The notes under the pieces are model-generated. The model worked only from the letters and a program-made list of their open reading frames with translations, ran no database searches and had not been told where the DNA came from. DNA of 64,000 bases, taken from the NCBI GenBank assembly GCA_964554805.1, contig CAZKPX010000001.1, forward strand, positions 317,798-381,797, written 5' to 3'. Source of the DNA: an uncultured Candidatus Saccharibacteria bacterium. GTDB taxonomy: Bacteria; Patescibacteriota; CAZHWT01. Made by a program: the position numbers and the translations under genes. Of the stretch, positions 1 to 64,000 are shown piece after piece. Numbering within the stretch: the stretch's first letter is position 1; the number at the start of each line of letters is the position of its first letter.

Positions 1-353
1 ATAGAGGGCGTAGGTAGTGGCATACTCATTGTGCCAACGAGCTCAATAGTATAGAGCTACCTCACGAAGCGAAGCGGAGTTACTCTCCCCGCTACTTTCT
101 GATTCCTGCCCAGCAGGAATGACAAAAGGGTGAGTAGGGTGATTGGGGATATTGGAGTGATTTGGTATAATTGCTTGGCTAATGCTGCTGACGTAAGAGC
201 TAGCGCCTAGAACTAGTTACTCAGGGGCCGCCTTGAATATTGCTGAGCAATATTTAGATCAATTAATTCGGCCTGGTTTACTAGGCCACGGTGCAGCGGT
301 AGTAGTACAAGTCTTTAAAGGTAGTAAAATTACAGAAGTGTCATGCAACCCTT

Positions 354-443
354 GGAGGGGTCGCATAGTGGCCTAGTGCGTTTGTTTCGAAAACAAATGT
401 GGGCGCAAGCTCACCGGGGGTTCAAATCCCTCCCCCTCCGCCA
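354..443 (+). tRNA. tRNA-Ser (anticodon CGA), long variable arm
   Basis: Acceptor ggagggg/cccctcc; anticodon stem tttgt/acaaa with loop ttCGAaa; long variable arm; T-loop ttcaaat; 3' gCCA encoded. Confidence 0.85.
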
Positions 444-451
444 TAAAAAAG

Positions 452-477
452 TACCTCCCTAAAGGAGGTCTTTTTTA
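452..477 (+). terminator. rho-independent terminator after tRNA-Ser
   Basis: Hairpin acctccctaaaggaggt followed by a run of 6 T. Confidence 0.6.
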
Positions 478-484
478 TGGCGGT

Positions 485-531
485 GACCGCTATATTATGA
501 TTTGTTTGCTCGTCGCAAACCACTGAAGGGG
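485..531 (+). repeat. short repeat (gaccgctat..gatttgtttgctcgYcgcaaac..tgaagg), copy 1 of 3
   Basis: Near-identical 47-nt unit also at 563-609 and 1594-1640, each downstream of a tRNA-Ser; contains a gtttgc/gcaaac hairpin. Confidence 0.6.
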
Positions 532-562
532 TACCTCCCTAAGGAAGATTTTTCATGTCGGT

Positions 563-609
563 GACCGCTATATTAATGATTTGTTTGCTCGCCGCAAACT
601 CCTGAAGGA
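563..609 (+). repeat. short repeat copy 2 of 3
   Basis: Same unit as 485-531. Confidence 0.6.
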
Positions 610-702
610 CTATTTTTATAACGGAAGTCTTTTTATAGTAGATAACGCTATTTATCTATGTACGGGTGATTTGAGGGTGTTTTGAGGTGTATACTTTAGA
701 TT

Positions 703-1236
703 ATGATTAACTATGAATCGATTTCGCTAGTAGGTGGTCGGAATGTGTCGGAAATACTTACTGAATTGGCAGAGCGGTCCCAAGAGGCTGGGCAGGTGGT
801 TGTTGACATGGATGCGGAGCGTCCTTGGGGTGGGTTTATTCGATTTGATTCAACAGGAGCTGAAAGTTTTGCTAGTCAGTTTTTTGGCGAAGAGCTGTCT
901 GGGTTGGCTGAACTAGGTTTTGAGAATATTAGTCCAAAGTTTTTGTTGGTGAAGCCAGGTCAACGTTTGAGTTGGCAACGCCACCAGAGACGCTCGGAAT
1001 TATGGAAGTATCTGTCTGACGGCGGTGGGTATAGCAAGAGTTTTGATCCAAATGACCAGCCTGTTTTTGAAGCAGAAAAAGGCCAAATGGTTGAGCTAGA
1101 AGCCAAGCAGTGTCACCGACTACTATCTCGGTCTGATAATTATGTGTTAGCGGCTGAAGTATGGCGACATGCCATGCCAGGTCAACCTTCTGATGAGGAC
1201 GACAATGAGCGATTAGAGGATGACTACAATCGTTAA
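703..1236 (+). CDS. cupin-domain protein (phosphomannose-isomerase type II C-terminal-like)
   Basis: 177-aa ORF; motif FLLVKPGQRLSWQRHQRRSELW resembles cupin motif 1 (G-x5-HxH-x3-E). Confidence 0.5.
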   Translation: MINYESISLVGGRNVSEILTELAERSQEAGQVVVDMDAERPWGGFIRFDSTGAESFASQFFGEELSGLAELGFENISPKFLLVKPGQRLSWQRHQRRSELWKYLSDGGGYSKSFDPNDQPVFEAEKGQMVELEAKQCHRLLSRSDNYVLAAEVWRHAMPGQPSDEDDNERLEDDYNR

Positions 1237-1466
1237 GGCTGGCGCATTATTGTTCATGCTGGAAGTTTGAACCGATATTTGATAAGATAGGCTCGCTCTC
1301 ATTGGAGTGACGCGTACAGGTGACGAGTGCGAGTCGGAGCATCTTTGGGGCCGCCTGGAGAGCGCAGCTCTCCCAGATAAAAAATCGGTCTAGTTTACTA
1401 GACCACGGTGCTTCGGGAATAGTGTGGTCTTGAAAGTAGTAAAATTACGTAGTGTCATGCGCCCTC

Positions 1467-1554
1467 TGGAGAGGTCGCATAGTGGTCTAGTGCGCACGCT
1501 TGGAAAGCGTGTGTGTCGCAAGGCACCGAGAGTTCGAATCTCTCCCTCTCCGCC
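1467..1554 (+). tRNA. tRNA-Ser (anticodon GGA), long variable arm
   Basis: Acceptor ggagagg/cctctcc; anticodon stem cacgc/gcgtg with loop ttGGAaa; T-loop ttcgaat; gCCA encoded. The upstream 90 nt, including a ggtctagt/actagacc hairpin and tagtaaaat, is conserved with the first tRNA-Ser. Confidence 0.85.
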
Positions 1555-1593
1555 AAAAATACCTCAGGCTTTGCCTGGGGTATTTTTGTCTGA

Positions 1594-1640
1594 GACCGCT
1601 ATCTTTTGATTTGTTTGCTCGCCGCAAACCACTAAAGGGA
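1594..1640 (+). repeat. short repeat copy 3 of 3
   Basis: Same unit, here downstream of the second tRNA-Ser. Confidence 0.6.
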
Positions 1641-1906
1641 TTTTGTAGAGGTCGAGTTTGTGAACTCATTACGAAGCAAGAGGGCGTAAGTAGTGGAAGT
1701 TATTGCTCAAAGAGCAAAATAACTGAAGCTACCGTTACAAGCGCAGCGAGTTACTCTGTAAGCGTAATTGGCGGTATTCCGAGGTTGTCTGGAGTGGCAA
1801 CTCCCGGAGTTGCCTGGCATAAAGAGGGGGGGGTGAAATGTTGAGGTATGCTTGGTTGCCCAAATATAACCCAAAGGTTTGGGCTAAAGCGTGGTAGAAT
1901 GGGGGC

Positions 1907-3793
1907 ATGGAATCGCAGGTTGAAGAGGTAAAGCGGAAAACTGATATTGTGGAAGTTATTGGCAGCTATGTTCGGCTGAATCGGGCGGGGCAGACCTATA
2001 AGGGGTTGTGTCCGTTTCATGGGGAGCGGACGCCGTCTTTTATGGTGTCGCCGGATCGTGGGACATGGCGGTGTTTTGGTTGTGGCGAGCATGGCGATGT
2101 GATTTCTTTTTTGGAAAAACATGATAATTTAACCTTTATTGAAGCCTTGGAACAGTTGGCAAAGCGGGCGGGGGTGGAATTGGAACGTGACGAGAAATTT
2201 GCAGCGAAGGGGCGCAGCAAGCAGCGCTTATATGACATTTTGAATTTGTCGGCTGAGTATTATACGTATTTGCTGGTGGAGCATGATTTGGGCAAGGAAG
2301 CCCGTGAATATTTAGCTAAGAGGCAGGTGGATAGTGAGCTGATTAAGCAGTATCGGCTTGGGTTTGCCCCTGATTCATGGCAGTCATTGCAGCAGTATTT
2401 GACTAAAAAAGGTTTTGGTTTGGAGGAAATTCGTCAATCGGGCATGAGTAGTCAGAATGATGGTGGTCGGGAGTATGATCGATTTCGGAATCGGGTGATG
2501 TTTGCGGTAACTGACGGGATGGGGCGAGTGGTGGGCTTTAGTGGGCGAAGTATGGAGGCTGAACCGAAGGGGGCCAAATACTTGAATAGTCCGGATGGGC
2601 CTTTGTTTCATAAGGGGCAGCTGCTGTATGGATTGTCGGTAGCCAAGGATTCAATTCGAAAAAAAGACCGAATTGTCTTGGTGGAAGGGAATGTTGATGT
2701 GCTATCGTCAGCCCGAGTGGGTGTGGGCGAGGTAGTTGCTCCATTGGGTACGGCCTTGACTGAAGATCAAGTCAAGGTGATGAAGCGATTTAGCGGTCGG
2801 GTCTATGTGGCTTTTGACGGGGATAAGGCGGGTCAAGCTGCGACTCGGAAAGCTATTGATTTGTTGCGGCAGGCTGAGTTGGATATAAAGATTGTTCGGT
2901 TGCCGCATGGCGGTGATCCGGATGAGTGCATTTCGATTGATGCTAACAGTTGGGTGAAAGCGGTGGATGAGGCGACGGAAGTGGTTGATTTTTACTTATC
3001 GTGGGCTGGATCTCAGCATGATTTACGAACCGAAAAGGGGAAACAGGCGGCGGCAGAGGAGATTTTGCCGTTGTTTATCTTAAATAATAACAATCAGCAA
3101 GCTCAAGCTATGCTTTTTCCGAAAATTGCCAATGCTTTGCAGTTGGATGAGGCGGTGTTGAGGAGACAGGCTAGGGAGATGCTGCGCCGGGAGGCGCAGG
3201 GACGACAAGCGACGAGCGACGAGCGACGAGGCTTGGGGGGCGGGAAAACGCAGGAACGGGCGACGGGCGACGAGCGACGAGTTGTTAAAAAACTAAGTCG
3301 GCAGGAGGTGTTGGTGGAGTATTTGGTGGGATGTTGGTTGAATTTGCCGTTGGAGGAGGTGCAGGCTGATCGGTTTGGTGAGATGTTGGCTTTGTTGCCA
3401 GTTGATGCGGCGGAACATGAGGCTGAATTGGTGGCTGCGTTTCGAGAAATGGTGGCCGAAAAGGGTAGATTGTCAGTTAAAAGATGGGCAGATAGTTTGT
3501 CTGAGGAGGGTCAGGCTGAATTGGACCGATTAAGTTCGGTAGTGATAGAGTCTAGTTTGACTGACAGTGGTACAATAGGCGTTGTTAATAACAGTTCTAT
3601 AACAGTTGATCAGCGCTTAACTGAGTTGCTTGATGTGGTACGAGAGATTAAAAGGCTTTCTTTGAAAAAGCAGTTGGATACACTAAGCCGTTCACTCAAG
3701 CAAGCAGAAGTGTTGGATAAACACAAAGTTTTGGAACTTCAACAACAATTTATTGAGATAAGTGGGCAACTTTCCGCTATGGGCAGGAAGTAG
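1907..3793 (+). CDS. dnaG: DNA primase
   Basis: CHC2 zinc finger CPFHGERTPSF..CFGCGEHGD; TOPRIM LVEGNVDVLS; 628 aa. Confidence 0.9.
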   Translation: MESQVEEVKRKTDIVEVIGSYVRLNRAGQTYKGLCPFHGERTPSFMVSPDRGTWRCFGCGEHGDVISFLEKHDNLTFIEALEQLAKRAGVELERDEKFAAKGRSKQRLYDILNLSAEYYTYLLVEHDLGKEAREYLAKRQVDSELIKQYRLGFAPDSWQSLQQYLTKKGFGLEEIRQSGMSSQNDGGREYDRFRNRVMFAVTDGMGRVVGFSGRSMEAEPKGAKYLNSPDGPLFHKGQLLYGLSVAKDSIRKKDRIVLVEGNVDVLSSARVGVGEVVAPLGTALTEDQVKVMKRFSGRVYVAFDGDKAGQAATRKAIDLLRQAELDIKIVRLPHGGDPDECISIDANSWVKAVDEATEVVDFYLSWAGSQHDLRTEKGKQAAAEEILPLFILNNNNQQAQAMLFPKIANALQLDEAVLRRQAREMLRREAQGRQATSDERRGLGGGKTQERATGDERRVVKKLSRQEVLVEYLVGCWLNLPLEEVQADRFGEMLALLPVDAAEHEAELVAAFREMVAEKGRLSVKRWADSLSEEGQAELDRLSSVVIESSLTDSGTIGVVNNSSITVDQRLTELLDVVREIKRLSLKKQLDTLSRSLKQAEVLDKHKVLELQQQFIEISGQLSAMGRK

Positions 3794-3910
3794 AATATTG
3801 GATATGGAATATTGAATATGGAGCTATATAGCTATATCCTATATTCAATATCCAGATACTAGTGTCCAATATTCTGGGATAATTGCATGAACTCGGGAGG
3901 GGTATTGTAT

Positions 3911-5101
3911 ATGGCGACTGAAAAAACAACAAAAACTACCAAATCCACAACTGTAAAAAGTGAAAAAGCAAGATCAACTAAGTCGGCTGCAACTAAGTCG
4001 GAGCAGGAAGTGGTTGATCCTAAAGCTCGGGCTTTGAAGGTTAAGAAGTTGTTGAAAATGGGCCAAGAACAGGGCTTTGTGACCTACAAGGATATCTTGG
4101 CGATCTTCCCTAATGCTGAAGAGAATGTTGAAGAGTTGGACACTGTGTATGCTCGACTTTTGGAAGAGAATATTGATGTGTTCGAAGTTGGCGATGAAGT
4201 GGTTGAAACCAAAGAAGATCCTTTGGAAAGCCTGAAGAAGCAGTTGGACGAATTGACAGCCAAAGAGGCTAAGAGTACTTCTGATCCGGTGCGCATGTAT
4301 TTGCGTGAAATCGGCAAGGTATCTCTGTTGAGTGCTGAAGATGAAATTAAATTGGCTCAGGCGGCTGAAAATGGTGATCGTGAGGCTGCTCAGAAGTTAA
4401 TTAACGCTAATTTGCGTTTAGTGGTGTCTATTGCTAAGAAGTATGTGGGTCGTGGTTTGACTTTGCTGGACTTGATTCAAGAAGGCAATATTGGCTTGAT
4501 GAAAGCAGTGGAGAAGTATGACTGGCGGCGTGGATTTAAGTTCTCGACCTATGCGACCTGGTGGATTCGCCAGGCTATTACTCGAGCGATTGCCGACCAG
4601 GCGCGAACGATTCGTATTCCAGTGCATATGGTGGAAACAATTAACAAGTTCATTCGGACTTCGCGTCGCATGGCTCAGGACTTGGGACGCGATCCTACTC
4701 CTGAAGAGGTCGCTGAGAAGATGGGTATCGAAGTGGAGAAGGCCCGGGAGATTGTTAAGATTTCTCAGGAGCCAACTAGCTTGGAGACTCCGGTGGGCGA
4801 GGAAGAAGATTCCAAGCTGGGCGACTTCATTAAAGATGATGTGATGATGGCGCCGGATGATGCGGCTTCTCATGAGCTGTTGAAGGAGCAAATGCAGGAA
4901 GTGCTGGATACTTTGGCTCCTCGCGAGCGTCGAGTTCTAATTTTGCGTTTCGGTCTGGAGGATGGTCGTCAGCGAACTCTAGAAGAGGTTGGAAAAGAAT
5001 TTGGCGTTACCCGAGAACGTATCCGTCAGATTGAGGCTAAGGCGCTAAGGAAGCTGAAGCATCCGACTCGATCGAAGAAGTTGAAAGACTACTTGGATTA
5101 A
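3911..5101 (+). CDS. rpoD: RNA polymerase sigma-70 factor RpoD
   Basis: Region 2 [16 protein letters not shown]; region 4 [26 protein letters not shown]; RBS gggagggg before ATG 3911 (the ORF is open from 3887). Confidence 0.9.
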
Positions 5102-5146
5102 TTGGCTGAAAGCCAATTAATCGGATATGGTAGATAGGATATAGAA

Positions 5147-5192
5147 TATCGAATAAAAGCCGCTGCAAGTTCAAAAACTCAACAGCGGCTTT
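5147..5192 (+). terminator. rho-independent terminator after rpoD
   Basis: aaagccgctg..cagcggcttt stem followed by a T-run. Confidence 0.65.
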
Positions 5193-5198
5193 TATTGT

Positions 5199-6218
5199 GT
5201 GTTGGGGGAGGTATTGCTATATACTTATGGTATGAGCGCTGAGTTGCCACAAATACCTGAAAATAGTGTAGACAAGCCGGGCTTGCCAAGTGATGAGCTA
5301 TTCAAGCCGACTGCCGAACAATTAGCAGCATTTGAAACGGTTTATGGGCGAGTGATTGAGGAATTGCCTGAGTTGGCTGATGATATTTCTAAATCACTTG
5401 AGACTCCTCATATTGGACCTTATCATTGTGAAGGGGATATGTTGCAACATCTCCAGCTGATGATTCAGACTTTGGATGATATGCAGACGGGGCGATTTGT
5501 GGAGTCTTTGCCTGAGGGTTATGCGGAGCGATTTAGATTATTGGCTCAGGAGCAGACCCGGTCCTGGGAGCAGTTTATATTTCTGCATGATGTGGAGAAG
5601 CCGAATTGTATGCAATTGAAGCTGGCGACTGAGCCTAAGAGTGTGCGGGTGGACATTAGTTGGGAGGAGTGGAAGGCGATCGAAGCGGCTGGTCGGCCGT
5701 ATCGGTTTGTGGATCCGGCTTCGGGCCAGGAGGCGGTGATCGAGTCGACGGCTTTCTTTCATCAAGGAAACAAGGCGATGGGTCGTCCAGCGGCTAGTCA
5801 TGGTCAGGCGGCGGCGGATAGATTGAGTGATGTGGAGGCTCATCCGGGCGTGGATGAAGCTATTATTCCGTTGATCGCTGATCATGAGTTGGCTTTTAGC
5901 TTCCAGGATAGAATTAATACCCGGACCTACACTAAGCACATTGCTGAGAATCCGGAGTTGGCGAATCGGATTGATGAGTTGATGCTGGTTAATTATCTGG
6001 ATCTAGCATCTTCGTGGAGAGCGGAGACTGGTAAGCCGAATATTGATAGTTTGTTGAATATGATGGTGTCTAGGGCGAATTATGAGTTGGTGCAGCAGGT
6101 GGTGGCTGAGTATGCGGCGAAGGGTGTTGAGGTGAAAGAGGCTGAGATTAATCGTTTGTATAAATTGCCAGTGGAGTTGAATAGGGAGATGGTGGAGCAG
6201 GAATTGCATAAGTCTTAG
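5199..6218 (+). CDS. hypothetical protein, possible HD-domain
   Basis: 339-aa ORF; weak HD-like motifs HCEGD and FLHDVEKP. Confidence 0.45.
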   Translation: MLGEVLLYTYGMSAELPQIPENSVDKPGLPSDELFKPTAEQLAAFETVYGRVIEELPELADDISKSLETPHIGPYHCEGDMLQHLQLMIQTLDDMQTGRFVESLPEGYAERFRLLAQEQTRSWEQFIFLHDVEKPNCMQLKLATEPKSVRVDISWEEWKAIEAAGRPYRFVDPASGQEAVIESTAFFHQGNKAMGRPAASHGQAAADRLSDVEAHPGVDEAIIPLIADHELAFSFQDRINTRTYTKHIAENPELANRIDELMLVNYLDLASSWRAETGKPNIDSLLNMMVSRANYELVQQVVAEYAAKGVEVKEAEINRLYKLPVELNREMVEQELHKS

Positions 6219-6270
6219 GCGATTACACTGAGAGGGTAGGGTATCTGTAGGGTGCGTTTTTGTTTATTGG

Positions 6271-8565
6271 TTGGTTGATTGTATACTGATGGTTATGGGT
6301 GAGCAATTACTTAATAGATCTGGTGAGAATCAAATAGATGATCAGGGCGCGGTGGTTGAGCCTGTTCTTGAAGAGGCTGAGACAGTCGAGCTTGCTGGTG
6401 AAGATGGTATTGAGCCTGGGATAGATGTTGGCGATATGAGTGATTTGGAAAAAGAATATCTGAAGGCGATGTACAAGAAGTATTCTTCCACTGATGAGAT
6501 GGTAGGGCAAGCGATAGAGTTGATGAGTCAGGAGGAGTTGCGAGAAAAGGGCTCTGAGCTGGCGGTTGAGTGGGCTGAGCAGGTGTTGGTTGAGTTGGCG
6601 CCTCAGTATGCAAAGTCCGATTTTGTTCATCCTTCGATGGGCTCGTCTCAGGTGCAGGAAATGATTAAGACGGTATTGGGCGAACGGGTGGGTTTGGATT
6701 ATGATGGTTGGCACAGCGGTGAAAAGGTGCAGGCTATGGTGGGATTTTTGGATGGGTATGTGGATTTTTGTTTGGATACTCTTGAAGCTGCTGATGGAAG
6801 TGAGCGGGAAGCTGTGCGCAAGTCGGTGCTGGTAATGAACAGCCTTGTCTTTGGCGGCAGTCCAAGCTTGGCTAATTGGGCTGGAGGAATTGACGGGATG
6901 GTAAGACTAGCTGCTCGTTGTAATGGACAGCCTGATATGAGAGAGTCGGCTGGTGAGCGCATTGTGGGTGAGGTTGTGTATCAGATAGCTGGAAATAGCC
7001 AGGTTGAGGTTGTAAGTGAGGGATTGGTCGGGTTGCTGGCTGAGAAAAATGGTCTTGAGCGAATTGAGACAATGGAAGTGTTGAGTCAGGTGGCAAGACG
7101 GTCTTTGGGAGAAGGTGGATGGGCTGGTTCGGTGTGGCGGGGAGTGAGAGAACGGCTGCGAGAAATGAGCAGGCAGGAAAAGCCAATGGTGGCGATGTCG
7201 GCTGATGTAGCTTGGGTAGAGGTTGCACAGACGATGATTCGCTATGGATATGTTATCGATCCGGAGGATTTGAAGTTGGTCGAGGAGCTTGAGAGTAGGG
7301 GCTCTTGGGATGAGCAACTAGAGTTTGATGATCGTTTTGGCTCTTGGGTGACTATTGCTCGGGGTTGTAAGGCTCCGGTTGATGATTGGGGTTATATTCA
7401 GGGGATTGTGTGGGAGGGCGATGGCGCACATAGGTTGCGGTTGGAAGAAGTGACTGATGATGAGAGGATTAACCCCTTGGGGGTGTCGATGCCTGGTCGA
7501 GAAGGAGTGTTGTTGCAGCAGCTCCACCGGCCGGAGATGAGGGGGCGGGTTGAGGAGGTGTTGGGTGTGGAATTGAGTGAAGTTTCTTTGGCTTCGCAGA
7601 TTCATCTGTTGCGATTTATGGTTGAGGCTGATCAGGATCAATTGGGTCGTTTAAAGCAGGTGATGGATAGACATGAAGGAGCTAGGATTGGGCTGTTGGA
7701 GTCTTTTTTGGCTTTGGAGATGGGGGATGAGTTTGGGGAGATTTTACTGGAGATTGCTGAGTCGGTGGATGGGGAGCAGTTGGGGATGATTTTGGGCTGT
7801 GTGGCGGATATTCGTGAGTCGATGCGTGTGATTGCGAATCGGTTTGACTTGGGGGGCAGGGGAGATGGGTATGCTAAGGGGATAAATTTGGCCACGGTAA
7901 AGAGGGTGACTGAGGTTTTGAGTGTAATTCCATCTTTGGCTCGTGAGGAAGGAGTGGTAGCTGTGTCGCCGTATATGAGAGGAACTGCTGAGGTGAAAAT
8001 TGGTCAAATTGAGCATCCGATAGCTGTCTTAAAACTGTTGAACAAGGCTCTGCAGTCGATGGCCAGTGATATGCAGGAGGTCCCACAACAGAATTATGTT
8101 GAAAAGTCTGATCCATCTTTGAATCATGTAGTTTTTGAGAGTGGCAACCGAATGACGATTAGGCCACATGCTTCGGAGGTGGGGGAGGCCCGGATGAGCT
8201 TTAGTGTGGCTCTGACCATGGAGGATTTGATTGAGTGTGGCTATGCGTTGGCCGATGATGATATGTTGACGACTCAGGAGAGGAAGCTGACTATTAGGTT
8301 GGATCTGGAGGAGTCGACAGGCCTGTTGTCTCTGGATATGGGGACGATTGAAGTAAAAGATGGGCAAAAGATGAGATTTGTGGACTTGCTGGTTGGTTTG
8401 GTGGTGACAGCAGGGGCGCAAGAGATGGCCCGGCGGAGGGATTTGCCGATAGATGAGGCCAATAATCATGTCCGGGAGGCTTTTGACCCTGATTTGGCTA
8501 ATCCGGCCAGGTATGGTGATTATTTGGAGAATGTAAAATATAGTTTTGCGCCGGTACCTCTTTAA
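6271..8565 (+). CDS. hypothetical acidic protein
   Basis: 764-aa uninterrupted ORF; no recognisable motifs. Confidence 0.5.
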   Translation: MVDCILMVMGEQLLNRSGENQIDDQGAVVEPVLEEAETVELAGEDGIEPGIDVGDMSDLEKEYLKAMYKKYSSTDEMVGQAIELMSQEELREKGSELAVEWAEQVLVELAPQYAKSDFVHPSMGSSQVQEMIKTVLGERVGLDYDGWHSGEKVQAMVGFLDGYVDFCLDTLEAADGSEREAVRKSVLVMNSLVFGGSPSLANWAGGIDGMVRLAARCNGQPDMRESAGERIVGEVVYQIAGNSQVEVVSEGLVGLLAEKNGLERIETMEVLSQVARRSLGEGGWAGSVWRGVRERLREMSRQEKPMVAMSADVAWVEVAQTMIRYGYVIDPEDLKLVEELESRGSWDEQLEFDDRFGSWVTIARGCKAPVDDWGYIQGIVWEGDGAHRLRLEEVTDDERINPLGVSMPGREGVLLQQLHRPEMRGRVEEVLGVELSEVSLASQIHLLRFMVEADQDQLGRLKQVMDRHEGARIGLLESFLALEMGDEFGEILLEIAESVDGEQLGMILGCVADIRESMRVIANRFDLGGRGDGYAKGINLATVKRVTEVLSVIPSLAREEGVVAVSPYMRGTAEVKIGQIEHPIAVLKLLNKALQSMASDMQEVPQQNYVEKSDPSLNHVVFESGNRMTIRPHASEVGEARMSFSVALTMEDLIECGYALADDDMLTTQERKLTIRLDLEESTGLLSLDMGTIEVKDGQKMRFVDLLVGLVVTAGAQEMARRRDLPIDEANNHVREAFDPDLANPARYGDYLENVKYSFAPVPL

Positions 8566-8660
8566 AATCTTATGTGATTACTAAGAGTAAGACAATTCCA
8601 TAGGTAGGCATAATCAAAATGCCCAAAGCGCAAATTTTCGGTTGGCTGTATACTTAGCAT

Positions 8661-9854
8661 ATGTTTGAATACCAAGAATTGTCACAGCACAAGCCTGGAT
8701 ATGACAGTGATGCTCAATTAATATCTAGCGATGTTGAGCTTGATCATACTCGTTATAACTCAGAAGTTGTTGATTCAGCCCGCCAATTAATAGCAGAACA
8801 GATTAATGATCCAGAGCTATCTGTGCAGCTTATGGATCGAGTGGGGGACATAGAGCAGTTTGGTGGCTGGCACGAATACGATGGAAGCACTCTGCTGGTT
8901 CGGACCGCAGAAATTATTCAGCAATGTGACAATATCACAAGACATGACGGTGCCCCAGAAATCGTCAGGAAGGCTGCAGCATCTTTGGTCAAAAGGAGCA
9001 TAGGTTTGGTTGACTCGGCAGCAAAGATTAATGAATTGCTTAAAGATTCAGATAGTAATTCTCCAGAAATTGACTTGCAAGAGATTGCTAGGGTACAGAG
9101 GGATTTTTATTATACAGTTCGCGCAATTAATCTAATACTTCAGTCAGATGAATCTATTGCAAGCGCATATGGCTACAATTCATCAGATTATATGGATCCA
9201 GAAGATTATACCCATTTGACTGCTGCTGTGGACTCTGCGCCTATGCCAGTGAACGAGGGACGGTTCTTTTCTTTTGAGGTTTGCAACCATTCTTATAACC
9301 CAGAAGGTGATTTTATTGATCTTCCGCAGGAAGACTTAAATGATATTGATGAGTTTCAACACAGGGGCAAAATCAAGCTGTTTATTAGAGAGCAAGGTAA
9401 AAATGCCAGAATTTGTTTTACCTATTTGCCTTATCAGGAATCAGCCAGCGCACACTATGAATCTGAGGTTACTCAATGGAGTGAAGGACGACAAGAGACT
9501 GTAAAGCATATTCAGCGCGGATTTAGAATTAGCATTGATCGAGATTCTCTAGGTATGTCTGTCGACGTCGCGCGTGGAGCGTGGGATGGTGTGCAATTTA
9601 AAAGGAAGGCTGATACAGGAGGCAAGGTGTTCGATCATGGCTCAGGAAGCCATGATTACAAAGCGTTCTCTGAAGATGACATCAAAGAATGGCATGACTT
9701 GGTGTTATGGGTTACTAACAGGGCTGCACAAACTACTGAAATAATGCAGACGATATTCCAGCCAGATGTTGAAACTAGCAATAGATCTTCCGGTTTTGAG
9801 GAATATTTATTAGCAACTCTACCTATGGAATATATAAATCGACCACCGAACTAA
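8661..9854 (+). CDS. hypothetical protein
   Basis: 397-aa ORF. Confidence 0.5.
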   Translation: MFEYQELSQHKPGYDSDAQLISSDVELDHTRYNSEVVDSARQLIAEQINDPELSVQLMDRVGDIEQFGGWHEYDGSTLLVRTAEIIQQCDNITRHDGAPEIVRKAAASLVKRSIGLVDSAAKINELLKDSDSNSPEIDLQEIARVQRDFYYTVRAINLILQSDESIASAYGYNSSDYMDPEDYTHLTAAVDSAPMPVNEGRFFSFEVCNHSYNPEGDFIDLPQEDLNDIDEFQHRGKIKLFIREQGKNARICFTYLPYQESASAHYESEVTQWSEGRQETVKHIQRGFRISIDRDSLGMSVDVARGAWDGVQFKRKADTGGKVFDHGSGSHDYKAFSEDDIKEWHDLVLWVTNRAAQTTEIMQTIFQPDVETSNRSSGFEEYLLATLPMEYINRPPN

Positions 9855-10711
9855 GAAGTGGTGTTTTCCCAGATACTATTGAATAGTTGGCGTAAAGTCT
9901 GAGCGATCTCGGGGTTGGTGATAATGGTAGTCACTACGCCCTGACGGTAGGTGCTGAGGGCAATATTGTCGCCGTAGACCATAATTTGGGCTGGAAAGAG
10001 GTGAGTGCCGAAGTGGCGGACAGCTACATTATTGCTGGCCAGCTGCTCTATTTCTTCTGGACTTAGTCTTTCTGCCTCAGAATAGATGGTTCTGACAGCG
10101 ATGCCTGCGGCGATTTGACGGGCGATTTGTTGGTCAATGGCTGTGGCTGACTGAGGATCATCTCGGTCATGGGCGCTAGGGAATATTAATAGTTCTTCTT
10201 TTTGGCGGATAATGTCATCAAATAGGGTGGTTAGGCCTTGAAGGCCCTCTAGATAGAGGACGCCTGGCTGTTCTTGGGTTAGCCTATAGGTGGATAAAAG
10301 TGACGGCAAGAGGCCTTCCAGGCGGTCAGAGCGGTCTTTGAGAGCCTTTTGTTGGCGGAGAATCATTTGCTTGAGGCTGGATGGGCTTTGGGCGGAGTAG
10401 GTGGTTTTGGCGGTGGAGGTATCTTTGGTGACGAGTTGGAGCTGTTCTAGCTGAGATAGGACCTCGTAGGCGTTGGTGCGGGTGATGTTGATGGCGGTGG
10501 CGAGCTGGGGTGGGGTGGTTTGGGGGGCGGTGAGGAGGTGGAGGTAGGTTTGGGCCTGAGAGGGATTGAGGCCGGCTTGGATTAGTTGGTCCAGGGCGGA
10601 GCTGTGCTCGGTTGTTGAGGATTGAGGGCTGGATGGTTTCGGCATGGGGTTTTGGGTTATGGGTGTCTTGGGGTGTATGGGTATTATAGGGTGTTTAATC
10701 AGTGCTGTCAA
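9851..10711 (-). CDS. TrmB-family transcriptional regulator
   Basis: N-terminal wHTH segment GLNPSQAQTYLHLLTAPQTTPPQLATAINITRTNAYEVLSQLEQLQLV matches the TrmB pattern. Confidence 0.6.
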   Translation of the reverse strand: MTALIKHPIIPIHPKTPITQNPMPKPSSPQSSTTEHSSALDQLIQAGLNPSQAQTYLHLLTAPQTTPPQLATAINITRTNAYEVLSQLEQLQLVTKDTSTAKTTYSAQSPSSLKQMILRQQKALKDRSDRLEGLLPSLLSTYRLTQEQPGVLYLEGLQGLTTLFDDIIRQKEELLIFPSAHDRDDPQSATAIDQQIARQIAAGIAVRTIYSEAERLSPEEIEQLASNNVAVRHFGTHLFPAQIMVYGDNIALSTYRQGVVTTIITNPEIAQTLRQLFNSIWENTTS

Positions 10712-11618
10712 TAGTTTTTTGACAAAATATAAATAGAGTTTATCTGAGATAATAGGCTATTAGTCTATATCTCAGTACCCTAGGCTATTGACATAATGCT
10801 AACTATGGGCTATACTGTGTTCAGTTAAATCGATTAGCTCAGTCAGCTGATTGAGTGATTTAACAAGTACCTTTAAGTTTCTTATAAGCTATTAGTAAGG
10901 ATGAAGTACGTCCGCCAGCTGGCGGATCCCTATATGTTTCATTCTGATTAATAGTAGATATGAATAATGGTGATAACCTGGATCGCTTCGGACGACAGGA
11001 AAGCCTAAATCATTCTACTGAGGCACAGGGTCGCTCTGGCCCGGGGAAACCTGGACCAGGGGATCAGTCTTATCTCCGCCATAATCGACGCGAGACGGCC
11101 TGCTGTATCCATTATTTCCATATCAACTGCTCCACGGCAATACACCCTATCTTTCATCTTCTGATGACGAAAGTATTGCTGGTGGAGAAAGGGGACAGGT
11201 GGTCCAAAAGGAATTACTCAATTCCATATAGATTGCCTGTCCTCAAGCGCAAAATTATTATGGTTGGTAGTTGGCAGTTAGTGGTTGGCGGAGAAAGTCT
11301 CTGCTAACGGATTGCTGAAAACTACTAACGCAATCTGGCAATACCAGATTGTTTCAAGCCTTTGTCTGGTCTGCTTAACCTATCTGAGCTAGACTATCTA
11401 ACCCAATGTTATCCTGAATTTGATTCCGGATATGGGTTGAGATCCTAGTCTAATACTCTGGTTGAGCCGACCAAGCAGATGCTTGTCGGCTCTGTTTGTT
11501 GCCACATGATGGGACGGATGGAGTACACAGCTACGCTGTGTGGTTAGCGGTTGGCAGTTAGCTGTTGGCCGAGAACTGCAGGAAACGAAGAGAGACGTAC
11601 CTTTACAAATCAATAATG

Positions 11619-11713
11619 GCTGCAATATTACCCACCTCTCCGTGGTGCAGCTTCCGCCAGTTGGCGGACCAGCCTTTGGCTGGAGATGAATCCGTATTTA
11701 ACGGTAAACCAAG
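11619..11713 (+). repeat. three-hairpin structured element, b/e family copy 1
   Basis: tccgccagttggcgga hairpin, then ccagcc-ttt-ggctgg, then ccgt-attta-acgg, then taaaccaag; a homolog at 15440-15511 carries compensatory changes. Confidence 0.55.
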
Positions 11714-11737
11714 TGGTAATAGTGGAGACTTTTCGGT

Positions 11738-11844
11738 CCCCTTTAGTGGTTAAAGTGTTTTTGCTGGTCTTACGATTGTTCTCTTCGTCATTGCGAGGAG
11801 CGTAGCGACGCGGCAAGCTGTTTTGTATTAACCATTAAATGGGG
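11738..11844 (+). repeat. R3 structured repeat copy 1 (core tcgtcattgcgagRagcgtagcgacgcggcaa)
   Basis: 14-bp closing helix cccctttagtggttaa / ttaaccattaaatgggg; copies at 14329-14431 and 22101-22205. Confidence 0.6.
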
Positions 11845-11928
11845 CTGAAGGGGGAGAGTCAGAGGTCTGAGACTTGTCTCAGTGCTGATTAGCTCTGCAC
11901 CTGGGTTCGATTCCCGGCAGCTCCACAA
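11841..11928 (+). ncRNA. tmRNA-like tRNA-like domain (88 nt), lacking the mRNA-like body
   Basis: 5' ggggctg pairs with 3' cagctcc, including a G3-U70 pair; T-arm ctggg-ttcgatt-cccgg directly before the acceptor 3' strand; the middle is a simple helix plus hairpin with no tag ORF. Confidence 0.35.
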
Positions 11929-13076
11929 AGTACCCCATCGTCTATGGGGGTGGGCAGGCAGGTGCGTCGCGTCTTGCGATAGCCTCGTTTTGTCCTTCAT
12001 CCTCGAAAGGGATGAAAAAATGACTCAGGCACAGGCACAGGCACAGGCTCAGATTGTAAATCGAGCGTTGTCTTTGGTCGGCCAGGTGCCGACCGACCAT
12101 CCGGCTTCGGCTCGGCGAGCAAGGGCTCGGAGAGCCCCTGCTTGGGGCCGCCAGCAACGTGCTGGCGGAAGTCCGCGCTGCCGACAAGACAGCTAAGGCC
12201 ACCCTAACGGGTGGCAAAAAGAAGCGCAAATAGCGGTTCTGCCCGGTGAGTGACCGGGCGGAAATCAAATAGTCACTTCGAGGTGGACGTCTCGTTAACC
12301 GTATTCTGGTGTGGCCGACCACTGCTGTGCGATTTGCGCAGGAGTTAATTGGCTCCAGACTCATTCTGGAGAATCATATGGGGCTGAACCCCCTGGGAGA
12401 TTGAGGGATCTCCCCAGACAAAAATATCCTTCCTCCAGCTCGGAGCTAGGTGCGCAAGGTGTGCATCTGGAAGAGTTACAATTCTGGCCTACGTCCATTC
12501 CACGGATATGGCCTAGCGAAGGAGGGTCTGTTATGACCTAACTCCGCGGTGGTTGGGGCATGCTTCCCCAACCACCAACAACTTATAGACTGCGAGATAG
12601 ATTACCTCCACGTGGTGCAGTCTGGATAGATAATTCGAATAGATTCCTGTCTACACAGGAATGACGGATTGTTGAACTAAGTATCTAAACAGGAGAGTAT
12701 TCTTCTTCTCAATAGCATAATTCATCGGTCATCAGTGCGCGTTGGTTGTGCTGTTGAGGAGTGGAAACACTTCTCCGGTTACAGCATCTTGCGAGGGTTT
12801 ATATTCCCTCGATCTAGCTCTGCTGAGACTGTTCGTCGTTCTGCTCCAAGCCTATCATGGCTGGGTCAGGGGCGATGCATGGTCGGGCCCTCCGATATGG
12901 GTAGCGGTCTGGTTGGGGACTTTTAGTCCCTGACTAGGCCTCCCGCCTATCTGGGTTGGCTAGTCTGCCCTACAGGGGTATTAGCGGTGCAATGCCGCAG
13001 GCTAAAAATACAGACCAGTGTTCTGACTGCCACTGGGGTTCATTGCAGCCTGCAATGGATTAAACTCTGTAGTCGT

Positions 13077-13269
13077 AAATCCGTACCCTCGAACCGTCAG
13101 GAAGCGGTATTCGCCAATCTGGCGAAGTCCCCGGTTCAGCTCCTCGGACTACGATCCCCCAAAATCGTGTCCGAGGAGAACCCCTCGGCAGCATCCGCCA
13201 ACTGGCGGAGATACGCCTCCTCGTGGCGCTGCTGGATAGTCTATTGAAAGATGGATGAACTGAGTATCT
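13077..13269 (+). repeat. R1 structured repeat copy 1 (about 193 nt)
   Basis: aaatccg..ccgtcagga..cgccaatctggcg..variable hairpin..tccgccaactggcgga..agatac..GAAA-loop hairpin..gtatct; about 85% identical to 14117-14310 with compensatory substitutions. Confidence 0.65.
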
Positions 13270-13335
13270 AGGAGAAGTTTTAGCGTAAAGATTACTTCTG
13301 TCCCAATTAAGATTCAAGGTTGCTTGAGTTTTGGT

Positions 13336-13470
13336 TGGGGGAGGAGTGGTATTAAGACGCTACTTCTTTCGACCCCGTACCGCGTAAGCGGATTGAGTGA
13401 TTCTCAATAGCCTTGGTCGCTTGATTAAGGCTTTCCTGGCGGTGCAGACCGCCGCCGCCCATAGGAGGGC
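13336..13470 (+). promoter_or_regulatory. R2 conserved structured leader upstream of the ORF starting at 13474
   Basis: Shared with 20419-20547: G-run closing stem, ccgc-GNRA-gcgg hairpin (gtaa vs gtga), variable hairpin, ggcggt-gcag-accgcc hairpin just before the GGAGG RBS. Confidence 0.5.
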
Positions 13471-13473
13471 GCA

Positions 13474-13968
13474 ATGGCTATCGTGAAGACAAGCGATGTT
13501 GGTATCCGAGTCAATCAACTCTCTCTAGGGATGTGGAGAGAGTTGGGAATAGAGAAGCCTTCCAGGTTTTCTTTATGGGACTACCTGGAAGGCCTCGACA
13601 GGTCCGTCGAGGCCTTGGGCCTCAGGGGAGTGGCAGTAGCCTCAATGAGGTTCCTGCCAGACGCTGCGGTTGTCATCGTATGGGAGCTACGACTCCCGTA
13701 CGATGAAGCTAGGCGGTTCGAAAGTCTATCTGATGGGCAGAAGGAGCGATTCCTTCTGCCCTTAGACAAACCGCTTGAATTCTCGGAAAAGATTGTGAGC
13801 CTCAACACGGAGAGAAACACCCCTCCATGGGAGAGACTCACAATCTCTGGGACGGATTCGTCTCAGTCGTATCTTAGCAGGCCGACAGATCTCTTGCTTC
13901 AGTCGGAGGCGGAGGCTGCAATTGCAGCTTACCGCAGTCGGCTCGAGGAGCTGGTCTCCTCGCTGTAG
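13474..13968 (+). CDS. hypothetical protein
   Basis: 164-aa ORF; GGAGG RBS 5 nt upstream; preceded by the R2 leader. Confidence 0.5.
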   Translation: MAIVKTSDVGIRVNQLSLGMWRELGIEKPSRFSLWDYLEGLDRSVEALGLRGVAVASMRFLPDAAVVIVWELRLPYDEARRFESLSDGQKERFLLPLDKPLEFSEKIVSLNTERNTPPWERLTISGTDSSQSYLSRPTDLLLQSEAEAAIAAYRSRLEELVSSL

Positions 13969-14116
13969 GTTTTTCTAGCGGTCGCGACCGCTTAGCCCGG
14001 GGTTGACCGGGTGATCTCGAAGCCGTTTGCGTAGAGCGGCATCAACTAGTCTTCTCTACGTCCAGCGCACTGCTGCTGGGGTTAATGACAGCCTGTCATT
14101 GACTAGAAGTGCAGAC

Positions 14117-14310
14117 AAATCCGCAAACCTCTGAACCGTCAGGAGCGGTATTCGCCAATCCGGCGAAGTCCCCGGTTCAACTTCCTCAGGTTGCGACTCC
14201 TTGTCGCACCTGAGGGAGATTCCCTCGGCAGCATCCGCCAACTGGCGGAGATACGCCTCCTCGTGGCGCTGCTGGATAGTCTGTCGAAAGACAGATGAAC
14301 TAAGTATCTA
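14117..14310 (+). repeat. R1 structured repeat copy 2
   Basis: Collinear with 13077-13269. Confidence 0.65.
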
Positions 14311-14328
14311 GCATCAGAGACTTTCTGT

Positions 14329-14431
14329 CTCACTTAGTGGTTAACCTGTTTTTGTTGGTCTTACGATTGTTCTTCTCGTCATTGCGAGAAGCGTAGCGAC
14401 GCGGCAATCTAGTGTTTCGACCATTAAGTGA
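14329..14431 (+). repeat. R3 structured repeat copy 2
   Basis: Closing helix ctcacttagtggtt / gaccattaagtgag; the same core as copy 1. Confidence 0.6.
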
Positions 14432-14568
14432 GGGAGAAATCTCTCTGAAGAAAAGAATCAAAACCCTGGGGAAACTCAGGTCTCTGCCCGTCAGCAGAGG
14501 GAGTGAAGTGTAGTGGCCTGGCAGCGTGCCAAAGCCCGTACCGCTTATGCTCCGCATCCTGTGAAAGG

Positions 14569-15250
14569 GATGAACATGAACTGGCAGTTGATTTTTTCAG
14601 TGGCCTTCGTGGCCACTGTGGCGATCGCTATGATTGCCTTCGCCGGCCGAGAAATCGGCGAGGTGAAGGCGGGCGCCGCCGCCGCGGCGCGAAAGGCCGC
14701 GGCTACGGCCGCGGAGGCTACCGCCCAGAAATGGGCGGTGAAGTACCGCAACCTGGAGGTCCTTCGGGACCTCCAGGCTCTCTTCGGAAGCACCCCTGTG
14801 ACGATCTTTGGATCGTCACAGAAGGGGGGCGGTTTCACCGCCCCCGAACGACCGTCCGACCTCGACCTGATGGTCGAGGTTGACGACGAGACCTGGGCGG
14901 AGTGGGCCGCCCAGGTCTACCCGGCAGATCTCGTCGGGGCGGAAGCCCCCCCAGTTTACAACGACAACTGGGGCGGTGGCGAGACCGCTCTGGTTAGGGG
15001 GAGGACAATCACCGTTCTCCCTTACGAGACGGTCTACCCGACGCGCATTGCGCGCCGGGAGGCCGCCCAGGAGATCCTAGGCATCGAGATTGAGCCCCTC
15101 GGGCTCAATCTCGACATCTTCCTCTTCCCGCACTCGTTTGTGCGGGAAGAGATGACCATCCCGGCTTGGGATGGTGCGGAGACCGGAAGGTCTTTCCGGG
15201 AGGAGGTCCTGGCAGGAGTCAAGCTCTCTGAGCTTCAGCCTGCGGACTAA
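14569..15250 (+). CDS. nucleotidyltransferase (Pol-beta/MNT superfamily) with an N-terminal TM helix
   Basis: Motif IFGSSQKGGGFTAPERPSDLDLMVEVDD (GS-x9-SDxDL); N-terminal hydrophobic helix WQLIFSVAFVATVAIAMIAF; Ala-rich linker. Confidence 0.6.
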
Positions 15251-15439
15251 TGACCCTCAGCGCACTGCTGCGCTGGCTGACGACGCATTCGTTGGCGAAA
15301 TGAAGCAGATAGACCTTACCTCGGATCCTTCGCGACTGAGATGGTCGAACCCCGGGGAGCGTAAGCTCTCTGGGGAAACCCATGGCAGCAATTGATTCGC
15401 CTCTACGATGGCTCGCCTAGCCGAAATGCTAGTGCAGGC

Positions 15440-15511
15440 TGGCGCTGCTTCCGCCGGTTGGCGGACTGGTCTTTTGACCAGAGATGAATCCGTCTTGAAC
15501 GGTAAACCAAG
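15440..15511 (+). repeat. three-hairpin structured element, b/e family copy 2
   Basis: tccgccggttggcgga, then ctggtc-tttt-gaccag, then ccgt-cttga-acgg, then taaaccaag. Confidence 0.55.
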
Positions 15512-15661
15512 AATCAAAAATAAACGACATTGATGTCTCCAGGCTACTTGCTGGGGAACAATCAGGGGGCTTTTAACGTTGACCCCTGGTTGTTCCTTGG
15601 GCAGGGAACTAAAGCCAGCCGCGGGTGCGGTAGGCTGAACAATTGCCCTAGAGGAGGCCCT

Positions 15662-16012
15662 ATGGCCACCAAATTCATCAATCTAACCCCTCATACGATC
15701 AATGTTGTTGTTGTTGGGGAGGAGGGTGACGTTGTCGCCTCCTTCCCGGCTTCGGGACAGGAGGCTCGGGTGGCAACCACCCGGGAGCTGTCTCATAACC
15801 TCGACGCCGATGGTGTCGGGATCCCGGTCTTCAGGACCGGGTACGGGGAGATCGAGGGGCTGCCGGCCCCCGAGGCCGGCACTATCTTCGTCGTCTCTGG
15901 TCTGGTGGCTGCGGCCACCGACCGTGATGACGTCGTCTCTCCGGGCGAACTCGTCCGGAACTCCGAGGGGCAGCCGATTGGCTGCCGGGGGTTCTCCCGC
16001 CCCGCTCGATAG
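15662..16012 (+). CDS. hypothetical protein
   Basis: 117 aa from ATG 15662 with a gaggagg RBS; the longer ORF is open from 15530. Confidence 0.45.
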   Translation: MATKFINLTPHTINVVVVGEEGDVVASFPASGQEARVATTRELSHNLDADGVGIPVFRTGYGEIEGLPAPEAGTIFVVSGLVAAATDRDDVVSPGELVRNSEGQPIGCRGFSRPAR

Positions 16013-16209
16013 GGAGAGTTCGGTGGGTGTCCGAACTAAAATAACCACCCCAATTCCAGCCAGTGTGTCTGTGGCTGGGGGTTGGCTGTTGCTTGCAGCT
16101 GACGAAACAAATCTTCGGACATAGGGACCTAACCTGCTGCGGAAGCCTTTGGGTGACTAAGGCAATATCGGTTCCGGCTCCTGGGATGGTGAGATTACTC
16201 ATCGTTCTA

Positions 16210-16303
16210 GGAGACCTTCGTGGCAGCATCCGCCAACTGGCGGAGATACGCCTCCTCGTGGCGCTGCTGGATAGTCTGTTGAAAGATGGATGAACTAAGT
16301 ATC
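16210..16303 (+). repeat. R1 repeat, 3' half only
   Basis: ggcagcatccgccaactggcggagatacgcctcctcgtggcgctgctggatagtctgttgaaagatggatgaactaagtatc. Confidence 0.6.
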
Positions 16304-16658
16304 AGAAGGAAGAGTTTATTTTTGTTCTTAGCCCGTTGCTCTTAGGTGCCTAGTTGACCCTATTGGAAGATAGGGCCAATGGGTTGATTATTTAGCTGAG
16401 AGCAGCGTGGTGGGAATGAAAGAGTTGACGGCTTCTCGGGTGAGGAGCTTTTGGTGTATCTGGGGAGTGAGCAGGTATGCCGGGAGCTCCTCATTGAGGA
16501 GCGCAACCTAGGTGAATTGCAGTAAAAACTCTTTTGGGCAACCCTGCCCGATGCCGTAGGTGCTCTGGATGAAATTGAGCGCTGAATGGAAGTCAGTTAA
16601 AGACTGGCCGAGCAGGGTGGGTATTGTCGCGAGACGCCCCTGGCTCGAAGGAGTTGCT

Positions 16659-19600
16659 GTGAGCAACAATATTCTTCTTCCAATCTCCGCTTATCGGGCG
16701 GAGATTGAAGCAGGGGTGGATGGCGATTCGGTGGTGGTTGTCACCGCTGAAACGGGGACTGGGAAAAGCACGCAAGTGCCGCAGTACATGTTGGAGGCTG
16801 GGTATGATCTGGTAATCACCCAGCCGCGTCGGCTGGCCGCCCGAACAGTGGCCCAGCGAGTGGCCGAGGAAATCGGTCAGGAATTGGGCGGAATTGTTGG
16901 TTATCGGACGGCGGAGGATCGGCGAGATTCGTCGGACACCCGCTGTTTATTCGTGACCGATGGTCTTCAGCTTGTTCGCGAGCTGATGGGTCATGGGAAG
17001 CGGCAAGTTTTGATTCTGGACGAGGTCCATGAATGGAACGAGAACCTGGAAGTTCTCGTTGCCTGGGCCAAGCTCCAGATCGAAACTGGAGCTGATTTCA
17101 AGCTAGTGCTGATGAGCGCTACGCTTGAAGCCGACAAGTTGGCCGCCTATTTTGGTGGTGCGCCAGTTATCTCGGTTCCAGGCCGACTGTTTCCGGTGAC
17201 GGAGCAGAAGCCAGGAGGTTCGGTGGAAGCCGACGTTGCGGAGCTGGTTCGCCAGAGGCGCAATACACTGGTATTCCAGCCGGGCAAGGCGGAGATTGAG
17301 GCCACCTGTGCTGCTTTGCGGCAGATGCAAGTGTGGGCTGAGATTTTGCCTTTGCATGGGCAGTTGACCGCCGAGGAGCAGGCTCGCTGCTTCCGGCATT
17401 ACGGTAAACCCAAGGTGGTGGTGGCATCAAATGTGGCGCAGACCAGCGTCACAATTGACGATATCGACGCCGTTGTCGACTCCGGCATGGAGCGACGGAT
17501 TGAGTTGGTGGATGGGGTTGAGGGCTTGTACCTTAAGCCTATTTCGCTGGCTGATTCTGCGCAGCGCCGGGGTCGAGCTGGTCGGACGAAGGCAGGGATC
17601 TATATCGATCGCTGCCCGAGTGTCGACCGACCGGAGTTTCCGGTGGCCGAGATCCTGCGCAAGCGGCTCGACCAGACGGTACTCCGGTTGGCCAGTGCTG
17701 GGTTTGACATGGAAGAGCTGGAATTCTTCCATCAGCCTGACAAGGCTGACATCCACGAGGCTCGTCAGTCTCTAGTGGCTCTCGGCTGCATGACAGCGGC
17801 TGGAGAAGTCACATCGATGGGGAGACGGGTTAACAAGCTGCCGGTGTCAGTGCAGTATGCGCGGATGCTGGTGGAAGCTGAGCGGTTGGGGGTGGTGGAC
17901 GATCTCCTGACTGTGGCAGCTATCTTGGAGCAGGGCGGTATTACAGTTGCCCCCCCAAGTCGGTCTAATCTGACCCGACCTGATTGGCGCCGAATGGTGC
18001 CGCAGGAGCAGGAGTCGGATATTCTTGGTCAGCTGGTTGTCTATAAAATGGCAGCTGAGATGACCAATGACCAACTCTATCAGAGTGGGGTGGCTCTGAA
18101 GGCCTATTATCGGGCTAAGGAGATCCGCTCTCATTTGGCGAGGGCTCTGGGCGCTCGGTTCCATTCTGGTTCAACGGGTCGCCGCGAGGACATCCTCAAA
18201 GCGGTCTGTGCCGGGATGGTTGACCATCTCTACCATGGCACTGGTGGGGGATGGAAGAATGGTGACGATACTGTCCGAGAACTGGGCAGTTCGTCGCTGG
18301 TTCAGAATGCCAGTTGGTTGGTGGGTCGGCCTTTTGACCTGCAGATCAAGGCACGCTATGGGCATACCACCCTGCGCCTGATCGAGCTGGCGTCAAAGGT
18401 TGAGCCGAACTGGCTGGTCGAAGTCGCTCCGCATTTGGTGGAGCAACAGACTGGCCTGCAACCTCGCTTTGATGACCGGAAGGGGGTGGTGGTTTCGACC
18501 ACCAAGACTCTCTTTAATGGTCAAGAAGTGGGGGAAGAGGAGGTTGTGGATCGGGAGCACCCCGAAGCAGCCGATCTCTTTGCTGGCTGGCTGGCTGGGC
18601 TGAGTCAATCTCGGGCGGAGAGTCTGGGGTTGGAAATTATGGTTCGCAATCTGGCTCGCAACCAACGAGCTAAGGAGCTGAACCAGCGGGCCGGCGAGAC
18701 CCTCTTTGGGGTGGTTGAGCTGCAGGCTTGGTATCTTGCCAAGCTGGAGGGCGCTGGCAACTTTAAGGAGGTGGTGGAGAAGCAGGTGGCTGCGAAGTGC
18801 CTGCTGCCCGATCTCGACCAGGATTTGATTGATCTGGTGCTCCAAGAGCAGCCAGACTCGATTGAGTTGCTGGGCGAAGGCCTGAAAGTAGAGTATGTTG
18901 ATGGCTACGGTCATCGGCGTACTCACCCTAGAGTTCGGTTGTCGGATCAGCAGATTCAGGCGAAGGCCTGGCTTGAGCTGTCTGATGACCAGCCGGTTCG
19001 CCTGTCTGGCGGGCGAATGGTTGAAGTGGCGGTTGAAGTGGCTTATACTACTTTCTCCTCTACTGAGCCATTCCTGCTGAAGGAGCGGGTGCGCGAGTAC
19101 CTGAACCAGAAGCAGTGGGACGCCTGGCATCGACCAGAGGTCTCAGTTGAGGGGCTGGAGTCGGCAGATCAGATTCCGTTTATGACCGCTGTCTATGGAC
19201 AGTGCGTGGTGACGGGGCAGGATCTGCTGGCTTACGGTACCGTTCGGGCACGCCGGTATTGGTCCAGGATTGATCGCTGGCAGCCGGTGTGGGTTCGGTC
19301 TCTTGATGAGGCTGAACGGGTTCGATCCGAGGCAGTGGCAGCACTTGAAGAGGTGCGAGCTGAAGCTGAGGTGAAGGCTATGGAGTCCAGATTGAAGATT
19401 CTGGATGCCCATAACGGCTGGTTCTACCTTGATCGCTCGTCGGAGGCTTATAAGCGCCTTCAGGGCATAATGGTAGAAGTCCCGCCCGCTAGTCGGGAAT
19501 GGTTGATAGAGGCGGGGCGACTGGTTGAAGAGCTGGCTCCTGCCCTTGAGCAGGCCGAGCAAGATGGCTTGGCTGCTGAACAGGCAGCTAAGGCTGAGCA

Positions 19601-20090
19601 ACAGCAGATCGAAGAGAAGGCGGCTGGAATATTGGCTGCGGTCAATCCCAGTGGTCATCACAACTTTGGTTTGGCTGAGGTTCGGTTGGCGAGCCAGTTG
19701 GCCGAACAAGCGGTTCGGCTGGTGGGACAAGCCCGGGCTCAGGCGATCTTCCGAGAGGAAGCGGATGCTTCTTATCGAAGATCGCTCAAATGTCAGCGAA
19801 TCAGAGAGGCTATTCCTGGTTTGTTTGACACGGAAGTTGGGTCGCGGTTCCTCCAGATTCCGGCGCGGTATGTCACCGAATGGTGGTTGCAAGCGACGGC
19901 ATTGTGGTTGGAATCGAATACCACCACGTCGACCGAGGAGTTGCCTGCTCCTGCTCCTGCTCTGATTGAGCTGGAAGAGCAGCCGACGGTGTCAGTTTTG
20001 GCTGTCAAAGAACAGTCTGCCGAGGAGGCAGAAGAGTCTTTTGACAGTCCTATGGCGCTAGCAATGCGTCGGGCCGGGATTAAGTTTTAA
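16659..20090 (+). CDS. DEAH-box (HrpA/HrpB-like) ATP-dependent helicase with a roughly 450-aa C-terminal extension
   Basis: Walker A TGTGKSTQVPQ, DEVHE box, helicase-C and HA2-like region QRRGRAGR; GTG start at 16659 with an aaggag RBS matches the HrpB N-terminus (LPI..); the ORF is open from 16560. Confidence 0.85.
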   Translation: MSNNILLPISAYRAEIEAGVDGDSVVVVTAETGTGKSTQVPQYMLEAGYDLVITQPRRLAARTVAQRVAEEIGQELGGIVGYRTAEDRRDSSDTRCLFVTDGLQLVRELMGHGKRQVLILDEVHEWNENLEVLVAWAKLQIETGADFKLVLMSATLEADKLAAYFGGAPVISVPGRLFPVTEQKPGGSVEADVAELVRQRRNTLVFQPGKAEIEATCAALRQMQVWAEILPLHGQLTAEEQARCFRHYGKPKVVVASNVAQTSVTIDDIDAVVDSGMERRIELVDGVEGLYLKPISLADSAQRRGRAGRTKAGIYIDRCPSVDRPEFPVAEILRKRLDQTVLRLASAGFDMEELEFFHQPDKADIHEARQSLVALGCMTAAGEVTSMGRRVNKLPVSVQYARMLVEAERLGVVDDLLTVAAILEQGGITVAPPSRSNLTRPDWRRMVPQEQESDILGQLVVYKMAAEMTNDQLYQSGVALKAYYRAKEIRSHLARALGARFHSGSTGRREDILKAVCAGMVDHLYHGTGGGWKNGDDTVRELGSSSLVQNASWLVGRPFDLQIKARYGHTTLRLIELASKVEPNWLVEVAPHLVEQQTGLQPRFDDRKGVVVSTTKTLFNGQEVGEEEVVDREHPEAADLFAGWLAGLSQSRAESLGLEIMVRNLARNQRAKELNQRAGETLFGVVELQAWYLAKLEGAGNFKEVVEKQVAAKCLLPDLDQDLIDLVLQEQPDSIELLGEGLKVEYVDGYGHRRTHPRVRLSDQQIQAKAWLELSDDQPVRLSGGRMVEVAVEVAYTTFSSTEPFLLKERVREYLNQKQWDAWHRPEVSVEGLESADQIPFMTAVYGQCVVTGQDLLAYGTVRARRYWSRIDRWQPVWVRSLDEAERVRSEAVAALEEVRAEAEVKAMESRLKILDAHNGWFYLDRSSEAYKRLQGIMVEVPPASREWLIEAGRLVEELAPALEQAEQDGLAAEQAAKAEQQQIEEKAAGILAAVNPSGHHNFGLAEVRLASQLAEQAVRLVGQARAQAIFREEADASYRRSLKCQRIREAIPGLFDTEVGSRFLQIPARYVTEWWLQATALWLESNTTTSTEELPAPAPALIELEEQPTVSVLAVKEQSAEEAEESFDSPMALAMRRAGIKF

Positions 20091-20418
20091 TCTTTGTCGT
20101 GAGGCGGAGGCCTCGTATCAATACTCCAGCGGCTTGTGTTGACCGCTGACTGCCTACAGCGTGTAGGTAGTAAATTCTCAACACATCGGGCCTGTCCGTT
20201 ATTGACGGAGAACGACCCATTGGGTAGGGGGCTAAAACCCCTACCTACTTTACGGCTGCATATACATGCCTCTTCGTGGCGTAGCTAGAAATTCGTTTAT
20301 GTGACGAAGCTAAATGTATGAGAAGTGGAAGAAAGCTTACTTCTGTCTCAATCAGAGCTTGAGACTTTAGGCGTAGATTCCGGATCTAGTCCGGAATGAC
20401 GGCCTTTTGAGCTTTGTT

Positions 20419-20547
20419 TGGGGGGAGAAGTGCTATTAAGACGCTACTTCTTTCGTCCCCGTACCGCGTGAGCGGATTCAGCATCTCAATCCCCGGCCAC
20501 TTGGCTGGGGTTGTTGGCGGTGCAGACCGCCCACGCCTTTGGAGGGC
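20419..20547 (+). promoter_or_regulatory. R2 conserved structured leader copy 2
   Basis: Homolog of 13336-13470, directly upstream of the ORF starting at 20551. Confidence 0.5.
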
Positions 20548-20550
20548 AAA

Positions 20551-20994
20551 ATGATCATCTGCCCCACCATTTACTATTGTCATCCCGGGCAGGAGATACT
20601 TCTGCCTGTGGGGGCGGTCCGTCTGCAAGGGCAGGCGGATGGTTGGTGGGTGGGGGAAGATATCCCTCATCTGCCGTTTGGCCAGAGAAGGGTGAAGGGA
20701 GGGGTCTTCATTGTAGAGGAGGACCTCTCCGATCCCTCGTTCTATGTGGAGGTTGTTATCCTCCACAATGTGAATGAGGGCCTGCCTGGGGCCATCCCCG
20801 CGCTGTTGATTGGGATTGGGGAAGCAGCGCCCCTTGCTGTCCCCAGTAAGAGTGCCTATCGCACTCTGACCGCCGAGGCTACATGTCCTCACTGCGGTTG
20901 TGGTCGCGATTTTAGGCAAAGCTGGGTGGCGGTCGAAGGCTGTTATTTCTGCGATACAGCCATTCGTTCCCCGTTCAGTATGAGCCCAAGCTAG
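20551..20994 (+). CDS. hypothetical protein with a C-terminal Cys4 zinc-ribbon
   Basis: CPHCGCG..x16..CYFCD; GGAGG RBS; the overlapping minus-strand ORF 20386-20919 was rejected. Confidence 0.45.
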   Translation: MIICPTIYYCHPGQEILLPVGAVRLQGQADGWWVGEDIPHLPFGQRRVKGGVFIVEEDLSDPSFYVEVVILHNVNEGLPGAIPALLIGIGEAAPLAVPSKSAYRTLTAEATCPHCGCGRDFRQSWVAVEGCYFCDTAIRSPFSMSPS

Positions 20995-21300
20995 ACTGAA
21001 CCCCGGAGAGCTGGAGGCTCTCTGGGGAACCCAATGGCAGTATCCCCAACTGGCGGAGATACGCCTCCACGTGGCGCTGCTGGAATAGTGCTTATTGTCA
21101 GGCTGAACTAAATTCTGCAGAATAAATCTGCGAATAAATCCAAACAGGATGACATTGAGTATTAACTGAGTATCTGAGGGAGAGTTTTTTCTGTCCGCTT
21201 TAGTTTTTTGATTATGAAAATTGATGCTATGGGTACGTTGTTGCTCGGTGTCGATGGTGAGTTAAAAGATTGAAGCGGGGAGATGAATGATGGAGGCTGG

Positions 21301-21478
21301 GTTATGGCAGTGTGCTGTGGCGGCTTCTGTCGGGTATATTTGACATAAGCTGGGCTTGTGACTAGGAACCCGTTTCTGAAATTTGTCTGTGGCCTTGAGG
21401 AAGATAGGGCTGAGGGGTTATAGTGCGGTTGATGTTTTTTAACGGTTAGCCGCTATTTCGGAGACGGGTTTTTGGTAA
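21301..21478 (+). repeat. R4 direct repeat, left copy (about 178 nt)
   Basis: About 93% identical to 22267-22440. Confidence 0.7.
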
Positions 21479-21597
21479 GTAGGGGGGATTGCCGGTCCGC
21501 TTGAGGCTTTTGGGTAATGAAGCTTGAAGTGGGGTGGTATGTGAGGGCAGGGAAAGATTCTCTGCTTGGGACCTCCCAATTAGAAAGGAGGGGTGCA

Positions 21598-21789
21598 ATG
21601 CACCCAGTCTTTTTCTTGCTAGCAATAGCGGCCACGCTGGCCGCTATTGGAGCAGTCGCTTGGCTGCTCTTCGGCTTCCATCAGGACACTCGGAAGGCGC
21701 TCGAGGTCTCCGTTGAGACCCGGGTTGCCATTGCGGCGATCCTGATCGGCACGGCCGCGATTGGCTGGTGCCTGGCGGTATCGGTTTAG
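21598..21789 (+). CDS. small two-TM membrane protein (63 aa)
   Basis: MHPVFFLLAIAATLAAIGAVAWLLFG..AIAAILIGTAAIGWCLAV; followed by a perfect hairpin cgaggaaggagg..ccttccttcctcg. Confidence 0.35.
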   Translation: MHPVFFLLAIAATLAAIGAVAWLLFGFHQDTRKALEVSVETRVAIAAILIGTAAIGWCLAVSV

Positions 21790-22007
21790 CGTGGTGGTCG
21801 AGAAAACCCGCGAGGAAGGAGGTTATTACCTTCCTTCCTCGGGGGAATACATTTTATATTGGAGAAGGAGTTGGTTTTGTAAGTGAGAAGAAAGAAGAGA
21901 GATCTTGTGGAGCAACAGGCGACAAGCGACCCCGATAGATCGGGGCAGGCTCGGCGACGAGACCTGGATTTGCGAAGCAAGCAACAGTGAACCTTAATAA
22001 TCAAATA

Positions 22008-22085
22008 ATGGCTGCAATATTACCCATCTCTCCGTGGTGCAGTCTGGATAGTCTGTTGAAAGACGGATGAACTGAGTATCTGACA
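22008..22085 (+). repeat. R1-variant repeat (ggctgcaatattaccca..ccgtggtgcag..ctggatagtctgttgaaagacggatgaactgagtatct)
   Basis: Shares its 5' module with 11619-11650 and its 3' module with R1. Confidence 0.55.
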
Positions 22086-22100
22086 TCAGAGACTTTCTGT

Positions 22101-22205
22101 CTCGCTTAGTGGTTGAGCTAGTTGACGCTTGTTTATGATTGTTCTTCTTGTCATTGCGAGAAGCGTAGCGACGCGGCAATCTAGTCTATTTGACCACTGA
22201 GTGAG
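22101..22205 (+). repeat. R3 structured repeat copy 3
   Basis: Closing helix ctcgcttagtggtt / gaccactgagtgag, with G-U and A-U substitutions relative to copy 2. Confidence 0.6.
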
Positions 22206-22266
22206 GGAGAAATCTCTCTGAAGATCGGATGGCCTGTCAGTCAAGGCGGGTAGGAAGAGTGGTTGG

Positions 22267-22440
22267 GGCAGCAGTGTGCTGTGGCGGCTTCTGTCGGGTA
22301 TATTTGACATAAGCTGGGCTTGTGACTAGGAACCTGTTTCTGAAATTTGTCTGTGGCCTTGAGGAAGATAGGGCCGAAGGGCTATAGTGAGATTAACTTG
22401 TTGTTAGTCACTATTTCGGAGACGGGTTTTTGGTTGGAAT
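22267..22440 (+). repeat. R4 direct repeat, right copy
   Basis: See 21301-21478. Confidence 0.7.
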
Positions 22441-22528
22441 AGCACGGCACGGCTTTTGAAGTGAATAGTGGGTGCTTGGTTGTTGCGTTATGGTATAATA
22501 TGCTGTCACAATTGCTTGTTGCCTGGGA

Positions 22529-23050
22529 GTGCTGGGCGGTGGTTGTGATAAAGGAGAGTGTTCGGTGGTTCAGCAAGAAACTAGCCCCGTAGAGTTGGGT
22601 AAGTATGAAATTTCACCCGAGGACTTTGAAGCGCTTCGGGCGCTATTACCTGCCCCGGTGGAGACGACGGTTGTTGAGTTTCTTCGTCATCACAATATTG
22701 TCAAGTCATTCGAAGCCCACGGTATTGTCTTGTTGCCATCCAGAGCTCGCAGCGGTCCAAAAGTCTCCTTGAACGAGGATGTTGGCCTTGAGGATTTACT
22801 GACAGGTCAGTGCGTCTTATTGGGAGCGTATTTGTCGGGATGGGGCGGCCCACTACTTTGTTCGTACGCATGGCATTGGGCTGTGGCAAGAAATGGCAAC
22901 GAGACGCTTCCATTTCTGAAGGAGCAGGATGGTCCAAAATATGACCAGTGGACTGGCTACGGCGCTTTTGATCAGTTGCTGGGCTTAATGCCGAGCTGGT
23001 TGAAGCTTGACTCGGACTGGCGAATTGAGGATGGTTGGATTCGCCGATAA
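22529..23050 (+). CDS. hypothetical protein
   Basis: 173-aa ORF. Confidence 0.4.
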   Translation: MLGGGCDKGECSVVQQETSPVELGKYEISPEDFEALRALLPAPVETTVVEFLRHHNIVKSFEAHGIVLLPSRARSGPKVSLNEDVGLEDLLTGQCVLLGAYLSGWGGPLLCSYAWHWAVARNGNETLPFLKEQDGPKYDQWTGYGAFDQLLGLMPSWLKLDSDWRIEDGWIRR

Positions 23051-23156
23051 CGGAGATAGACAGTGGGGTGGAGGGAAATTCTCTCCACCCTGTTGCATTT
23101 TGCTAACAATACATCTTGTTTTTGATAGTTATTATGAGTAAGCTTGGCTATAAGAG

Positions 23157-23507
23157 TTGAGCATAAAGGTTGATTTAAAAGGCAAGGAGCAGAGGATGTC
23201 ACTGGTCGCACCGGAAGTCATGACGTGTACGCCGCATCATTCGACTGAGATGGCGATCATGAAACTTTGCCCAAAGGGCGAGGAGATTGAATCGGTGTCG
23301 GCTGTTTTGAGTTGGTTCTGGTTGGGAGCTTATGTTAATGAGCGTGGGCGGGTAGTGCTGGAATGGCTGCCGTGCCTCAAGGTGGGGTGGGAGAGTTTTC
23401 TGCCGAACCAGAAGGCTGAGCTGTTTGAGCGAGTTGGATTGGCGATTCTGGAGATGGAGCTGCCACAACAATGGGTTATTGTTGACGGACGGCTTCGCAG
23501 ACGGTGA
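23157..23507 (+). CDS. hypothetical protein
   Basis: 116-aa ORF. Confidence 0.35.
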   Translation: MSIKVDLKGKEQRMSLVAPEVMTCTPHHSTEMAIMKLCPKGEEIESVSAVLSWFWLGAYVNERGRVVLEWLPCLKVGWESFLPNQKAELFERVGLAILEMELPQQWVIVDGRLRRR

Positions 23508-23778
23508 GCCAATCAGGAGTTTTAATTGGAATAGAGAGATATTAGCGCCTCCTGGGTAGGAACCAGGGGGCTTTTTATGGGCAGGTTATGGGACTGTTGT
23601 TGGGATTTATTGTTCATAATGAGGCACTCCTATTTATTTTTATATAAGGATATAGTTTATTATTTGAGTATATATATTTATATAGTGGTTGTATTTGAAA
23701 ACAGAGCATTATCTTGCTATACTCTGTGCCTAAACGTGTCTGTCGCAAAACAGGGCAACAAGTTTGAAGGAGTGAGGG

Positions 23779-24354
23779 ATGTGGTTAAAAGATTCAGACG
23801 CGCTGACCGGCAGTCTGAGAAAATGGGTGAGAGGGGTGACTCCTGAACCGGCTCATTTCAGTGTTCAAATGGCGCTCGATGCAGCCAGGGAACTTGGCTT
23901 ATGGATTGAGCGCGATGGAGACAACCGCCGCATTGTGCTTAAAAACTACAGCATCGGCATGATAACTCCGAGCATTGAACTGGTGAATCGAGATCGTGTT
24001 CAGGAGAAGCTGCAGCAGCCGGCGCAGTTTGAGGCTACTATGTATTCATGGGGTTACCTAGACCCTGGTGGCGTTCTGATTGAACCTATACCCGCCATCT
24101 ATAATCTCGGAGGCACGGTTTCCTTCGAAATTCAAGTTCATGGCATTCATTGTGATCCTCATAAAGCGGGCTCTTTGGGTGGGTCATGGACAAGAGGTAG
24201 GGAGGAAATTGGCTTGCTGATTGGCGCATGGTTGAACCCATTCATTCATCAAGTAGTGCTACCTGAGCCGGTGGTGATTGATTGGAAAGAAAAGGTGAGC
24301 GGTAGAAACCTGATGAGTGACGCAGAGCGGATCTGCTTCGCCTCGGAGCGTTAA
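23779..24354 (+). CDS. hypothetical protein
   Basis: 191-aa ORF, preceded by an AT-rich low-complexity tract at 23600-23720. Confidence 0.45.
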   Translation: MWLKDSDALTGSLRKWVRGVTPEPAHFSVQMALDAARELGLWIERDGDNRRIVLKNYSIGMITPSIELVNRDRVQEKLQQPAQFEATMYSWGYLDPGGVLIEPIPAIYNLGGTVSFEIQVHGIHCDPHKAGSLGGSWTRGREEIGLLIGAWLNPFIHQVVLPEPVVIDWKEKVSGRNLMSDAERICFASER

Positions 24355-24637
24355 ACTGATTCTCGCTAAGGATTTAGGTTCTTTGAGAGATGAGACGAGT
24401 GGTCCGGGTTATCGTGGAGGCGATACCCGGACTTTTTCTGTTGTCGGCACTTTGTTGGTATTAAATGTTGCAACAAGTTTTATTATGCCCTTAGGATGTA
24501 TGCTTGAAATTGAGGGGGAGAGCTGATAGAATAAGCCGTGTTCCGGCTATGTAGTGAACAGAGAAAAGAAGACGTGAGAAGTTTTTACAATCCTATATTC
24601 CTCGGTAGCTCTCCGCCAGCTGGCGGAGGCAGAGTAT

Positions 24638-25180
24638 TTGAAAATGGTTGTCTATGCTATTTACAATCAGAAGCATGATAAGATTTATATCGGTCAGACC
24701 GAAGATCTTGATTTGCGTCTCGACCTGCACAATAGTAAAGACTTCATTAAAAGCTACACTGCACGATTTGATGGCGTATGGAAGTTAATTTACCAAGAAG
24801 CAGTTGGTAATCGAGTAGAAGCTCTAACTCGCGAAAAGCAGCTTAAATCTTATCGCGGCAGACAATTCATAAAATCTTATATTCCTCGGTATCCGCCAGC
24901 TGGCGGGAGGAAGCTGCCACTCATAACAATGTGGTATGTCTACTGCCTATATAATTATGATAATGATAAGATTTATATTGGTTATACGGGCGATTTTGAC
25001 AGGCGCATTATTGAACACAATCTCAAGAAAGATAAAAGTTCGTATACTGCAAGGTTCGACGGTGAGTGGGTTTTGATTTATAAGGAAGAAGTCTCCAACA
25101 AATCAGAAGCTGCAAAACGTGAAAAGTCTTTAAAGTCGTTCAGGGGGCGTGAGTATTTACAATCTTATATTCCTCGGTAG
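24638..25180 (+). CDS. tandem double GIY-YIG nuclease (two YhbQ/UPF0213-like modules fused in one ORF)
   Basis: Module 1 VYAIYNQKHDKIYIGQTEDLDLRLDLHNS..SYTARFDGVWKLIY; module 2 VYCLYNYDNDKIYIGYTGDFDRRIIEHN..SYTARFDGEWVLIY; each ends ..SYIPR encoded by aatcttatattcctcggta; the stop codon overlaps the tRNA-Asn 5' end. Confidence 0.7.
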   Translation: MKMVVYAIYNQKHDKIYIGQTEDLDLRLDLHNSKDFIKSYTARFDGVWKLIYQEAVGNRVEALTREKQLKSYRGRQFIKSYIPRYPPAGGRKLPLITMWYVYCLYNYDNDKIYIGYTGDFDRRIIEHNLKKDKSSYTARFDGEWVLIYKEEVSNKSEAAKREKSLKSFRGREYLQSYIPR

Positions 25181-25245
25181 CTCAATGGCAGAGCAGGAAG
25201 CTGTTAACTTCAAGGTTGTTGGTTCGAATCCAGCCCGAGGAGCCA
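25171..25245 (+). tRNA. tRNA-Asn (anticodon GTT)
   Basis: Acceptor tcctcgg/ccgagga; D-stem gctc/gagc; anticodon loop ctGTTaa; T-arm gttgg-ttcgaat-ccagc; gCCA encoded. Confidence 0.85.
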
Positions 25246-25252
25246 TGAATAT

Positions 25253-25277
25253 GGCCACCCTAAAGGTGGCTATTTTC
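25253..25277 (+). terminator. terminator hairpin after tRNA-Asn
   Basis: ggccaccctaaaggtggc then tattttc. Confidence 0.5.
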
Positions 25278-25282
25278 ATGGC

Positions 25283-25375
25283 CTATTGGCATGATTTCGG
25301 CCAACTGCAACTGCAACTGCAGCATGGGCGTCGTGCGAGCGATTTTAATTACGACATCCAGTCCGAGGAGTCAGT
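25283..25375 (+). repeat. R5 repeat, partial copy
   Basis: ..ggcgtcgtgcgagcgattttaattacgacatccagtccgaggag; related to 26285-26425 and 28033-28165. Confidence 0.5.
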
Positions 25376-25463
25376 AAGTAAAGCACCCGACTGAGAGGCC
25401 AAGCTTTTTTCTGGCTGTTTGTGGCCTGGTAAAAATCAATCGGTCTGAAGGTGTTAGTTGGGA

Positions 25464-26120
25464 TTAGAGATTGGCGGAGTTTTTTCTAATGACTGGGGCT
25501 GCCTTCGAGGGCTCAATCTCGGAAATAATCTGATCTACTGTCTGGTTGTCTAGTCTTTTTGCCATTTTATCTCTAAAGATCTCCAGGTCACGAATGTAGC
25601 CATTGGCGTCGCATACTGTATTTGGGTCGCCCCCTATCGAAAGCTGGTATGCTGGACTTTCGTCTTTGGCCAAGTCTATAACGCTGTCGCACCAGCTGCT
25701 AATTGAGGACGAAAATGTTAGATAGAACTTATCCCCGAGACTTTCGTTGCGTATATTTGTTCCGTCAAGACTAAAATCAGTAGATGTGCCATCAATAAAA
25801 GGATTTGGCTCAAACTCTGTTACATCAACACTGCAGAAGATATTGCTGTCTGGCCTCAGACTTAATTCAATATATATTGACTGGCCCTCATTATCGAGAC
25901 AAATGAGCCCTTCCCGATCATGCGAAAAGATGCAGTTGCGGACGGCTTCTAGATATTCGAAGGGGTAGTCGGACACAGCACTCGCCGTAATGTCAAAAAT
26001 GACACCAGTGATAATGCCGTCTCTGGAGCGTATCAAGGCGTGTCCCCACTCAGGCAATGAGGCATTTGAGAGTGATAGAGGGTGTTCACCTAGGGCGGAT
26101 ATCTGCAAGGTGTAGTTCAT
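25464..26120 (-). CDS. hypothetical protein
   Basis: 218-aa ORF. Confidence 0.45.
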   Translation of the reverse strand: MNYTLQISALGEHPLSLSNASLPEWGHALIRSRDGIITGVIFDITASAVSDYPFEYLEAVRNCIFSHDREGLICLDNEGQSIYIELSLRPDSNIFCSVDVTEFEPNPFIDGTSTDFSLDGTNIRNESLGDKFYLTFSSSISSWCDSVIDLAKDESPAYQLSIGGDPNTVCDANGYIRDLEIFRDKMAKRLDNQTVDQIISEIEPSKAAPVIRKNSANL

Positions 26121-26284
26121 ATTGTGGTTATTTTACCATCTACGTGCCTCATATAGTAATCTTTTGTACTAGGATAAAGTTACAACCTTAGTAACTAATC
26201 TGAGGTTTAAGATTTAGGTTTTCTAAGACCGTGACTACTTCTGGCCTTTGGTCAAATTCAATTTCTCGGTTGCGGAAAGCGTCC

Positions 26285-26425
26285 ACTAACGAGAGCCAAA
26301 ATATGGTTATGACCGTAAGCTTGTGGCCATATTTTTTGTTTGTCGGTATGATTTCGAGCAACTGCGAAGGCAGCTTGGGGCGTTGTGCGAGCGATTTTGA
26401 TCGCGACATCCAGTCTGAAGGCCAA
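26285..26425 (+). repeat. R5 repeat copy (caaaaatatgg..ccatattttttg hairpin plus the gatttcgagcaactgcgaagg..gcgttgtgcgagcgatttt module)
   Basis: About 90% identical to 28033-28165. Confidence 0.65.
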
Positions 26426-26532
26426 AGAGGCTGCTAGGTATCTTCGATGTACTAATTAATTTTGCATCTAAACTAGTTCAGATGATGCTCCAGTTTGACT
26501 TAAGACCTATAGTGTAGTATAACAAAGAAATA

Positions 26533-27141
26533 GTGGACAGCTGCAAGGCGCAGCAAACCTGCAATGCATGGAGAGATATCATGTCTAACGCTATGTCGAG
26601 CACTCCTATGATCGATGGCTTCGAGGCTACCAGCCTCATTGCTTCGGGGGTAGTAAGGGCGTTCTTGGACAAAGGGAAATTGTTAGGCGACATCGTGTCG
26701 TACCCTCGAGAAGACCCCATGGGGTTAGGTATCAACACAGCCACTATCTCAAGTGCCGCAGCGCTTGCTTCTTTGATGGATGGAGGTATATGCTCGGCAA
26801 GGACACGAGAGCATAGGTTCTATCGACAGCAGGGTCCGTCCCAGCAGGTGTTGGAGGTATGCCTGCTTGGCATTCAACGCTTCAGCCAAGACCAAATTGA
26901 ATGGACAGCCAAGCTTCTTCGAGTTAAAACGTCGAAGCATCCTCGCCTTCAAGGTTTTGTGAGCTTGTATTTTGCGGTCGCGGCCAGAGGAGCAAGTAAC
27001 TACTGCTTCGAGCCACACTTCAAAGACAAGGAAGGTATGCTGCAAACACTTCGGGGGACCTACAAGGAAGATGGTTTGGTTAACTATCTGTTGTCAAACC
27101 TCGACCTCTTGTGGTTTCAGGCGGAGATTCGCGAAGAGTAG
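26533..27141 (+). CDS. hypothetical protein
   Basis: 202-aa ORF; the likely start is the internal ATG at 26581. Confidence 0.4.
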   Translation: MDSCKAQQTCNAWRDIMSNAMSSTPMIDGFEATSLIASGVVRAFLDKGKLLGDIVSYPREDPMGLGINTATISSAAALASLMDGGICSARTREHRFYRQQGPSQQVLEVCLLGIQRFSQDQIEWTAKLLRVKTSKHPRLQGFVSLYFAVAARGASNYCFEPHFKDKEGMLQTLRGTYKEDGLVNYLLSNLDLLWFQAEIREE

Positions 27142-27275
27142 GGAGATTGCTTCTGAACAAAATTCAGAGTATTTAGGCCATTCTATTTAAAGAATGGCCT
27201 AAATTTTGATTTACTATATAAATTGACCTCAACTGTTGCATAAGACTCTAGTTATTCATCTGCTATAATTTCCCT

Positions 27276-28007
27276 ATGATAAATGAATCTGCATTTTATG
27301 AATCAATTAACCAAAAGAGGATCTTTTGCTGCTTAACCGAACCTGTGGAAAAGGCAAATAAGATAATTATAATGAGTCATGGGTTTAGGGGTACAAGTGT
27401 AGGGCCGGCTAGGACATTCGTGGACTTTGCTCGACTCTTGGCGAGCAGTGGCTACGCCTCATTGCGTTATGATCAACCTAATAGCGGGAACTCTGAAGGT
27501 GATTTTCTCCAGTCCTCATTTAGTGAATGGGTAGACACTGCAGTATATCTTGCTAAGCAATATTTGGATCAGGGCTATGAGGTGGCGCTGCTTGGTCAAA
27601 GTATGGGTGCATCCACATCAGTTATTGCTTCATATCGAGAACCAATTAGAAATAAAATAAGCGGTCTATTGCTCTGGGTGCCCGATCCAAAATCTACATT
27701 CAACAAGCCTGCGGAGAAGGTGTTTGAAGAAGGTGGTCAGTTGTATCGAGGTCGATTTTGGAAAGAAGCAAGAGATGCGAACTTTTTTGCAGCTTTGGAG
27801 AGTTTCTCTAACCCAATACATTTAGTTTATGGTGAACATGATCGCTACGTTGAACCAGTACTAATTAAGCAGGTGTCTGAAATGGTACAACAGAAAGGGC
27901 AGGAGACTTTAGTGTTACCAGGGCAAGACCACAGTCCCTGGGATCCAGCATTGTGCCAGAAGGTTTATCAAGCAGAATTAGCCGCGCTAGATAAAGCATT
28001 TTCATAA
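27276..28007 (+). CDS. alpha/beta-hydrolase fold protein
   Basis: GQSMG nucleophile elbow (GxSxG); HGFRG oxyanion region. Confidence 0.65.
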   Translation: MINESAFYESINQKRIFCCLTEPVEKANKIIIMSHGFRGTSVGPARTFVDFARLLASSGYASLRYDQPNSGNSEGDFLQSSFSEWVDTAVYLAKQYLDQGYEVALLGQSMGASTSVIASYREPIRNKISGLLLWVPDPKSTFNKPAEKVFEEGGQLYRGRFWKEARDANFFAALESFSNPIHLVYGEHDRYVEPVLIKQVSEMVQQKGQETLVLPGQDHSPWDPALCQKVYQAELAALDKAFS

Positions 28008-28032
28008 ACCACAATTCGAAAATCATCCCAGG

Positions 28033-28165
28033 CGCGGAGCCAAAAATATGGTTATGACCGTAAGGTTGTGGGTGGCCATATTTTTTGTTTGTCGGTATGA
28101 TTTCGAGCAACTGCGAAGGCAGCTTGGGGCGTTGTGCGAGTGGTTTTAATCGTGGCATTTAGCCT
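28033..28165 (+). repeat. R5 repeat copy
   Basis: See 26285-26425. Confidence 0.65.
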
Positions 28166-28238
28166 GAAGCTAAGAGTTGGCTGATGCGCTTTACAATGCT
28201 GGGGCTCTACCTTATAATCAGTCGGCTATTCGGCATTC

Positions 28239-28580
28239 GTGAAGGAAGAGATGATGGCCGAAGCTCTCGATAAATTGGAGCGGCAAGTGGCCCCTCAGCA
28301 TCGAACAGCTTTTTCAGATGTCCGTACGCTAATCATGCATACTCAAGGTAAACTAGACTGGTTGCCTGAGTTGGCAGAAATGCATGGTCTGGCTTTAGAG
28401 ATAGTGGAGGAACTGAAAAAGCACCTGCAGTCGGAGATAGAAGCCTTGAACCAGCTTCCTCCGGATGCACCGCTGGCACATCTGATGCCGGAGCATCTTG
28501 AGCAGGCGCGTCAATTCCGGGAGCGTTTCCTGGAAAACTCACCCTATCATCAGGAAAGATTGCGTCAGGGCATCCCATAA
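28239..28580 (+). CDS. hypothetical protein
   Basis: 113-aa ORF. Confidence 0.35.
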   Translation: MKEEMMAEALDKLERQVAPQHRTAFSDVRTLIMHTQGKLDWLPELAEMHGLALEIVEELKKHLQSEIEALNQLPPDAPLAHLMPEHLEQARQFRERFLENSPYHQERLRQGIP

Positions 28581-28679
28581 CGGGATGCCCAATTTGTTAT
28601 GATTTTGTAGACTTGCACATGTAGTATGGGGTGGTTGATGACACGGGTCCGTTTTGAGGTTGGAGTATAATCTAGAGAT

Positions 28680-29252
28680 ATGAGAAATATTATTCCAAAA
28701 GATGCTCATCTCATTCCCCCGCAGGCATCTCGTGTATTCAAAGGTATTATTTACGATACGTATCAGTGGCAGCAAAAACTCTTTGACGGGAGCGAGAAGA
28801 CGTTTGAAATGCTTCGTCGACCCGATACGGTTAAAGTTATTGCTGTGAAAGATAATAGGCTGGTGGTACTTGAACAGGAACAGCCAAATCAGGCTTCTTT
28901 TTGCGACATTCCAGGCGGCATGCATGATAATGAACATGAATCTGAGATGGATGCTGCTAAGCGCGAGTTGCTGGAAGAGACCGGACTGACCTTTGGGACT
29001 TGGCGATTGCTTGAAGTGACCCAGCCGAACTATAAGATTGAACAATTTGTTTATATATTTTTGGCAACGGATTTTGAATCTGAAACGGAGCCGCATCTTG
29101 ATGCTGGGGAGAAGATAGAGGTGAAGCTCTTAGATCTAGAAGAAGTTAAAGCTATGCTTGATAGCCCGAAGAACCGCTATTTACCTAAGGAGATACTGCG
29201 TAGAGTAGATTCTATTGATGAGCTGCTTACACTAGCACCTTACACTGCTTGA
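28680..29252 (+). CDS. NUDIX hydrolase
   Basis: Nudix box GGMHDNEHESEMDAAKRELLEETGL (G-x5-E-x7-REUxEExGU). Confidence 0.75.
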   Translation: MRNIIPKDAHLIPPQASRVFKGIIYDTYQWQQKLFDGSEKTFEMLRRPDTVKVIAVKDNRLVVLEQEQPNQASFCDIPGGMHDNEHESEMDAAKRELLEETGLTFGTWRLLEVTQPNYKIEQFVYIFLATDFESETEPHLDAGEKIEVKLLDLEEVKAMLDSPKNRYLPKEILRRVDSIDELLTLAPYTA

Positions 29253-29348
29253 GTCATTGAGACGAGTTTAAGTTATCTCAGGTAGGATACGATGCCGCCT
29301 CTTAAATGTGCTGATTGACGAGAGTGGTGAGGGGAATGATAATGAGAG

Positions 29349-30048
29349 CATGAAGCAAACTAGCGGATTCTCTGTGATTGAAGTGTTGGTGGTTGTGGCG
29401 GTGGTGGCTATGGTGGGGGTGGGGTTGTGGTGGAATTCCGGTGGGTCGGAGGGCCTGCGACAGCAGTTTGGGTCGGCGACTGATCCAGTGCCGACGCCTG
29501 ATGCTCGGGAAGGGTGGTTAAGTTATAGGTCTGAGTTGGATGGAGCAGCATTTTCTTATCCGTCAGATTGGGTGTTGAGTGGAGGAGTGATGCCCAATGA
29601 GGATTGGCCGATGGAGCAGGTTGAGTTAACTAGTCCGGGTGGGTTGAAGATTCGGTTTGCGGTGCCGCTGGATGGATTGGGTGGGGCTTGCGATGAGGCT
29701 TCGATAGATTGTTTGGTGCGGGTGCAGGGAATTGATCCTTTGCCGGAACCGGTGAATGGCAGGAAGATGCAGGTGGTGCAGTATTGGCGGACGCAGGATA
29801 ATGGGCAGACTCCAGTCTATTCGATGTATGTAGTTGATGAAAGTTATCTACCTGAGTCAGAAGAATTTTATGGATTGTATTATTCTTTATTTACGGCCAA
29901 GATGAGTAATAACTATTTTGGTGACTTAAGGCAAGGAGTGGCTTCGTTTGGTTTGAGTCAAGAGATGGAGGGGGTGGAGGTGGCAGATTTTTATAATCAA
30001 GCGGAGGTTAAGGTGGCGGAGTTGATTTTGAAGAGTTTGCGGTATTGA
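29349..30048 (+). CDS. type IV pilin / pseudopilin-like protein
   Basis: Class III signal MKQTSGFSVIEVLVVVAVVAM (G-1, F+1, E+5). Confidence 0.6.
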
Positions 30049-30116
30049 TTGTGCGATGGGCTCTGGTGCTGATTATGGAAATTATTTACAGTAGATTATT
30101 TGTTACGCTTTAAGCT

Positions 30117-30755
30117 ATGAAAATCCTATTTATTCATCGGTCGGTTGGGCGTAATCTTATGGTTGAAGGCGGTCTTCGAGATTTGCTACAAGAGCGTGGC
30201 GTAGCTTTGGATGACTATAACAATAATAACGGTATCTTGACTGCTTCGGATGGATCGATTGCTGCCAATGCAATCAAAATGCCTGGCAATAATACTAATC
30301 CTGATAACCTGGCGCAGTATTTTATGAATTGGGATGGGCTACTGGGCGATTATGAGCTAATTGTTGTGAAGTCCTGTTATCCTAACAGTCGGATTAAAGA
30401 TGATACTCAATTAAAATTAGTGCAGCAGTCGTATCAGGCTATTTTTGAAGCCTTCGCGGCTCATGAAAGATGTTTGAAGTTGCTGACTTCTCCGCCGTTG
30501 CGGCCGGGTTTTACTAATCGAGCGCAGGCTGATTTTGCAGACAGATTGAACAAATGGTTGCTGGATAGTCAGAATGAGTATGTGCAAGTGTTGGATTTTC
30601 ATGCCTTGCTGGCTGAAGAAGAAGGGCGGAATCGGGGGATGCTCTGTCGAGAGTATCGTCGATGGTTGCCTTTTGATAATCATCCGAATAGGAAAGCTAA
30701 TCAGGAGCTGGCTGTAGTGGTGGCTGAATTTGTGGCTGGTAATTTGCCAGAGTAG
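30117..30755 (+). CDS. hypothetical protein
   Basis: 212-aa ORF. Confidence 0.4.
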   Translation: MKILFIHRSVGRNLMVEGGLRDLLQERGVALDDYNNNNGILTASDGSIAANAIKMPGNNTNPDNLAQYFMNWDGLLGDYELIVVKSCYPNSRIKDDTQLKLVQQSYQAIFEAFAAHERCLKLLTSPPLRPGFTNRAQADFADRLNKWLLDSQNEYVQVLDFHALLAEEEGRNRGMLCREYRRWLPFDNHPNRKANQELAVVVAEFVAGNLPE

Positions 30756-30937
30756 TGCTAGCGTGGGTTGGATGGGTCTGTCAGCAGAATTGCTGATTAA
30801 TTTTGTCTTAACCCTGATTCAATACGTTTTGTTAGCGCTACAGTAGAGCCAGGATTGTTCTTAGTGCTATTTTTTGCGTAAGTCTCATAGGGCGGCAGCG
30901 GAATGTTGATGGGGATTTGTAGTTTTGGTGTATACTG

Positions 30938-31339
30938 TTGCAATCTTCGAGATTTCTAGTAGAGGAGATTGAGGTGGTGGGATTGTGGGATGTTGTGGTG
31001 CCGGAGTCGATTGTGATTGAGGAAGGGCAGGGGAATGAACTGCGGGAGATGATGGAGGCTTTTTATGAGGCGGTGATCACAGCTCTGGACTTGTCAGAGC
31101 GAGAAAGGCTATCATTCGCTCGGATACGGCACTCGATTCATCATTTTCTAGGTGAGGACGATGGCAAGCATTGTGCTACTGACGACTGGACAGAACTGCT
31201 AGTGGTCAATGATAGGATAGTGGCTTCGGTGATGTCGATTCGAACGCCGTTCAATTACAGCCAGATATGCTTTGCGGTGTATCAAGGGCCCGCATTGGAC
31301 AAAGTGCTGTCTCGATTCGAGGGCAGTGAGGCGGAATGA
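30938..31339 (+). CDS. hypothetical protein
   Basis: 133-aa ORF. Confidence 0.35.
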   Translation: MQSSRFLVEEIEVVGLWDVVVPESIVIEEGQGNELREMMEAFYEAVITALDLSERERLSFARIRHSIHHFLGEDDGKHCATDDWTELLVVNDRIVASVMSIRTPFNYSQICFAVYQGPALDKVLSRFEGSEAE

Positions 31340-31502
31340 GCGGTTGCAGAGGTAATGAGCCCGGAAAGAATGTATCTTTCCGGGTTGTTTTTATGGATGC
31401 GAGCTCGGTTAGTTTTAGAGAAACTCGTGTTGGTGTTGACTGGGCTTGGTGTCTGAAAAGCTGATTATTGACAATAGTGTCACCTAAACACATACTTGCA
31501 GC

Positions 31503-31844
31503 ATGAAACAGTCCCGAGGATTTTCTTTAATCGAAGTGCTGGTTTTGGTGGCTGTGGTGGCGATGATTAGTGGGGGAGTGTTTATTTGGACTCAGAGGCA
31601 AGATGCGAGAGAATCGAACAATACTTCGATTAGGCCAACGCCGACTCCTAGTTTAACTGCGGATTGGAAAACGCACGAAAATGAATTGTACTCACTTAAA
31701 TACCCCAGCGACTGGCAGGTTGAGAGTCCGACGGCGCTTCAGACAAATATAGTCGGGGAGAATGCTGTTCTGGCAATTTTGGTTAGCGAGACCGGGCGCG
31801 GATTGAATAGCCCTGATGAATCTCCGAATTTGGGGTGGCTATAG
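31503..31844 (+). CDS. type IV pilin-like protein
   Basis: MKQSRGFSLIEVLVLVAVVAMI prepilin-type N-terminus. Confidence 0.55.
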   Translation: MKQSRGFSLIEVLVLVAVVAMISGGVFIWTQRQDARESNNTSIRPTPTPSLTADWKTHENELYSLKYPSDWQVESPTALQTNIVGENAVLAILVSETGRGLNSPDESPNLGWL

Positions 31845-32161
31845 ATGGTATTCCTATTAAGGTTAAAGAACATACCTATGCCTCTGGAAGCCAAGCAGGG
31901 TTTATATTCTTTGAAGTTCGGCCTAATGGAACAAGAGTATCTTTTGAATTTGGTATTGATAAGAATACGGATTATGCAGCAGCAAAAGAGACCTTGCTCC
32001 TGATGTTGTCGACGATTACCCTTTCCAATTCGTGAAGATTTAGTTGAATAAAAGGGACTAAAAGCCGCAATTGATTGTTCGTTTTTTGGTACAATTAGAT
32101 GAATGGCGGTTGCAAGATTTTTTAGTAGGCTTGCTATACGATTTTTTAACATCTGGATTGG

Positions 32162-34093
32162 ATGCCTATGAAACGAACTAAGGTCTTTATTGCCCAAGAA
32201 GACAATTCAACATCGGATGCATTAGGCGAGTCTGTGCTGGCTAAGCTTAAGGATGGTTGCCCGGAGTGGTTGCGATCTACGAGGAACTTGAGCCTGTTGA
32301 GTATTGGCGTATTGGTATTGGTGGGGGTGGGGCTGTTTGTGGCCAGGACTCACTTGACGGTGGCGGCGGAATATTCGGAAATTGATCAGAAGGTGGATCA
32401 GCCGTTTGTGGTGGTGTTGAATCAGCGCCTGGGATCGTTGTTGGTGGATGATATCAAGATTGCTCCTGAGCTGGAGGGTCGCTGGGAGTTTCAGCGAGGG
32501 GATCTGCTGAGTGGTGATCGGATAGTCTTTGAGCCGGAAGAGTTTTTTACGGTCAATACTACTTATGTGGTTAGCTTTCCGAAAGCGACTCGAGTTTTTG
32601 GTACTGAGGCAGCGATTGATGAGCTGCGTTTTAAAACTGAGATAGCGCCGGGTTTGGCTAAGGTGGGGCTGGCATCTTTTGAAGATGGGGCGACGGTGGC
32701 AGCGGACTATGCTTTTGAGGTGGTGATGGTAGCTGAGAATAGGAATTTGCGAAAACTTGAGCTGCGGACTGAGCCTGAGCTTGTATTGAGCCAGTCGAGT
32801 GAAGACGATAAGACTTTTTTGTGGAAGCAGAAAGATTTATTGCCACAGGGACAAGAATTGAAGATTGAAGTCTATGATACTAAGAATGATGTTAACCTGG
32901 TGACTAAGCGGGTAATGGTGGCTGCGGAGCCGAAGGTTAATGAATTACCCAAGCAGGATCATATTGGTCAGACGGAAGAAGTTTTGCTGACATTCTCGGA
33001 GCCGATTGAGGCAGATTCGGCATCGTATATTTCGGTAAATACTGAAGGGCAGGGAAGTTGGAAGGATGAGACTACGTATATGTTTGTCCCGGAGGCTTTA
33101 GAAGCTGGTGGTACGTACGCATTTACCGTTAAGAGTGGTTTGCGTAGTAAGGCTGGGGGGATTTTGGTTAGTGATCACACTAAGGAGTTTGCCGCTACTG
33201 GTGCGGTTGTGGTGACGAGCAGTTCGCCTCGAGGGAATCGATTGTCACAAGCTAGTCAGGATGTGAAGTTTACGTTTGATCAGCCGGTTAAGCAAGACTC
33301 GGTTAAGAGTAGGTTTTCTGTATCTTCCGGCACAGTGGCTGGCACAAGTTGGCAGGGTAATACTTTTATCGCCACCGTTAAGGATATGGGATATCAGAAA
33401 ACTGTAACAGCTACTTTGGCTGCCGGCATAGAGAATGCTGAATTTGGTTTGCCGAGTAGGCAGGCTTTTAGTGTGAGTTTTACGACTGAGATACGGACAG
33501 TAAAGCTGAATATTCCTTTTTATAAACAGCAATTTTCGGGAAGCTGTACGGCGGCTTCGCTGCGGATGATTTTGGCGTATAAGGGAATTTATACTGATGA
33601 TATGTCGATTGTGCAGAAGATGGGTTACAATCCAAGGCCGATGGATCAAAGCAGTGATCCGCCAGTCTGGGACGATCCGCAGCTGATGTTTGTAGGGGCG
33701 GTGAACGGTTCTTTGAAAGATTTGACCGGGGCTGGAGCGGATGCCCCGCCAGTGGCTAAGGCGGCGCAGGCATATGGCGTTAGCGCTACGGCAGTGACTG
33801 GTATTTCAGTTAATTGGATAGCCCAGCAGATCCATAATGGCAAAGGAGTGGTGTTCTTTGGGGCCATGCAAGGGAATTTGGGTTATTTAAAATGGAAGAC
33901 ACCGGCCGGTAAGGAGATTGTTATGAATAAGAGCAGTCATGCACGGGTTGTGACAGGAGTGCAGGGTGAGCCGAATGCGCCGATTGGTTTTTGGGTGAGT
34001 GATCCGTTGAGTGGTAGTAGTTATTGGTCGGCCGGTGCGTTGGCTAACAATATTTTGCTCGATCCTGATCGACAGGCGGTGGTGGTGCATTAA
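32162..34093 (+). CDS. large secreted/membrane-anchored protein with a C-terminal papain-like (peptidase C39-like) domain
   Basis: N-terminal TM helix LLSIGVLVLVGVGLFVA; C-terminal FYKQQFSGSCTAASLRMILAYKG resembles the C39/BtrH-like catalytic Cys motif. Confidence 0.55.
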   Translation: MPMKRTKVFIAQEDNSTSDALGESVLAKLKDGCPEWLRSTRNLSLLSIGVLVLVGVGLFVARTHLTVAAEYSEIDQKVDQPFVVVLNQRLGSLLVDDIKIAPELEGRWEFQRGDLLSGDRIVFEPEEFFTVNTTYVVSFPKATRVFGTEAAIDELRFKTEIAPGLAKVGLASFEDGATVAADYAFEVVMVAENRNLRKLELRTEPELVLSQSSEDDKTFLWKQKDLLPQGQELKIEVYDTKNDVNLVTKRVMVAAEPKVNELPKQDHIGQTEEVLLTFSEPIEADSASYISVNTEGQGSWKDETTYMFVPEALEAGGTYAFTVKSGLRSKAGGILVSDHTKEFAATGAVVVTSSSPRGNRLSQASQDVKFTFDQPVKQDSVKSRFSVSSGTVAGTSWQGNTFIATVKDMGYQKTVTATLAAGIENAEFGLPSRQAFSVSFTTEIRTVKLNIPFYKQQFSGSCTAASLRMILAYKGIYTDDMSIVQKMGYNPRPMDQSSDPPVWDDPQLMFVGAVNGSLKDLTGAGADAPPVAKAAQAYGVSATAVTGISVNWIAQQIHNGKGVVFFGAMQGNLGYLKWKTPAGKEIVMNKSSHARVVTGVQGEPNAPIGFWVSDPLSGSSYWSAGALANNILLDPDRQAVVVH

Positions 34094-34225
34094 CCTGCTT
34101 AGCTGGCGAGTCTAGTGTAGAGAGATTCGGGAGGTAGTTCAATACAAGCGACGGGCGACGGGCGACGAGCGACGAGCCAGCTCGCACAAAGACACTAGAC
34201 AGAAGACAGAAGGCAGGGGACACGA

Positions 34226-34642
34226 GTGTGGCTTGGTATCCTGTTATGGTACGATGTTGGCATGGAATTGATGGAGTTGGTTGGTTTATTGCGGCGCAAT
34301 TGGGATGCGGAGTCGGCTTTTGATGCTGATGATTGGTCTGGGGCTAATCCGGCTCGTGGTCAGTGCGCGGTGTCTAGTCTGGTAATTCAAGAGTATATGG
34401 GCGGGGAGATAGTTCGGTTTCGGGTGGAGTTTGAGGGGATTGAAGAAAAACATTTTGTTAATTTGATTGATGGAGCGTTGATTGACTCAACGCATAGCCA
34501 GTTTCCAGCCTCAGTTATGTTGGTCAGGAGCGATCCGGATTTGAAGCAGTTTTCATCTGTGCGAGAACGGTTGTTGAGTGACGCTGATACTGAGCGTCGT
34601 TATGGGTATTTATTGGCTAAGATTCAAAATGCAAGTCAGTGA
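34226..34642 (+). CDS. hypothetical protein
   Basis: 138-aa ORF. Confidence 0.4.
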   Translation: MWLGILLWYDVGMELMELVGLLRRNWDAESAFDADDWSGANPARGQCAVSSLVIQEYMGGEIVRFRVEFEGIEEKHFVNLIDGALIDSTHSQFPASVMLVRSDPDLKQFSSVRERLLSDADTERRYGYLLAKIQNASQ

Positions 34643-35237
34643 TCTGCTGGAAACAACTGCTTTGATACAATATATTTATGACTCAACCGCAAAATATTGA
34701 ATCAATTGAAAGGGCGACCGGACGAACATGGGCTGAATGGGGCCCTGGCTGGAGGATTGAGGGGTCAAGGAGCTTAACCATACTGTGAGATAGCCCGCTT
34801 AGTGCATACCGAGCTGGAAGGCAAGCTGGAGAGCTTTGGGTGGTGAGCTCAGGGGGTGACGGTGGCTTATGAACAGTATATGGGGGGCGGAGAGTGCCTG
34901 GGCAGAGGAGTGATGGGATATTTGAGATAAGCATATCGCGGATTTTGAAGGGGGATAGGGAGGATGTATTCTCTCGATTGACCGAGCAACTGGAGCATGA
35001 ATATGAATTGGGTGAGAGTAACATTACTCCGGCGCGAACCAGCATAGCTCCAGGTAGAAGTTACTGGCGGTGTGAACTGGATAATAATACAAGGGTAGTC
35101 TGGGTTTTGGAAGAAAAAATGATCACAAATGTCTACTGGTAGTGACTCATGCCCTGCTTACTTCGAGTCAGTCCGCTGAAAGTTGGCGAGCTTTTTGGAG
35201 GAGCGATATCGATTCAATACTTTGATAGGAGGGGAAA

Positions 35238-35678
35238 ATGGAAGAATATACTTTGAATTATAAGGATGGAAGCCTGTGGGTTAAAGGATGGATGGAGAAC
35301 GGGCTGCAGCAAGGATATTGGGAATGGTTTCGCAAAGATGGGGTGAGGTTGCGATCGGGTCATTTTGAAAATGGTAAGGCGGTGGGTGAGTGGACTGCCT
35401 ATGATAAGCACGGTGAGGTATATACGGTTACGACTGCGCGTGACTTTGAGCGACGGGCGACGAGCGACAGGCGACAGGGGGAGGGGGATTTGCCGAAGGG
35501 TATTGGTGGGCCAGCTACGGCAGTCTTGAAGCTTGAAGGTTTGGTTTGGTTGAAAGACATTGCTCAGAAAACAGACAAGGAGTTGCTGAGCTTGCATGGA
35601 GTTGGGCCTAGGGCAGTGCGGATATTGAGGGAAACTATCCTGGGCAGTGCCGAGAAGGATCTTGAGACGCGGATATAG
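35238..35678 (+). CDS. MORN/YwqK-like repeat protein with a C-terminal helix-hairpin-helix
   Basis: GxWxxYxxxGxL-type repeats (GYWEWFRKDG, GEWTAYDKHG); C-terminus LHGVGPRAVRIL; contains an in-frame GCGACRAG-repeat insert. Confidence 0.45.
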   Translation: MEEYTLNYKDGSLWVKGWMENGLQQGYWEWFRKDGVRLRSGHFENGKAVGEWTAYDKHGEVYTVTTARDFERRATSDRRQGEGDLPKGIGGPATAVLKLEGLVWLKDIAQKTDKELLSLHGVGPRAVRILRETILGSAEKDLETRI

Positions 35679-35824
35679 GGTAAGAAGATATTGTGTACAA
35701 GGAGTGGGTTGCTTGGAGTCACCTCAAATCCTCCTCGCAATATATTTATATTGCTGCGGGGGATTTGAGGGCTTCGGTTCCAAGCAGTTCGTTGATGGTG
35801 GGTATCATAAAAGGAGGCGGTTAA

Positions 35825-36172
35825 ATGGGAAGTAATAAAGAAACTGTGGACTATATTGTAGAACAGGTGAGCTGGGCAGGCGACGCCTATACTAAACCGA
35901 TGTTTGGGGAGTATTGTTTGTACTTTGAGGGCAAAGTAGTAGCTTTTATTTGCGATGAGCAGCTATTTTTGAAGATTACCGAGACGGGTGGAGAGGTGAT
36001 TAGAGATAGAGCTGAGGGTGAAGCATATCCTAGCTCTAAACCTTATTGGGTAGTGAGTGCCGATGATTGGGATGATCGGGATTATATGGGAAGGTTAATC
36101 AAAGAGACAGCTCGATCGGTGGCTCTGCCTAAGAAGAAAAATATCAAAAAAAGGCTAGATAGTTCTATTTAA
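35825..36172 (+). CDS. TfoX N-terminal domain-like protein
   Basis: VDYIVEQVSWAGDAYTKPMFGEYCLYFEGKVVAFICDEQLFLK resembles the TfoX_N pattern. Confidence 0.4.
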   Translation: MGSNKETVDYIVEQVSWAGDAYTKPMFGEYCLYFEGKVVAFICDEQLFLKITETGGEVIRDRAEGEAYPSSKPYWVVSADDWDDRDYMGRLIKETARSVALPKKKNIKKRLDSSI

Positions 36173-36175
36173 GTC

Positions 36176-36212
36176 TTACTTTCGGAAAGTGTCTCGAGGG
36201 TAACTTTCGGGG
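36176..36212 (+). repeat. REP element (actttcggaaagtg palindrome plus taactttcgggg)
   Basis: Flanks the RAYT gene; second copy at 36965-37008; REPIN at 50658-50720. Confidence 0.6.
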
Positions 36213-36213
36213 T

Positions 36214-36897
36214 TTATTCAATTGTCAGATGTTTTATGAGATGCAGGTCTTTTTGATAATCTGCTTGATCTAGGGTGAATTGAACATAATCCGCAGCTCT
36301 TTTCCATGAGGACAAAACTGTTGTGGTATCTATATAAATTGAGGGCACCTTGATGGTTGAGTTGGCTTCGGTGTATTTCTCCATTGAGGACCAAGCATAG
36401 GAAAGAATTTCTGTTGGGCTTTTAACCAAGGCGCTTGTATACGGATTTAGATGTATATAGCGAGCTACATGCTGCAGTTGCTCGGGGGTTTCTATGAGGA
36501 CTGCTTTGAATTGGGTGCTAAACAGAGGGCCACCGTCTCTCTGTATTCGTTGGTTATGGTATTGAGTGTAACTTGACTGAAAATCTCTTAAAAAGTCTGA
36601 GATACCATTGCTTGACTGTTGTTGTAACAGCAAATGAAAATGATTAGGCATCAGGCAGTATGCTAGAATAGTTACCCTTGGAGAGTTTGGGGTGGGCTGC
36701 TGATAGTGTTGCCTTTGTAGATTGCTGGTTTTTAAATAATGACTAAAACTCAGTGGCTGATTGAAAGTAAAATATTCTAGGCTAGCTATGGCTCTCGCAT
36801 AGTCTCGCTTGCTATGAAATGTCGGCGCTCTATCTATGCCTCGATTATAAACGTGATAGATGTGGTTATTTACAAGGGGTAATTTTCTGCGTGGCAT
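36214..36897 (-). CDS. REP-associated tyrosine transposase (RAYT, IS200/TnpA_REP Y1 HUH family)
   Basis: HVYNRG..YCLMPNHFHLL (HUH motif) and a downstream catalytic Tyr region; flanked by REPs. Confidence 0.75.
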   Translation of the reverse strand: MPRRKLPLVNNHIYHVYNRGIDRAPTFHSKRDYARAIASLEYFTFNQPLSFSHYLKTSNLQRQHYQQPTPNSPRVTILAYCLMPNHFHLLLQQQSSNGISDFLRDFQSSYTQYHNQRIQRDGGPLFSTQFKAVLIETPEQLQHVARYIHLNPYTSALVKSPTEILSYAWSSMEKYTEANSTIKVPSIYIDTTTVLSSWKRAADYVQFTLDQADYQKDLHLIKHLTIE

Positions 36898-36964
36898 GCG
36901 CTTCTTTATATCCTATGTCTGCGTTAATGGCAATAAGCAAGCGTAATATCCTAGGAGTTGGTTA

Positions 36965-37008
36965 TAAATCACTTTCGGAAAGTGATTTGAGGTCAACTGT
37001 CGGGGGTT
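36965..37008 (+). repeat. REP element
   Basis: cactttcggaaagtg then atttgaggtcaactgtcggggg. Confidence 0.6.
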
Positions 37009-37025
37009 AGTTTTTTTGAGGGTAT

Positions 37026-37781
37026 TTGTTTATACTAGTAGATATGGATATTCACGATAAAGAACAATTGGTGATGGATAGGGAGTTGGTTAAGCAGCAG
37101 TTGGAGGCGGAGACTTCTGATCGGTTGTCGCGGATAGATGAAGAATTTGCTGATGGTTTTGCGTTGATGAATAAGTATAACAATACGGTGACGATTTTTG
37201 GATCGGCACGATTTGGGCAGGAGCATCCTTATTATCAGAAGGCGAGGGATATTTCAGCGGCTTTGTCGGATGAGGGGTATGCGGTGTTTACTGGTGGTGG
37301 GGGTGGAGTGATGGAAGGAGCTAATCGGGGCGCTTTTGAGGCTGGCGGTAAGTCGGTCGGACTTAATATTGAATTGCCGTTTGAGCAGGGTTTGAATCCA
37401 TTTACGACTGATTCTCAGTCATTCCACTACTTTTTTGCACGCAAAGTTATGCTGGCTTTTGGTTCTCAAGGCTATCTATATTTTCCTGGTGGTTATGGAA
37501 CTATGGATGAGTTGTTTGAGGTGATTACGTTGATGCAGACTAAGAAGATGCCGACAGCGCCTATTATCTTAGTCGGTAATGAATTCTGGGGCGAGTTAGA
37601 TGCTTTTATTCGTAATCAAATGCTGGAAGGTATGTACACCATCAGTTCGGGTGATGAAAACCTTTATACGGTAACTGAGGATGTTGAGTTGATTAAGGCA
37701 ATTATTAACAAACACCGAGATCGGGTGTCGGCTTTTGCAAGTGGCGATGAAACTAAAACTACTTTGGCAGAAAATCTTTAA
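37026..37781 (+). CDS. LOG-family protein (cytokinin riboside 5'-monophosphate phosphoribohydrolase / lysine decarboxylase-like)
   Basis: VTIFGSARFGQEHPYY..FTGGGGGVMEGANRGA..GGYGTMDELFE. Confidence 0.8.
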   Translation: MFILVDMDIHDKEQLVMDRELVKQQLEAETSDRLSRIDEEFADGFALMNKYNNTVTIFGSARFGQEHPYYQKARDISAALSDEGYAVFTGGGGGVMEGANRGAFEAGGKSVGLNIELPFEQGLNPFTTDSQSFHYFFARKVMLAFGSQGYLYFPGGYGTMDELFEVITLMQTKKMPTAPIILVGNEFWGELDAFIRNQMLEGMYTISSGDENLYTVTEDVELIKAIINKHRDRVSAFASGDETKTTLAENL

Positions 37782-37883
37782 CTTAGGATTCTTGGTCTCA
37801 CCCCATCATCTTAATTCCCTCTATTGATAAGGTGGAATTGATTGTTGTAGTATTATTTTAATCACTACTTTGGGGAGGTTTTT

Positions 37884-38396
37884 ATGGAAGAAGAACTACT
37901 GTACCAGACAAGCGATATGCTAAGTAGCCCAGCAACGACTATATCGACAGAAGCCGCGGCTGTTACGGCGGCTTTTTTTGGGGTGTTTGGGTTTGCGATG
38001 CTGGTGCTGACTATCATTTCGCTGATTGCGCTGTGGAAGATATTCGCTAAGGCTGGGGTAGAGGGTTGGAAGAGTATTATTCCTATCTACAATCTTTATG
38101 TGCTGCTGCAGATTGTCGGCAGGCCGGGTTGGTGGTTGTTATTGCTGTATTTTGTGCCTATCGTTAATATTGTGGTGGCCATTATCTTGTGCTTGGATCT
38201 CGCTAAATCGTTTGGCAAATCGACTACATTTGCTATCTTTGGCCTGGTACTATTTAGCTTAGTTGGTCATTTGATTTTGGCCTTCGGTAGCGCAAAGTAT
38301 ATTGGCCCTGGAGCCTTGATGGGGTCGTCGGATGGAACATCCGATGGCACTCCATTACCCGCTCCCGAAGCTGAAACAACTCCAGTTACTGCCTAG
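37884..38396 (+). CDS. membrane protein
   Basis: 170 aa, several TM helices. Confidence 0.45.
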   Translation: MEEELLYQTSDMLSSPATTISTEAAAVTAAFFGVFGFAMLVLTIISLIALWKIFAKAGVEGWKSIIPIYNLYVLLQIVGRPGWWLLLLYFVPIVNIVVAIILCLDLAKSFGKSTTFAIFGLVLFSLVGHLILAFGSAKYIGPGALMGSSDGTSDGTPLPAPEAETTPVTA

Positions 38397-38450
38397 TTAG
38401 TGGCGTCAGTTTAGTTATTAAGAAAGCCCTCAATGAGGGCTTTCTTTGGT

Positions 38451-39557
38451 TTAAATGGTTGGAGTTGTGGGTGATGGAGTGCTGTCTTTGGCTGGTTTAT
38501 TTATGGGGTTGGCATCCGAATTTGGATGTTGTTGTGAAGAGCTGGGCTGAGAAGGCGAGTTAATGAATTTACTACTACCCCAGAGAATAAATCCAATCGC
38601 TGCTATCGAGAGGCTGATGACTGATCCAAGCGTGAGGAAGTTGTGGAGCAAGGGGGTAGTAAATGACTGAATCAATATGCCGAGGATAGGCAGGGCGGCG
38701 ATTAGTTGAGCTTGAAGGCTGGCTAGTCCCCATGAAATGGCGATAAAATGGGTGAGGAGTACTAAGGCAAAGCTAGCTAATCCTATGGCTGTGAAGAACT
38801 TGCCGGCTGTTCTGAGCTTATCGGCCAGGGTGGGCTGGCGTAGGCTAATGAAAGCAGCATATAAAATAATGATAATCGGTAGAACTATCAAGACGACAGT
38901 CGTGATTTGGTAGAGTAGCTTAAGGCCGCCTAAGTATGGTTCAAGATGAATGGTCAGATCTCCCTGACTAAAGGATTGCAGTGTTTGCTGCGAGCTCAAT
39001 ACCTGCTCTAGGGCTGCTTGTGCTTGAGGATCATCGGATACCTGGGGTAGGCTGGTTATATTTTGGGGCGCTTGGCCCAGTTCTTTAAGGGCTGCTTCCA
39101 GTTCAGCCCCTTGTGGATGCTGGTCTATAAGTTGCTGCTTGAGATCATTAAAGGATAGAGTGGGTGGTGTTTGGCTTGCACCGACAATCCAGGCCCCACT
39201 TTGGGTAATTGCCTGGTCAATTTTCTGTTGTAAATAGTCTTGGGTGACAGCCTGCTGGATAATGGCGTTGATGCCAGGCTCTTGGCTGAGGGCTGGGTTT
39301 GATAGGATCTGTTGGTTAAATAGGTCGTAGGTTAAGGCATAAAACTGCTTTGAATTAAGCTCCTCCTTTACTTTATCAGTAGTAAAACTATTGATTCTGG
39401 GTATAAATAATATTATTGCGAGAAAGGCTAAAATTGACAAGAAGAGAGCGGCAAGTATTTTCATGATAGTAGTATACAACTTTTTGGAGGATTGAGGACA
39501 GGAGGCGGGAGGCAGTTTTATTGATTTCTGGTGGGGACAGGGATATAATCCTATCAT
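38451..39557 (-). CDS. membrane protein, hypothetical
   Basis: 368 aa; N-terminal TM plus C-terminal TM segments. Confidence 0.5.
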   Translation of the reverse strand: MIGLYPCPHQKSIKLPPASCPQSSKKLYTTIMKILAALFLSILAFLAIILFIPRINSFTTDKVKEELNSKQFYALTYDLFNQQILSNPALSQEPGINAIIQQAVTQDYLQQKIDQAITQSGAWIVGASQTPPTLSFNDLKQQLIDQHPQGAELEAALKELGQAPQNITSLPQVSDDPQAQAALEQVLSSQQTLQSFSQGDLTIHLEPYLGGLKLLYQITTVVLIVLPIIIILYAAFISLRQPTLADKLRTAGKFFTAIGLASFALVLLTHFIAISWGLASLQAQLIAALPILGILIQSFTTPLLHNFLTLGSVISLSIAAIGFILWGSSKFINSPSQPSSSQQHPNSDANPINKPAKDSTPSPTTPTI

Positions 39558-39589
39558 TCTATCAGTTCAGGTAGAGATGTTCGTGTTTC

Positions 39590-40189
39590 GTGAAGGGAAT
39601 GACAATGCCTGAGGTGGGAGATGGTGTGCGGTGGTTCTGGGGGCTTCATCCGATTTGGGTGTTTGTTCTGGCTCTGCTGATGCACTGGTTGCTGGTGAAT
39701 TTGCTGATGTGGTGGCCAGAGGGTCGTTTTCTTCGGATGAGGTATCTGACTTTGATGGTTGGTGATTCCCCGGTGGGGTTTCCGCTGGCTTTTGTAGGAT
39801 TGGCTGCTTTGTATCAGAGATCGGACCAGGTGGTTTCTGATAAAGCTGCTTGGCGTGGGCTGGTGCTGGCTATTTTTGTGGTGGCCAGCATGTTTGTTTT
39901 CGAGCGTGTGACGGGTCAGTACACCCTTGAAGAACAGATGACCCCGTCGAAGTTAGCACACACCCTGATGCTCGGGGTGTCGATTGGATTGATGGTGGTT
40001 GTCCCAATTGCCTTGTCGGAATGGCAGCTTGATCGCTCTAATTGGCGGAAGCTGGGCGCGGTTTGGGCTGAATATGCCGTGATTATTGGCATGACAGTCT
40101 GGCTGGGGTGCATGTTGTTTGACACATTCTGTGGTCGAATAGTGCTGTATGCGCACCGAACAAAGGAGATGATGCTGCATTTGGAATAA
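39590..40189 (+). CDS. membrane protein, hypothetical
   Basis: 199 aa, about 5 TM helices. Confidence 0.45.
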   Translation: MKGMTMPEVGDGVRWFWGLHPIWVFVLALLMHWLLVNLLMWWPEGRFLRMRYLTLMVGDSPVGFPLAFVGLAALYQRSDQVVSDKAAWRGLVLAIFVVASMFVFERVTGQYTLEEQMTPSKLAHTLMLGVSIGLMVVVPIALSEWQLDRSNWRKLGAVWAEYAVIIGMTVWLGCMLFDTFCGRIVLYAHRTKEMMLHLE

Positions 40190-40312
40190 TGTGAATGCGC
40201 ATCGCTGCCCGGTTGGCTGATAGCTAGCCGGGCAGTTCTATTTTTGAACAAATATGTTCCCAGATTAATAATGCGTATGACGCTTATTAACGTGGTGTGG
40301 TAGAATAACTAT

Positions 40313-40561
40313 ATGACTTTACAAGATACTTTTTATGTTGTGGCAATAATCTCGTTTAGTATGTCCATCATACTTCTAACGTCTCTAGTGGTGTTGATAT
40401 TCTTTATTATGAAGAAGTTTGGACAGCTAGCCGATAATGTTAACCAAAGGGTAGATGCAGTCGGGAAGATAGTCGACAATCCTGGCGAGGCAGCTGTTGA
40501 CATCGGCGCCAGTATTATCGGGGCTAGTATAGTTAGAGTAAAAAGTATGTTCACTAAGTAA
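40313..40561 (+). CDS. small membrane protein
   Basis: 82 aa, one TM helix. Confidence 0.3.
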   Translation: MTLQDTFYVVAIISFSMSIILLTSLVVLIFFIMKKFGQLADNVNQRVDAVGKIVDNPGEAAVDIGASIIGASIVRVKSMFTK

Positions 40562-40586
40562 TCTATTGAATAAAATATCGTTCAAC

Positions 40587-41402
40587 TTATTTATCCACCC
40601 AGTTTATTGATTGTTTCAGATTGTTTGAAACATGATATACAGCGGGTGGATTTAATTGTATGGCTTGATCCAGTGAATATGAACCAACTGCCAGCCGTTT
40701 TATAGATAGGGTGGTGGTGGGAGTGCCGATCTCCTGTCCCAGAGAGTGAATGAGAGACCTAATGTATGTGCCCGAAGAACATTCGGCTTGAATTTGTATG
40801 ACCGGCAGGCTTATATCTTTTTGGAGTAGAGTATGCCATGCTTCTACGATTGACTGTTGCCTATAGTTGCCATGTATTTTTCCGATTACCGAATCTATAT
40901 ATTGCAATAGATATATATTACTCAATGCTCCTTCTTTTTCTTTTGTTAAGGATATAATTGTTCTATTGCTTATGGGTATATCTATGCTATCTAGCATGTT
41001 TTTTCTAGCCCAATAATAGAGAGGATGCCCATTTACTTGAACTGCTGAATATGGTGGGTAAGCCTGTTGAATATTTCCAGTATATTTTTGCAGCGCAGGT
41101 TGTATGTTAGGTGTTTGATATTTTTGTATTGTTTGCTGGTGGGGCACACCTAGTAAGTCGTAGCTATCAGTTGATACTCCGCATAGGAAAGTAGCCCGGT
41201 ACTTTTTATGGTGCTGTAGTTGGCTTGCCTGCAGTTTGTTGTCTTGATCCACTAGTAGTATCAACAAGCCTTCGGCCATAGGGTCTAATCTACCAGCTGC
41301 AGATATTTTGCTATTGGCGTGTTGAGGATGCTGCTCTTTGAATAGCTGGATGGCCTGATATGGAGTAAGGCCGACTGGTTTGTCTAGGAGTATGGGTTGC
41401 AT
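40587..41402 (-). CDS. truB: tRNA pseudouridine(55) synthase
   Basis: AAGRLDPMAEGLLILLV catalytic Asp motif; PUA-less short form. Confidence 0.8.
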   Translation of the reverse strand: MQPILLDKPVGLTPYQAIQLFKEQHPQHANSKISAAGRLDPMAEGLLILLVDQDNKLQASQLQHHKKYRATFLCGVSTDSYDLLGVPHQQTIQKYQTPNIQPALQKYTGNIQQAYPPYSAVQVNGHPLYYWARKNMLDSIDIPISNRTIISLTKEKEGALSNIYLLQYIDSVIGKIHGNYRQQSIVEAWHTLLQKDISLPVIQIQAECSSGTYIRSLIHSLGQEIGTPTTTLSIKRLAVGSYSLDQAIQLNPPAVYHVSNNLKQSINWVDK

Positions 41403-41681
41403 GGCGATGAGTATACTACATTAGGGGAGGTACGAGATGCGTAGCCGCCTTTGGCGGCGGATATCGAGACGCGAGACAGGAGTACAGGAAGAGCTTACTT
41501 CCCCTACGTTTTTTGGTGATTTACGATATCCCATATCCCATACCCGCCACCAAAGGTGGCTGTGCTGTGTGGTAAGAAATAGACGAGTACAGGGTTATTC
41601 TTCAAACGCAGAAGACAGAAGGTAGTAGGTGGGCGATAGGGGTTATTGACAGGCAGGCATGGTTGGCGTAGGCTTTAACTA

Positions 41682-41975
41682 GTGATTAGTGAAGGAGTTT
41701 TTATGCCAGCCAAGAAAGATACCGCCGTTAAGGCCAAGCCCCGAGTATTGAAAAAATCTACTAAAACTACTAAGCCAGCCGAGAAAGCCAGTGAAGTAAA
41801 GGTTGATCGAGAGCATCGCGCTGCTAAGAAGCCTGTTATAACTTTGACAGAGCGGGCTGAGCGGGAGATTGGTGATAGCGCAGGTATGATTGCAGCTGGT
41901 GGGGTAGAGGTTATTGGACTGTTAGGCCTGGTAACATTGATTTATGCTACTGTGTTATTGTATTTAATGGCTTAA
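41682..41975 (+). CDS. small basic protein with a C-terminal TM helix
   Basis: 97-aa ORF. Confidence 0.35.
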   Translation: MISEGVFMPAKKDTAVKAKPRVLKKSTKTTKPAEKASEVKVDREHRAAKKPVITLTERAEREIGDSAGMIAAGGVEVIGLLGLVTLIYATVLLYLMA

Positions 41976-42045
41976 CTAATTCTTTTTAGTATGTTTGACC
42001 TCGAATAGCATATCAATAAAAACTCCGCCGGGCGGAGTTTTTGTT

Positions 42046-42753
42046 TTACTTGGTTACGCTAAATGGATTGACGAACTGGCCGTTTCGTTGAAGCATAAAA
42101 TGAAGGTGTGGCCCGGTAGACCAACCAGATGTGCCGATTCTGCCTATTTGAGTTGAACGATCAACAGAAGCCCCACGGCTCGTTTGAATACTGCTGAGGT
42201 GAGCATAGTATGAAACATAGCCATCACGGTGAGAGATTTGAACCATGAGGCCGCCTCCAGCAATGAGATAGCCTGTAGCTAAGACAGTGCCTTGGGTAGT
42301 GCTGTAAATAGGTGTGCCATATGGAGCTGCAAGGTCGACAGCGGTGTGGTATCGGCTAAAATATTGAGTTGTGACGTAGCTATTGAGGGGTACGCGGAAT
42401 GGTGGAGGTGGGGCAGGCGTGGGAGATGGGGTGGGCTGGCTAGCGGCTTGAACTGCCACCTGGAAAATAGGTAGCCGAGTTGGTAGCGGGGTAGCTGTAG
42501 GGCTAGGTGGGGTAAAACTGCCCGATGTAGAGGTTTGAACGGAGGCAACTTGGCCCGTAGCTGGTGCGCTGTTTTGACTAGAAGTGATTACTTGCAGAGC
42601 AATCGACTCAAGTAGCAAGCTTAAGCAGAATATAGTGAAAGTAGTTTTGAAGTTTCTGCCTACGCGAGATTTTGATTTGGACCTACGATAGGGTTTTGAA
42701 ACAGCAGACTGGAGAGTAGTGCCTGCGCGCCATTTTTTGAGTAATTTAGCCAT
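42046..42753 (-). CDS. M23 family metallopeptidase
   Basis: HxxxD and GSTGxSTGPHLHF motifs (YAHLSSI..IGRIGTSGWSTGPHLHFMLQ). Confidence 0.75.
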   Translation of the reverse strand: MAKLLKKWRAGTTLQSAVSKPYRRSKSKSRVGRNFKTTFTIFCLSLLLESIALQVITSSQNSAPATGQVASVQTSTSGSFTPPSPTATPLPTRLPIFQVAVQAASQPTPSPTPAPPPPFRVPLNSYVTTQYFSRYHTAVDLAAPYGTPIYSTTQGTVLATGYLIAGGGLMVQISHRDGYVSYYAHLSSIQTSRGASVDRSTQIGRIGTSGWSTGPHLHFMLQRNGQFVNPFSVTK

Positions 42754-43067
42754 AGCCGTTTTGAGCTGTCTTGCCTCGATAGCGAAACATGGCCTCCTTT
42801 TAAGCTGGCATTGGTTGATATGACTAAAGCAACGCCAATTAATAAGAATGTTCTTTTACCATACTTTGGTCGCTAGTGCAACTCAAGAGGCAAGCGTGGG
42901 CATTGCTGGAGGCAAGCTCCCTTAGGGAGCGAGACTGGAGACAGGAGACAGGTGCTCTCAGCTAGCCAGATTTAATACGATATTCGCTTTGTAAGGCAAG
43001 TCTATAGTTGCTTTTGCCGGAGTAGTGTTATACTATTGCTGTAATACTTTATAGAAAGGATGTTATT

Positions 43068-43451
43068 ATGTCAGCTAAAGATACACAAGACGAAAAATCA
43101 AAAGGTGTTCATCCAGCCGCGGCAGCGTTGACTGGTCTAGCCATTGGTGTGGCAGCTGGAGTGGCTATGACAACGCTTAGTGACAAGGATAAGCGAGAGA
43201 AATTGGGCAAAAAAGTCGATGGTATGGGCAAACAAGCTAAAAAATCGTACGATGAGATGTCCGATCAGGTAGGGAAGCTAAAAAATAAAGTCTCTGAAAG
43301 TATTGATGAAACTGGTCAAGCAGCCAGAAGAATGGCTGGATCGGTTAAACAAAGTGGCGATAAAGTAGCTGATCAGGCGCAGGAGACGGCTAAGGTCGTT
43401 GATGCAGAGGTAGAGGATGTAGTAGAGGAAGGTAAAAAGGGTTCTAAGTAA
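43068..43451 (+). CDS. YtxH-like small stress protein
   Basis: N-terminal TM plus a charged coiled-coil; 127 aa. Confidence 0.4.
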   Translation: MSAKDTQDEKSKGVHPAAAALTGLAIGVAAGVAMTTLSDKDKREKLGKKVDGMGKQAKKSYDEMSDQVGKLKNKVSESIDETGQAARRMAGSVKQSGDKVADQAQETAKVVDAEVEDVVEEGKKGSK

Positions 43452-43602
43452 AGTTTGGCGCAATGAGCCTATTTTTAGTATATAAACCCTGTTAAACCAA
43501 AAAAAGCGCTCTAGATGATGTCTGGAGCGCTTTTTTGTGGGGATAGCCGGGAATATATTGTGGATATGTTTATTATTGATAACTATTACTATTTGATATA
43601 TA

Positions 43603-44063
43603 TTATCATTATGAAAGATATCCACAGTCAATCCACTTCTCGCATACCTGCATTGGGCATCCTGGGCAGGGTGACTAATCAAAGTCAGGCAATATTGAAG
43701 CTAATTTTGGCTGAACAGGGTCATTTGACTGCTGAGAGAGTGTATGAGGAGGTCAGACAGGATTTGCCTCGGATCAGCTTGGCAACCGTTTATAGAAATC
43801 TTCATAAGTTGGCTGAGCAAGGGCAGATTGGGCGGGTTTTGGTGGATGGGGTATGGCGTTTTGAGGCTGAGACAGCCGATCATTATCATGTTATGTGCGT
43901 AGCCTGTGAGCGGCTGGACAATGTTGAGACTAATATGGCTAGTGATGTGGAGCAGTTTTTTGGTAGATGGACTGAGTACAAGCTAACAGGGCATGAATTG
44001 TTGTTATTTGGGGTGTGCCCGGAGTGTTTGACTAGGAGATCTAGGATTGGAGGGGAGAGGTAG
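43603..44063 (+). CDS. Fur-family metalloregulator (Fur/Zur/PerR)
   Basis: wHTH LATVYRNL; HYHVMCVACERL..x..CPEC metal sites; the ORF is open from 43515. Confidence 0.75.
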
Positions 44064-44780
44064 CGACAGACTGGAGGCGAGGGACTGTTGGGGTATATTG
44101 GGGTGTTATGGGGTTTATTTTTAAGGTGTGATTTTTGTTGTGGTTGTAGCCAAACTGTTGATAGTTATTGTAGATACTCAAATAATTGTTATAGGGTTGA
44201 CAAAGGAGTATTATTGAGTTATAATCCTTATGACAATTAAATATAGATTATGCATACGAGTTATGCACAAGCATATGTCAGCTATAGGTCTTGTTGATCT
44301 TGCCCAGTGTTTGGTTGAGGACCCAATACCCCGAGACTGAACACTTGGCAAGGTAAATAAGACCTTTTTTATTAGTTTGAGTAGGTTGAATAAGGCATTG
44401 CTTGTCTGTTGATTGTTTAAATGTTCGAGAGACGAGTTCGTTCGATAAAGTAGTGTAATGCGATTTAGCATTAGTCGTTGTGAAGTGATAGCCCACTTCA
44501 GATGGACTAGTGCTAGTTCCCATTAATAACGATGTAGTCTTGGGGCGCATCTGCGTCAATAAGCTACCAGCTCCTTTCCAACTTTCTTTCTTGTGATCTC
44601 CGCCCCAAGGCGGATTGATCCTTCCCAACATTTTTTCACTTCACTCAGGTCGGGTGAAGATTGATATTGGGCCTTACCTGAGGAGGTGTGGCTATGAGCG
44701 ATTATTTCGCTCGCGCCGGACCTGTGAGGGTTGGCGCATTATCTGTCTGTGGCGCAAGTCACTAGCCCGAGGAGGGTGAA

Positions 44781-47753
44781 ATGAAATGGCATCGACTGGG
44801 CGTTGCTGCCTTGGTCGTTATGCTGGTCCTGAGTGGACTGGCTGCGATCATAACAATGACCCAGGAAACCAACAATCCGACGTCAACGGAGACTACTTCA
44901 GAAGTAGCTCTGGTGTCGTCGGAGGAAGACGCTGCAAGCGGTGAGTTAGCCGTTAGCGATGAATCTGAAGCGGATGATTCCGCTGAAGACCAATCGTCAA
45001 CGGGTGACTTTCACCCGTTCTCGCAACAGCCGGCCTTGGAAGTCGTCAGGATGGAGTCGCCCATGGTGGCTCCAGATGACCTGTACGAAGTTACCGTTGT
45101 TCTGGTGGATGGTGCAAATCAACCCATCAGAGAGCGCACTTCAATACTGGTCGCGCACATGGATCTCCGGATCATGGATCCGGTTGTCCAGGGCGACTTC
45201 GTTAATGGCCAGGTTGAGCTGAACTTGGCGGAGGGTGAGTATTTAATTTCGGCGGTCCCTCAAAGACTGTCGGAGGATGCTCCTGTCCGCAATCTGTCAG
45301 CGCAACGGCTCGTGGTTTCCAGCAATGGTGACTTCAGCCTGTTGCCACTCAATGACAATCGTTTCGCTCAAGTTTCTGATTTGGATCGAGCTGGCAGAAT
45401 GCAGCTCCTGACCAATGAAGAAATGCGCCAGAAAGGACTAGGACCGACGGTTCTGGTCGAATCCCGGGTCATCTGGCCTGGGTCTGATGTTAACCCCGAT
45501 GCTCAACACAAACTGACGGTGAAGTCTATTCACTCTTCTGCGCAAGCCGAATGGGTGGAGACGATGATCTATCAACGCCAGAATGTGTCATGCGGCGAAT
45601 CTTCGGTCTATACACTGGCCGCTGATTCGAACATGGCCTACCTGGCTGATTCTACCGTTGGTTACTGGACAGCCTTGGCGTCATTTGATGAAGCCGGGTT
45701 TCTTTGCCAGCACGAGGTCGATGGCGCTCGCTATTGGCTGGTGCTGGCTGAGTTGTGTGGTAATGAAGGGATTCCCAGTGAGCCGCCAATCGAGGTGACT
45801 CCGGAATCAACCTCAACAGTAGTTCCCACCGAAGAACCAACCGAAGCTCCCACCGAGGAGCCGACGGAAGTTCCGACCGAGGAGCCAACAGAGGCTCCAA
45901 CTGAAGAACCGACCGAAACGGTAGTTCCGACCGAGGAACCGACCGAGGAACCAACGGCGACGGTTGAACCGACGGCAACTGCAACCGTGCTGCCTACGGC
46001 AACAGCGACAGTTGAACCGACCGCTACGGCGACTCCCACAGAGAAGCCGACAGAGGTCCCGACAGCTACGCCCGAACCAACCGCGACGGCTACGCCAGAG
46101 CCGACGGCAACAGCGACGCCCGAACCAACAGCAACAGCGACCCCGGAACCAACGGCAACGGCGACACCTGAGCCTACGGCAACAGCGACGCCCGAGCCTA
46201 CAGCAACGGCAACACCCGAGCCCACGGCTACAGCGACGCCCGAACCGACCGCGACGGCTACACCTGAGCCAACAGCGACGGCTACGCCCGAACCAACCGC
46301 GACGGCTACGCCCGAACCGACGGCTACGGCAACACCCGAGCCCACGGCTACAGCGACGCCCGAACCGACCGCGACGGCAACGCCAGAACCCACGGCAACG
46401 GCGACACCTGAGCCTACGGCAACGGCTACGCCAGAACCGACGGCGACGGCTACGCCCGAACCGACGGCAACGGCTACACCTGAGCCCACAGCAACGGTGA
46501 CACCTGAGCCCACGGCAACGGCGACACCTGAGCCTACGGCGACGGCTACGCCTACGGAAGAACCAACAGTAGAGCCAACTCCGGATTGTCCGAAGGGGCA
46601 AAAGGAGTGTCCTCTGCAAACGGTGACGCCTACCTATGCTCCGGATGGTCCGCCGACGCCAACCCCAGCGCCTCCGTCAGTCACAACCACCCCAGAACCT
46701 CCACTGTGCCCACCGGGTACTGTGTGGAAAGACTGGGGGGAGCCCTCGGAAGTCGATGTTATCGGTGAGTGTGTCATACCGCCCAGCTGCCCTGTAGGTA
46801 GCGAGCACGTCGACCATAACGATAACCAATGGGTTGATGAAGGCGAATGCGTTGCCCCAACCCCGGTGCCAACAGAAGAATGTCCGAAGTGGCAGAAGGA
46901 GTGTGAACTCCAGACGGTGACGGAGACACCCGTCCCAGATGGTACGCCTACTCCTACGCCATCAGGAGAGTTGAACCTCTCCGAGATGGCTTCACGGGCA
47001 ATTGGGGCACTTGTGGAAAATAATGAGTCAACAGAAGAGGCTTCTGGCGTGGATGAACCCACCGAAGAAGCAGTCTCGGATGACTCTTCGACTGAAAACA
47101 CGGCGACCACAAGTACCGAAACAGCCGCAGAGGGAAGTGATCCGCTAGCACCTGACGAAGTGGCTTCTGAGTCAACGACTGAAACCGTGCAAACGGCACA
47201 GTCTCAGACGACCGAAGCAGCTTCTACGACAGAGGCGACTTCTGAAGCAACGACCGTGGCTGATGACACAACTTCACAACCCACGGAAGAAACTTCTGAA
47301 GGTCAGGGTGCAGAAGAGCAGACTCAAACCGTGGCGACAGAGGATACCAATCCACCTGTCGCGCCAGATGAGCCGGCTACGACGGACTTGCCCGCTGGGT
47401 CGAGTGACCCCAATAGTGGCCAAGTTACTACAACTGGTACTGGTGGTGGTGAAGGTACTGGTAATGGCGGCGGTGGTGACCCAGTTACCACCACCAATCC
47501 AGGCACCAATACCGAAACTGACACCAATCAGAGTCAGTCCGAACCTCCTGCAGCCGAGATGCCGGAGCCTGCAGCCGTACCGGTTCAGACTCCGGAACCA
47601 ACTCCCGTGGTCGTAGGGAATGTCCACACGACTTCGAATTCAGTGATGGCCAAACTGGCCTTCATTGGTGTTGGAGTCCTGAGCTTGGTGGTTGCAGTCC
47701 TGCACTTCCAGATTCAGAGAATCCGGGGATCAAGAATCGAGACAAGAGAGTAG
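44781..47753 (+). CDS. large repetitive surface protein (Pro/Thr/Glu/Ala-rich)
   Basis: N-terminal signal/TM; about 25 units of TPEPTATA; paired Cys motifs [16 protein letters not shown]; C-terminal TM anchor. Confidence 0.6.
45790..46570 (+). repeat. coding tandem repeat (24-nt unit acgcccgaaccgaccgcgacggct)
   Basis: About 25 tandem units inside ORF 44781-47753. Confidence 0.8.
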
Positions 47754-47984
47754 TAAAGACGAGAGCTCTTAAGGAGAGAGCTTCTCAAGAGAGGACATCT
47801 ACCCGGAGCCTAGTGCTCCGGGTAGAATCCCACATATATAAACACACTTTTAGCTTATGCGAAAGACAATAGTGTAGCACTTAGCAGTTATATCAATTGA
47901 TAACTTCTGGGTAGTGCACTCTTAACTAGACCGCACAGTAATATCTTGGCTAGCTTGACTAGTCTAAGGAGGTGAATACTTACA

Positions 47985-48683
47985 ATGAATACAATTGCAA
48001 AAATTCTATTATCAACCGCTTTAGTTGTTGTTTCTGCTTTGTCTGTAGCTCCTGTAGCTCAGGCTGTTGAATCTGAATCTTGTCCTTCTCATAGTGGGCG
48101 CAGCTACTGTGCTTACAAATTGGTAGACAAGGCTCAAGCTAAGGCTGGAGATGTTCTTACTTACACTTTGATCGTAAAGAATACCGGTTCTGTTAACCTG
48201 ACTAATGTACGTTTCGCTGAAAATATCCCAGCTAAGACTACTTATGTTATGGGTTCTAGCACTGCTAAGAAAGATACCGTTCCTTACTTTATCAATGATG
48301 CTTGGGTAGTGACTGGTAGCCAGGGTTATAACGCTGGCACTTTGCTGCCTAATCAGGTATTCACTATTACCTTTCAGGTAACTGTGAACGCTGATGTTAA
48401 GAACGCTGATGTTCTAGAGAACGTCGGCATGTTTACTGCTGACGGTTTCCTAGTTACTGAGGGTGAGCGTGAAGGTAAGCAGGATTGGCGTTTGTGTGCA
48501 GCTCGTACTACTGTGGTAGTCGATGTTGTACCTACTCCAACTCCTACTGTAACCGTAGCTCCAACAGTAGTTCCTACTGTTAAGCCTGAGGTTTTGCCTG
48601 CAACCGGTCCTGGCGCTGCCATGGCTGTTGTTTTGGGCGGTATGGTTGTGACTTTGGTAGGACGCAAGTTCTTCCAGAGCTAA
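47985..48683 (+). CDS. DUF11-repeat surface protein with an LPXTG sortase anchor
   Basis: LTYTLIVKNTGSVNLTNVRFAENIP (DUF11); C-terminal LPATG, then a hydrophobic stretch, then RK. Confidence 0.7.
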   Translation: MNTIAKILLSTALVVVSALSVAPVAQAVESESCPSHSGRSYCAYKLVDKAQAKAGDVLTYTLIVKNTGSVNLTNVRFAENIPAKTTYVMGSSTAKKDTVPYFINDAWVVTGSQGYNAGTLLPNQVFTITFQVTVNADVKNADVLENVGMFTADGFLVTEGEREGKQDWRLCAARTTVVVDVVPTPTPTVTVAPTVVPTVKPEVLPATGPGAAMAVVLGGMVVTLVGRKFFQS

Positions 48684-48697
48684 AAGCCAATAAAAAA

Positions 48698-48722
48698 GGC
48701 CACCTTCGGGTGGTCTTTTTTA
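48698..48722 (+). terminator. rho-independent terminator
   Basis: ggccacc-ttcg-ggtggtc followed by a run of 6 T. Confidence 0.6.
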
Positions 48723-48799
48723 TTGGAGTGAGAAGGAGAAGTGAGAAGGAAAAGTTTGTATGGTCTGTTTCTTATCGCTTCTTCTTTGCACTTGCTAAA

Positions 48800-48876
48800 T
48801 GGTGGGCGCGCATGGACTTGAACCATGGACCTGACGCTTATAAGACGTCCGCTCTAACCAGCTGAGCTACGCGCCC
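48800..48876 (-). tRNA. tRNA-Ile (anticodon TAT)
   Basis: Reverse complement gggcgcg-ta-gctc..gagc-g-gacgt-ctTATaa-gcgtc-..catgg-ttcaagt-ccatg-cgcgccc-a-cca. Confidence 0.7.
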
Positions 48877-48904
48877 ACGTAGACTTTATGTAATTGTATA
48901 ACTT

Positions 48905-49010
48905 TATCTGCTACCTAACTTATGCTCCAGTTGGTTAGAGCGGACTGGTCCGCTTATTATCTCTATTTCGGCTCCGCCTCCGCCGGTTGGCGGAGCAGCT
49001 GAGCTACGTT
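48905..49010 (-). other. tRNA-derived fragments interrupted by a ccgccggttggcgg hairpin
   Basis: The minus strand reads cgtagctcagctg and then ctccgccaaccggcggag; a 13-nt identity (cagctgagctacg) with the adjacent tRNA-Ile. Confidence 0.4.
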
Positions 49011-49155
49011 AAAAGTGCAGAATGGTTGCGAAGGGGCTTAGACAGATATACCTTATATTGGGGCTGGGCGTCAAGGAGTGGGGCTGATTAGTTCATGACT
49101 GGGTGAGCGAGGGGATGGGGTGGGGTTGTTTGCTCTGATACGGTATAATTACTTA

Positions 49156-49204
49156 CAGAGAACAGAGAACAGAGAACAGAGAACAGAGAACAGAGAACAG
49201 AGAG
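49156..49204 (+). repeat. heptanucleotide simple-sequence repeat (CAGAGAA)6 plus CAGAGAG
   Basis: Direct count; lies between a tataat -10-like box (49144-49149) and the sortase ATG at 49216. Confidence 0.85.
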
Positions 49205-49215
49205 CTTTATTAATT

Positions 49216-49923
49216 ATGGGTACATTGTATAAGAAGCCACAGGCGCCGAGACGCAAGAATCAGGCATTCCCGTGGTTAAAGATTGGCATTAATACGTTTA
49301 TTTTTGGCGGATTGCTGTATCTGCTAGTAAGCTTTTACCCAGTTTTGTCAGTTCAAGCTCAATATTATTGGGGGCAGTGGGCAAATAGGGGGGAGAGCGA
49401 ATATGTGGTAAGCGACCCTAAGCCGACTCCTGTAGTGCCGACTATCGGCGAGGGCCCTGCTTTGCCGGTTGCTCCTGTCAGCACTGACTTTAGCATTGTT
49501 ATTCCAAAGCTTAATATTAATGCGCCGATTGTGCCTGACGTCAATCCTGCTGACAAGAAGGCCTACCTGCGAGCCTTGGATGATGGGGTGGCCCATGCTT
49601 TAGGGACAGTCAAGCCGGGGCAGGTGGGGAACTCGTATATTTTTGCTCACTCGACAGCTAATTTGTTGAATATTGAGCGGTATGCTGCCGTATTTACTTT
49701 GCTGAATAAGCTTGAAGTAGGGGATCGAATCACTACTTTTTATGCCGGTCGCCGGTTCGACTACGCCGTGTCGAAGAGCTATATTGTAGACTTTACCAAT
49801 GTGACTCCTCTGACAAATACATACGACCGCCCAGTTTTGACCTTGCAGACATGCGATCCTCCTGGCACTGAGTTCCAGCGCTTGATTATCCAGGCTGAAC
49901 TGATCTCTGAATACACCAGATAA
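49216..49923 (+). CDS. sortase (class E-like transpeptidase)
   Basis: N-terminal TM; conserved His (IFAHS); TLQTCDPPGT (TLxTC active site); the ORF is open from 49120 through the SSR. Confidence 0.75.
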   Translation: MGTLYKKPQAPRRKNQAFPWLKIGINTFIFGGLLYLLVSFYPVLSVQAQYYWGQWANRGESEYVVSDPKPTPVVPTIGEGPALPVAPVSTDFSIVIPKLNINAPIVPDVNPADKKAYLRALDDGVAHALGTVKPGQVGNSYIFAHSTANLLNIERYAAVFTLLNKLEVGDRITTFYAGRRFDYAVSKSYIVDFTNVTPLTNTYDRPVLTLQTCDPPGTEFQRLIIQAELISEYTR

Positions 49924-49995
49924 ATACAGTTGTGAATTTATGGAGGTGGGAGGCTAGAGGCAGGGTTTTTATGTGGTTTTGAGTACGATCGGTAA

Positions 49996-50658
49996 GTGCG
50001 AGGGAATGCGTCTATGAAATTATTTTTGAGCTCGCAGGGAATACCTGTATCAGAGCAAGACAATTTCGTGCAGTTGTTTGATAAGGCTACGCCTGAAATT
50101 AGATTAGCTTGTATTTTGGATGCCAGTGAAGTTTACTCTGAGGAAGAGAAGAGGCCGTGGTTCTTCGAAGCCCAGGCGGAGTTGCAGAGCCTTGGTTGCC
50201 AGGTGGAAGAGATATTCTTGAAAGACTTTGTCGACAATACAGAGGGCCTAAAAGACCTGCTGACAAGCAAAGATGGTGTGTGGGTAGTGGGAGGGAATGC
50301 TCATTATTTGAGATATATGATGAGAGTTAGTGGATTTGATGACCTGATTAGAAGTTTATTGGCGAAGGGATTTGTCTATGCTGGGTATAGCGCCGGCGCA
50401 ATGATGGTAAGTGCAACTATTAAATATACCGATCTGGACGGAGAGATGCATGTTGAGCCTGAACGAGTTGATGACGGTTTGGGGTTGATTGATCAGGCTA
50501 TTATTCCTCACTGGGGCAGGACAGATAGGCTGGATTATTTAGAGGCTGTTGCTGCGGCCTATGAGTCTGAGGGAGTAGGGCTGTTAAAGTTGGCGGATGG
50601 GCAGGCTGTGGTGATTAATGAAGACTTCTTTGCAGGATTGAAGGCTAGTTTGACATAG
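49996..50658 (+). CDS. peptidase S51 (dipeptidase E / cyanophycinase-like) family protein
   Basis: VWVVGGNAHYL..GYSAGAMM (GGN..SAG motifs); paralog at 59242-59952. Confidence 0.6.
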   Translation: MRGNASMKLFLSSQGIPVSEQDNFVQLFDKATPEIRLACILDASEVYSEEEKRPWFFEAQAELQSLGCQVEEIFLKDFVDNTEGLKDLLTSKDGVWVVGGNAHYLRYMMRVSGFDDLIRSLLAKGFVYAGYSAGAMMVSATIKYTDLDGEMHVEPERVDDGLGLIDQAIIPHWGRTDRLDYLEAVAAAYESEGVGLLKLADGQAVVINEDFFAGLKASLT

Positions 50659-50720
50659 CTTTTCCGAAAGTCAGCCTTGTATGACATTCGGAAAGTGTAT
50701 TGAGGCTGACTTTCGGGAGT
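50658..50720 (+). repeat. REPIN (two inverted REPs)
   Basis: ttttccgaaagtcagcc..cattcggaaagtg..ggctgactttcggg. Confidence 0.6.
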
Positions 50721-50818
50721 GGGTGTGGGTTTATGTATTATAAAAGTCCTCTGTTTATGGAGGACTTTTATATATTTTGATATCTATTGATATTTTATGA
50801 TGTAGTTTAGACTTCTAT

Positions 50819-51685
50819 TTAGAGCTCTTCAAGCTTGAAGCCGTTGTCGTAGGATTGCTCAATATATTTGAGGTACTTCTCGGTGGTAGCAAGGCGCTTG
50901 TGGCCGGCTAGTTGAGAAATAACGACCAGGGATGTTCCGCTCTTGATATGATGAGCGATCCAGGTATGACGGAGGTCGTTAACACGAGCGTTTTTGACAC
51001 CAGCAATACGGAGATAGCGATCAATAGAAGTACGGATGTTGCGAACTAATAATGGCTTGCCGGTCTTGGTGATAAAAAGGATGTTGGTGCTGTTTGACTG
51101 AGGACGGACTGACAAATAGGCTTTGAGGGCATCAATGGCAGCTTTGGTCAGCGGAATATCGCGCACAGCGCCTTCGGTAGAAACGTGAAGTGTGCCTTCT
51201 TTTTTCTTATCATCAAAATTGATATCTTCAACGGTCAGGCTGGTCAGTTCACCAATACGAATACCGGTTTGGAGAAGCAGCTCAACGATGGCAGAGGTGC
51301 GAATATCACCGCGACAGGCATCGCGAAGCGCTCGATATTCAGTCTTGCTCAAAATACGAGGTGGAGGAGTGTCGAACTTAGGATGCGCTAATAAATTAGC
51401 AGGATCTTCGTTGATGGCATTCAGAGACTTGAGATAGCGGAAGAAGGTCTTGGTTGAGTTGGTCTTGCGAGAAATACTTTTAGCAGTATAGCCACCTTGA
51501 CTTAGTTTATTCATAAAGCCTTGTAAGTCTTCTTTGGTAGCATCAGTGGCCTCAAGCTTGCCATTTTCGGCCAAGAAATCAACCAATTGTTCAATATCCT
51601 TGCCGTACGCTAATACAGTGGAAGGAGAGCGGCGGTTGTCTTTGAGGTTGTTTACAAATTGTTGGTGCGCGTCTTTTAATAACAT
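50819..51685 (-). CDS. tyrosine site-specific recombinase (XerC/XerD-like)
   Basis: R..HxxR..Y catalytic residues (LRHTWIAH..GHKRLATTEKYL); 288 aa. Confidence 0.75.
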   Translation of the reverse strand: MLLKDAHQQFVNNLKDNRRSPSTVLAYGKDIEQLVDFLAENGKLEATDATKEDLQGFMNKLSQGGYTAKSISRKTNSTKTFFRYLKSLNAINEDPANLLAHPKFDTPPPRILSKTEYRALRDACRGDIRTSAIVELLLQTGIRIGELTSLTVEDINFDDKKKEGTLHVSTEGAVRDIPLTKAAIDALKAYLSVRPQSNSTNILFITKTGKPLLVRNIRTSIDRYLRIAGVKNARVNDLRHTWIAHHIKSGTSLVVISQLAGHKRLATTEKYLKYIEQSYDNGFKLEEL

Positions 51686-51997
51686 GGTAGTTACCCTTAT
51701 AGATATATTGCATCCGTCCGCTAACCGTTGGGTCTCACTAAGAGAGGGCTGATAGTGAAGCTTAGCGGTTGCACAGTCACATGGCCTATAATATAACAGA
51801 TGTTGTTTAGTCTGTCAAGGATTTTGGAGTAGCAATATTGCCGAGATAGTCATTTCTGATTATGCTTGCTTGTAAGCCGAGAGTAGTTGAGTTACACTTT
51901 AAGTGCGTCAAGTATCAAGCATGTTGTTGGTATGTAATGTAGTTTTGGATATTGCTAGTAGTCTTGGCTAGGATTTGATGCGTCATTTTAGTAATTA

Positions 51998-52396
51998 TTG
52001 TTCATGAACCGATCATTTTTCACCTCGCCTATATTAAGTGTGTGCTTGCTTGTAGTCTTTGGCTATATGGCAATTAATGTGGCTCAAACGGCTATTGGAG
52101 GGCGTGATACAAGCGGTGGCAAGAGTGATTTGGTTAAAGAAGTCGATACTTTGGTTCAAAAGAAGAAGCGTCTTGAGGATGAATTGGCTTGGGTAAAAAC
52201 TGAGCAGTACGTTGAGCAGGAAGCGCGAAATCAGCTTCATTTGACCAAGCCGAATGAGATTGTGGTGGTGTATCCGGCGCAGCAGGCTGTATTGGGTGAT
52301 TCTATGCAGACTCAGCGAAAAGTGGAAGAGCATAGGGATGAGTGGCCAGGATTTGTTGGGGAATGGTTGGAGATTTTTGGAATGCCCGCCCGCTAA
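51998..52396 (+). CDS. FtsB/DivIC-like septum formation initiator
   Basis: N-terminal TM helix plus coiled coil LEDELAWVKTEQYVEQEARNQLHLTKPNEIVV. Confidence 0.5.
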   Translation: MFMNRSFFTSPILSVCLLVVFGYMAINVAQTAIGGRDTSGGKSDLVKEVDTLVQKKKRLEDELAWVKTEQYVEQEARNQLHLTKPNEIVVVYPAQQAVLGDSMQTQRKVEEHRDEWPGFVGEWLEIFGMPAR

Positions 52397-52787
52397 GTTC
52401 GTTGGATGACTGATATCTGATTTGGAAAATGTAAAACAGGAGACGCGGGAGGAGTATAGCCCTGTTTGTGGCGGATATGGAGTATTGGATGTGAAGGGGG
52501 AGAGCAGGCAACCATAACACGAACCCGGAGCGGTGTGCCGGGTTCGTGTTATGGTTGGGTGTTGGAGATTTAGGGCTCTGGGGATTTGGGTAGGTTTAAG
52601 ATTACAGAAGAGGCAGGTAGTGGCAGGGGGCGCTTCTTTTATCTGGCTTGTTGGCTGGGGAGTAGGCTGGCTCGGTACTAGTTCGTATTCGCTATCAATC
52701 AGTGGTTGGTGGTTTGCAATAACAGGGAGATCATGGTATAGTAAGCGAGCTCGAAAGGTGGATTAGAGTGTTTGTATCTTACTGCGT

Positions 52788-52862
52788 CGGGGGTTGGAGG
52801 AGCGGCACCTCGCAAGGCTCATAACCTTGAGACCGTGGGTTCGAGTCCCACACCCCCAACCA
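52788..52862 (+). tRNA. initiator tRNA-fMet (anticodon CAT)
   Basis: C1-A72 mismatch (cgggggt / accccca); anticodon arm caagg-ctCATaa-ccttg; T-arm gtggg-ttcgagt-cccac; aCCA encoded. Confidence 0.8.
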
Positions 52863-52915
52863 AGTAGGATATATATCGGCTGTGAATGTGTGTAAAAGTT
52901 CAGTTTTTAAATTTA

Positions 52916-52990
52916 GTCAGCGTAGCTCAGTGGTAGAGCAGCGGACTCATAAGCCGCCGGTCACAGGTTCGAGCCCTGTCGCTGACACCA
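52916..52990 (+). tRNA. tRNA-Met or tRNA-Ile2 (anticodon CAT)
   Basis: Acceptor gtcagcg/cgctgac; anticodon loop ctCATaa; T-loop ttcgagc. Confidence 0.8.
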
Positions 52991-53240
52991 GAAGTCCGTT
53001 TAGCGGATTTTTATTTTTCCCTTATTTTGATTGATTATTATATATAATATAGAGGCTGCTCGTCTGTTGGCAGTCGTTCTTTTGTTGTGCTAAGATAGCA
53101 TAGTACTGATTGGCACATTGCTTGTGGCTATTACTGTGATAGTATATATCTGGAGTAGACTCAATCAGATGAATCAATTATATTTATAGTTGAGATTTGG
53201 AATACTGGCGTAGGCGGTTCAGATTTTAAGAAAGGCTTTT

Positions 53241-55211
53241 ATGGATTCAACACATTCTTCGGGTAATCAATTGACTAAGGGTAAGAGTAGTGGCGCAGGG
53301 GGGCAGGGTGGCTGGATGAACAATAGCCGCAACTATCTGGTTTATTTCATTGCGGTCGTTATCGGATTGCTGCTTATTTATACTTATATTTTCCCTCATG
53401 ATAGTGCGCCAGATCAGATTAACCTATCTCAGGCGATCCAGGATATTAATGAAGGCAAAGTTAAGCGAGCTTTGATTGACGGCGATACTGTTACTTTGGA
53501 ATACAAAGAAGACGGCGAGAAGAAGACAACTACTAAGGAAGCTGGGGATACGTTTATTAATCAATTAGTAGCAAATGGCGTGTCTTTGGATAAACTTGAG
53601 ATCGAGCCAAAAGATACAAGCAGTGATGCATTCTGGGGCACCTTGCTATCTTTCTTGCCTATTATATTGATTGCCGCCTTCTTTTTCTTTATTCTGCGTC
53701 AGTCTCGTAATGCTTCCGGATCTTTATTTGCCTTTGGTAAATCGCGCGCTAAGATGTTTGCGCAGGATCGTCCTAAGGTTAAATTTAAGGATGTGGCTGG
53801 CGTTGATGAGGCCAAGCAGGAATTGGAGGAAGTTATTGAGTTCTTGCGAACTCCAGAGAAGTTCCAGAAACTGGGAGCCAAGATTCCTAAGGGTGTATTG
53901 TTGGTAGGCCCTCCAGGTACGGGTAAGACCTTGCTAGCTCGAGCTATTGCCGGTGAAGCTGGAACGCCATTCTTCTCAATTGCCGGTAGTGAGTTTATGG
54001 AGATGTTGGTGGGTGTGGGCGCGAGCCGGGTTCGTGATTTGTTTGATACGGCCAAGAAAGCTTCGCCGGCCATTATATTTATCGATGAGATAGATGCGAT
54101 TGGTCGCCAGCGCGGAGCAGGTTTGGGTGGTGGCCATGATGAGAGAGAACAAACTTTGAACCAGATTTTGGTGGAGATGGATGGTTTTGATCAGACTAGC
54201 AATGTGATTGTGATTGCTTCGACCAACCGCCCTGATGTATTGGATCCAGCTTTGTTGCGACCGGGTCGATTTGATCGACGGGTTATTATTGATTTGCCTG
54301 ATCTTGAGGGGCGCAAGGCTATTATGAGTATTCATATGCGTAATAAGCCGATTGAGGCCGGAGTGGATGTGGTGAAGTTGGCTCGTCGGACCGTTGGTTT
54401 CTCGGGAGCTGATTTGGAAAGCATGCTTAATGAAGCAGCTATTACGGCAGCTCGCAAGAATGCTAAGGAGATTACTGCCTTGGACCTGGAAGATGCTGCG
54501 ACTAAGGTTAAGATGGGGCCTGAGAAGCGTCGTTTGCAGACCGAAGAGGATAAGCGATCGACTGCTTATCACGAAGCGGGTCATGCGATCGTGGCTCGGT
54601 TTATGCCTGAGACGGATCCGGTTCACCGCATTACGATTGTGTCTCGCGGTATGGCTCTGGGGTACAACCTGATTTTGCCGACTATGGATCGTTATAATGA
54701 GACTAAGACGCGGTTGTTCTCGATTATTGCTTATGCGATGGGTGGGCGAGCTGCTGAAGAGCTGATTTATGGTGAGCCGACAACTGGGGCTTCGAATGAC
54801 TTTGAGAAAGCGACTCAGATTGCTCGGGATATGGTAACTCGATATGGAATGAGCGAGCTGGGGCCGATCAATTTGGTTGCGTCTGAAGAAGAGATGGTCT
54901 TCCTAGGGCGCGGTGCTGGTCATCGGACAAATTTTTCTGAAGACACTAATCGGAAGATCGATGGTGAGGTGAAGCGTATTCTGGATGAAGCTTATGCGGC
55001 TGCTCTGAAGACATTGAAGGAGCATAAGGATAAGTTGGAAATAGTGACCGATACATTAATGGATCAGGAAACTATTGAGGCTGAAGAGTTTGAGAAGATG
55101 ATGATGGAAACTGAAAAATGGAAGGCTGGGAAGGCTAAAGCTAGCGACAAGCGACAGGCGGCGAGCGACGAGGGTGGGGAGAAGAGAGAAGAGAAAAGCG
55201 AGAAGAAGTAG
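53241..55211 (+). CDS. ftsH: ATP-dependent zinc metalloprotease FtsH
   Basis: Two N-terminal TM helices; Walker A GPPGTGKT; SRH region; zinc motif HEAGHA. Confidence 0.9.
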
Positions 55212-55285
55212 GATCTGTTACCGCTGATAATTAACATAGAAGTCAGAGCCGGGTTTATTGACCTGGCTCTGACTTGGTGTGGGGT

Positions 55286-56152
55286 TTACGATTGAGCGAA
55301 ATGGCTGTTGATATAGTCGAGAGTGCCATTGTCGAACAGGGTTGTGGGGTAGTCAATTGGGAATGGAGCACTTAGGTCTGTTAATTGACTGATCATCGAG
55401 GTTTTTCCGACGTAGATGAATTTGACTTGTAAGCCTTGTTTATGGAGGTGGGTAGCCATGTCTATATCTGATTTACTATCACCAAAGCATTGATATGAGT
55501 ATTTTGGACATGACTGAGACTGGTTTTGGAACATGATTTCTAACATTCGTTGGGCGCCTAAATCCTTGCCTGAGTGGTTGTTTTCGATGTCGGTAGCGAT
55601 AGCGGTGGGGTCAACTTTTAGCTGATCTGCTAGTTGATGGGTATTGATAAGAGCATTGAGATCGTTAACCATAGCATGTTGCTGTTGTTCAAATAGAGCG
55701 ATATCCAGACCAGTTTTCATTTCTACAGTAGCCATGGTCAACTTTGAATGATCATAGAACATGGTCTGGCTGTATTTATTAGTAACCAATTGGTTGATGT
55801 CATCTTGGAGAGATTTAGGGACAGCCGTATGAGGATCTATATTGATAATTGATGATCAGGTTTCGATAGGAGCTTGACTTAGTTGACTACCACGTATCCA
55901 AGTGCCACCCTTTTCTCCAATAGCCAGCAGATTTTGTGCTTTTTGCTGGTCAATTGATTGGATGAGAGGCTGTAATAAGGGTTGCTCTAGCCAGCTAATT
56001 GAACGGCCGGTGTTGAAGGTTATTAGATATCCGGATTGAAGAAGCTGGGAGAGAGCGGTGATTAGGGCTGGTTGTACTTGCTTGGTAGTGGGATTGGTTA
56101 AAACACCATCTACATCAAAGAGAAGGGCGATATTGGGGGCATTTGTATTCAT
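55286..56152 (-). pseudogene. HAD-superfamily hydrolase interrupted by an in-frame TGA
   Basis: Motif I LFDVDGVL in ORF 55856-56152 and motif IV CFGDSKSDIDMA in ORF 55286-55789; same frame, separated by one TGA (plus-strand tca at 55856-55858). Confidence 0.5.
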
Positions 56153-56201
56153 GCTGAAAGTATACAGTATCGTGGTACAATAGTCTCTGATAAAAGGAGG
56201 G

Positions 56202-58997
56202 GTGGTAATGAAGAAATTATTATTAGTTGATGGAAATGCTCAGCTACATCGGGCATATCATGCTATACCTCCGCTGACCACTCGGAGTGGGGAGCAGGTT
56301 AATGCTATTTTTGGATTTTGGTCGTTGTTTTTGCGATCGTTGAAGGATTTGGAGCCGGATGGGGTGGTGTTTACGTTTGATAAGTCGAGTAATACATTTC
56401 GACATGATATGTATGATAAATATAAGGCGACGCGGCAGAAGATGGAGCCTGATTTGGCGGCCCAGATTCCGAGACTGAAGGAAGTGGTGGCAGCCAGCAG
56501 GATGCCGGTGCTTGAGTTGGAGGGTTTTGAGGCTGATGATTTGATTGGGACGATGGCGCGGCAGGCTTTTGAGGGTTCTGATGCTTGCCAGGTTTATATT
56601 ATGACGGCTGATATGGACGCGGCTCAGTTGGTTAATGAGCGGGTGTCTATTTATACGGCTAAGCATAAAATTTCTGAAGTGGCTTTGTATGATGTGGCAG
56701 GGATTATAGAGAAATTTAAGGGGTTGAGGCCGGACCAGATTGTTGACTACAAGGCTTTGAGAGGCGATAGCTCGGATAATATTCCTGGTGTGGCCGGGGT
56801 GGGGGAGAAAACTGCTACTGATTTATTGTTGAGATACCAGCATCTGGACCCTATTTATGAGCATTTGACTGAGTTGCCTAATCGGGCTCAAATGTTGTTG
56901 GAACAGGGCAAGGACTTGGCTTATCTGTCGCAAAAATTGGCGACTATTAACACCGAAGCTCCGGTGTCGTTTGACTTTGAGGCTAGTGATATTGGGCAGT
57001 TTGATGGTGCGGCAGTGGGGGGATTGTTTCGGGAGCTTGAGTTTAGAAGTCTGGTTGGGAAGCTGCCGGTTAGTGAGCGACATGCGACAAGCGACAAGCG
57101 ACAAGAGTATTTAAGGGCTTCACTCCCTGTTACCGATAGCCTAGAGCTTGGAGGGGAGAATTTGGATAGAAGTGAGAAGAGAGAAGAGAGAAGCCAGCCT
57201 CTAGCCTCCTATGTCTTGGTAGAAAATGCGGTTGATTTGCAAAAAATCGTTGATGAGATAAAGAAATCTGGCGAGGTGGCTTTTGATACGGAGACGACGG
57301 GGGTGGATGTATGGCGGTCGGATGTGTTGGGAGTGTCATGTTCGGTGGAGGCGGGGACCGGTTATTATATTCCGGTGGCTGAATGGTCTATACCGTTGTT
57401 GAAGAGCTGGCTGGAGGATGAATCGATCAAAAAGATTGCTCATAACGCTAAGTTTGATGTTGAATCGTTGTTGCAAGTGGGAATTGAGGTGGCTGGAGTA
57501 AGTTTTGACACGATGTTGGCGGCCTATGTATTGAAAGAAGGCACCGGTCGGTATGGTTTGAAGGAGTTGGCTTTTGAGGAGTTGGGGATTAATGCTACGC
57601 CGATTACAGAGCTGATTGGGACCGGATCGAAGCAGTTGACGCTGGATATGGTGGATCAGCAGGAAGTGGCTCAGTATGCCGGCGCGGATGCTGATCATAC
57701 TTGGCAATTGTATAAAATATATAAACCGCAGTTTGAGGATCAGGATGGATTGCGTCGGATATTTTTTGATATTGAGATGCCAGTCAGTCAGGTTTTGACC
57801 AGTATGGAACGCAAAGGTATAGTGCTAGATAGCGAATTTTTGGCTGCTATGTCAACTAGATTAAGCGAACAGATTGGTCTGCTTGAGCAAGAAATTTATG
57901 CAGATGCCGGGCATGAGTTTAATATTAATTCGCCGAAGCAGTTGGGTGATGTTTTGTTTGATGAGTTGCATTTGCCGGTTAATAAGAAGACTAAAACTGG
58001 CCGCTCGACCGATGAGTCGGTGTTGCAGGGCTTGAAAGGGGCGCACCCGATTATTGAGCGAATATTACAATATCGTGAATTGTATAAGTTGCGCTCAACC
58101 TATGTAGATGCGTTGCCTCAGTTGGTGTCGCCTCGGGATGGGCGGATTCATACTTCGTATAATCAGGCGGTGGCGGCGACTGGACGATTGTCTTCGACCA
58201 ATCCTAACTTGCAGAATATTCCAATTAAGACTGAAGTAGGGCGGCGGATTCGCCAGGCTTTTTTGGCTAATCAGGGTCAAAAATTGGTATCGATTGACTA
58301 CTCCCAAATTGAATTACGATTGCTGGCATATGTATCGGGTGATAAGAACTTGATCGAGGCGTTTGCTAGCGGAGAGGATGTGCATAAGGCGACGGCGGCT
58401 AAGGTGTTTAATTGCTCTATAGCTGAAGTGACGAGTGATCAGCGGCGGGTGGCCAAGACAATTAACTTCGGTATTATGTACGGTCAATCGGCGCATGGGT
58501 TGTCTCAACAGTTGGGCATTGGGCGAGAGCAGGCGGCGACTTTTATTAGTGATTATTTCAAAGTTTACGACGGGGTGAGAGCTTATCTGGATTCATCGAT
58601 AGCTGAAGCTCATAAGCAGGGCTTTGTGGAGACGGTATTTGGTCGTCGTCGTCGGATTCCGGAGCTGGCTTCTAAGAATTTTATGTTGCGGCAGGGGGCT
58701 GAGCGAATGGCTATTAATATGCCGATTCAGGGAGCGGCTGCGGATATTATTAAGATTGCTATGATCGCAGTTGATGGATACTTGGAAAATAATACATTTG
58801 AGGCTCAGATGTTGCTGCAGGTGCATGATGAATTGGTGTTTAGTATGCCTGAGTCGGAAATTGCGGTGGTGGTGCCGAAGATTGTTGGGTTGATGGAGAA
58901 TGTGGGTGAGTTTGCGGAGGATAAAAAACCGACTGTACAATTGGTGGCGGAGGCGAAGGTGGGGGATAATTGGGGGGAGATGGTGGCTTTGGATTAG
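56202..58997 (+). CDS. polA: DNA polymerase I
   Basis: 5'-3' exonuclease N-terminus; 3'-5' exonuclease VAFDTETTG; polymerase motifs DYSQIELR and QVHDELVF; 931 aa. Confidence 0.9.
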   Translation: MVMKKLLLVDGNAQLHRAYHAIPPLTTRSGEQVNAIFGFWSLFLRSLKDLEPDGVVFTFDKSSNTFRHDMYDKYKATRQKMEPDLAAQIPRLKEVVAASRMPVLELEGFEADDLIGTMARQAFEGSDACQVYIMTADMDAAQLVNERVSIYTAKHKISEVALYDVAGIIEKFKGLRPDQIVDYKALRGDSSDNIPGVAGVGEKTATDLLLRYQHLDPIYEHLTELPNRAQMLLEQGKDLAYLSQKLATINTEAPVSFDFEASDIGQFDGAAVGGLFRELEFRSLVGKLPVSERHATSDKRQEYLRASLPVTDSLELGGENLDRSEKREERSQPLASYVLVENAVDLQKIVDEIKKSGEVAFDTETTGVDVWRSDVLGVSCSVEAGTGYYIPVAEWSIPLLKSWLEDESIKKIAHNAKFDVESLLQVGIEVAGVSFDTMLAAYVLKEGTGRYGLKELAFEELGINATPITELIGTGSKQLTLDMVDQQEVAQYAGADADHTWQLYKIYKPQFEDQDGLRRIFFDIEMPVSQVLTSMERKGIVLDSEFLAAMSTRLSEQIGLLEQEIYADAGHEFNINSPKQLGDVLFDELHLPVNKKTKTGRSTDESVLQGLKGAHPIIERILQYRELYKLRSTYVDALPQLVSPRDGRIHTSYNQAVAATGRLSSTNPNLQNIPIKTEVGRRIRQAFLANQGQKLVSIDYSQIELRLLAYVSGDKNLIEAFASGEDVHKATAAKVFNCSIAEVTSDQRRVAKTINFGIMYGQSAHGLSQQLGIGREQAATFISDYFKVYDGVRAYLDSSIAEAHKQGFVETVFGRRRRIPELASKNFMLRQGAERMAINMPIQGAAADIIKIAMIAVDGYLENNTFEAQMLLQVHDELVFSMPESEIAVVVPKIVGLMENVGEFAEDKKPTVQLVAEAKVGDNWGEMVALD

Positions 58998-59241
58998 ACG
59001 GGGTCTCGGGGCACCCATGCTCGCGCATTCCTCGGGAAATGTAAATTTCCCTGCGGGATGGGCTGTGCTGGGCTTCCCTGCGACAGCTTCTGTGATCACC
59101 CCTGCCTTCGCAGGGGCAGGCTCTCAAAATCTCCTCGCAATAAAATAATTTATTGCTGCGGGATTTCAAGGGCTTCGCTCCCAGCAGATTTAAGGTTGTA
59201 GGTATTGGGTTCTTTGGTGAGCGCTGTCTCCAGTCGCCCGG

Positions 59242-59952
59242 ATGAATTGCATAAATGGGAGCCAGATGATTATGAAAGCTTTGCTTACTTCGGATGGAAT
59301 AACTAATGAATCTTTGATGGTGACTTTGAAAGGTTTGGCTGTCATGGATCAACCGAAGGTGGCTTTTGTGGCTACGGCGGCTGGGTTGGAAGGGGATCAA
59401 AGTTGGGTTGAGGAGATTCGGCAGGGTATAAGAGGTGTGGGCGGGGTGATTATTGAAACGGATATTAGCAAATTAAGCCAGCTGCAGATAAGGGATAATT
59501 GTGAGAGTGCTGATGTTATTTGGCTTAATGGTGGGAATAATTTTTATTTAGCCTATTGGATGAGGAGGTCTGGCTTGGCTGGGATGCTGCCTTTGATGCT
59601 GGAAGATAAGGTTTATGTGGGTTTGAGTGCGGGATCGATGGTTGCGGGTTGTAGTATGAGCCTGACAGAGACTTTCTTTCCTGGCGAGCCTAAAGAATTT
59701 TTTGCAGCTGTACCAGAAGTGGGTGATGAGCAGGTTGAAGGCCTTGGTTGGTTGGATTTTGCTATTCTGCCGCATTATTTGTCTGAGAATCCTTATTTCT
59801 CTGAATTGAGGGATGCAGATGAGGTGAAGAAAAATGCTCTACAATATGGTTATCCTATTTGGGCGATTAGTGATGGTTGTGGTATTGTTGTGGACGGAAA
59901 TAAGGTGGAGATTGTGGGTGATGGGGCGTGGAAGAAATTTAACCAGAACTAA
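59242..59952 (+). CDS. peptidase S51 family protein
   Basis: VIWLNGGNNFYL..GLSAGSMV; the likely start is ATG 59266 or 59272. Confidence 0.6.
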   Translation: MNCINGSQMIMKALLTSDGITNESLMVTLKGLAVMDQPKVAFVATAAGLEGDQSWVEEIRQGIRGVGGVIIETDISKLSQLQIRDNCESADVIWLNGGNNFYLAYWMRRSGLAGMLPLMLEDKVYVGLSAGSMVAGCSMSLTETFFPGEPKEFFAAVPEVGDEQVEGLGWLDFAILPHYLSENPYFSELRDADEVKKNALQYGYPIWAISDGCGIVVDGNKVEIVGDGAWKKFNQN

Positions 59953-60007
59953 CTACTAAGATTCCTGTCTGCTCAGGAATGGCGGTGAGAGTGAGAGGAG
60001 TATTAAA

Positions 60008-60901
60008 ATGCCAGAGTTACCGGAAGTTGAAACTATTGTGGTGGGTTTGAGAGAGGCCTTGGTGGGGAGGGTGATTGAGAGTCTAGATGTTCGGTTGGCC
60101 AAGACGGTGTGGTTGGGGGATGTGCGGGCGACTGGGGAGGTGGAGGTTGAGCAGTTTGTAGCCTTGGTGAAGGGGAAAAGGGTGGAGTCTGTTGATCGAC
60201 GGGCTAAGATGATAATTGTGGGATTGTCGGATAATACTTGTCTGTTGATTCATTTGAAGATGACGGGGCAGCTGATTTATGTTGATGAGGCTGAGCAGCG
60301 GATTGCTGGAGGGCATCCGACTCGGGAGATGATGGGGGAATTGCCGGCTAAGTCGACGCGGGTGATTTTTAAGCTGGACAAAGGGATTTTGTACTACAAT
60401 GACCAGCGGCAGTTTGGGTATGTGAAGGTTATTCCTAGCAGCGCCTTGGCAGAGACGGAGCCGTATAAGAGTTATGGTCCGGAGCCGATGTCGGAATTGT
60501 TTACGGTAGATTATTTAGAGCGGATGATTAAGAGACGGTCGCGTATTACTATCAAGCAATTGTTACTCGATCAGTCGGTTATTGCTGGTGTGGGAAACAT
60601 ATATGCTGATGAGGCGTTGTTTGCAGCAAGAATTTACCCAGCTCGTATGACGAGTAGCCTAACTAAGAAGGAGATTTTGCTGTTGCGAGAAACAATTCGA
60701 CAGGTGTTGGCACTCGGCATACAGTATGGCGGGACGTCGAGTGAGCACTATGTGCAGGCTAATGGAGTCAAGGGAACGATGCAGGATTATTTGGAAGTGT
60801 ATCGTCGGGAGGGGCAGAGTTGTTCGAGGTGTGGGGCTGAGATTGGCAAGACGGTGGTTGGGGGTAGGGGAACGCACTTTTGTCCTAATTGCCAGCTCTG
60901 A
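60008..60901 (+). CDS. mutM: formamidopyrimidine-DNA glycosylase
   Basis: N-terminal MPELPEVE; H2TH; C-terminal zinc finger CSRCG..CPNCQ; ends with a TGA stop. Confidence 0.85.
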   Translation: MPELPEVETIVVGLREALVGRVIESLDVRLAKTVWLGDVRATGEVEVEQFVALVKGKRVESVDRRAKMIIVGLSDNTCLLIHLKMTGQLIYVDEAEQRIAGGHPTREMMGELPAKSTRVIFKLDKGILYYNDQRQFGYVKVIPSSALAETEPYKSYGPEPMSELFTVDYLERMIKRRSRITIKQLLLDQSVIAGVGNIYADEALFAARIYPARMTSSLTKKEILLLRETIRQVLALGIQYGGTSSEHYVQANGVKGTMQDYLEVYRREGQSCSRCGAEIGKTVVGGRGTHFCPNCQL

Positions 60902-61116
60902 TCATAGGTTGGAGAGCGACAAGAATGGGCGAGGAGTTAAATCAAAAGGCAAAGGTCAAAAGGCAAAAGTTAAAATAAAAGGTCAAAAGTTGTCTTTAAT
61001 CTGAGAATACAGCCAGTCAATTGCTCATACCTACTATGCAAGCAGCTAACTCTCAAATCAACGCATACCACTTTTGATTTTCCACTTTAACTTTTTCCTT
61101 ATTGTAGCTCTTTGCT

Positions 61117-62181
61117 TTGTCAGTGGTGTATAGTAAAGGCATGAATAAAGATTCTCAGCTGAAGGTTACTATGATTTCGGAGAGTGTGTTTACGGTGAAG
61201 GGGCATGGGGTGCATACGGCGTTTGTGGAGATGACGGCGGCGCTGGAGGCTCGGGATGATGTGGATGTTAAGGTGAATACGTTTCGACGGGCGGATGTGA
61301 CTCATATTCAGACGGTTGGTGGTTATTCTTTGCTGCATTTGTTGTTTGGAAGTGGCAAGAAGGTGGTGTCGGTGCATGTTATCCCAGATTCATTTGTGGG
61401 ATCGCTGGTCGGGGTTAAATATTGGTACGGACTGTCGGTTTGGTATCTGAGGTTCTTTTATGGACGAGCTGATCGACTATTGGCTGTATCTGAGGTGGTT
61501 AAATCAACTTTGGAGGGTCAGCTGAGAGTCAAGAAACCGATTGAAGTACTGTATAACACGGTTGATCGAAAAAAATATGCTAATAATGAAGCTGATCGTA
61601 AGGCTGCTCGGGAGAAGTTGGGTATTCCAGCTAATAAAAAGGTGGTTGTGAGCAATGGACAGGTTCAGCCTCGCAAGCGTTATGATGTTTTTATAGACAT
61701 GGCCAAGCAGATGCCGGAAGTGCAGTTTATTTGGGTGGGAGGCATTCCGTTTAAAAGCTTAGGCGCTGATCATGAAAAAATGGAAGAGATGATGACCAAC
61801 GCACCGAGCAATGTTAAAACGACTGGGGTCATTGATTTGTCTGAAGTGCGGGATTATTTTTGGGCAGCTGATGTGTTTTTCTTGCCATCTAACCAAGAAA
61901 ATCATCCGTTGGCGGTGATTGAGGCGGCGGCTAGTGGATTGCCAATTTTGGTACGAGATATTAAGGAGTATGACGCTTCGTTTGGTCAAGATGTGGTGCG
62001 GGGGACGGATGAGACCTTTAAAGAGTTGATTGAGAAGCTGCTAAACGATAAGGCTTTTGCTGATAAGGCTCGTAAGGGTGCGGAGAGTATTATTGGCCGG
62101 TTTGATAATGTGGCTGGTGGCCAGCGGTTGGTCAAAGCGTATGCTTTGACGGTGACGAGTACGAGCGACGAGCACGAGTAG
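61117..62181 (+). CDS. glycosyltransferase family 4 (GT-B)
   Basis: E-x7-E-like C-terminal motif EAAASGLPILVRD; 354 aa. Confidence 0.7.
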   Translation: MSVVYSKGMNKDSQLKVTMISESVFTVKGHGVHTAFVEMTAALEARDDVDVKVNTFRRADVTHIQTVGGYSLLHLLFGSGKKVVSVHVIPDSFVGSLVGVKYWYGLSVWYLRFFYGRADRLLAVSEVVKSTLEGQLRVKKPIEVLYNTVDRKKYANNEADRKAAREKLGIPANKKVVVSNGQVQPRKRYDVFIDMAKQMPEVQFIWVGGIPFKSLGADHEKMEEMMTNAPSNVKTTGVIDLSEVRDYFWAADVFFLPSNQENHPLAVIEAAASGLPILVRDIKEYDASFGQDVVRGTDETFKELIEKLLNDKAFADKARKGAESIIGRFDNVAGGQRLVKAYALTVTSTSDEHE

Positions 62182-62195
62182 ATAAACACATAGGC

Positions 62196-62310
62196 ATATT
62201 GCCATTGCGAGGGAATGTCAGGACCGCGGCAATCTAGCTTATGATGCGGCTGGATTGCCGCGCTTCGCTTCTGCCATGGGGCGGACAGGCGCAATGACGA
62301 GCAGCGACAT
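62196..62310 (+). repeat. inverted pair of hairpins related to the R3 core (cattgcgag..cgcggcaatc)
   Basis: gccattgcgagggaatgtcaggaccgcggcaatctag plus an inverted copy ggattgccgcgc..gcgcaatgacg. Confidence 0.45.
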
Positions 62311-62356
62311 TCAAAGTTATACGTTACAGGTTCGACTTTTGAGGTATACGGTTTTG

Positions 62357-63499
62357 TTACTTTAGCAGTGATTGGTAGAGAGTTTCGAGTTTGTCGGTGG
62401 TGGTGGGGAGGGAGTAGTCTTGGACTATTTGTTGGCCGCGGTTGCCCATGTCTGCTACTTGGTCGGGATGTTCTAGTGCCCAGAGGATGAGCTTGGCGTA
62501 GGCAGATGGGGTTTGGGTGGGGGCGATGAGGCCGGTCTGTTGGTGTTTAATGACGTAGGTGAAGGCTTTGTCTTTGGCTACGGTGACGGGTGTGCCGCAA
62601 GCTAGACTCTCTGGTACGGCTAGGCCTTGGGTTTCGGTGGTTGAAGGGAGGAATGACATGTAGGAGTCGCTGTAGGCTTGAGGGGTTTGGGATGGATCCA
62701 TGAAGCCGGTGAAGTGGACACGGCGACTGACGCCGAGATCCTTGGCTAGATCTTTGAGGGAAGCTTTTTCTGGACCGTCTCCAACAATGACTAAATCGGC
62801 TTGTGCTTGCTTATTGGCAGTTTGGGCAAAGCCTTTGATGAGCAGGTCGATTGATTTTTCTTTGCCTAATCTTCCCAGATAAAGCAGCAATTTGGTGTCA
62901 GCAGGCAGGCCTGTTAAGCCATGAAGGAAGGATGATGGTTGAGAATAATATTTGGTGGTATCGATGCCGGTGGGTAAAATCGTGATGGGTTTTTTGACGC
63001 CGCATTCAATAAGGCTGTCTTTGATTTTTTCGGTGGGGGCAATGACATGGTCGGTGGAATTGACGAAGATGCGGGTGACCATTTCGATAGCCTTGGGTTT
63101 GATAACCTTGCCTTTGAGAATGTAGTGAGTGTATTGGTCGAACATGGTGTGGTAGGTGAAGATATAGGGAATGCGCTTGATGCGAGCTACTTCCAGGCCG
63201 AGCATGCTGATAGGGCCGCCGGCGTGACCATGGATGATATCCAGATCGAGCTGGCTGGCCATGACCAGGGAAGTGCCAGGGACGTAGGTGGCGACGCGGA
63301 GGTTTTTTTTGGTGGGCAGGGGCATGGATCGAAGTCTGAAAATAGCTTGATCGGCCTCATCTTGGTAATGAGGGTATTTGGGGGCAACAATAAAGGTGGA
63401 GTGTCCCCGCTCTTCTAGCGTGCGAACAGAGGATTGAACGGAAGTGGCTACGCCGCTGATGCCTGGGAAATAGCCGTCGGTAAACATGCCAATTTTCAT
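62357..63499 (-). CDS. glycosyltransferase family 4 (GT-B)
   Basis: N-terminal MKIGMFTDGYFPGISGVATSV; C-terminal ESLACGTPVTVAKD; 380 aa. Confidence 0.7.
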   Translation of the reverse strand: MKIGMFTDGYFPGISGVATSVQSSVRTLEERGHSTFIVAPKYPHYQDEADQAIFRLRSMPLPTKKNLRVATYVPGTSLVMASQLDLDIIHGHAGGPISMLGLEVARIKRIPYIFTYHTMFDQYTHYILKGKVIKPKAIEMVTRIFVNSTDHVIAPTEKIKDSLIECGVKKPITILPTGIDTTKYYSQPSSFLHGLTGLPADTKLLLYLGRLGKEKSIDLLIKGFAQTANKQAQADLVIVGDGPEKASLKDLAKDLGVSRRVHFTGFMDPSQTPQAYSDSYMSFLPSTTETQGLAVPESLACGTPVTVAKDKAFTYVIKHQQTGLIAPTQTPSAYAKLILWALEHPDQVADMGNRGQQIVQDYSLPTTTDKLETLYQSLLK

Positions 63500-63633
63500 A
63501 TATACAGTATACAGTAAACTTAGAACTTATAGCTTATACGGCAAAACTGCAACTTAAAACTTTAAACGAGCCAGCTTTGGTGGAGAATAGGGGGTGGCGC
63601 AGCTGAGGGTCAGCTGCGCCGGTCTGTTTTTTG

Positions 63634-63993
63634 TCAGTCTCCGATTCCATGATAGAAGGGGCCGATGCTGCGGTGGCGAACGTAAGGCTTGTTTGGAGCC
63701 AGATTATGCCTACGCTGCCATTCTTGTCGCATCTGATCGTGCTTGATAGGGTCGTAGCTTTCGTGATGGGGCTTTTGGCTCCGTATCTTGAGTTGGTCAA
63801 GATGCGCCTGGGCATCAAGTAGGTTGAGCTTGATGGATAAGATGGCGGGGCGACTCGAAGGGGTGACTGGCTGGCCTGGTTGATGGCTGATTCCAGTATC
63901 AACGATGATGCCTGTGCCAAGATCGACAAAGAATTGATAGCCGCCGGCAGGGCTCATCGGACTGTCAATTGCCATCAGTCCTCCTGAATACAT
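63634..63993 (-). CDS. hypothetical protein (5' end beyond the window)
   Basis: The ORF is open to the window edge; no motifs. Confidence 0.25.
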   Translation of the reverse strand: MYSGGLMAIDSPMSPAGGYQFFVDLGTGIIVDTGISHQPGQPVTPSSRPAILSIKLNLLDAQAHLDQLKIRSQKPHHESYDPIKHDQMRQEWQRRHNLAPNKPYVRHRSIGPFYHGIGD

Positions 63994-64000
63994 GCGCGAT

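Follow-up and report, generated by a model that had tools for sequence, protein, structure and literature searches.

The window analysed here, a stretch of DNA of 64,000 nucleotides, contains an island of about 12.3 kb (approximately 10.8-23.1 kb) in which all genes lie on the + strand, and which is built as a mosaic of repeats that are 87-95% identical (families D3, D4, D6, D7 and D18). The best + strand promoter-like site of the island (10788-10816, +; TTGACA-17-TATACT, 11/12) is divergent from the promoter of a TrmB-family gene, and the island transcript putatively ends at the strongest intrinsic terminator-like site, a 16-bp stem followed by a T run (23061-23095, +). Scans found no strong terminator inside the island and no internal promoter-like site at 13260-13480 or 20320-20560. 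Besides TrmB, the sole island protein conserved in relatives is a DEAH/HrpA-like helicase (16560-20090, +). Two other ORFs of the island are of interest here. The first (13474-13968, +) encodes an orphan protein of 164 aa, with gene-like codon-position GC and the same start as that called in public data, and the second (20551-20994, +) encodes an orphan of 147 aa with Cys pairs at its C-terminus. The two proteins are unrelated (BLASTP E = 3.3), in keeping with a preliminary description of the locus that had found them dissimilar, and no common function or shared pathway is seen for these two orphans.

Each of these two ORFs is preceded by a leader on the + strand, leader A at 13337-13473 and leader B at 20421-20550. 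The leaders are paralogues that align over 144 columns with a mean column identity of 86%, and all the features that the preliminary description had listed in proposing their homology are present. The conservation is uneven, with a 61-nt 5' core (repeat family D15) that is 92% identical, a fifth hairpin identical at 16/16 positions, about half identity between them, and a similarity that ends exactly at the ATG. A GGAGG Shine-Dalgarno (SD) motif is located 5-6 nt upstream of the ATG in each leader, and the distance from hairpin 5 to the ATG is 20 nt in A and 19 nt in B. Three conserved leader blocks occur twice each in the 64-kb window (chance expectation 0 for two of the blocks), and a covariance model (R1), when run over 10500-23800 with filters off, scores the leaders at 169 and 161 bits and its third-ranked match at 13 bits; the covariance-model search suggested earlier as a check on copy number thus recovers two leaders only, and the remaining ORFs of the island lack this leader. 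Since exactly two copies are present in the window, in the same orientation, the leader is not a randomly dispersed repeat. Both copies also end at a start codon, unlike what would be expected of REP or MITE elements, and the random orientation and distance relative to genes that had been named as a case against a leader are not seen within the window.

The preliminary description had proposed a structured RNA, and a fold on the sense strand is confirmed by z-scores, G-U pairs and consensus pairing. The fold z-scores of the two leaders are -4.1 and -4.2 on the + strand and -1.8 and -3.0 on the - strand, and the RNAalifold consensus comprises six helices with 33 pairs, 100% of which are paired in both leaders; a shuffle control on this consensus (65/500) carries no information, as just two sequences are compared. 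The better + strand z-scores, together with the G-U pairs found in hairpins 1 and 4, assign the structured RNA to the + strand. Hairpin 1 (13337-13376 in A and 20421-20460 in B) is closed by a G-run stem, and in leader A it has an outer GGGG/CCCC helix, an inner helix (13341-48/13361-68) and a loop with AUUAAGAC. This is the hairpin described earlier as agtgStattaagacgctact, which is indeed present, except that the base at 'S' gives a C-C mismatch in leader B. Hairpin 2 (13380-13391 and 20464-20475) reads CCGC-GNRA-GCGG with a GUAA loop in A and GUGA in B, and is followed in leader A by hairpin 3 (13392-13408). The variable hairpin 4 (13411-13430 in A; 20491-20510 in B, where it reads CCCCGGCC-ACUU-GGCUGGGG) bears out the earlier claim of preserved pairing, as its helix survives three double changes, each from U-A to C-G, plus one change from G-U to G-C. 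Hairpin 5 (13438-13453 and 20516-20531) reads GGCGGU-GCAG-ACCGCC. Four of the five hairpins provide no covariation evidence because they are invariant. The leader is a row of separate hairpins, in which no multi-helix junction or junction pocket is seen.

The same sequence could be read in two other ways. One is a promoter acting at the level of DNA, in which TTGAGY...TG-N-TATTAA would form an extended -10 promoter with its core conserved as DNA, and the leaders do carry TGGTATTAA or TGCTATTAA with TTGAGT or TTGAGC 20-21 nt upstream. We regard this as very improbable, since the promoter scan places no site there, the TATTAA lacks the position-6 T of the host's clear promoters, the -35-like hexamer lies too far away, and the G-U-containing helices and the downstream compensatory changes would be left unexplained. 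Harder still to credit is a leader peptide of 13 codons, V(V/L)LRRYFFRPRTA, that would run from GUG 13346 to UAA 13385-87 in leader A and from GUG to UGA in leader B and regulate the downstream gene. Of the five differences within the 61-nt core, three would then be V/L, a synonymous CGA/CGU and UAA/UGA. However, only about 0-1 nt separates the SD-like GGAGGA from the GUG, the UAA/UGA difference is equally explained by GUAA/GUGA, both GNRA loops, the number of substitutions, five, is too small to be tested, and the leaders lack the terminator or anti-terminator of a leader-peptide attenuator.

The hairpin next to the ribosome-binding site had been thought able to sequester or expose it. Hairpin 5 stops 10 nt (A) or 9 nt (B) upstream of the SD (GGAGG at 13464-13468 in A and 20541-20545 in B, both +) and does not itself mask it; what holds of the suggestion is that the GGG of the SD is covered by a separate helix of 4-5 bp (13457-13470, +, in leader A), formed with the C-tract that follows hairpin 5. 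In both leaders the prediction pairs the 3' half of the SD and leaves the AUG open, whether upstream context is present or absent, and this short mask is predicted to be the same with or without the leader. As modelled, the mask is weak and constitutive. Alternative pairings are possible, although without obvious conservation: the C-tract could pair instead with the 5' arm of hairpin 5, as read from the sequence, and for the hairpin 1 G-run a second possible partner lies upstream, at 13294-13306. No terminator or anti-terminator was found in the leaders by the promoter and terminator scan.

Relatives of the leader were not found in any of the collections searched. Rfam 15 gave no match to either leader at gathering scores nor at E <= 10. 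R1 retrieved only generic GC hairpins (<= 19 bits) from 5 and then 80 related loci (85 loci, 0.9 Mb), and blastn of all non-coding DNA of the island against related loci, phages and plasmids gave no match. The exact pattern CCCCGTACCGCGNNAGCGGATT has 0 matches in metagenome contigs and 0 in viral contigs, and the exact pattern ATTAAGACN{8,12}TTTCGNCCCCGTA has 0 matches in viral contigs; diverged leader copies would escape such scans, because the patterns are exact. A single match of the latter pattern in genome contigs, from a collection that does not include the window's own genome, lies within unrelated sequence and was rejected as chance. Protein homologues of both downstream ORFs, sought as a route to more leaders, were likewise not found.

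These searches bear on whether the leader could be a responsive riboregulator, whose binding to a small molecule or to a regulatory protein alters access to the SD and co-regulates both ORFs. Its hairpins 1 (with the AUUAAGAC loop) and 5 are invariant in sequence and hairpin 4 is conserved in structure only, a pattern typical of recognition elements, and switching might draw on the alternative pairings of the SD-masking C-tract (with the 5' arm of hairpin 5) and of the hairpin 1 G-run (with 13294-13306). Against this stand the absence of an Rfam family at E <= 10, the restriction to two copies in one genome, the missing multi-helix junction and terminator, an SD mask that is short and predicted to be unchanged with or without the leader, and downstream genes that are unrelated orphans, and we consider a riboregulator quite unlikely. 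The cis-regulatory or riboswitch-like element of the preliminary description hence survives as a structured RNA of the sense strand that lies in the 5' UTRs of two unrelated ORFs, with a constant distance to their starts, and loses its riboswitch-like part to the lack of an Rfam match, of further copies, of a junction pocket and of a terminator, to the weak, constitutive SD mask and to orphan genes without a common function. The leader is outside every described riboswitch class: no curated aptamer matches it, cross-genome conservation is wanting and covariation is confined to hairpin 4, and its genes do not belong to one pathway. As for other RNA classes, no supporting features were seen for an RNA thermometer, type III antitoxin repeats, a retron ncRNA or a tRNA-like element.

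The island holds about nine HDV-like ribozyme candidates within 11 kb, all on the + strand, and the 64-kb window contains 8 instances of the HDV-like L3/P3 motif, always on the + strand and within 11.6-21.1 kb. Two of the candidates stand upstream of the leaders. The candidate rz3 of repeat family D3 (13187-13269), upstream of leader A, has P1 at 13187-92/13228-33 with G13187-U13233 as its first pair, an inserted hairpin in J1/2, P2 at 13209-14/13264-69 and a P3 GCC/GGC enclosing the L3 UCCUCGU, with cleavage predicted 5' of G13187. Its counterpart upstream of leader B, rz7 (20254-20319), is compact and without the J1/2 insert, with P1 at 20254-59/20281-86, P2 at 20262-67/20314-19, L3 UCUUCGU and J4/2 GCUAA, and cleavage is predicted 5' of G20254. 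The others are rz1 (11618-11721), with P2 UAUUACC/GGUAAUA, a large P4 region and a partial RF02682 match; rz2 (12588-12686), in which the first P1 pair is G-C and not G-U; rz4 (14227-14299) and rz6 (16222-16304) of the D3 type, the latter preceding the helicase start by about 255-355 nt; the atypical rz5 (15384-15517), which has about 30 nt inserted between P3 and the P1 3' strand and may be inactive; the D3-like rz8 (21036-21175), which has a long P4 region and lies 41 nt past the stop codon of the 147-aa ORF; and rz9 (22010-22081), a chimera of an rz1-like 5' half and a D3-like 3' half, which may be inactive because its P2 is not complementary.

The Rfam model HDV-F-prausnitzii (RF02682) matches rz7 with 35.1 bits (E 0.0016), under its gathering score of 44. 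Apart from the partial match in rz1 this is the only Rfam match to a candidate, none of which reaches the gathering score, and the D3 type with its J1/2 insert was not detected in the Rfam search. In a core alignment that was trimmed by hand and eye, which favours structure, P1, P2 and P3 are 95.6% paired, with double changes in 9 of the 15 pairs and four different P2 sequences. None of 500 shuffles reaches the observed level of core pairing and slid controls give 24-53%, and a naive longest-helix shuffle test for P2 did not discriminate. The first P1 pair is G-U in 7/9 candidates and G-C in 2/9, L3 reads UCYNCGU, and J4/2 reads GCUAA, GAACURA or ACCAAG. The candidates thus combine a nested double pseudoknot P1-P2-P3 with covariation and, on a reading of the sequence only, the G-U/G-C pair at the cleavage site, the C-rich L3 and the C in J4/2 of HDV-like ribozymes. 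The elements that head both leaders are probably HDV-like self-cleaving ribozymes. A pairing between the leader G-run and ribozyme L3 was dropped, as 6 bp are possible in unit A and not in unit B.

Ribozyme candidate and leader are parts of larger units of about 290 nt each, unit A (13187-13473) and unit B (20254-20550), in which the HDV-like ribozyme candidate is followed by a post-ribozyme hairpin, a relic of the 3' half of a ribozyme, the five-hairpin leader as the 3' part, the SD and the ATG. The post-ribozyme hairpin is at 13271-13304 (+; GAGAAGU...ACUUCUGUCC) in unit A and at 20320-20349 (+; GAGAAGUGG..CUUACUUCUGUCUC) in unit B, and a similar one trails every ribozyme candidate of the island. 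That of unit B resembles leader hairpin 1, R1 matches it weakly (20321-20344, at model positions 10-35), and hairpin 1, which aligns with post-ribozyme hairpins, looks like a copy of one. Directly upstream of leader B, the spacer (20371-20419, +) aligns with P4/J4-2/P2' of rz2 (alignment with 12618-12716) and constitutes a relic of rz2 type with P4, J4/2 and P2', in which no P1/P3/L3 core is present; unit A holds a shortened relic at about 13308-13336. As judged by these alignments, leader hairpin 1 and the spacer before it derive from ribozyme-associated sequence. The preliminary description had missed both the ribozyme candidates and this derivation.

The leader could then be a neutral by-product of an island in which ribozyme-hairpin modules undergo duplication, recombination and gene conversion, i.e. 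a duplicated stretch with no function beyond the supply of an SD. The repeats that make up the island mosaic are 87-95% identical, a range within which the 92% identity of the leader core falls, so that recent gene conversion, and not selection, could account for the core. Two ribozyme types are combined in the chimera rz9, ribozyme-associated sequence gave rise to the 5' part of the leader, and no leader copy was found outside this genome in related loci, phage and plasmid records or exact-pattern scans. We nonetheless hold such a history to be unlikely, since the conservation is patchy and not uniform, the similarity between A and B stops exactly at the start codon, and the diverged hairpin 4 still pairs after three double substitutions, which requires selection on RNA structure.

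Loci with relatives of the helicase, which are annotated as Patescibacteria/CPR, carry another class of ribozyme. A type III hammerhead core motif is present on the helicase strand in 27 of 30 matches at these loci, and 8 matches to Rfam hammerhead type III (E 1e-8 to 1e-4) are all on the + strand; the hammerheads often lie 30-320 nt upstream of the helicase. This suggests that self-cleavage on the sense strand is conserved in such islands and that the class of ribozyme is interchangeable.

We propose, with confidence that falls somewhat short of even, that the leader is a 5'-UTR module, specific to its lineage and derived from ribozyme sequence, in an operon processed by ribozymes, for which we infer both self-cleavage and a single transcript. 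A module for mRNA processing and translation is more likely than a riboswitch, because the leader is known from a single genome and forms the end of a unit headed by a probable HDV-like self-cleaving ribozyme. The island would be transcribed as one long RNA from the promoter at 10788-10816 to the terminator at 23061-23095, and each ribozyme would cut at its own 5' end and remain on the downstream fragment, such that the leader would become the structured 5' UTR of a separate mRNA. The leader hairpins would fold independently, so that the ribozyme and the ORF do not misfold each other. The hairpins would perhaps insulate and stabilize the 5' region and aid translation, with the SD offered 5-6 nt from the ATG and its 3' half weakly masked, and the invariant hairpins 1 and 5 may serve as a common site for a trans-factor that co-regulates both ORFs. 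A broader scheme, possible and yet rather doubtful, is that about nine HDV-like ribozymes on the sense strand, perhaps joined by a tRNA-like element, cut a single-promoter operon of about 12 kb into separate RNAs, with the leaders as portable cassettes for 'cleave here, translate here' before unrelated orphan genes and with hammerheads at equivalent positions in the relatives, e.g. upstream of the DEAH/HrpA-like helicase. Under this scheme self-cleavage would be selected for its own sake, and the helicase might act to remodel these RNAs.

What leads bacteria to set self-cleaving ribozymes beside particular genes is an open question (PMC6765202). The present locus is a compact and testable case: many ribozyme candidates share a single strand of an operon-like island, the leaders are reused and stop exactly at start codons, and related loci have another ribozyme class in the same places. 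If cleavage and leader function are confirmed, the island would show how a long transcript is divided, by ribozymes and structured leaders, into mRNAs that are expressed separately, and it would be a source of natural insulator parts; taken alone, a leader present twice in one genome holds modest interest.

With riboswitches and other cis-regulatory 5' leaders, the present leader shares a structured sense-strand 5' UTR common to different genes and partial pairing of the SD, but it has no family, cross-species conservation, junction pocket, clear expression platform or coherent gene function. Bacterial ribozymes are suspected of processing polycistronic transcripts, and bacterial clusters of hammerhead and twister ribozymes resemble this island in having several sense-strand self-cleaving ribozymes between genes of an operon-like cluster (PMC6765202). 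The candidates here, in contrast, are HDV-like, number about nine within 11 kb, and are each trailed by reused structured modules; we found no paper on such an arrangement of many HDV-like ribozymes plus reused leaders in one island, nor one that links HDV-like or hammerhead ribozymes with Patescibacteria/CPR. In the RNAs of the R2 and L1Tc retrotransposons, an HDV-like ribozyme at the 5' end has been proposed to aid translation initiation (PMC6765202). Those ribozymes cut at their own 5' end and stay on the RNA upstream of the ORF, the same layout as that predicted here, whereas the present locus is bacterial, with a normal SD and no reverse transcriptase, and a 135-nt leader separates ribozyme and ORF. 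Synthetic insulators of the RiboJ type consist of a ribozyme, a hairpin and a ribosome-binding site, and decouple the translation initiation region of an ORF from upstream sequence; the RiboJ ribozyme is a hammerhead from sTRSV. The units described here have the same order of ribozyme, hairpin and ribosome-binding site, but are natural, with a candidate ribozyme that is HDV-like and a structured spacer that is much longer.

The stretches preceding the 164-aa ORF at 13474-13968 and the 147-aa ORF at 20551-20994, referred to here as leader A (13337-13473, + strand) and leader B (20421-20550, + strand), could be aligned over 144 columns with a mean column identity of 86%, rising to 92% in a 61-nt 5' core (repeat family D15), in agreement with the homology proposed in the preliminary description. 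The GGCGGTGCAGACCGCC hairpin does not differ between the copies, and three conserved blocks occur twice each within the 64 kb, only on the + strand, with a chance expectation of 0 for two of the blocks. A covariance model of both leaders (R1) recovered exactly two copies at the scope of window and island, both on the + strand and with their similarity ending at the ATG, which lies 20 nt (A) and 19 nt (B) from the end of the fifth hairpin. The two leaders score 169 and 161 bits, and the runner-up of the island-wide search with filters off, at 13 bits, is the antisense of copy B. Both downstream ORFs have the start codons called in public data and a gene-like codon-position composition, and comparison of their products, described earlier as dissimilar, reveals no relationship.

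The fold z-scores of the two copies are -4.1 and -4.2 on the + strand versus -1.8 and -3.0 on the reverse strand. The RNAalifold consensus (+ strand) has 33 pairs in six helices, every one of them formed in both A and B, so that the hairpins listed previously are all present: a G-run/C-run outer stem enclosing a hairpin whose loop contains AUUAAGAC, the CCGC-GNRA-GCGG hairpin (hairpin 2), the variable hairpin (hairpin 4), the GGCGGU-GCAG-ACCGCC hairpin (hairpin 5) and a short helix in which the C-tract after hairpin 5 pairs with the GGG of the Shine-Dalgarno (SD) sequence, GGAGG. The variable hairpin indeed keeps its pairing: double changes replace U-A by C-G at three pairs, and a single change replaces G-U by G-C at another; the remaining helices are invariant and thus uninformative on covariation, for or against, and a shuffle control on covariation (65/500) is powerless with two sequences. 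Because hairpins 1 and 4 contain G-U pairs, any selected structure must be that of the + strand RNA and not of the DNA. Structure prediction for A and B alike pairs the 3' half of the SD with the C-tract and leaves the AUG free, whether or not upstream sequence is included, so the pairing looks constitutive and not like a switch.

A ligand- or protein-responsive regulator would be consistent with the invariant loops and with the alternative pairings that are possible, but the leader has no comparative hallmark of a riboswitch, and we consider such a role quite unlikely. Of the riboswitch-like element suggested earlier, a real structured leader, with its + strand fold and compensated hairpin, stands, whereas membership of a riboswitch-like family does not, given only two copies and no Rfam match over either leader even at E <= 10. 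That the conserved core is instead a promoter with an extended -10 (TG-N-TATTAA) is very improbable, given a poor hexamer with the wrong spacing and the absence of the site from a promoter scan that found no promoter-like site in either leader region. A 13-codon leader peptide, for which the substitution pattern is suggestive, is hardly credible with an SD that abuts the GUG.

Searches with R1 over loci encoding helicase relatives (five, then eighty; 0.9 Mb in total) gave no credible leader copy, nor did blastn of all island non-coding DNA against these loci give anything credible. Phage and plasmid records held no credible leader match, and pattern scans for exact matches only, of viral contigs (twice) and of a metagenome collection and a genome collection lacking the host genome (once each), likewise yielded nothing credible.

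More notable than the leader itself is a series of candidate HDV-like ribozymes accompanied by reused leader modules, which the preliminary description had not seen. Family D3 repeats, as well as several further stretches of the island (about 10.8-23.1 kb), have the recognizable anatomy of HDV-like self-cleaving ribozymes. The window has eight occurrences of the L3/P3 motif C[CT]TC[CT]NCG[AT]{1,2}GG, always on the + strand and within 11635-21064, and with a ninth, chimeric candidate at 22010 there are about nine + strand candidates (rz1-rz9) in 10.5 kb (11618-22081). Of these, seven appear intact; rz5, which carries an insertion, and rz9, a chimera with a non-complementary P2, look defective. 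The Rfam model HDV-F-prausnitzii matches 20255-20321 with 35.1 bits (E 0.0016), below its gathering score of 44. When the nine candidates were trimmed by eye to P1, P2, P3, L3 and J4/2 and the pairs then counted, 95.6% of cells were paired, with double changes in 9 of 15 pairs; this was reached by 0/500 shuffles, and slid controls gave 24-53%. Four different sequences occur in P2, the long-range pseudoknot helix, and each keeps its complementarity; the first pair of P1 is the G-U typical of the cleavage site in 7/9 candidates. A naive test based on the longest helix did not discriminate. A hairpin ending at the predicted cleavage site precedes most candidates (for example, 13171-13188 and 20223-20245).

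One candidate lies directly 5' of each leader, rz3 (13187-13269) before A and rz7 (20254-20319) before B. After every island candidate comes a hairpin whose 5' arm is rich in purines (GAGAAGU-like) and whose 3' arm is rich in pyrimidines (ACUUCUGUCYC-like); leader hairpin 1, GAGRAGUG...CUACUUCUUUCG, is similar to it, with a weak R1 match. The P4, J4/2 and P2 3' strand of rz2 can be aligned with the spacer that precedes leader B (20371-20419); in unit A this spacer is also present but shorter. Together these two likenesses suggest that the 5' part of the leader is a duplicate of a ribozyme's 3' half and the hairpin following it; judged from sequence, it looks like ribozyme-associated sequence that has lost the catalytic core. 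For hairpins 2 to 5 the rest of the island offers no counterpart.

The island has a GC content of 0.53-0.59 against 0.44-0.50 in its flanks, which are ordinary chromosome (DnaG, RpoD, FtsH, PolA); dispersed repeats make up its mosaic sequence, and every plausible gene is on the + strand. The best + strand promoter-like site (10788-10816) is divergent from a perfect promoter of the TrmB-family gene, 23061-23095 (+) holds the strongest terminator-like site, and the scan found no comparable site of either kind between them. We tentatively favour the leader as a cis-acting element within an expression unit bounded by ribozymes, and infer that a long transcript would start near 10.8 kb and that each ribozyme would cut at its own 5' end and remain on the downstream RNA. 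The leader, as a string of independent hairpins between ribozyme and ORF, would keep both folds undisturbed, stabilise the 5' region and present the SD, and hairpins 1 and 5, which are invariant, might bind the same protein. Neutral duplication within a recombining mosaic is compatible with other island repeats being 87-95% identical; it would leave both the patchy conservation of the leader and the compensated hairpin 4 unexplained, and appears somewhat unlikely.

Other island elements are also reused or structured. Family D4 (11731-11819, 14322-14410 and 22094-22182, +) is a structured module of ~120 nt, with a closing stem UUAGUGGUUAA...ACCAUUAAGUGAGGGAGA and an inner hairpin CUUCUCG-UCAUUG-CGAGAAG, that follows three ribozyme candidates as a second type of reused leader. 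After rz1 and a D4 module lies a tRNA-like mini element (11841-11928, +) with a tmRNA-type acceptor/T-arm, GGGGCUG...GGUUCGAUUCC...CAGCUCCA, and a G3-U pair; it matches Rfam tmRNA with 42.8 bits (E 1.9e-14; gathering score 47), drew no call from ARAGORN, and could be another processing signal. Conserved structured segments directly 5' of ribozyme candidates (+), of the types GAACCGUCAGGARCGGUAUUCGCCAAUCYGGCGAAGUCCCCGGUUCA (13080-13186, 14118-14226) and GAACCCCGGRGAGC...CUCUCUGGGGAA (15343-15383, 20995-21035), may be 3'-end elements of upstream RNAs. The stretches between the tRNA-like element and rz2 (11930-12587, +) and between rz2 and rz3 (12690-13186, +) have no convincing ORF and, if the ribozymes cut, would become free non-coding RNAs of ~500-650 nt. 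The D7 copies (21307-21480 and 22271-22440, +; 95% identical, about 125-170 nt) lie upstream of ORFs at 21598 and about 22565 and contain a weak promoter-like site, TTGAGG-18-TATAGT. A palindrome, CCGCCAGCTGGCGG, is found across the window at 10911-10926, 24600-24630, 24885-24914 and 48970-48994, and its near-copy CCGCCAACTGGCGG lies within the J1/2 or P4 position of several ribozyme candidates.

Nearly all genes of the window are on the + strand, whose GC skew is strongly positive (0.2-0.5 in most 2-kb bins); at 12-22 kb the skew is weaker and GC 6-12 points higher. The 116-aa ORF 15662-16012 (+) is a match, with E 1.5e-22, to PADLOC Unk_01, a model described as 'small protein sometimes fused to CARF', and a weak Cas_csx3 match lies near the helicase of one related locus (L006). 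The 226-aa ORF 14570-15250 (+), with a GS...SDLDL motif, is nucleotidyltransferase-like by reading only, with no significant family match. The 990-aa protein of ORF 44781-47753 (+) has a Pfam Cornifin-like match and a Thr/Glu/Pro-rich region encoded by long tandem repeats of 12 and 24 nt (45816-46659), and CGACGAG/CGACAAG-type heptamer repeats occur at 3186-3281, 34132-34194, 35444-35489, 55128-55190 and 57078-57123.

Only the DEAH/HrpA-like helicase (16560-20090, +), several relatives of which are annotated as Patescibacteria, and the TrmB-family gene are kept in related loci; neither the small island ORFs nor any of the non-coding modules are conserved there. Type III hammerheads occur on the helicase strand in such loci (L005, L012, L015, L017, L021, L022, L030, L031, L033, L036 and L055, the last for example at 6817-6871, 12118-12172, 14822-14876 and 17118-17172), and 27 of 30 core-motif matches are on that strand. 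Eight Rfam hammerhead matches in five loci (E 1e-8 to 1e-4) are all on the + strand, one of them above the gathering score. A hammerhead lies 30-320 nt 5' of the helicase start in at least six related loci, the position equivalent to that of rz6 in the window. LOOT RNA (RF03000) was found above the gathering score a few kb from the helicase in two loci (L017, 4666-4785, and L031, 4957-5086, both on the - strand). Thus, with hammerheads in the relatives and HDV-like candidates in the window, predicted sense-strand self-cleavage is a conserved property of such islands, while the ribozyme class has been swapped. A literature search found no paper that describes such an arrangement. Bacterial ribozyme classes have unexplained gene neighbourhoods in common and may process polycistronic RNAs (PMC6765202), and the swapped ribozyme class at related loci fits this remark on common neighbourhoods.

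Follow-up and report, generated by a model that had tools for sequence, protein, structure and literature searches.

A Crn4b-type ring nuclease and a putative nucleotidyltransferase beside an HrpA-like DEAH helicase: a repeat-punctuated, probably composite locus in a probable patescibacterial chromosome

Work on ring nucleases and NrN has dealt with them as off-switches within type III CRISPR loci or as phage anti-CRISPRs. Crn4, NrN, AAA-Csx3 and Mvol_0529 are known type III CRISPR accessory families, and Crn4, NrN and Csx3-type proteins are enzymes that break down messengers, either cyclic oligoadenylate or SAM-AMP. Crn4b cleaves cA3 and cA4 to linear products, and messenger-activated effectors are thereby switched off (PMC12830947). 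The products of Crn4 are 2',3'-cyclic-phosphate oligomers and not mononucleotides, phages and plasmids also carry members of the family, outside CRISPR loci, and its substrate cA3 is made by some CD-NTases (PMC12830947). NrN is a member of the DHH nanoRNase-like family; the enzyme of B. fragilis is specific for SAM-AMP, while pApA and cOA are left uncut (PMC10600005). The HrpA helicase of E. coli splits collided ribosomes (PMC11419001).

The locus described here lies in a stretch of 64 kb with 55 ORFs (the window) on a chromosome that is probably of Patescibacteria (candidate phyla radiation, CPR). The original prediction had proposed an accessory module of four genes, encoding a membrane-anchored Pol-beta nucleotidyltransferase (NTase), a small ORF, a DEAH helicase and a Zn-ribbon protein. 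The ORFs and the repeats between them are real and two of the pairs recur in other genomes (NTase with Crn4, and Crn4 with helicase), but all four genes are found together nowhere else. All four are located on the plus strand, which is weak evidence for a common function because the genomes are strongly co-oriented. The features of the locus are summarized in Table 1.

Table 1. Coordinates of the features within the window
Feature	Position	Strand	Basis and remarks
c5, large poorly conserved protein, 764 aa	6271..8565	+	Conserved synteny partner upstream of helicase
TrmB-like winged-helix regulator	9851..10711	-	Pfam TrmB, E 8e-10; divergent from array; conserved synteny partner
Repeat modules G + B, left copy	11608..11844	+	Right copy 21999-22224; bracket deviant block
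tmRNA-like tRNA-like domain without mRNA-like part	11841..11928	+	Rfam tmRNA, 42.8 bits (gathering 47), E 1.9e-14
Structured 5' leader C	13324..13476	+	Ends GGAGG-N6-ATG of o164; second copy 20407-20553, before Zn-ribbon ORF
o164, ORFan	13474..13968	+	No family match
Repeat module A, three-way-junction fold	14209..14308	+	Consensus fold; copies 13169-13268, 16204-16303, 21017-21116
Membrane-anchored putative Pol-beta-type NTase	14570..15250	+	Conserved motifs; alternative GTG start 14513
Crn4b-type ring nuclease (predicted cyclic-oligoadenylate phosphodiesterase), 116 aa	15662..16012	+	PDB 9r7b and PADLOC Unk_01
DEAH/RHA helicase, 1144 aa	16656..20090	+	Core residues 8-623 = nt 16677-18524; putative HrpA-like C-terminal region and coiled coil = nt 18573-20087
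HDV-like self-cleaving ribozyme candidate	20255..20321	+	Rfam RF02682, 35.1 bits (gathering 44)
Zn-ribbon ORFan, 147 aa from ATG	20551..20994	+	CPHCG...CYFC at C-terminus

That the genes are borne on an island was upheld by their composition. From o164 to o90 the GC3 is 0.62-0.78 and the GC skew 0.03-0.19, as compared to 0.47-0.51 and 0.26-0.39 in dnaG, rpoD, ftsH and polA; because both measures deviate, the block was probably acquired and is compositionally foreign. The gaps between its genes are 411-644 nt long with terminator-like hairpins and contain no hammerhead, so that co-transcription in the window is only a possibility. No Cas10, CARF or CBASS genes or other defence matches were found among the 55 ORFs, neither Can2 nor Csm6 was found in the 64 kb, and no CRISPR array is present in the window. 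PADLOC gave no CBASS match in the window, and the NTase domain is too small for a CBASS/CD-NTase system. Only the small ORF was placed in a PADLOC family and no gene in any PADLOC system, which speaks against the suggestion of a defence system.

The small ORF had been left without a name. It is of a known kind, a predicted Crn4b with its catalytic Thr, His and Arg intact. Residues 4-111 (108 of 116 aa) match Crn4b (PDB 9r7b) with E 2.3e-16, and further matches are to Crn4a (PDB 9sma, E 1e-6) and to PADLOC Unk_01 (E 4e-22), a family that corresponds to Crn4 (PMC12830947). The catalytic residues Thr13, His15 and Arg112 of Crn4a align with T9, H11 and R99 of the window protein; H11 and R99 do not vary among 37 homologs, and T9 hardly does. 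On account of these conserved residues the window protein would cleave cA3 and cA4 as Crn4b does. Its nearest relatives are metagenomic and viral Crn4b proteins, from a family common on viral contigs, and the 64 kb contain neither a type III CRISPR locus nor a cOA-activated effector next to it. The predicted link between the small ORF and the helicase was borne out, as its family occurs at this helicase clade in eight other genomes; in 160 other Crn4b loci neither the helicase nor NrN nor the NTase is present. The Crn4 genes linked to the helicase fall into at least six groups, defined by BLAST identity among short proteins and not by a tree. Because the nearest outside relatives of each group are viral or metagenomic Crn4b, it is suggested that Crn4 was recruited repeatedly to helicase loci.

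The NTase is 245 aa long from GTG 14513, as in the public gene call, or 226 aa from the ATG, which lies at 14570 and not at 14569 as first given. The N-terminus is hydrophobic (helix 4-24 in the AF2 model), and the Pol-beta fold is supported by motifs only. FGSS-x14-SDLDLMVEVD and a third acidic site, DIFLF, are shared by the four family members aligned and correspond to the Pol-beta signature hG[GS]-x(9-15)-[DE]h[DE]h plus third acidic residue, with a spacing at the long end. Matches to Pfam NTP_transf_2 and MTPAP are sub-threshold. MNT, TUTase, AadA and CdnE are over-represented among the top Foldseek matches, cGAS is also among these weak matches, and the best E is 0.29. The protein is thus a putative member of the Pol-beta type, assigned from motifs and with no significant fold or profile match. 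Its catalytic domain of about 150 aa has the size of minimal NTases and not of CD-NTases. Only four relatives were found, which gives five known copies including that of the window; four of the five genes are followed directly by Crn4 or by a c-domain protein (a family of about 300 aa without recognised function) at 277-411 nt. In one of these loci, L265, the partner is a Crn4 66% identical to that of the window, in agreement with the predicted link between NTase and small ORF, and after the pair comes a membrane gene on the minus strand instead of the helicase. None of the four relatives has the helicase beside it on the available sequence. As judged from gene order, NTase and partner are a genuine recurring pair.

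The start of the helicase gene might lie further upstream, and public callers give 1143 and 1173 aa; the translation used here contains both C-terminal strings quoted in the original prediction. The core aligns with HrpA chain residues 81-731 (PDB, E 5.8e-72, about 30% identity), and the alignment covers the DEAH/RHA features RecA1, RecA2, winged helix, ratchet and OB. Pfam recognises DEAD, Helicase_C and a weak HA2_C at residues 431-469, with no further Pfam domain C-terminal to it. The scores are far below the NCBIfam cut-offs for HrpA (TIGR01967, 308.5 bits against 722.75; NF008348, 267 against 1400) and for HrpB (TIGR01970, 253.9 against 546, residues 40-463 only). That the C-terminal region of about 450 aa is a novel extension was not confirmed. 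Its model (pLDDT 81.6) has a single significant Foldseek match, the corresponding region of HrpA on the disome (9gft_B, E 4.9e-4, probability 0.98), in a flexible multi-domain alignment with TM 0.18 and rmsd 37 A, and the tail forms a variable coiled coil. Homologs number more than 4000, with 505 genome loci; the clade is mostly patescibacterial, and two actinomycetes have copies about 60% identical. Between CPR classes the core retains 60-72% identity. The gene has a GC content above that of its flanks in 74 of 78 loci, and its GC3 and skew in the window are unlike those of the housekeeping genes. The original prediction had allowed that the protein might be the housekeeping HrpA or HrpB of the species. 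It falls below both family cut-offs, but the idea of a lineage HrpA is partly borne out because the helicase appears HrpA-like throughout and its synteny is CPR-conserved. By analogy with E. coli HrpA, it might act on RNA or stalled ribosomes.

The synteny conserved across CPR genomes consists of c5, the TrmB-like regulator, a slot of changing content and the helicase. Fifteen other loci have a c5 family member upstream of the helicase; the members are mutually only 12-20% identical, and c5 has no match in Pfam, NCBIfam or PADLOC. A regulator of the TrmB-like family stands in the same orientation in 17 other helicase loci. In 20 of 85 other helicase loci the flanking slot is occupied by Crn4, NrN, AAA-Csx3 or Mvol_0529 proteins (Crn4 8, NrN 10, AAA-Csx3 5, Mvol_0529 4, and c-domain proteins 3), and about 75% of the loci are without messenger-degrading neighbours. 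The assignments are strong for NrN (PDB 9lq9, E 3e-44) and AAA-Csx3 (E 8e-51), and fusions of NrN with Crn4 and with the c-domain exist. All slot genes are on the helicase strand, at most 5.6 kb upstream or directly downstream. No CRISPR array was found within 10 kb in any helicase locus, and a scan of conserved neighbour families and of the window recognised no CorA, Cas10 or CARF effector.

Repeats are present in every gap between the four genes, and several fold far better than shuffled sequences (z -3.3 to -5.5). They extend past the four genes, from 11.6 to 22.4 kb, and match only contigs with a sequence identical to the window and none of the other fetched loci. In modules G and B, self-BLAST aligned 11608-11650 with 21999-22042 (95%) and 11725-11819 with 22089-22182 (79%); module B has folding z-scores of -4.1 and -5.5. 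Module A keeps three pairs through two-sided changes (z -1.4 to -3.3 on the plus strand, 0.1 on the minus strand). In the tmRNA-like domain 8 nt replace 280 model positions, and a G3:U70 acceptor pair can be read from the sequence. The HDV-like candidate begins 165 nt past the helicase stop, with an E-value of 0.0016 in the search of the region and of 0.0085 in that of the entire window; P1, P3 and P4 are aligned, and the P2 complement AUAUACA/UGUAUGA was recognised by eye, outside the scoring of the model. Structured RNAs between such genes were confirmed in other genomes, where type III hammerhead ribozymes lie between genes in 14 helicase loci and three NTase loci; core and stems are present in L092, L265, L266 and the 14 helicase loci. 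Control loci of 1.35 Mb contain no hammerheads. In the window no hammerhead (CUGAUGA...GAAA core, three stems) was found by Rfam at E up to 10, and a custom model with filters off gave at best 8.7 bits.

That the Zn-ribbon protein is conserved was not confirmed, as it has no relative but itself among 1.84 billion representative proteins; its true start is probably ATG 20551. The ORF o164 is likewise an ORFan, a singleton cluster with no family or PDB match and absent from all fetched loci. Both genes share leader C with its RBS and ATG. The two copies of the leader are 79% identical over 154 nt and fold with z -4.5 and -4.1, and a hairpin is kept via compensatory changes.

The reading preferred here, with about equal confidence for and against, is that the locus is a composite and not a four-gene system: a foreign slot with NTase and Crn4b beside an HrpA-like helicase, forming a messenger-clearing and translation-recovery unit. 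A repeat-punctuated foreign stretch would fill the variable slot between the TrmB-like regulator and the helicase, in three layers. The putative NTase followed by Crn4b would be a two-gene unit; the helicase would be flanked, in its relatives, by interchangeable type III accessory proteins, often separated by hammerheads; and the ORFans would stand behind a shared portable leader. Crn4b would cut cA3 and cA4 and turn messenger-activated effectors off, and the helicase would work on RNA or stalled ribosomes, so that slot and helicase together might couple messenger clearing with translation recovery, for counter-defence or immune reset. Long transcripts could be cut by ribozymes into single-gene mRNAs. 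A wider claim is speculative and improbable: Patescibacteria would possess a CRISPR-independent module, expressed from ribozyme-punctuated transcripts, in which an HrpA-like helicase cooperates with exchangeable enzymes for the destruction of oligoadenylate or SAM-AMP messengers, and either these episymbionts would defuse messenger immunity (their own, that of phages or that of their hosts) or the rare membrane NTase would make a new messenger removed by Crn4 or the c-domain protein.

That the four genes are one dedicated defence or RNA-processing system has become most unlikely. Co-orientation, similar composition and the two recurring linkages agree with it, but it is largely refuted by the uniqueness of the set; the Zn-ribbon ORF without homolog, the four NTase relatives without adjoining helicase on the available sequence and the lack of a PADLOC system weigh against it as well. 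Better placed, though still rather unlikely, is a housekeeping HrpA-type helicase of the lineage, for ribosome rescue or RNA, whose flank is a recombination hot spot for unrelated mobile genes, with no coupling between them. The conserved core, the fixed synteny and the putatively HrpA-like C-terminal region fit such a helicase, and the plastic region suggested by repeats and deviant composition, the viral and metagenomic affinity of the window Crn4 and the three quarters of loci without messenger-degrading neighbours fit such a flank. Against it, Crn4, NrN and AAA-Csx3, which are mutually unrelated, and Mvol_0529 recur at one position, apparently via repeated independent acquisition, and the helicase gene itself departs in GC from its flanks and in GC3 and skew from the housekeeping genes.

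The NTase and its partner could also be a self-contained messenger pair, with the membrane NTase as the source of an oligonucleotide signal, Crn4 or the c-domain protein as the enzyme that degrades it, and the helicase as effector or target. The partner genes that follow four of the five NTase genes at 277-411 nt, the cleavage by Crn4 of cA3, a product of some CD-NTases (PMC12830947), and CdnE and cGAS among the weak fold matches are in favour, but the minimal size of the catalytic domain, the non-significant fold and profile matches, the tiny family and the absence of a recognised effector make the proposal quite doubtful. Nucleotide salvage, by which the helicase with DHH-type and ring nucleases would turn imported or spent RNA into mononucleotides in organisms unable to produce nucleotides themselves, is very improbable. 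According to a preprint, CPR bacteria cannot synthesize nucleotides (bioRxiv 10.64898/2026.07.13.738296), and NrN has DHH nanoRNase-like relatives (PMC10600005), but B. fragilis NrN is SAM-AMP-specific (PMC10600005), Crn4 yields no mononucleotides (PMC12830947), and patchy distribution and foreign composition do not fit a core pathway.

Three off-switch families are thus found time and again next to a single helicase clade, in bacteria that are ultra-small and for the most part CRISPR-poor, and were apparently acquired more than once. If the linkage is functional, messenger clearance would be tied to an HrpA-type RNA or ribosome helicase, and the locus would offer an entry point to a very widespread uncharacterised CPR helicase, a new NTase family and the c-domain family, as well as a clear bacterial case of ribozyme-processed operons. 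A literature search found no paper linking ring nucleases or hammerheads with Patescibacteria.

Among the systems described, MntA of the MNT-HEPN pairs shares with the window NTase the G-S...D-x-D motif, a small catalytic domain and the best fold matches, which are non-significant; the window protein differs by an N-terminal membrane helix, a long coiled helix and a Crn4 or c-domain partner in place of HEPN. Phage acr-aca operons with DEAD/DEAH helicases (PMC13551039) likewise combine an HTH regulator, small anti-CRISPR-type genes and a helicase in one neighbourhood, but their helicase is COG4889 in a phage or prophage setting, whereas that of the window is from another family, chromosomal and in CPR-conserved synteny. 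With E. coli HrpA (PMC11419001; PDB 9gft) the window helicase has the complete DEAH/RHA core in common, and it differs by its low identity (about 30%), a score below the equivalog cut-off and a variable coiled-coil tail. Crn4b (PDB 9r7b; Chi et al., Nat Commun 2025, PMC12830947) is alike over its full length, including NLTPH and the catalytic Arg, with 128 residues in the solved chain as compared to 116 aa; the window copy pairs with a putative NTase and adjoins a DEAH helicase, neither of which is mentioned in that paper. The type III CRISPR off-switches (NrN with CorA, Csx3/Crn3 with AAA, Crn1-4) belong to the same families that cluster at the helicase, the PADLOC families in common being C3a116/DHH_CorA, C3a67 AAA-Csx3, C3a69/Unk_01 and Mvol_0529-fam. 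Unlike them, the clusters described here have no array within 10 kb, carry hammerheads between their genes and are centred on a helicase.

The finding of this analysis is a recurrent neighbourhood in which an HrpA-like DEAH helicase, messenger-degrading proteins and ribozymes occur together. The window is part of a bacterial chromosome. It carries DnaG, RpoD, FtsH, PolA and six tRNAs, has nearly all of its genes on the + strand and shows a strongly positive GC skew. Both the relatives of the helicase and the local synteny indicate Patescibacteria (CPR). The original prediction had proposed a module of an NTase, a small ORF, the helicase and a Zn-ribbon protein, with structured RNA repeats in between. 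All four ORFs are present as proposed, and their coordinates need only slight correction. The observation is partly confirmed, and the interpretation is likewise supported in part, with the Crn4 identity of the small ORF and the helicase clade solid and the NTase tentative. The block reaching from o164 (a 164-aa ORFan, 13474..13968, + strand) to o90 (the ORF at its right end) is compositionally foreign, with a GC3 of 0.62-0.78 and a skew of 0.03-0.19 versus 0.47-0.51 and 0.26-0.39 in housekeeping genes. NTase and Crn4 deviate most within it. Relatives of o164 and of the Zn-ribbon ORF were sought and none were found; likewise, the searches for recognised defence systems in the window, PADLOC among them, returned none.

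Coordinates of features in the window and in comparison loci from other genomes or contigs (prefix L)
Feature	Position	Remarks
NTase	14570-15250	from ATG, or from GTG 14513
Small ORF (Crn4b)	15662-16012	116 aa
Helicase	16656-20090	1144 aa; upstream starts possible
Zn-ribbon ORF	ATG 20551 (probable start)	147 aa
Shared leader	13324-13476; 20407-20553	o164; Zn-ribbon ORFan
HDV-like candidate	20255-20321	165 nt past helicase stop
tmRNA-like element	11841-11928	88 nt
CCGCC-N4-GGCGG	10912, 11654, 13195, 14235, 15451, 16230, 24613, 24893, 44600, 48980	10 copies
Second set of repeat families	24580-28170	intergenic
ORF with PADLOC matches	24638-25180	
tRNA-Asn	25171-25245	
24-nt tandem repeat array	45964-46659	>20 units
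Proline-rich ORF	44781-47753	990 aa
NTase relatives	L265	followed by Crn4
	L266, L092	followed by c-domain protein
	L091	followed by 182-aa ORF
c-domain family	L092:1362-2249, L266:904-1788, L001:5523-6503, L013:7354-8268, L032	
c12 family	L006:6214-7491, L017:3829-5481, L053:479-1615	and 5 more loci
Hammerheads, NTase loci	L092:1292-1346, L265:554-608, L266:827-881	
Hammerheads, helicase loci	L021:9824-9878 and 13774-13828; L068:4436-4490 and 5033-5087	examples

The small ORF matches the PADLOC models Unk_01 and C3a69. Unk_01 is Crn4, a ring nuclease of a new fold which cleaves cA3, cA4 and cA6; Crn4b uses cA3 and cA4, and the family is present in phages and plasmids, where it likely serves as an anti-CRISPR (PMC12830947). 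Against the solved Crn4b (9r7b), the window protein gives an end-to-end alignment at E 2.3e-16, in which the catalytic Thr, His and Arg of Crn4 are all retained.

The helicase has a complete DEAH/RHA core, which is closest to HrpA and to the spliceosomal DHX8 and Prp22; its scores are far beneath both the HrpA and the HrpB equivalog cut-offs. More than 4000 homologs were found, and 505 loci in species genomes. They belong mostly to Saccharibacteria, Kaiser-, Uhr-, Falkow-, Absconditabacteria and other CPR, with further homologs in MAGs labelled Obscuribacterales, Bdellovibrionota, Clostridia and Gammaproteobacteria, and copies of about 60% identity in two actinomycetes, Actinoallomurus (L029) and Spirillospora (L033). 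Identity across these groups is 60-72% in the N-terminal 650 aa, and conservation extends to about 280 aa of the extension. The C-terminal part was modelled with confidence (pLDDT 81.6), and its predicted fold gave only one significant match: full-length HrpA, a factor that rescues collided ribosomes (PMC11419001), in its structure on the E. coli disome. A search of known phages and plasmids yielded no close relative of the helicase. In 74 of 78 loci its gene is higher in GC than the flanks, the median difference being +8 points (genes of L006-L085), and in the two high-GC actinomycetes its composition equals that of the genome. A possible source of the GC excess and of the actinomycete copies is an exchange of genes between CPR and their actinobacterial hosts.

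Clustering of ORFs from 85 helicase loci revealed a recurrent order, also present in the window: a large variable protein, a divergent TrmB-like regulator, a variable slot and the helicase. Either the slot or the place directly downstream of the helicase is occupied by Crn4 (8 loci), the SAM-AMP phosphodiesterase NrN (10), AAA-Csx3 (5), Mvol_0529-family proteins (4) or the c-domain family (3). All share the strand of the helicase and lie no more than 5.6 kb from it, and fusions of NrN with Crn4 and with the c-domain were seen. No CRISPR array was detected in the helicase loci. By best BLAST hits at least six groups can be told apart among the Crn4 genes linked to the helicase, and repeated recruitment of Crn4 to these loci is suggested by the nearest outside relatives of each group, which are viral or metagenomic Crn4b. 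The c-domain proteins (approximately 300 aa; motifs DPQH, RxDxDSxGAM and GWGGSP..GSPQG) had no match in Pfam, PADLOC or PDB; they either follow the NTase or form fusions with NrN that precede the helicase. Another family, c12 (305-550 aa, VRDHH and DPDxDG motifs), adjoins the helicase in eight loci, in seven of them upstream and in L052 downstream. No relatives of c12 are known; it may be a further phosphoesterase.

The NTase is tentatively identified as a Pol-beta NTase. Its motifs fit this family, and all hits of profile and fold searches were sub-threshold. A search of 5.8 billion sequences yielded three relatives and contig L265 a fourth; these four are the only ones found. Based on their gene contexts, the NTase and Crn4 or the c-domain protein form a real pair, and this pairing links the NTase to the slot families of the helicase.

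A type III hammerhead ribozyme whose core is complete (Rfam E about 1e-6) lies in the spacer between NTase and partner in each of L092, L265 and L266. A custom model built from these three copies identified about 20 further hammerheads (48-68 bits) in 14 helicase loci; four of these hammerheads were independently confirmed by Rfam. Without exception they have the orientation of the coding strand and occupy short gaps that separate slot genes or border the helicase. Over the NTase and helicase loci together, the gaps are those between co-oriented genes (NTase/Crn4; Crn4/Mvol_0529/AAA-Csx3; c10-family gene or c12/helicase) and the one after the helicase. The 1.35 Mb of viral and metagenomic loci used as controls contained no hammerhead, and neither Rfam nor the custom model found one in the window. 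The window carries an HDV-like ribozyme candidate (35.1 bits versus an Rfam gathering score of 44), in which a complement for the P2 pseudoknot can be picked out by eye. In L008, L021 and L036 the same position relative to the helicase is taken by hammerheads.

Repeats are present in every gap of the four-gene set, as predicted, and several of them are far better folded than their shuffled counterparts (z down to -5.5). The mosaic is wider than the module, extending over 11.6-22.4 kb. It matched only contigs sequence-identical to the window, and none of the other fetched loci. A structured leader of about 155 nt is common to o164 and the Zn-ribbon ORFan; both copies end identically in GGAGG-N6-ATG, and compensatory changes preserve one hairpin. 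This arrangement has the look of a portable cassette for expressing ORFans. A tmRNA-like tRNA-like domain (42.8 bits, slightly below the Rfam gathering score) with G3:U70 acceptor stem and T-arm and without mRNA-like domain lies where the compositionally foreign block begins on the left, 4.7 kb ahead of the helicase with its relationship to a ribosome-rescue factor. The GC-rich palindrome CCGCC-N4-GGCGG, expected 0.04 times in the window, has six of its copies within 10.9-16.3 kb. Elsewhere, beside a second set of repeats, an ORF with matches to PADLOC models for homing endonucleases and PDC-S14 extends into the beginning of tRNA-Asn. A tandem array lies within an ORF with Cornifin-like proline-rich matches; GC there is locally 64%, and AT skew is strong.

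The neighbourhood could couple messenger clearance to an HrpA-like activity. A serious rival is a housekeeping helicase whose locus is a hot spot for accessory genes. At least one slot-family gene is present in 20 of the 85 loci, and in the reverse direction none of 160 other Crn4b loci contains the helicase. The viral relatives of the window Crn4b are set in phage-like arrays of small genes; in one of them (L211) Crn4b is followed by a gene of the c99 family, also seen in helicase loci. Such relatives are common, with 379 IMG/VR loci (L185-L264 among them), compared to the 11 phage genomes in the Crn4 paper (PMC12830947).

Follow-up and report, generated by a model that had tools for sequence, protein, structure and literature searches.

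The tRNA-Asn(GUU) gene in the 64-kb window, the whole stretch of DNA analysed here, is preceded by an array of truncated tRNA copies, hairpins and GIY-YIG nuclease modules. It is best explained as two diverged cassettes in tandem plus an older cassette decayed to 12 codons. We consider it probable, with moderate confidence, that these are cassettes of a Patescibacteria-wide nuclease unit which sits in the tRNA-Asn(GUU) transcription unit, spreads by homing and rebuilds the tRNA. With its variable presence at this tRNA across the Patescibacteria, the cassette looks like a selfish element that restores the gene invaded. All the elements listed in the initial annotation were found at the coordinates given there; its interpretation, the footprint of a GIY-YIG element inserted repeatedly into the tRNA-Asn D-arm, was partly supported.

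The features of the array are collected in Table 1. There are exactly three copies of TATATTCCTCGGTA in the window (24594, 24878 and 25166), and a repeat search of the window returned a 45-nt family at 24586, 24870 and 25158. With up to two mismatches, 0.29 matches to TATATTCCTCGGTA are expected, and three were reached in 0 of 100 shuffles. All three copies of the tRNA 5' end that had been claimed were thus found, the third leading into the real tRNA-Asn(GTT) at 25171-25245. The hairpin TCCGCCAGCTGGCGG(A/G), said to follow the first two copies, is present at 24612 and 24892; the closing pair of hairpin 2 is U.G in the sense-strand RNA. In both dead copies, tRNA sequence lies on each side of the hairpin (positions 1-13 and 17-23 in one, 1-9 and 25-33 in the other).

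Table 1. Coordinates of the tRNA-Asn array and neighbouring relics in the window.
Feature	Positions	Strand	Evidence or remark
Promoter-like site, TTGAAA-17-TAGAAT with TG extension	24504..24532	+	5' of the first dead tRNA fragment
Third-module relic, final 12 codons, ..REKFLQSYIPR and TAG	24570..24608	+	Translation, DNA alignment, tblastn
Dead tRNA-Asn 5' fragment, copy 1 (tRNA positions 1-13), TCCTCGGTAGCTC	24599..24611	+	
Hairpin 1, TCCGCC-AGCT-GGCGGA, D loop substitute	24612..24627	+	Stem predicted stable
GGCAGAG, tRNA-Asn positions 17-23, tRNA sequence resumed past hairpin 1	24628..24634	+	
Fused ORF, 180 aa, both modules and translated hairpin linker YPPAGGRKLPLIT	24638..25180	+	
GIY-YIG module 1, 82 aa from ATG, without own stop	24644..24889	+	PF01541, E 3.8e-14
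Dead tRNA-Asn 5' fragment, copy 2 (tRNA positions 1-9), TCCTCGGTA	24883..24891	+	
Hairpin 2, TCCGCC-AGCT-GGCGGG	24892..24907	+	Stem predicted stable
AGGAAGCTG, tRNA-Asn anticodon-stem 5' strand and loop start (gene positions 25-33)	24908..24916	+	
GIY-YIG module 2, 83 aa	24929..25180	+	PF01541, E 2.4e-16; AF2 model pLDDT 92
Intact tRNA-Asn(GTT), CCA encoded	25171..25245	+	ARAGORN; Rfam RF00005, 63.5 bits
Dead tRNA-Asn 3' fragment, ATCCAGTCCGAGGAGTCA, with another hairpin (GTCGT..ACGAC) before it	25326..25373	+	Probable relic of a 3'-side cassette
41-nt unit with the tRNA 3' fragment at its end, second copy (88%)	26378..26418	+	

The last three codons of module 2 and its TAG stop (25178-25180) are tRNA positions 1-10. 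Copy 2 lacks the four nucleotides GCTC, which turns TAG into TAT; because of this loss, module 1 has no stop and reads through the hairpin into module 2 (..IPR-YPPAGGRKLPLIT-M..). Judging from the aligned copies, the ORF fusion is the product of this 4-nt deletion. It had been proposed that the tRNA-like segments encode the C-termini and thereby fuse the modules; the end and stop of module 2 do lie in the tRNA, but the deletion, and not a C-terminus of tRNA origin in itself, accounts for the fusion. An alternative start of module 1 is the TTG at 24638. The suggested remnant of a third module C-terminus proved real at 24570-24608, though short (12 codons). Stop codons precede it in translation, it aligns at the DNA level with the ends of modules 1 and 2, and tblastn gave 67% identity over 12 aa to the C-terminus of module 2. 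The upstream promoter-like site, whose match by itself is no better than shuffle expectation, is presumed to be the tRNA-Asn promoter, with the whole array now under its control. A misassembly is unlikely because a separate assembly, contig L042 (Logan SRR16797978), carries the same fused ORF and is 100% identical over 982 nt, although it possibly derives from the same reads. Neither recognisable families nor integrase domains were found in the neighbouring ORFs of the window that were scanned.

Pfam recognised GIY-YIG (PF01541) twice in the 180-aa ORF (E 1e-29), with 53.2 bits for module 1, 60.2 for module 2 and 103 for the fusion against a gathering cut-off of 22.6. Residues Y5, Y16, G18, R26, H30 and E65 are invariant in nine sequences, and both window modules have them. 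The conserved Tyr, Tyr, Arg, His and metal-binding Glu are taken here to be equivalent to the catalytic residues of I-TevI. With these residues and a confident model of GIY-YIG fold (module 2, Table 1), the nuclease looks active. In a profile search of PDB sequences, 1YWL and 1ZG2 were matched at E 3.5e-5 and 7.8e-5, and Foldseek placed 1ZG2 and 1YWL on top, followed by HIGLE and Slx1. The label 'YhbQ-like' given at the outset was apt, the best solved relatives being the UPF0213 proteins EF2693 and BH0048. Sequence and model together predict a stand-alone GIY-YIG nuclease of minimal size (82-83 aa) that belongs to the Slx1/YhbQ (UPF0213) type. By Pfam and the AF2 model, it consists of the catalytic domain alone, a DNA-binding domain for a long target being absent. 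The UPF0213/YhbQ/Slx1-like proteins (1YWL, 1ZG2; PMC1564403), its best match in sequence and fold, are likewise minimal domains without a C-terminal Asn extension or extra domains, although the match is no better than E 3.5e-5, with 30-39% identity over aligned residues. A tRNA linkage of that family is not mentioned in PMC1564403. No family specific to the cassette protein was found in NCBIfam, and a known named family or defence system was rejected, since NCBIfam, PHROGs and PADLOC yielded just weak generic GIY-YIG matches. The cassette family comprises 878 clusters at E ≤ 1e-10, in which many ORF calls extend into tRNA or hairpin sequence.

The two modules are 59-60% identical to each other, while module 1 reaches 70-73% identity with the cassettes of L027, L018, L036, L013 and L002. 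They are as far apart from each other as from cassettes of other phylum-level lineages. Since module 1 is nearer to the cassettes of other genomes than to module 2, the modules were probably acquired separately, which contradicts the initial proposal that one element had inserted repeatedly. The leader fragments of the two cassettes also differ in type (A and B), each type being common to other genomes. A neighbour-joining tree of the 83 residues, which is weak, placed module 2 in the type B clade, yet its identities to types A and B are about the same (57-60%).

The hairpin consensus is 16 nt long, TCCGCC-NNNN-GGCGGA, and stands in place of the D loop of the dead fragment. The stem is identical in 44 of 50 copies, with nine different loops. 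One stem variant (TCCGTC/GACGGA) is compensatory and the remaining ones are G.U-compatible on the sense strand, so that, by this pattern of substitution, the pairing is under selection. Insertion into the D-arm, as first suggested, agrees with the position of the hairpin but not with what follows it, since across loci the tRNA sequence resumes past the hairpin and reaches tRNA position 23-38 before the ORF start. In other loci, the hairpin lies elsewhere, in a group I intron (L027) or in the T-arm (L001, L023, L031). Because the tRNA resumes after it and because it occurs at these other positions, the hairpin is, on comparative grounds, a conserved component in its own right, more than a D-arm insertion junction. 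Hairpins nested within hairpins were observed in L003, L034, L031 and L001. The window contains nine hairpin sites, all adjoining tRNA-derived sequence or in the block upstream of tRNA-Asn, and about 200 kb of flanking DNA from other genomes contained one hairpin outside a cassette. A dispersed palindromic repeat of REP or MITE-like type was ruled out, the hairpin being almost confined to cassettes.

About 35 loci of Patescibacteria (Levyi-, Berkel-, Roizman-, Campbell-, Yanofsky-, Moranii- and Gottesmanbacteria, Saccharibacteria, Paceibacterota and others) share the gene order hairpin, GIY-YIG and overlapping tRNA-Asn. The complete order is tRNA promoter, tRNA-Asn positions 1-9 or 1-13, hairpin, a further tRNA piece that extends as far as the anticodon stem or loop, an 82-83-aa ORF starting 11-34 nt past the hairpin, and an intact tRNA-Asn, within which the ORF has its stop codon. 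The metagenome loci were retrieved with a relaxed tRNA pattern; a metagenome scan with a strict pattern including the acceptor sequence of the window gave no match. Of 80 loci sampled solely on the basis of their tRNA-Asn sequence, seven had the cassette. The hairpin was absent from the cassette-free loci of this sample, and its exact motif was also unmatched in the cassette-bearing L073 and L115.

The orthologous rpoD-tRNA-Asn locus is empty in L103, L098, L074, L116 and L087 and filled in L002, L024/L082 and L019, with the RpoD proteins of empty and filled loci 84-91% identical to that of L002. The cassette therefore shows a presence/absence polymorphism at a conserved orthologous site, as expected of a free-standing homing endonuclease gene. 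An extended -10 (TGnTAAAAT) lies directly 5' of the intact tRNA in empty sites and 5' of the dead fragment in filled sites. Relics of fragment and hairpin without ORF were found in L011, L024, L014 and L020, and tandem arrays in L020 (ORF-less units) and L173 (at least four identical units). Comparison of related loci, recommended in the initial annotation, thus revealed empty sites, single modules, ORF-less relics and arrays; the loci vary, and measured against the refuting condition set there, a conserved two-module fusion without empty or variable sites, the outcome favours the core of the initial reading. Cassette versions were also located at tRNA-Lys (L038 and, mirrored, L039) and at tRNA-Glu (L040). 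In L014, L022 and L027, the cassette coexists with a group I intron at tRNA-Asn 35/36, and in type B the fragment breaks off at gene position 33-34 (34 in four of five loci), corresponding to the 35/36 site.

In L003 and L016, the left fragment is of the native tRNA type of the nearest relatives and the working tRNA is of a foreign type. The fragment of L012 is composite, with a resident acceptor sequence and a foreign anticodon stem. Foreign tRNA parts thus adjoin the cassette in these three loci, and an exactly resident acceptor sequence was found in 22 of 27 left fragments. These 22 resident-type fragments fit local duplication or concerted evolution equally well as import. The claim that the element supplies a new tRNA 5' part gained ground, as the geometry fits, a native-looking promoter adjoins the dead fragment, and the tRNA types of L003 and L016 agree.

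From these data we infer nuclease activity, target and mobility of the cassette as follows. On insertion, the tRNA promoter would stay in place, followed by 9-13 nt from the tRNA start as a dead 5' fragment. Because the end of the ORF (..YIPR-TAG) falls within a complete tRNA-Asn, the interrupted gene is rebuilt. Spread would resemble that of a free-standing homing endonuclease gene: a naive tRNA-Asn gene would be broken and a donor that has the cassette would provide the repair template, the tRNA-derived repeats on either side acting as homology arms and the donor tRNA being co-transferred partly or wholly. Later recombination between the repeats could delete the ORF, which would leave solo relics, remove the cassette cleanly or build arrays. 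Transcription of the nuclease would start at the tRNA promoter that the cassette has taken over. When RNase P cuts at tRNA +1, the nuclease message would lose its stop codon and the three codons before it; complete translation would therefore be possible from the unprocessed precursor only, which may keep nuclease expression low. The hairpin may act in sense-strand RNA or single-stranded DNA, where it would neutralise the dead fragment or serve as a cis element. Strict conservation of the stem sequence exceeds what a mere homology-breaking role explains. Other points argue against homing: known GIY-YIG homing enzymes take their specificity from a DNA-binding domain, which the cassette protein does not have, and a nuclease recognising the tRNA gene should cut the copy of its own host because the rebuilt tRNA-Asn is intact. 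The patchy distribution could also reflect an ancient cassette with frequent clean loss via the flanking repeats.

Such loss is central to a different and rather unlikely explanation, namely a domesticated host gene, an old vertical partner of tRNA-Asn repeatedly lost through flanking-repeat recombination. Such a gene would be transcribed together with the tRNA, under regulation by the tRNA-like leader and hairpin, and its product, as an RNase or a DNA-structure nuclease, might act on the precursor of tRNA-Asn or on the highly transcribed tRNA-Asn gene itself. The constant gene order over very deep lineages, the intact ORFs with invariant catalytic residues, the sense-strand compatibility of the hairpin variants and the leader fragments that follow the resident acceptor sequence (22 of 27 genomes) would all suit a host gene. 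A prokaryotic Slx1-like GIY-YIG domain is, furthermore, fused to a TrmH-like tRNA Gm18 (D-loop) methyltransferase, for which a role in RNA metabolism was proposed (Dunin-Horkawicz et al. 2006, PMC1564403). However, the cassette is absent from most tRNA-Asn loci of close relatives, related versions occur at tRNA-Lys and tRNA-Glu, also mirrored, and L003, L016 and L012 have foreign tRNA parts; ORF-less relics, arrays and window modules that are not mutual closest relatives speak against a host gene as well. Unequal crossing-over could have copied an ancestral GIY-YIG gene together with the tRNA 5' end, followed by divergence in place, and the direct repeats flanking each module and the tandem units of L173 and L020 show the expected layout. 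This local duplication is nevertheless very unlikely for the window, given the higher identity of module 1 to genes of other lineages than to module 2, the leader fragments of distinct types each found in other genomes, and the lack of both paralogues together in any of about 40 other loci.

A recombination site formed by fragment and hairpin, used by a recombinase encoded elsewhere and with GIY-YIG as its commonest cargo, was also considered; the hairpin would then be comparable to an integron attC hairpin or to the end of a hairpin-recognising transposase. The invariant stem with its variable loop, the nested hairpins and the hairpins in other structured-RNA loops (intron or T-arm) point in this direction, as do six more hairpin units ahead of co-oriented ORFs in a 14-kb GC-rich block (10.9-24.5 kb) between rpoD and tRNA-Asn of the window. 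Yet neither integrase nor transposase was found beside the cassettes, save a resolvase fragment 1.2 kb away in L007, hairpins outside cassettes are as rare as described above, and the hairpin is nearly always accompanied by a GIY-YIG ORF or a relic of one, which makes a recombinase-driven cassette distinctly improbable. An integrase-mediated island at the tRNA gene was rejected, as the neighbouring ORFs scanned gave no integrase domain and the cassette duplicates the tRNA 5' end; separate tRNA 3' fragments lie at 25356 and from 26378 on. Degenerate tRNA-Asn acceptor sequences lie before the six units of the block. Fragment and hairpin might be the cis site of a new mobile system with a structure-guided catalytic-domain nuclease and other cargo in the GC-rich block, which is speculative and, in our opinion, unlikely; specificity would then come from the extruded hairpin or a tRNA-like fold instead of a DNA-binding domain, and the block would be an integron-like cassette array anchored at the tRNA gene. 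Finally, a group I intron at tRNA-Asn 35/36 that lost its ribozyme and kept its endonuclease is hardly credible. Type B fragment ends do match the intron site of Patescibacteria tRNA-Asn (PMC13011429), and cassette and intron coexist in three loci. On the other hand, Rfam (E ≤ 1) detected the tRNA alone in 23500-26500 and no ribozyme signal in the window, the distance from hairpin to ORF and the ORF end within the next tRNA leave no space for one, a full tRNA instead of a 3' exon follows, and the endonucleases reported at 35/36 are HNH. For the same reasons, an intact group I intron with an endonuclease ORF was discarded, as no ribozyme core was found and the host gene is unsplit. A phage-borne cassette was rejected too, no viral relatives being found in IMG/VR by one protein-pattern and two DNA-pattern scans.

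For the homing cassette, the closest parallel appears to be the mORFs of fungal mitochondria, by likeness of mechanism and not by homology. They bring a replacement gene terminus, as in Allomyces macrogynus atp6-ORF360 and in Glomus atp6, atp9, cox2 and nad3 (PMC3630166). Like the cassette, an mORF combines an endonuclease ORF (GIY-YIG in atp9) with a duplicate of the terminal part of the gene that it enters; this gene remains functional, and the native part that was displaced persists as a dead copy. The inserted part is foreign and the displaced one matches close relatives, which is also the situation in L003 and L016. In contrast, mORFs invade mitochondrial protein genes and duplicate the 3' end, whereas the cassette occupies a bacterial tRNA gene, duplicates the 5' end and has its stop inside an RNA gene, with a bare 83-aa catalytic domain as nuclease and a hairpin always on the displaced fragment.

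T4 SegB is a free-standing GIY-YIG homing endonuclease in a phage tRNA gene cluster (PMC2330249). Like the cassette, it is an intron-less GIY-YIG gene among tRNA genes, and it achieves preferential inheritance by cutting the homologous region and co-converting flanking DNA; unlike phage Seg genes, relatives of the cassette family were not found on viral contigs in the pattern scans of IMG/VR. The Seg proteins, with a length of about 200 aa or more, include DNA-binding domains. We know of no tRNA overlap, duplicated tRNA parts or associated hairpin for Seg genes. Group I introns at position 35/36 of Patescibacteria tRNA-Asn (Nakagawa et al. 2026, PMC13011429) share phylum and tRNA with the cassette, and the type B junction coincides with their site, but they encode HNH endonucleases, whereas the cassette has no ribozyme and leaves the tRNA unsplit with a partial duplicate before it. 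In CPR rRNA genes, non-intron insertions can contain GIY-YIG ORFs (Tsurumaki et al. 2024, PMC11270868), which resemble the cassette in that they lie within structural RNA genes of the same group of bacteria and show no intron features. They differ from it in being in rRNA and sparse, the authors judge them outside a homing context, and neither tRNA duplication nor a hairpin is described there. No description of the GIY-YIG, hairpin and tRNA-Asn arrangement was found in the literature searched.

The tRNA-Asn gene of these very small genomes is seemingly a repeated target of selfish DNA, and to the group I introns known there is now added a nuclease cassette that restores the interrupted tRNA. 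If mobile, the cassette would be, to our knowledge, the smallest self-contained homing-type unit, at about 290 nt. We know of no other endonuclease ORF that overlaps and regenerates a bacterial tRNA gene, as this one would, nor of another case of whole tRNA genes apparently swapped between lineages as a side effect (L003, L016). The cassette also offers a way into the function of UPF0213/YhbQ/Slx1-like mini-nucleases. For annotation, cassette ORFs are often given false N-terminal extensions, in which tRNA or hairpin sequence is translated, and dead tRNA fragments may mislead tRNA and att-site prediction.

Relics are also found on the 3' side of the gene. The dead tRNA-Asn 3' fragment downstream of the intact tRNA (Table 1) is probably, from its sequence, what is left of a 3'-side cassette, and 3'-side cassettes with tRNA 3' fragments occur in other genomes (L003, L056, L031 and L039). 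The 41-nt units at 25326-25366 and 26378-26418 bracket an ORF on the minus strand (25464-26120).

The 14-mer TATATTCCTCGGTA was found at exactly three sites in the window (24594, 24878 and 25166); at up to two mismatches, 0.29 sites are expected by chance, and none of 100 shuffles gave three. These sites lie in an ungapped repeat family of 45 nt (24586, 24870 and 25158), and copies 1 and 2 each run into TCCGCCAGCTGGCGG(A/G). The initial annotation was borne out at the locus as to the triple repeat, tRNA-Asn as its third copy, two GIY-YIG modules in one ORF and the upstream relic. The hairpin it placed after copies 1 and 2 is present, but tRNA sequence resumes beyond each one, as GGCAGAG (tRNA-Asn positions 17–23) after hairpin 1 and as AGGAAGCTG (positions 25–33) after hairpin 2. 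The modules, 59–60% identical to each other, are fused as described, but module 1 has no stop codon of its own: copy 2 lacks the four bases GCTC, TAG becomes TAT, and the frame passes through the hairpin into module 2. A Logan contig (SRR16797978) was identical to the window over 982 nt.

Features of the array and of the block upstream of it
Feature	Position	Strand	Remarks
Promoter-like site	24504–24532		upstream of relic and modules
Module relic	24570–24608		..REKFLQSYIPR-TAG; stop codons ahead
Fused ORF, 180 aa	24638–25180		two PF01541 GIY-YIG domains
tRNA-Asn(GTT)	25171–25245		ARAGORN; Rfam 63.5 bits; entered from repeat copy 3
DEAH helicase	16560–20090	+	within the 10900–24500 block
Family A units	13169–13268, 14209–14308, 16204–16303		
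Family B units	11643–11713, 15440–15511		

The nearest proteins were 52–59% identical, belonged to Patescibacteria and mostly ended in ..IPR. On every readable contig encoding them, the gene immediately preceded tRNA-Asn and either overlapped or abutted it. Sampling of one genome per GTDB species yielded 31 loci, from Levyi-, Berkel-, Roizman-, Campbell-, Yanofsky-, Moranii-, Gottesman- and Harrisonbacteria, Saccharibacteria and Paceibacterota (loci of other genomes or metagenomes carry L-numbers below). Almost all share one order, that of a conserved unit: extended −10 promoter, tRNA-Asn fragment, hairpin, further tRNA piece, ORF and intact tRNA. The left fragment of this cassette comprises tRNA-Asn positions 1–13 (type A) or 1–10 (type B), and the ORF starts with an ATG 11–34 nt past the hairpin and encodes 82–83 aa. 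Since the final residues of the protein vary with the tRNA acceptor sequence (IPR, IPL or IPA), they are dictated by the tRNA. The wider protein family comprises 878 clusters (E ≤ 1e-10), in which many gene calls start within translated tRNA or hairpin sequence.

A profile search of solved structures led to the UPF0213 proteins EF2693 and BH0048. The AlphaFold model of the module was confident (pLDDT 92) and matched the same two proteins best, with HIGLE, Slx1 and the I-TevI catalytic domain ranking next. Tyr5, Tyr16, Arg26, His30 and Glu65 are invariant, and the cassette protein is the catalytic domain alone. Prokaryotic Slx1-like proteins represent the minimal form of the GIY-YIG fold (Dunin-Horkawicz et al., PMC1564403), and one fusion of such a protein to a TrmH-like tRNA D-loop methyltransferase has been reported (PMC1564403).

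Judged from sequence comparison, the hairpin is a selected, sequence-specific element, since its stem is kept, its variants preserve pairing and its position varies. The stem TCCGCC/GGCGGA was unchanged in 44 of 50 non-redundant copies, with nine loop forms. TCCGTC/GACGGA (L039, L073) is a compensatory double change, and GGTGGA (L038, L040) and GGCGGG (window copy 2) give G·U pairs on the sense strand only. At most loci the hairpin occupies the D loop; it replaces the whole D arm in type B and follows the D arm in L030 and L032. It was also found in the anticodon stem of tRNA-Lys (L038, L039), at T-arm sites of downstream dead tRNA copies (L001, L023, L031), within a group I intron (L027) and nested in another hairpin (L003, L034, L031, L001). 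A dispersed repeat family was rejected, as in other genomes the hairpin is nearly confined to cassettes, with one exception in about 200 kb of flanking sequence. The hairpin could neutralise the dead fragment, break direct-repeat homology, control translation or act as a nuclease site. In the predicted fold of window leader 2, UUCCUC pairs with GAGGAA, and the stem so lengthened would cover the only Shine–Dalgarno-like sequence of that leader.

Comparison of the tRNA-Asn locus in relatives, suggested by the initial annotation, revealed empty and filled sites, decay products and arrays. Among 80 metagenomic loci for which the tRNA-Asn anticodon and T arms were the sole query, only 7 carried the cassette and 3 a second GIY-YIG type, and the cassette-free loci lacked the hairpin. 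L073 and L115 contain the cassette, yet have no match to the exact hairpin motif. The order dnaG–rpoD–tRNA-Asn is common to many of the metagenomic genomes. With genomes limited to those with RpoD 84–91% identical to that of L002, the rpoD–tRNA-Asn locus was empty in L103, L098, L074, L116 and L087 and filled in L002, L024/L082 and L019. In empty L103 the tRNA begins about 120 nt past rpoD, right behind its own promoter; in filled L002, an L103-type promoter is followed by dead fragment, hairpin, ORF and tRNA. Fragment–hairpin units devoid of an ORF lie between ORF and tRNA in L011, L024 and L014, and L020 has at least two in tandem, probably more, the stretch being partly masked as N. In L173 (1300–2500), at least four identical 321-nt tandem units each consist of a tRNA 3' fragment (T arm and acceptor strand) and a GIY-YIG ORF of a related subfamily; intact tRNA was not detected within the 2.8 kb read.

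Module 1 is 70–73% identical to the cassettes of L027, L018, L036, L013 and L002 and only 59% to module 2, which points to horizontal movement. The two leader fragments of the window differ in type, and each type occurs in other genomes too. The first nine bases of the resident tRNA were present in 22 of 27 left fragments, against 9% of non-self pairs; the exceptions are the telling ones. In L012 the acceptor sequence is resident and the anticodon-stem piece CAGGAAGCTGT foreign. The nearest genomes to L003 by RpoD, L087 (91%), L067 and L117 (both 87%), all have a TCCCCTG-type tRNA-Asn. The dead fragment of L003 is of this type, and its working tRNA is TCCGCGA-type, like the L002/L074/L103 group. 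L016 shows the same conflict relative to L030, with a native-type dead fragment and a foreign working tRNA. Because the fragments of L003 and L016 match the tRNA type of their relatives and the working tRNAs do not, the cassette appears to have arrived there with a foreign tRNA-Asn, displacing the native 5' end.

The best explanation, which on sequence grounds we hold to be moderately probable, is a cassette of homing type, which restores the tRNA it targets. The main thrust of the initial reading, insertion into tRNA-Asn with regeneration of the 5' end, is retained and its details refined. The closest parallel found was the mobile ORFs of fungal mitochondria, whose feature is to bring a replacement gene terminus (PMC3630166). 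An intron was rejected, since Rfam shows tRNA and no intron at the array and in the window. No relatives of the cassette were found in the viral contigs scanned, nor an adjoining integrase among the neighbouring ORFs. The nearest described arrangements are the group I introns at 35/36 of Patescibacteria tRNA-Asn, where the endonucleases are HNH (PMC13011429), and, in CPR rRNA genes, non-intron insertions that contain GIY-YIG ORFs (PMC11270868). A literature search returned no paper describing a GIY-YIG cassette overlapping tRNA-Asn with a hairpin-tagged fragment.

For expression, one transcript from the promoter-like site would carry relic, module 1, module 2 and tRNA. RNase P cleavage at 25171 would deprive the ORF of its last three codons and stop, so that full translation and tRNA maturation would be mutually exclusive on each transcript, and a potentially harmful nuclease would stay scarce.

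Behind the cassettes of L014 (2848–3062), L022 and L027, a group I intron interrupts tRNA-Asn at 35/36 (Rfam 80.9 bits in L014), and these split tRNAs are missed by ARAGORN; the L027 intron has the cassette hairpin at its periphery. Another small GIY-YIG family (~100 aa), unrelated to the first, adjoins tRNA-Asn in L003 (3356–3667), L056, L066 and L117. It lies either downstream, with a tRNA 3' fragment after it, or, as in L117, upstream, after a D loop bearing a long hairpin of another kind. A tRNA-Asn-like gene follows the real tRNA-Asn in L001 (3352–3452) and L023 (2845–2960); its acceptor stem is intact and its anticodon arm carries GTT, and the cassette hairpin replaces both D loop and T arm. 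CCA is encoded only in L001, whose anticodon stem is of foreign type (as in L013) and internally compensated. This gene may be a dead copy, or it may encode a tRNA-like RNA that is armless yet functional.

Between dnaG/rpoD (1907–5101) and tRNA-Asn, the window contains a block (10900–24500) of co-oriented (+) ORFs of unassigned function; in other Patescibacteria the rpoD–tRNA-Asn distance is only 0.1–2.6 kb. The block is GC-rich, with 56% at 12–20 kb against ~46% elsewhere. It contains six further copies of the cassette hairpin (10911, 11653, 13194, 14234, 15450 and 16229), which lie within intergenic repeat units of two families. Ahead of the family A hairpin stand CCCTCGGCAGCA (compare tRNA-Asn TCCTCGGTAGCTC) and a mini-helix from both acceptor strands. 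The block may represent arrayed cassettes, each led by a hairpin. A short tRNA-like element at 11841–11928 aligns with the tmRNA model at both ends, with the middle missing (42.8 bits, under the gathering score of 47); upstream of it lies an 89-nt repeat (11731–11819) with a second copy at 14322–14410.

A 41-nt unit present twice (88%), at 25326–25373 and 26378–26418, brackets an ORF (25464–26120, −). The unit opens with a different hairpin, GTCGT..ACGAC, and closes with a dead 3' fragment of tRNA-Asn; the two copies may be remains of insertions 3' of tRNA-Asn. Upstream of tRNA-Ile(TAT) (48803–48876), the site 48920–49012 (−) has GTAGCTCAGCTG, equal to tRNA-Ile positions 8–19, then the hairpin TCCGCCAACCGGCGGA, and no ORF, a makeup suggestive of a cassette that has decayed at a second tRNA. 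The tRNA-Ile D and anticodon arms recur as an inverted copy at 48923–48960 (+). Finally, a run of the heptamer CAGAGAA (49150–49200) stands at the start of ORF 49120–49923 and is translated as TENREQRTENREQR.

Follow-up and report, generated by a model that had tools for sequence, protein, structure and literature searches.

A heptanucleotide repeat, (ATCTTTC)n, was reportedly described at hmw1A and hmw2A of Haemophilus influenzae by Dawid et al. in 1999. This 5′ untranslated region (5′ UTR) repeat affects expression (PMC12721329); it is pyrimidine-rich, has at least 11 units in the natural repeats covered by PMC12721329 and pairs with a G-rich segment to form a long hairpin that is cut by RNase III, with longer repeats giving less expression. 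A second repeat in a 5′ UTR, (AGAT)n of the surface-related Moraxella catarrhalis gene uspA2, is a tetranucleotide with 6–23 copies, documented strain variation and an expression optimum, its unit number tuning expression and not the reading frame, according to Attia & Hansen 2006 as cited in PMC4679880. Classic contingency loci of Haemophilus and Neisseria likewise consist of a pure short tandem repeat at a surface-related gene of a host-associated, small-genome bacterium, placed within the open reading frame (ORF) or between the −35 and −10 elements. Another type of array, found in marine Beggiatoaceae, Cyanobacteria and Bacteroidetes, consists of TAACTGA heptamers in direct repeats, which often lie just upstream of start codons lacking a Shine–Dalgarno (SD) sequence and are missing in close relatives; in Beggiatoaceae, translational regulation via an RNA-binding protein has been proposed for them (MacGregor 2015, PMC4679880). 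Cyanobacterial STRR arrays also have a 7-bp unit (PMC2670836). A literature search combining heptanucleotide repeats with Saccharibacteria returned no paper containing both terms, and no 5′-leader repeat of the kind reported here seems to have been described before in this phylum.

We analyzed a 64-kb stretch of DNA from an uncultured Candidatus Saccharibacteria bacterium, referred to below as the window. Direct reading of its sequence identified a perfect 49-bp array on the plus strand, (ACAGAGA)7, with zero mismatches, upstream of a sortase gene (Table 1). Tandem Repeats Finder reported the same array with period 7, 7.0 copies, 100% matches and a score of 98. The elements follow each other in the order TATAAT, tactt, seven ACAGAGA units, gctttattaatt and ATG, and within the inspected region (48700–49700) the sequence reads ...acggTATAATtactt(ACAGAGA)7gctttattaattATGGGTACA.... 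The initial annotation had located a heptamer tract between the TATAAT box and a sortase start codon and counted six perfect and one imperfect CAGAGAA units. Sequence and Tandem Repeats Finder bear out the location, and the count is right in that register, where the last unit is CAGAGAG, while all seven units are perfect in the ACAGAGA register. The assignment of the downstream gene was equally sound, its product matching the sortase family PF04203 in Pfam with an E value of 3.7e-22.

The array is the longest perfect tandem repeat with a period of at least 4 within the window and far beyond chance. Elsewhere in the window, ACAGAGA, a unit with six purines among its seven bases, was observed three times versus 3.7 expected, never in tandem, and no reverse-complement array of it is present there. 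An array of such purity would be expected to be slippage-prone. Searches of the tract against Rfam gave no family, at gathering and E-value thresholds alike. Triplex (H-DNA) formation was judged unlikely on inspection, the array not being a mirror repeat, and a role as an operator for Fur or another regulator was unsupported; to our knowledge, the tract resembles no known operator box, that of Fur included.

Table 1 Features of the sortase locus and promoter spacing in its relatives (positions refer to the window; L numbers denote loci of relatives).
Feature	Position	Strand	Basis or remarks
DUF11/CLIPPER-domain surface protein with LPATG sorting signal	47985–48683	+	PF01345; translation ends ...LPATGPGAAMAVVLGGMVVTLVGRKFFQS
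Bidirectional terminator hairpin after the LPATG-protein gene	48687–48726	.	Terminator-like site; 18-nt arms, 94% complementary, A/T-run flanks
tRNA-Ile(TAT), conserved upstream neighbor of the sortase gene	48800–48876	−	Same synteny in L001, L002 and L004
TATAAT −10 box of the sortase promoter, positional homolog of the relatives' −10 box	49144–49149	+	Sequence; upstream comparison
Predicted transcription start at the first repeat unit, 5–7 nt past the −10 box	49155–49157	+	Sigma-70 geometry and leaderless genes of the genome
(ACAGAGA)7 perfect heptanucleotide array, predicted 5′ leader of the sortase mRNA	49155–49203	+	Sequence, Tandem Repeats Finder, shuffles
A/T-rich 12-nt stretch GCTTTATTAATT between tract and ATG, without Shine–Dalgarno sequence	49204–49215	+	Sequence; anti-SD duplex −2.9 kcal/mol
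Sortase gene, 235 aa, true start ATG 49216	49216–49923	+	Pfam PF04203; 100% match to P0001, 235 aa; conserved N-terminus
TATAAT-to-ATG gap in relatives			L009, 6 nt; L004, 7 nt; L001 and L005/7, 8 nt; L008 and L010-14, 9 nt; L002, 11 nt

Upstream, beyond tRNA-Ile(TAT), a gene encodes a DUF11 protein ending in LPATG and a hydrophobic tail, which is likely to be a substrate of the sortase. As the opposite-strand tRNA gene and the terminator isolate the sortase gene from upstream transcription, it would need a promoter of its own. The order conserved in relatives is tRNA-Ile(TAT) (minus strand), sortase, NUDIX or S51 peptidase, XerC-like recombinase (minus strand), DivIC, FtsH, PolA and Fpg. A contig scan placed the closest public-genome loci in uncultured Candidatus Saccharibacteria, with sortase identities of 69% (L001) and 60% (L002).

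Other repeats occur in these surroundings. The spacer between the tRNA gene and the sortase promoter holds partial copies of tRNA-Ile(TAT), namely an 18-nt inverted copy (48847–48864 / 48928–48945) and a 13-nt direct one (48859–48871 / 48996–49008), which may be remnants of integration or rearrangement at the tRNA gene. Immediately past the LPATG-protein terminator, a purine-rich 13-nt unit is present twice at 48727–48752 (AGTGAGAAGGAGA / AGTGAGAAGGAAA). In the same surface-protein cluster, ORF 44781–47753 encodes a surface protein of 990 aa that is rich in Pro and Thr and has a membrane anchor at its C-terminus; within the ORF, a 24-nt unit recurring about 20 times (46065–46552) encodes (ATPEPTAT)n, likely a length-variable coding repeat.

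For comparison with other Saccharibacteria, we took the 130 nt preceding the sortase ATG from 12 loci, corresponding to eight distinct sequences. The window sortase begins with MGTLYKKP, and this N-terminus and its ATG are conserved in the relatives, whose shared motif is M(A/G)TLY(K/H)KP; the public gene model is likewise the 235-aa product starting at this codon (P0001). All eight distinct relatives (L001, L002, L004, L005/7, L008, L009, L010-14) have a TATAAT 6–11 nt before the conserved ATG, most with a TTGACA or TTGACT 17 nt further upstream, and none has an SD sequence or a repeat before the start codon. The relative with a 77% identical sortase (L004) also shares the upstream GGGGCGTCAAGG motif. 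With TATAAT this close to the ATG, standard sigma-70 geometry implies that the sortase mRNAs of the relatives would be leaderless or nearly so.

At the window locus, 66 nt lie between TATAAT and ATG, namely tactt, the 49-nt array and the 12-nt stretch. Because the relatives have TATAAT close to the same ATG without a repeat, the tract is a lineage-specific insertion or expansion in a former gap of ~7 nt. The window promoter lacks a good −35 element and was not called by a consensus scan. A scan combined with inspection found no TAnnnT hexamer 5–9 nt before ATG 49216 that could serve as an alternative downstream promoter for a leaderless start. Relative to the conserved −10 box, the position of the repeat implies that it is transcribed as a 5′ UTR from a predicted start. 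It begins 5 nt downstream of TATAAT, outside the −35/−10 spacer, and thus cannot alter promoter spacing.

Leaderless architecture is common in this genome. The pattern TATAMT-N5–9-ATG occurs 16 times in the window versus 4.15 expected, a number reached in none of 100 shuffles. TATACT or TATAAT lies 6–8 nt before ATG at, for example, the plus-strand starts 703, 5232, 6295, 8661, 27276, 28680 and 37044 and the minus-strand starts 39464, 41402, 56152 and 63499. Alongside these genes, others in the window carry clear, strong GGAGG SD sites. Judged by its upstream sequence, the sortase gene would belong to neither class, being neither leaderless nor SD-led: duplex energies with an assumed generic anti-SD were −2.9 kcal/mol for its leader and −12 to −16 kcal/mol for the SD-led genes at 47985 and 56208. 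AGAGAG, considered as a possible SD, showed negligible pairing with the same assumed anti-SD. It is thus probable that the insertion altered how translation is initiated, and it is likely to have affected the efficiency of initiation as well.

Folding predictions assigned little structure to this leader. The tract was wholly unpaired in the minimum free energy (MFE) and centroid structures, with an unpaired probability of 0.86 at seven units, and the 146-nt leader plus early coding region did not exceed shuffled sequences in stability (z-score −0.64). When the leader was rebuilt with 0–14 units, the MFE stayed at −20 kcal/mol and the mean unpaired probability of the start region (−12 to +12) was constant at 0.38–0.41. 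Given this lack of structural change, of a reverse-complement array and of an Rfam match, unit number is predicted to alter leader length only. The earlier suggestion that unit gain or loss would affect 5′ UTR length or structure is thereby narrowed: the tract does lie in the predicted leader, whose length would change, whereas predicted structure was the same throughout the 0–14-unit range.

To place the tract in its genomic context, we searched the window for arrays of period 7 with at least three copies and at most two mismatches, using 20 dinucleotide-preserving shuffles for comparison. The 64 kb contained 15 such arrays versus 0.05 ± 0.22 expected, and the same search yielded no period-8 or period-9 arrays in the window. 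Among them, the sortase tract is an outlier, with seven perfect units compared with at most 4.4 imperfect units in the others. GCGACRR forms tandem arrays of 3–4.4 units at five loci (3203–3282, 34144–34179, 35448–35478, 55143–55172 and 57076–57108) and a two-unit pair at a sixth site near 21919; all 14 of its tandem pairs lie on the plus strand and none on the minus strand. Often, another purine-rich heptamer array (GAGAAGA, AAGACAG or ACGGGCG) is found 20–60 nt past a GCGACRR array. By Pfam assignment, these arrays are located inside the DnaG primase gene, in the dnaG–rpoD gap, after rpoD, in the C-terminal tail of FtsH and in an interdomain linker of PolA, with those in dnaG, the ftsH tail and the polA linker in frame. 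In alignments, L008 and L009 lacked both the 32-aa tail of FtsH and the 24-aa insertion in PolA. Window arrays other than the sortase tract are mostly located in 3′ trailers or coding linkers and not beside start codons.

Across a total of 64 kb from relatives, only three heptamer arrays were detected, each at a different, unrelated site, including (CCTAGAA)3.7 at 6652–6678 of L002, which ends 14 nt before the polA ATG, and (CAGTAGT)4.4 between two tRNA genes at 9139–9174 of L001. Heptamer arrays are thus sporadic in Saccharibacteria and have multiplied in this lineage, at permissive sites that include housekeeping genes. Since arrays also reside in dnaG, ftsH and polA, some of them as lineage-specific insertions, tracts of this kind are not specific to surface genes.

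This pattern recalls the TAACTGA and STRR repeats: tandem 7-nt units are scattered in the genome in strong excess, the sortase array lies close upstream of an SD-less start (12 nt before the ATG), the corresponding intergenic region of relatives lacks it, and assemblies break there. In the TAACTGA and STRR families, however, hundreds of loci share one unit, whereas a single array in the window is built of ACAGAGA; recurrence of a unit is instead seen for GCGACRR, whose dispersed arrays resemble the cyanobacterial STRR and TAACTGA arrays, here in a CPR genome. Further differences are the phylum, Saccharibacteria, and the presence of arrays in frame inside essential genes.

The window has additional compositional peculiarities. 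GRATATN represents a second heptamer class (3793–3853, 5134–5155 and 41522–41546), with its units at 3793–3853, in the dnaG–rpoD gap, arranged as an inverted repeat, that is, a hairpin built of heptamers. GC skew is +0.2 to +0.5 in 2-kb bins over the whole window (G 30% and C 18.6% on the plus strand), is independent of gene orientation and is accompanied by T > A; at the syntenic loci of L008 and L009 it is near 0. The skew suggests an unusual, lineage-specific replication or repair bias. A segment at ~12000–21000 stands apart from the rest through its higher GC content (0.53–0.59) and far weaker GC skew; it includes a gene for a 1176-aa DEAD/Helicase_C protein (16560–20090) and was probably acquired horizontally.

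We classify the tract as an intergenic 5′-leader simple-sequence repeat that is most like the 5′ UTR repeats in how it would work and lacks both the HMW hairpin and the unit reuse of TAACTGA and STRR arrays. Under our preferred reading, which we hold to be somewhat more probable than not, the tract is a microsatellite of recent origin, probably prone to slippage, that serves an ancestrally leaderless gene as a passive, unstructured spacer in its leader. The microsatellite would have arisen within the short gap separating the −10 box from the ATG, as one outcome of a genome-wide spread of tandem 7-nt arrays in this lineage of Saccharibacteria. The conserved TATAAT would then direct transcription to start at or beside the first unit, and the resulting mRNA would carry a purine-rich, unstructured, SD-less leader of ~60 nt, (ACAGAGA)7-GCUUUAUUAAUU-AUG, in place of the 5′-terminal AUG of the relatives. 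Leaderless initiation would be abolished in favor of SD-independent, probably less efficient initiation on an open A/U-rich start region. Unit gain or loss would change leader length only, with a graded effect at most and neither a frame nor a promoter on/off switch. Some features sit less comfortably with a passive spacer: seven perfect units of a heptamer arrayed nowhere else may point to selection for mutability and not to mere youth, surface-display genes adjoin the tract, and the intact sortase ORF means that expression must still work from this leader.

A second reading, which we regard as fairly unlikely, takes the tract as a selected hypermutable 5′ UTR repeat that works as in hmw: the number of units would adjust how stable the sortase mRNA is or how well it is translated, and surface-protein anchoring would thereby vary across the population. 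As in hmw, a heptanucleotide unit lies between promoter and start codon, in a predicted 5′ UTR, and the downstream gene serves the cell surface; here, this gene encodes a sortase beside its LPATG candidate substrate, and the array is the longest and only perfect one in the window. Like uspA2, the locus would combine a 5′ UTR repeat with a surface-related gene, and both systems provide precedents for such tuning (PMC12721329; for the AGAT repeats, as cited in PMC4679880). The resemblance to hmw ends at the RNA, however. Neither folding nor the reverse-complement search provided the complementary segment and long hairpin that would form an RNase III substrate, and an HMW-like hairpin is ruled out by a tract predicted to be unpaired, with a structure indifferent to copy number. 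Furthermore, the sortase tract is purine-rich and has seven units, fewer than the natural hmw minimum given in PMC12721329, and its unit is a heptamer, in contrast to the uspA2 tetranucleotide. Similar arrays in housekeeping genes of the same genome also argue against tuning; the three sequencing runs gave identical sequence, with contigs that break at the tract.

The description of the tract as a classic slipped-strand locus for surface display holds only in part. A pure tandem repeat (seven perfect heptamers, 49 bp) does adjoin a gene with a surface-acting product, a PF04203 sortase with an LPATG-protein neighbor, in the manner of the Haemophilus and Neisseria loci, but the case is weakened by the arrays at dnaG, the rpoD flanks, ftsH and polA. 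Moreover, the canonical switching mechanisms are inapplicable because the tract lies neither in an ORF, the true start being downstream of it, nor in the promoter spacer, the two positions used by the classic loci.

Alternatively, the leader could recruit a protein that binds single-stranded RNA, for example S1, one with a cold-shock domain or some other OB-fold protein, at one copy per heptamer, and SD-less translation would be enhanced or repressed by it; we consider this quite improbable. An unstructured array of 7 × 7 nt that ends shortly before an SD-less AUG has a suitable anatomy, and the array before polA in L002 is similarly placed. Yet within the window the ACAGAGA array is unique to the sortase locus, leaving no regulon, and the other arrays mostly occupy 3′ trailers and coding linkers. 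Cold-shock proteins prefer pyrimidine-rich ligands, whereas the tract is 6/7 purine. In an account of repeats with the same anatomy, MacGregor (2015) cites CspB binding to heptamer repeats, and a TTCTTTT preference of cold-shock proteins is also cited there (PMC4679880).

An assembly artefact or mis-sized repeat is highly improbable. Short-read graphs loop on tandem repeats, and we examined k = 31 Logan assemblies of three runs (SRR16798008, SRR16798009 and SRR16797978), reached via neighboring proteins (the XerC-like recombinase and the LPATG protein). A literature search on these runs brought up no pertinent paper. All four Logan contigs from the three runs were 100% identical to the window and thus clonal. 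In SRR16798008, one contig (L015) ends and another (L016) begins ~30 nt inside the repeat, one from each side, as expected because a k = 31 graph should break at a tandem repeat. The repeat is therefore present in an independent assembly with at least ~5 units, these two contigs leaving the exact number of seven unconfirmed, and both flanks run into the same repeat with a 100% match to the window. In a protein search, the 235-aa sortase was found at 100% identity in one NCBI contig only, the next relative having 77%. Looking up the exact sortase protein, as its 235-aa and 267-aa forms and as P0001, yielded no contig DNA. Genome and metagenome contig scans for a second strain yielded only relatives with 60–69% identity, one of them truncated before the start.

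Lastly, a coding repeat, in which the sortase would start at GTG 49120 or TTG 49126, contain RTENREQ units and be turned on and off by frameshift, is effectively refuted: a mechanically called ORF from GTG 49120 (...LQRTENREQRTENREQRALLIMGTLYKK) does run open through the tract into the sortase, but both candidate starts precede TATAAT, the only −10 box, no relative has a counterpart of the N-terminal extension, each having a promoter directly before the conserved ATG, the database gene model begins at ATG 49216, and this codon would remain usable even after frameshift loss of the extension. The extended ORF is thus spurious and non-coding. It reads RTENREQ about 2.3 times, and not three times as stated in the initial annotation, whose argument that a unit change would shift the extended frame fails with the frame itself, given the ATG and N-terminus conserved in the eight distinct relatives. 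Nothing in our analysis shows an on/off switch role for the tract.

As it stands, the tract is an ordinary intergenic simple-sequence repeat in an interesting context, and the genome-wide heptamer phenomenon together with the GC skew is arguably more unusual than the sortase tract. Taken together, the extreme excess of 7-nt arrays and the extreme skew point to unusual replication or repair, which merits investigation. Even if neutral, the tract provides a clean natural case of a microsatellite that would make a leaderless gene leadered without an SD. If repeat length did tune expression, the heptamer burst of this genome could supply contingency loci. In the most far-reaching version, which we deem unlikely, a hypermutable rheostat working in 7-nt steps would vary the level of the sortase, as the one enzyme anchoring every LPXTG protein, and hence the whole surface coat, across the epibiont population, as the first CPR contingency locus. 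Should the tract vary and tune the sortase, a single repeat would let an ultra-small CPR epibiont that has hardly any regulators diversify its whole surface display, and such tuning would bear on the attachment of Saccharibacteria to their hosts.
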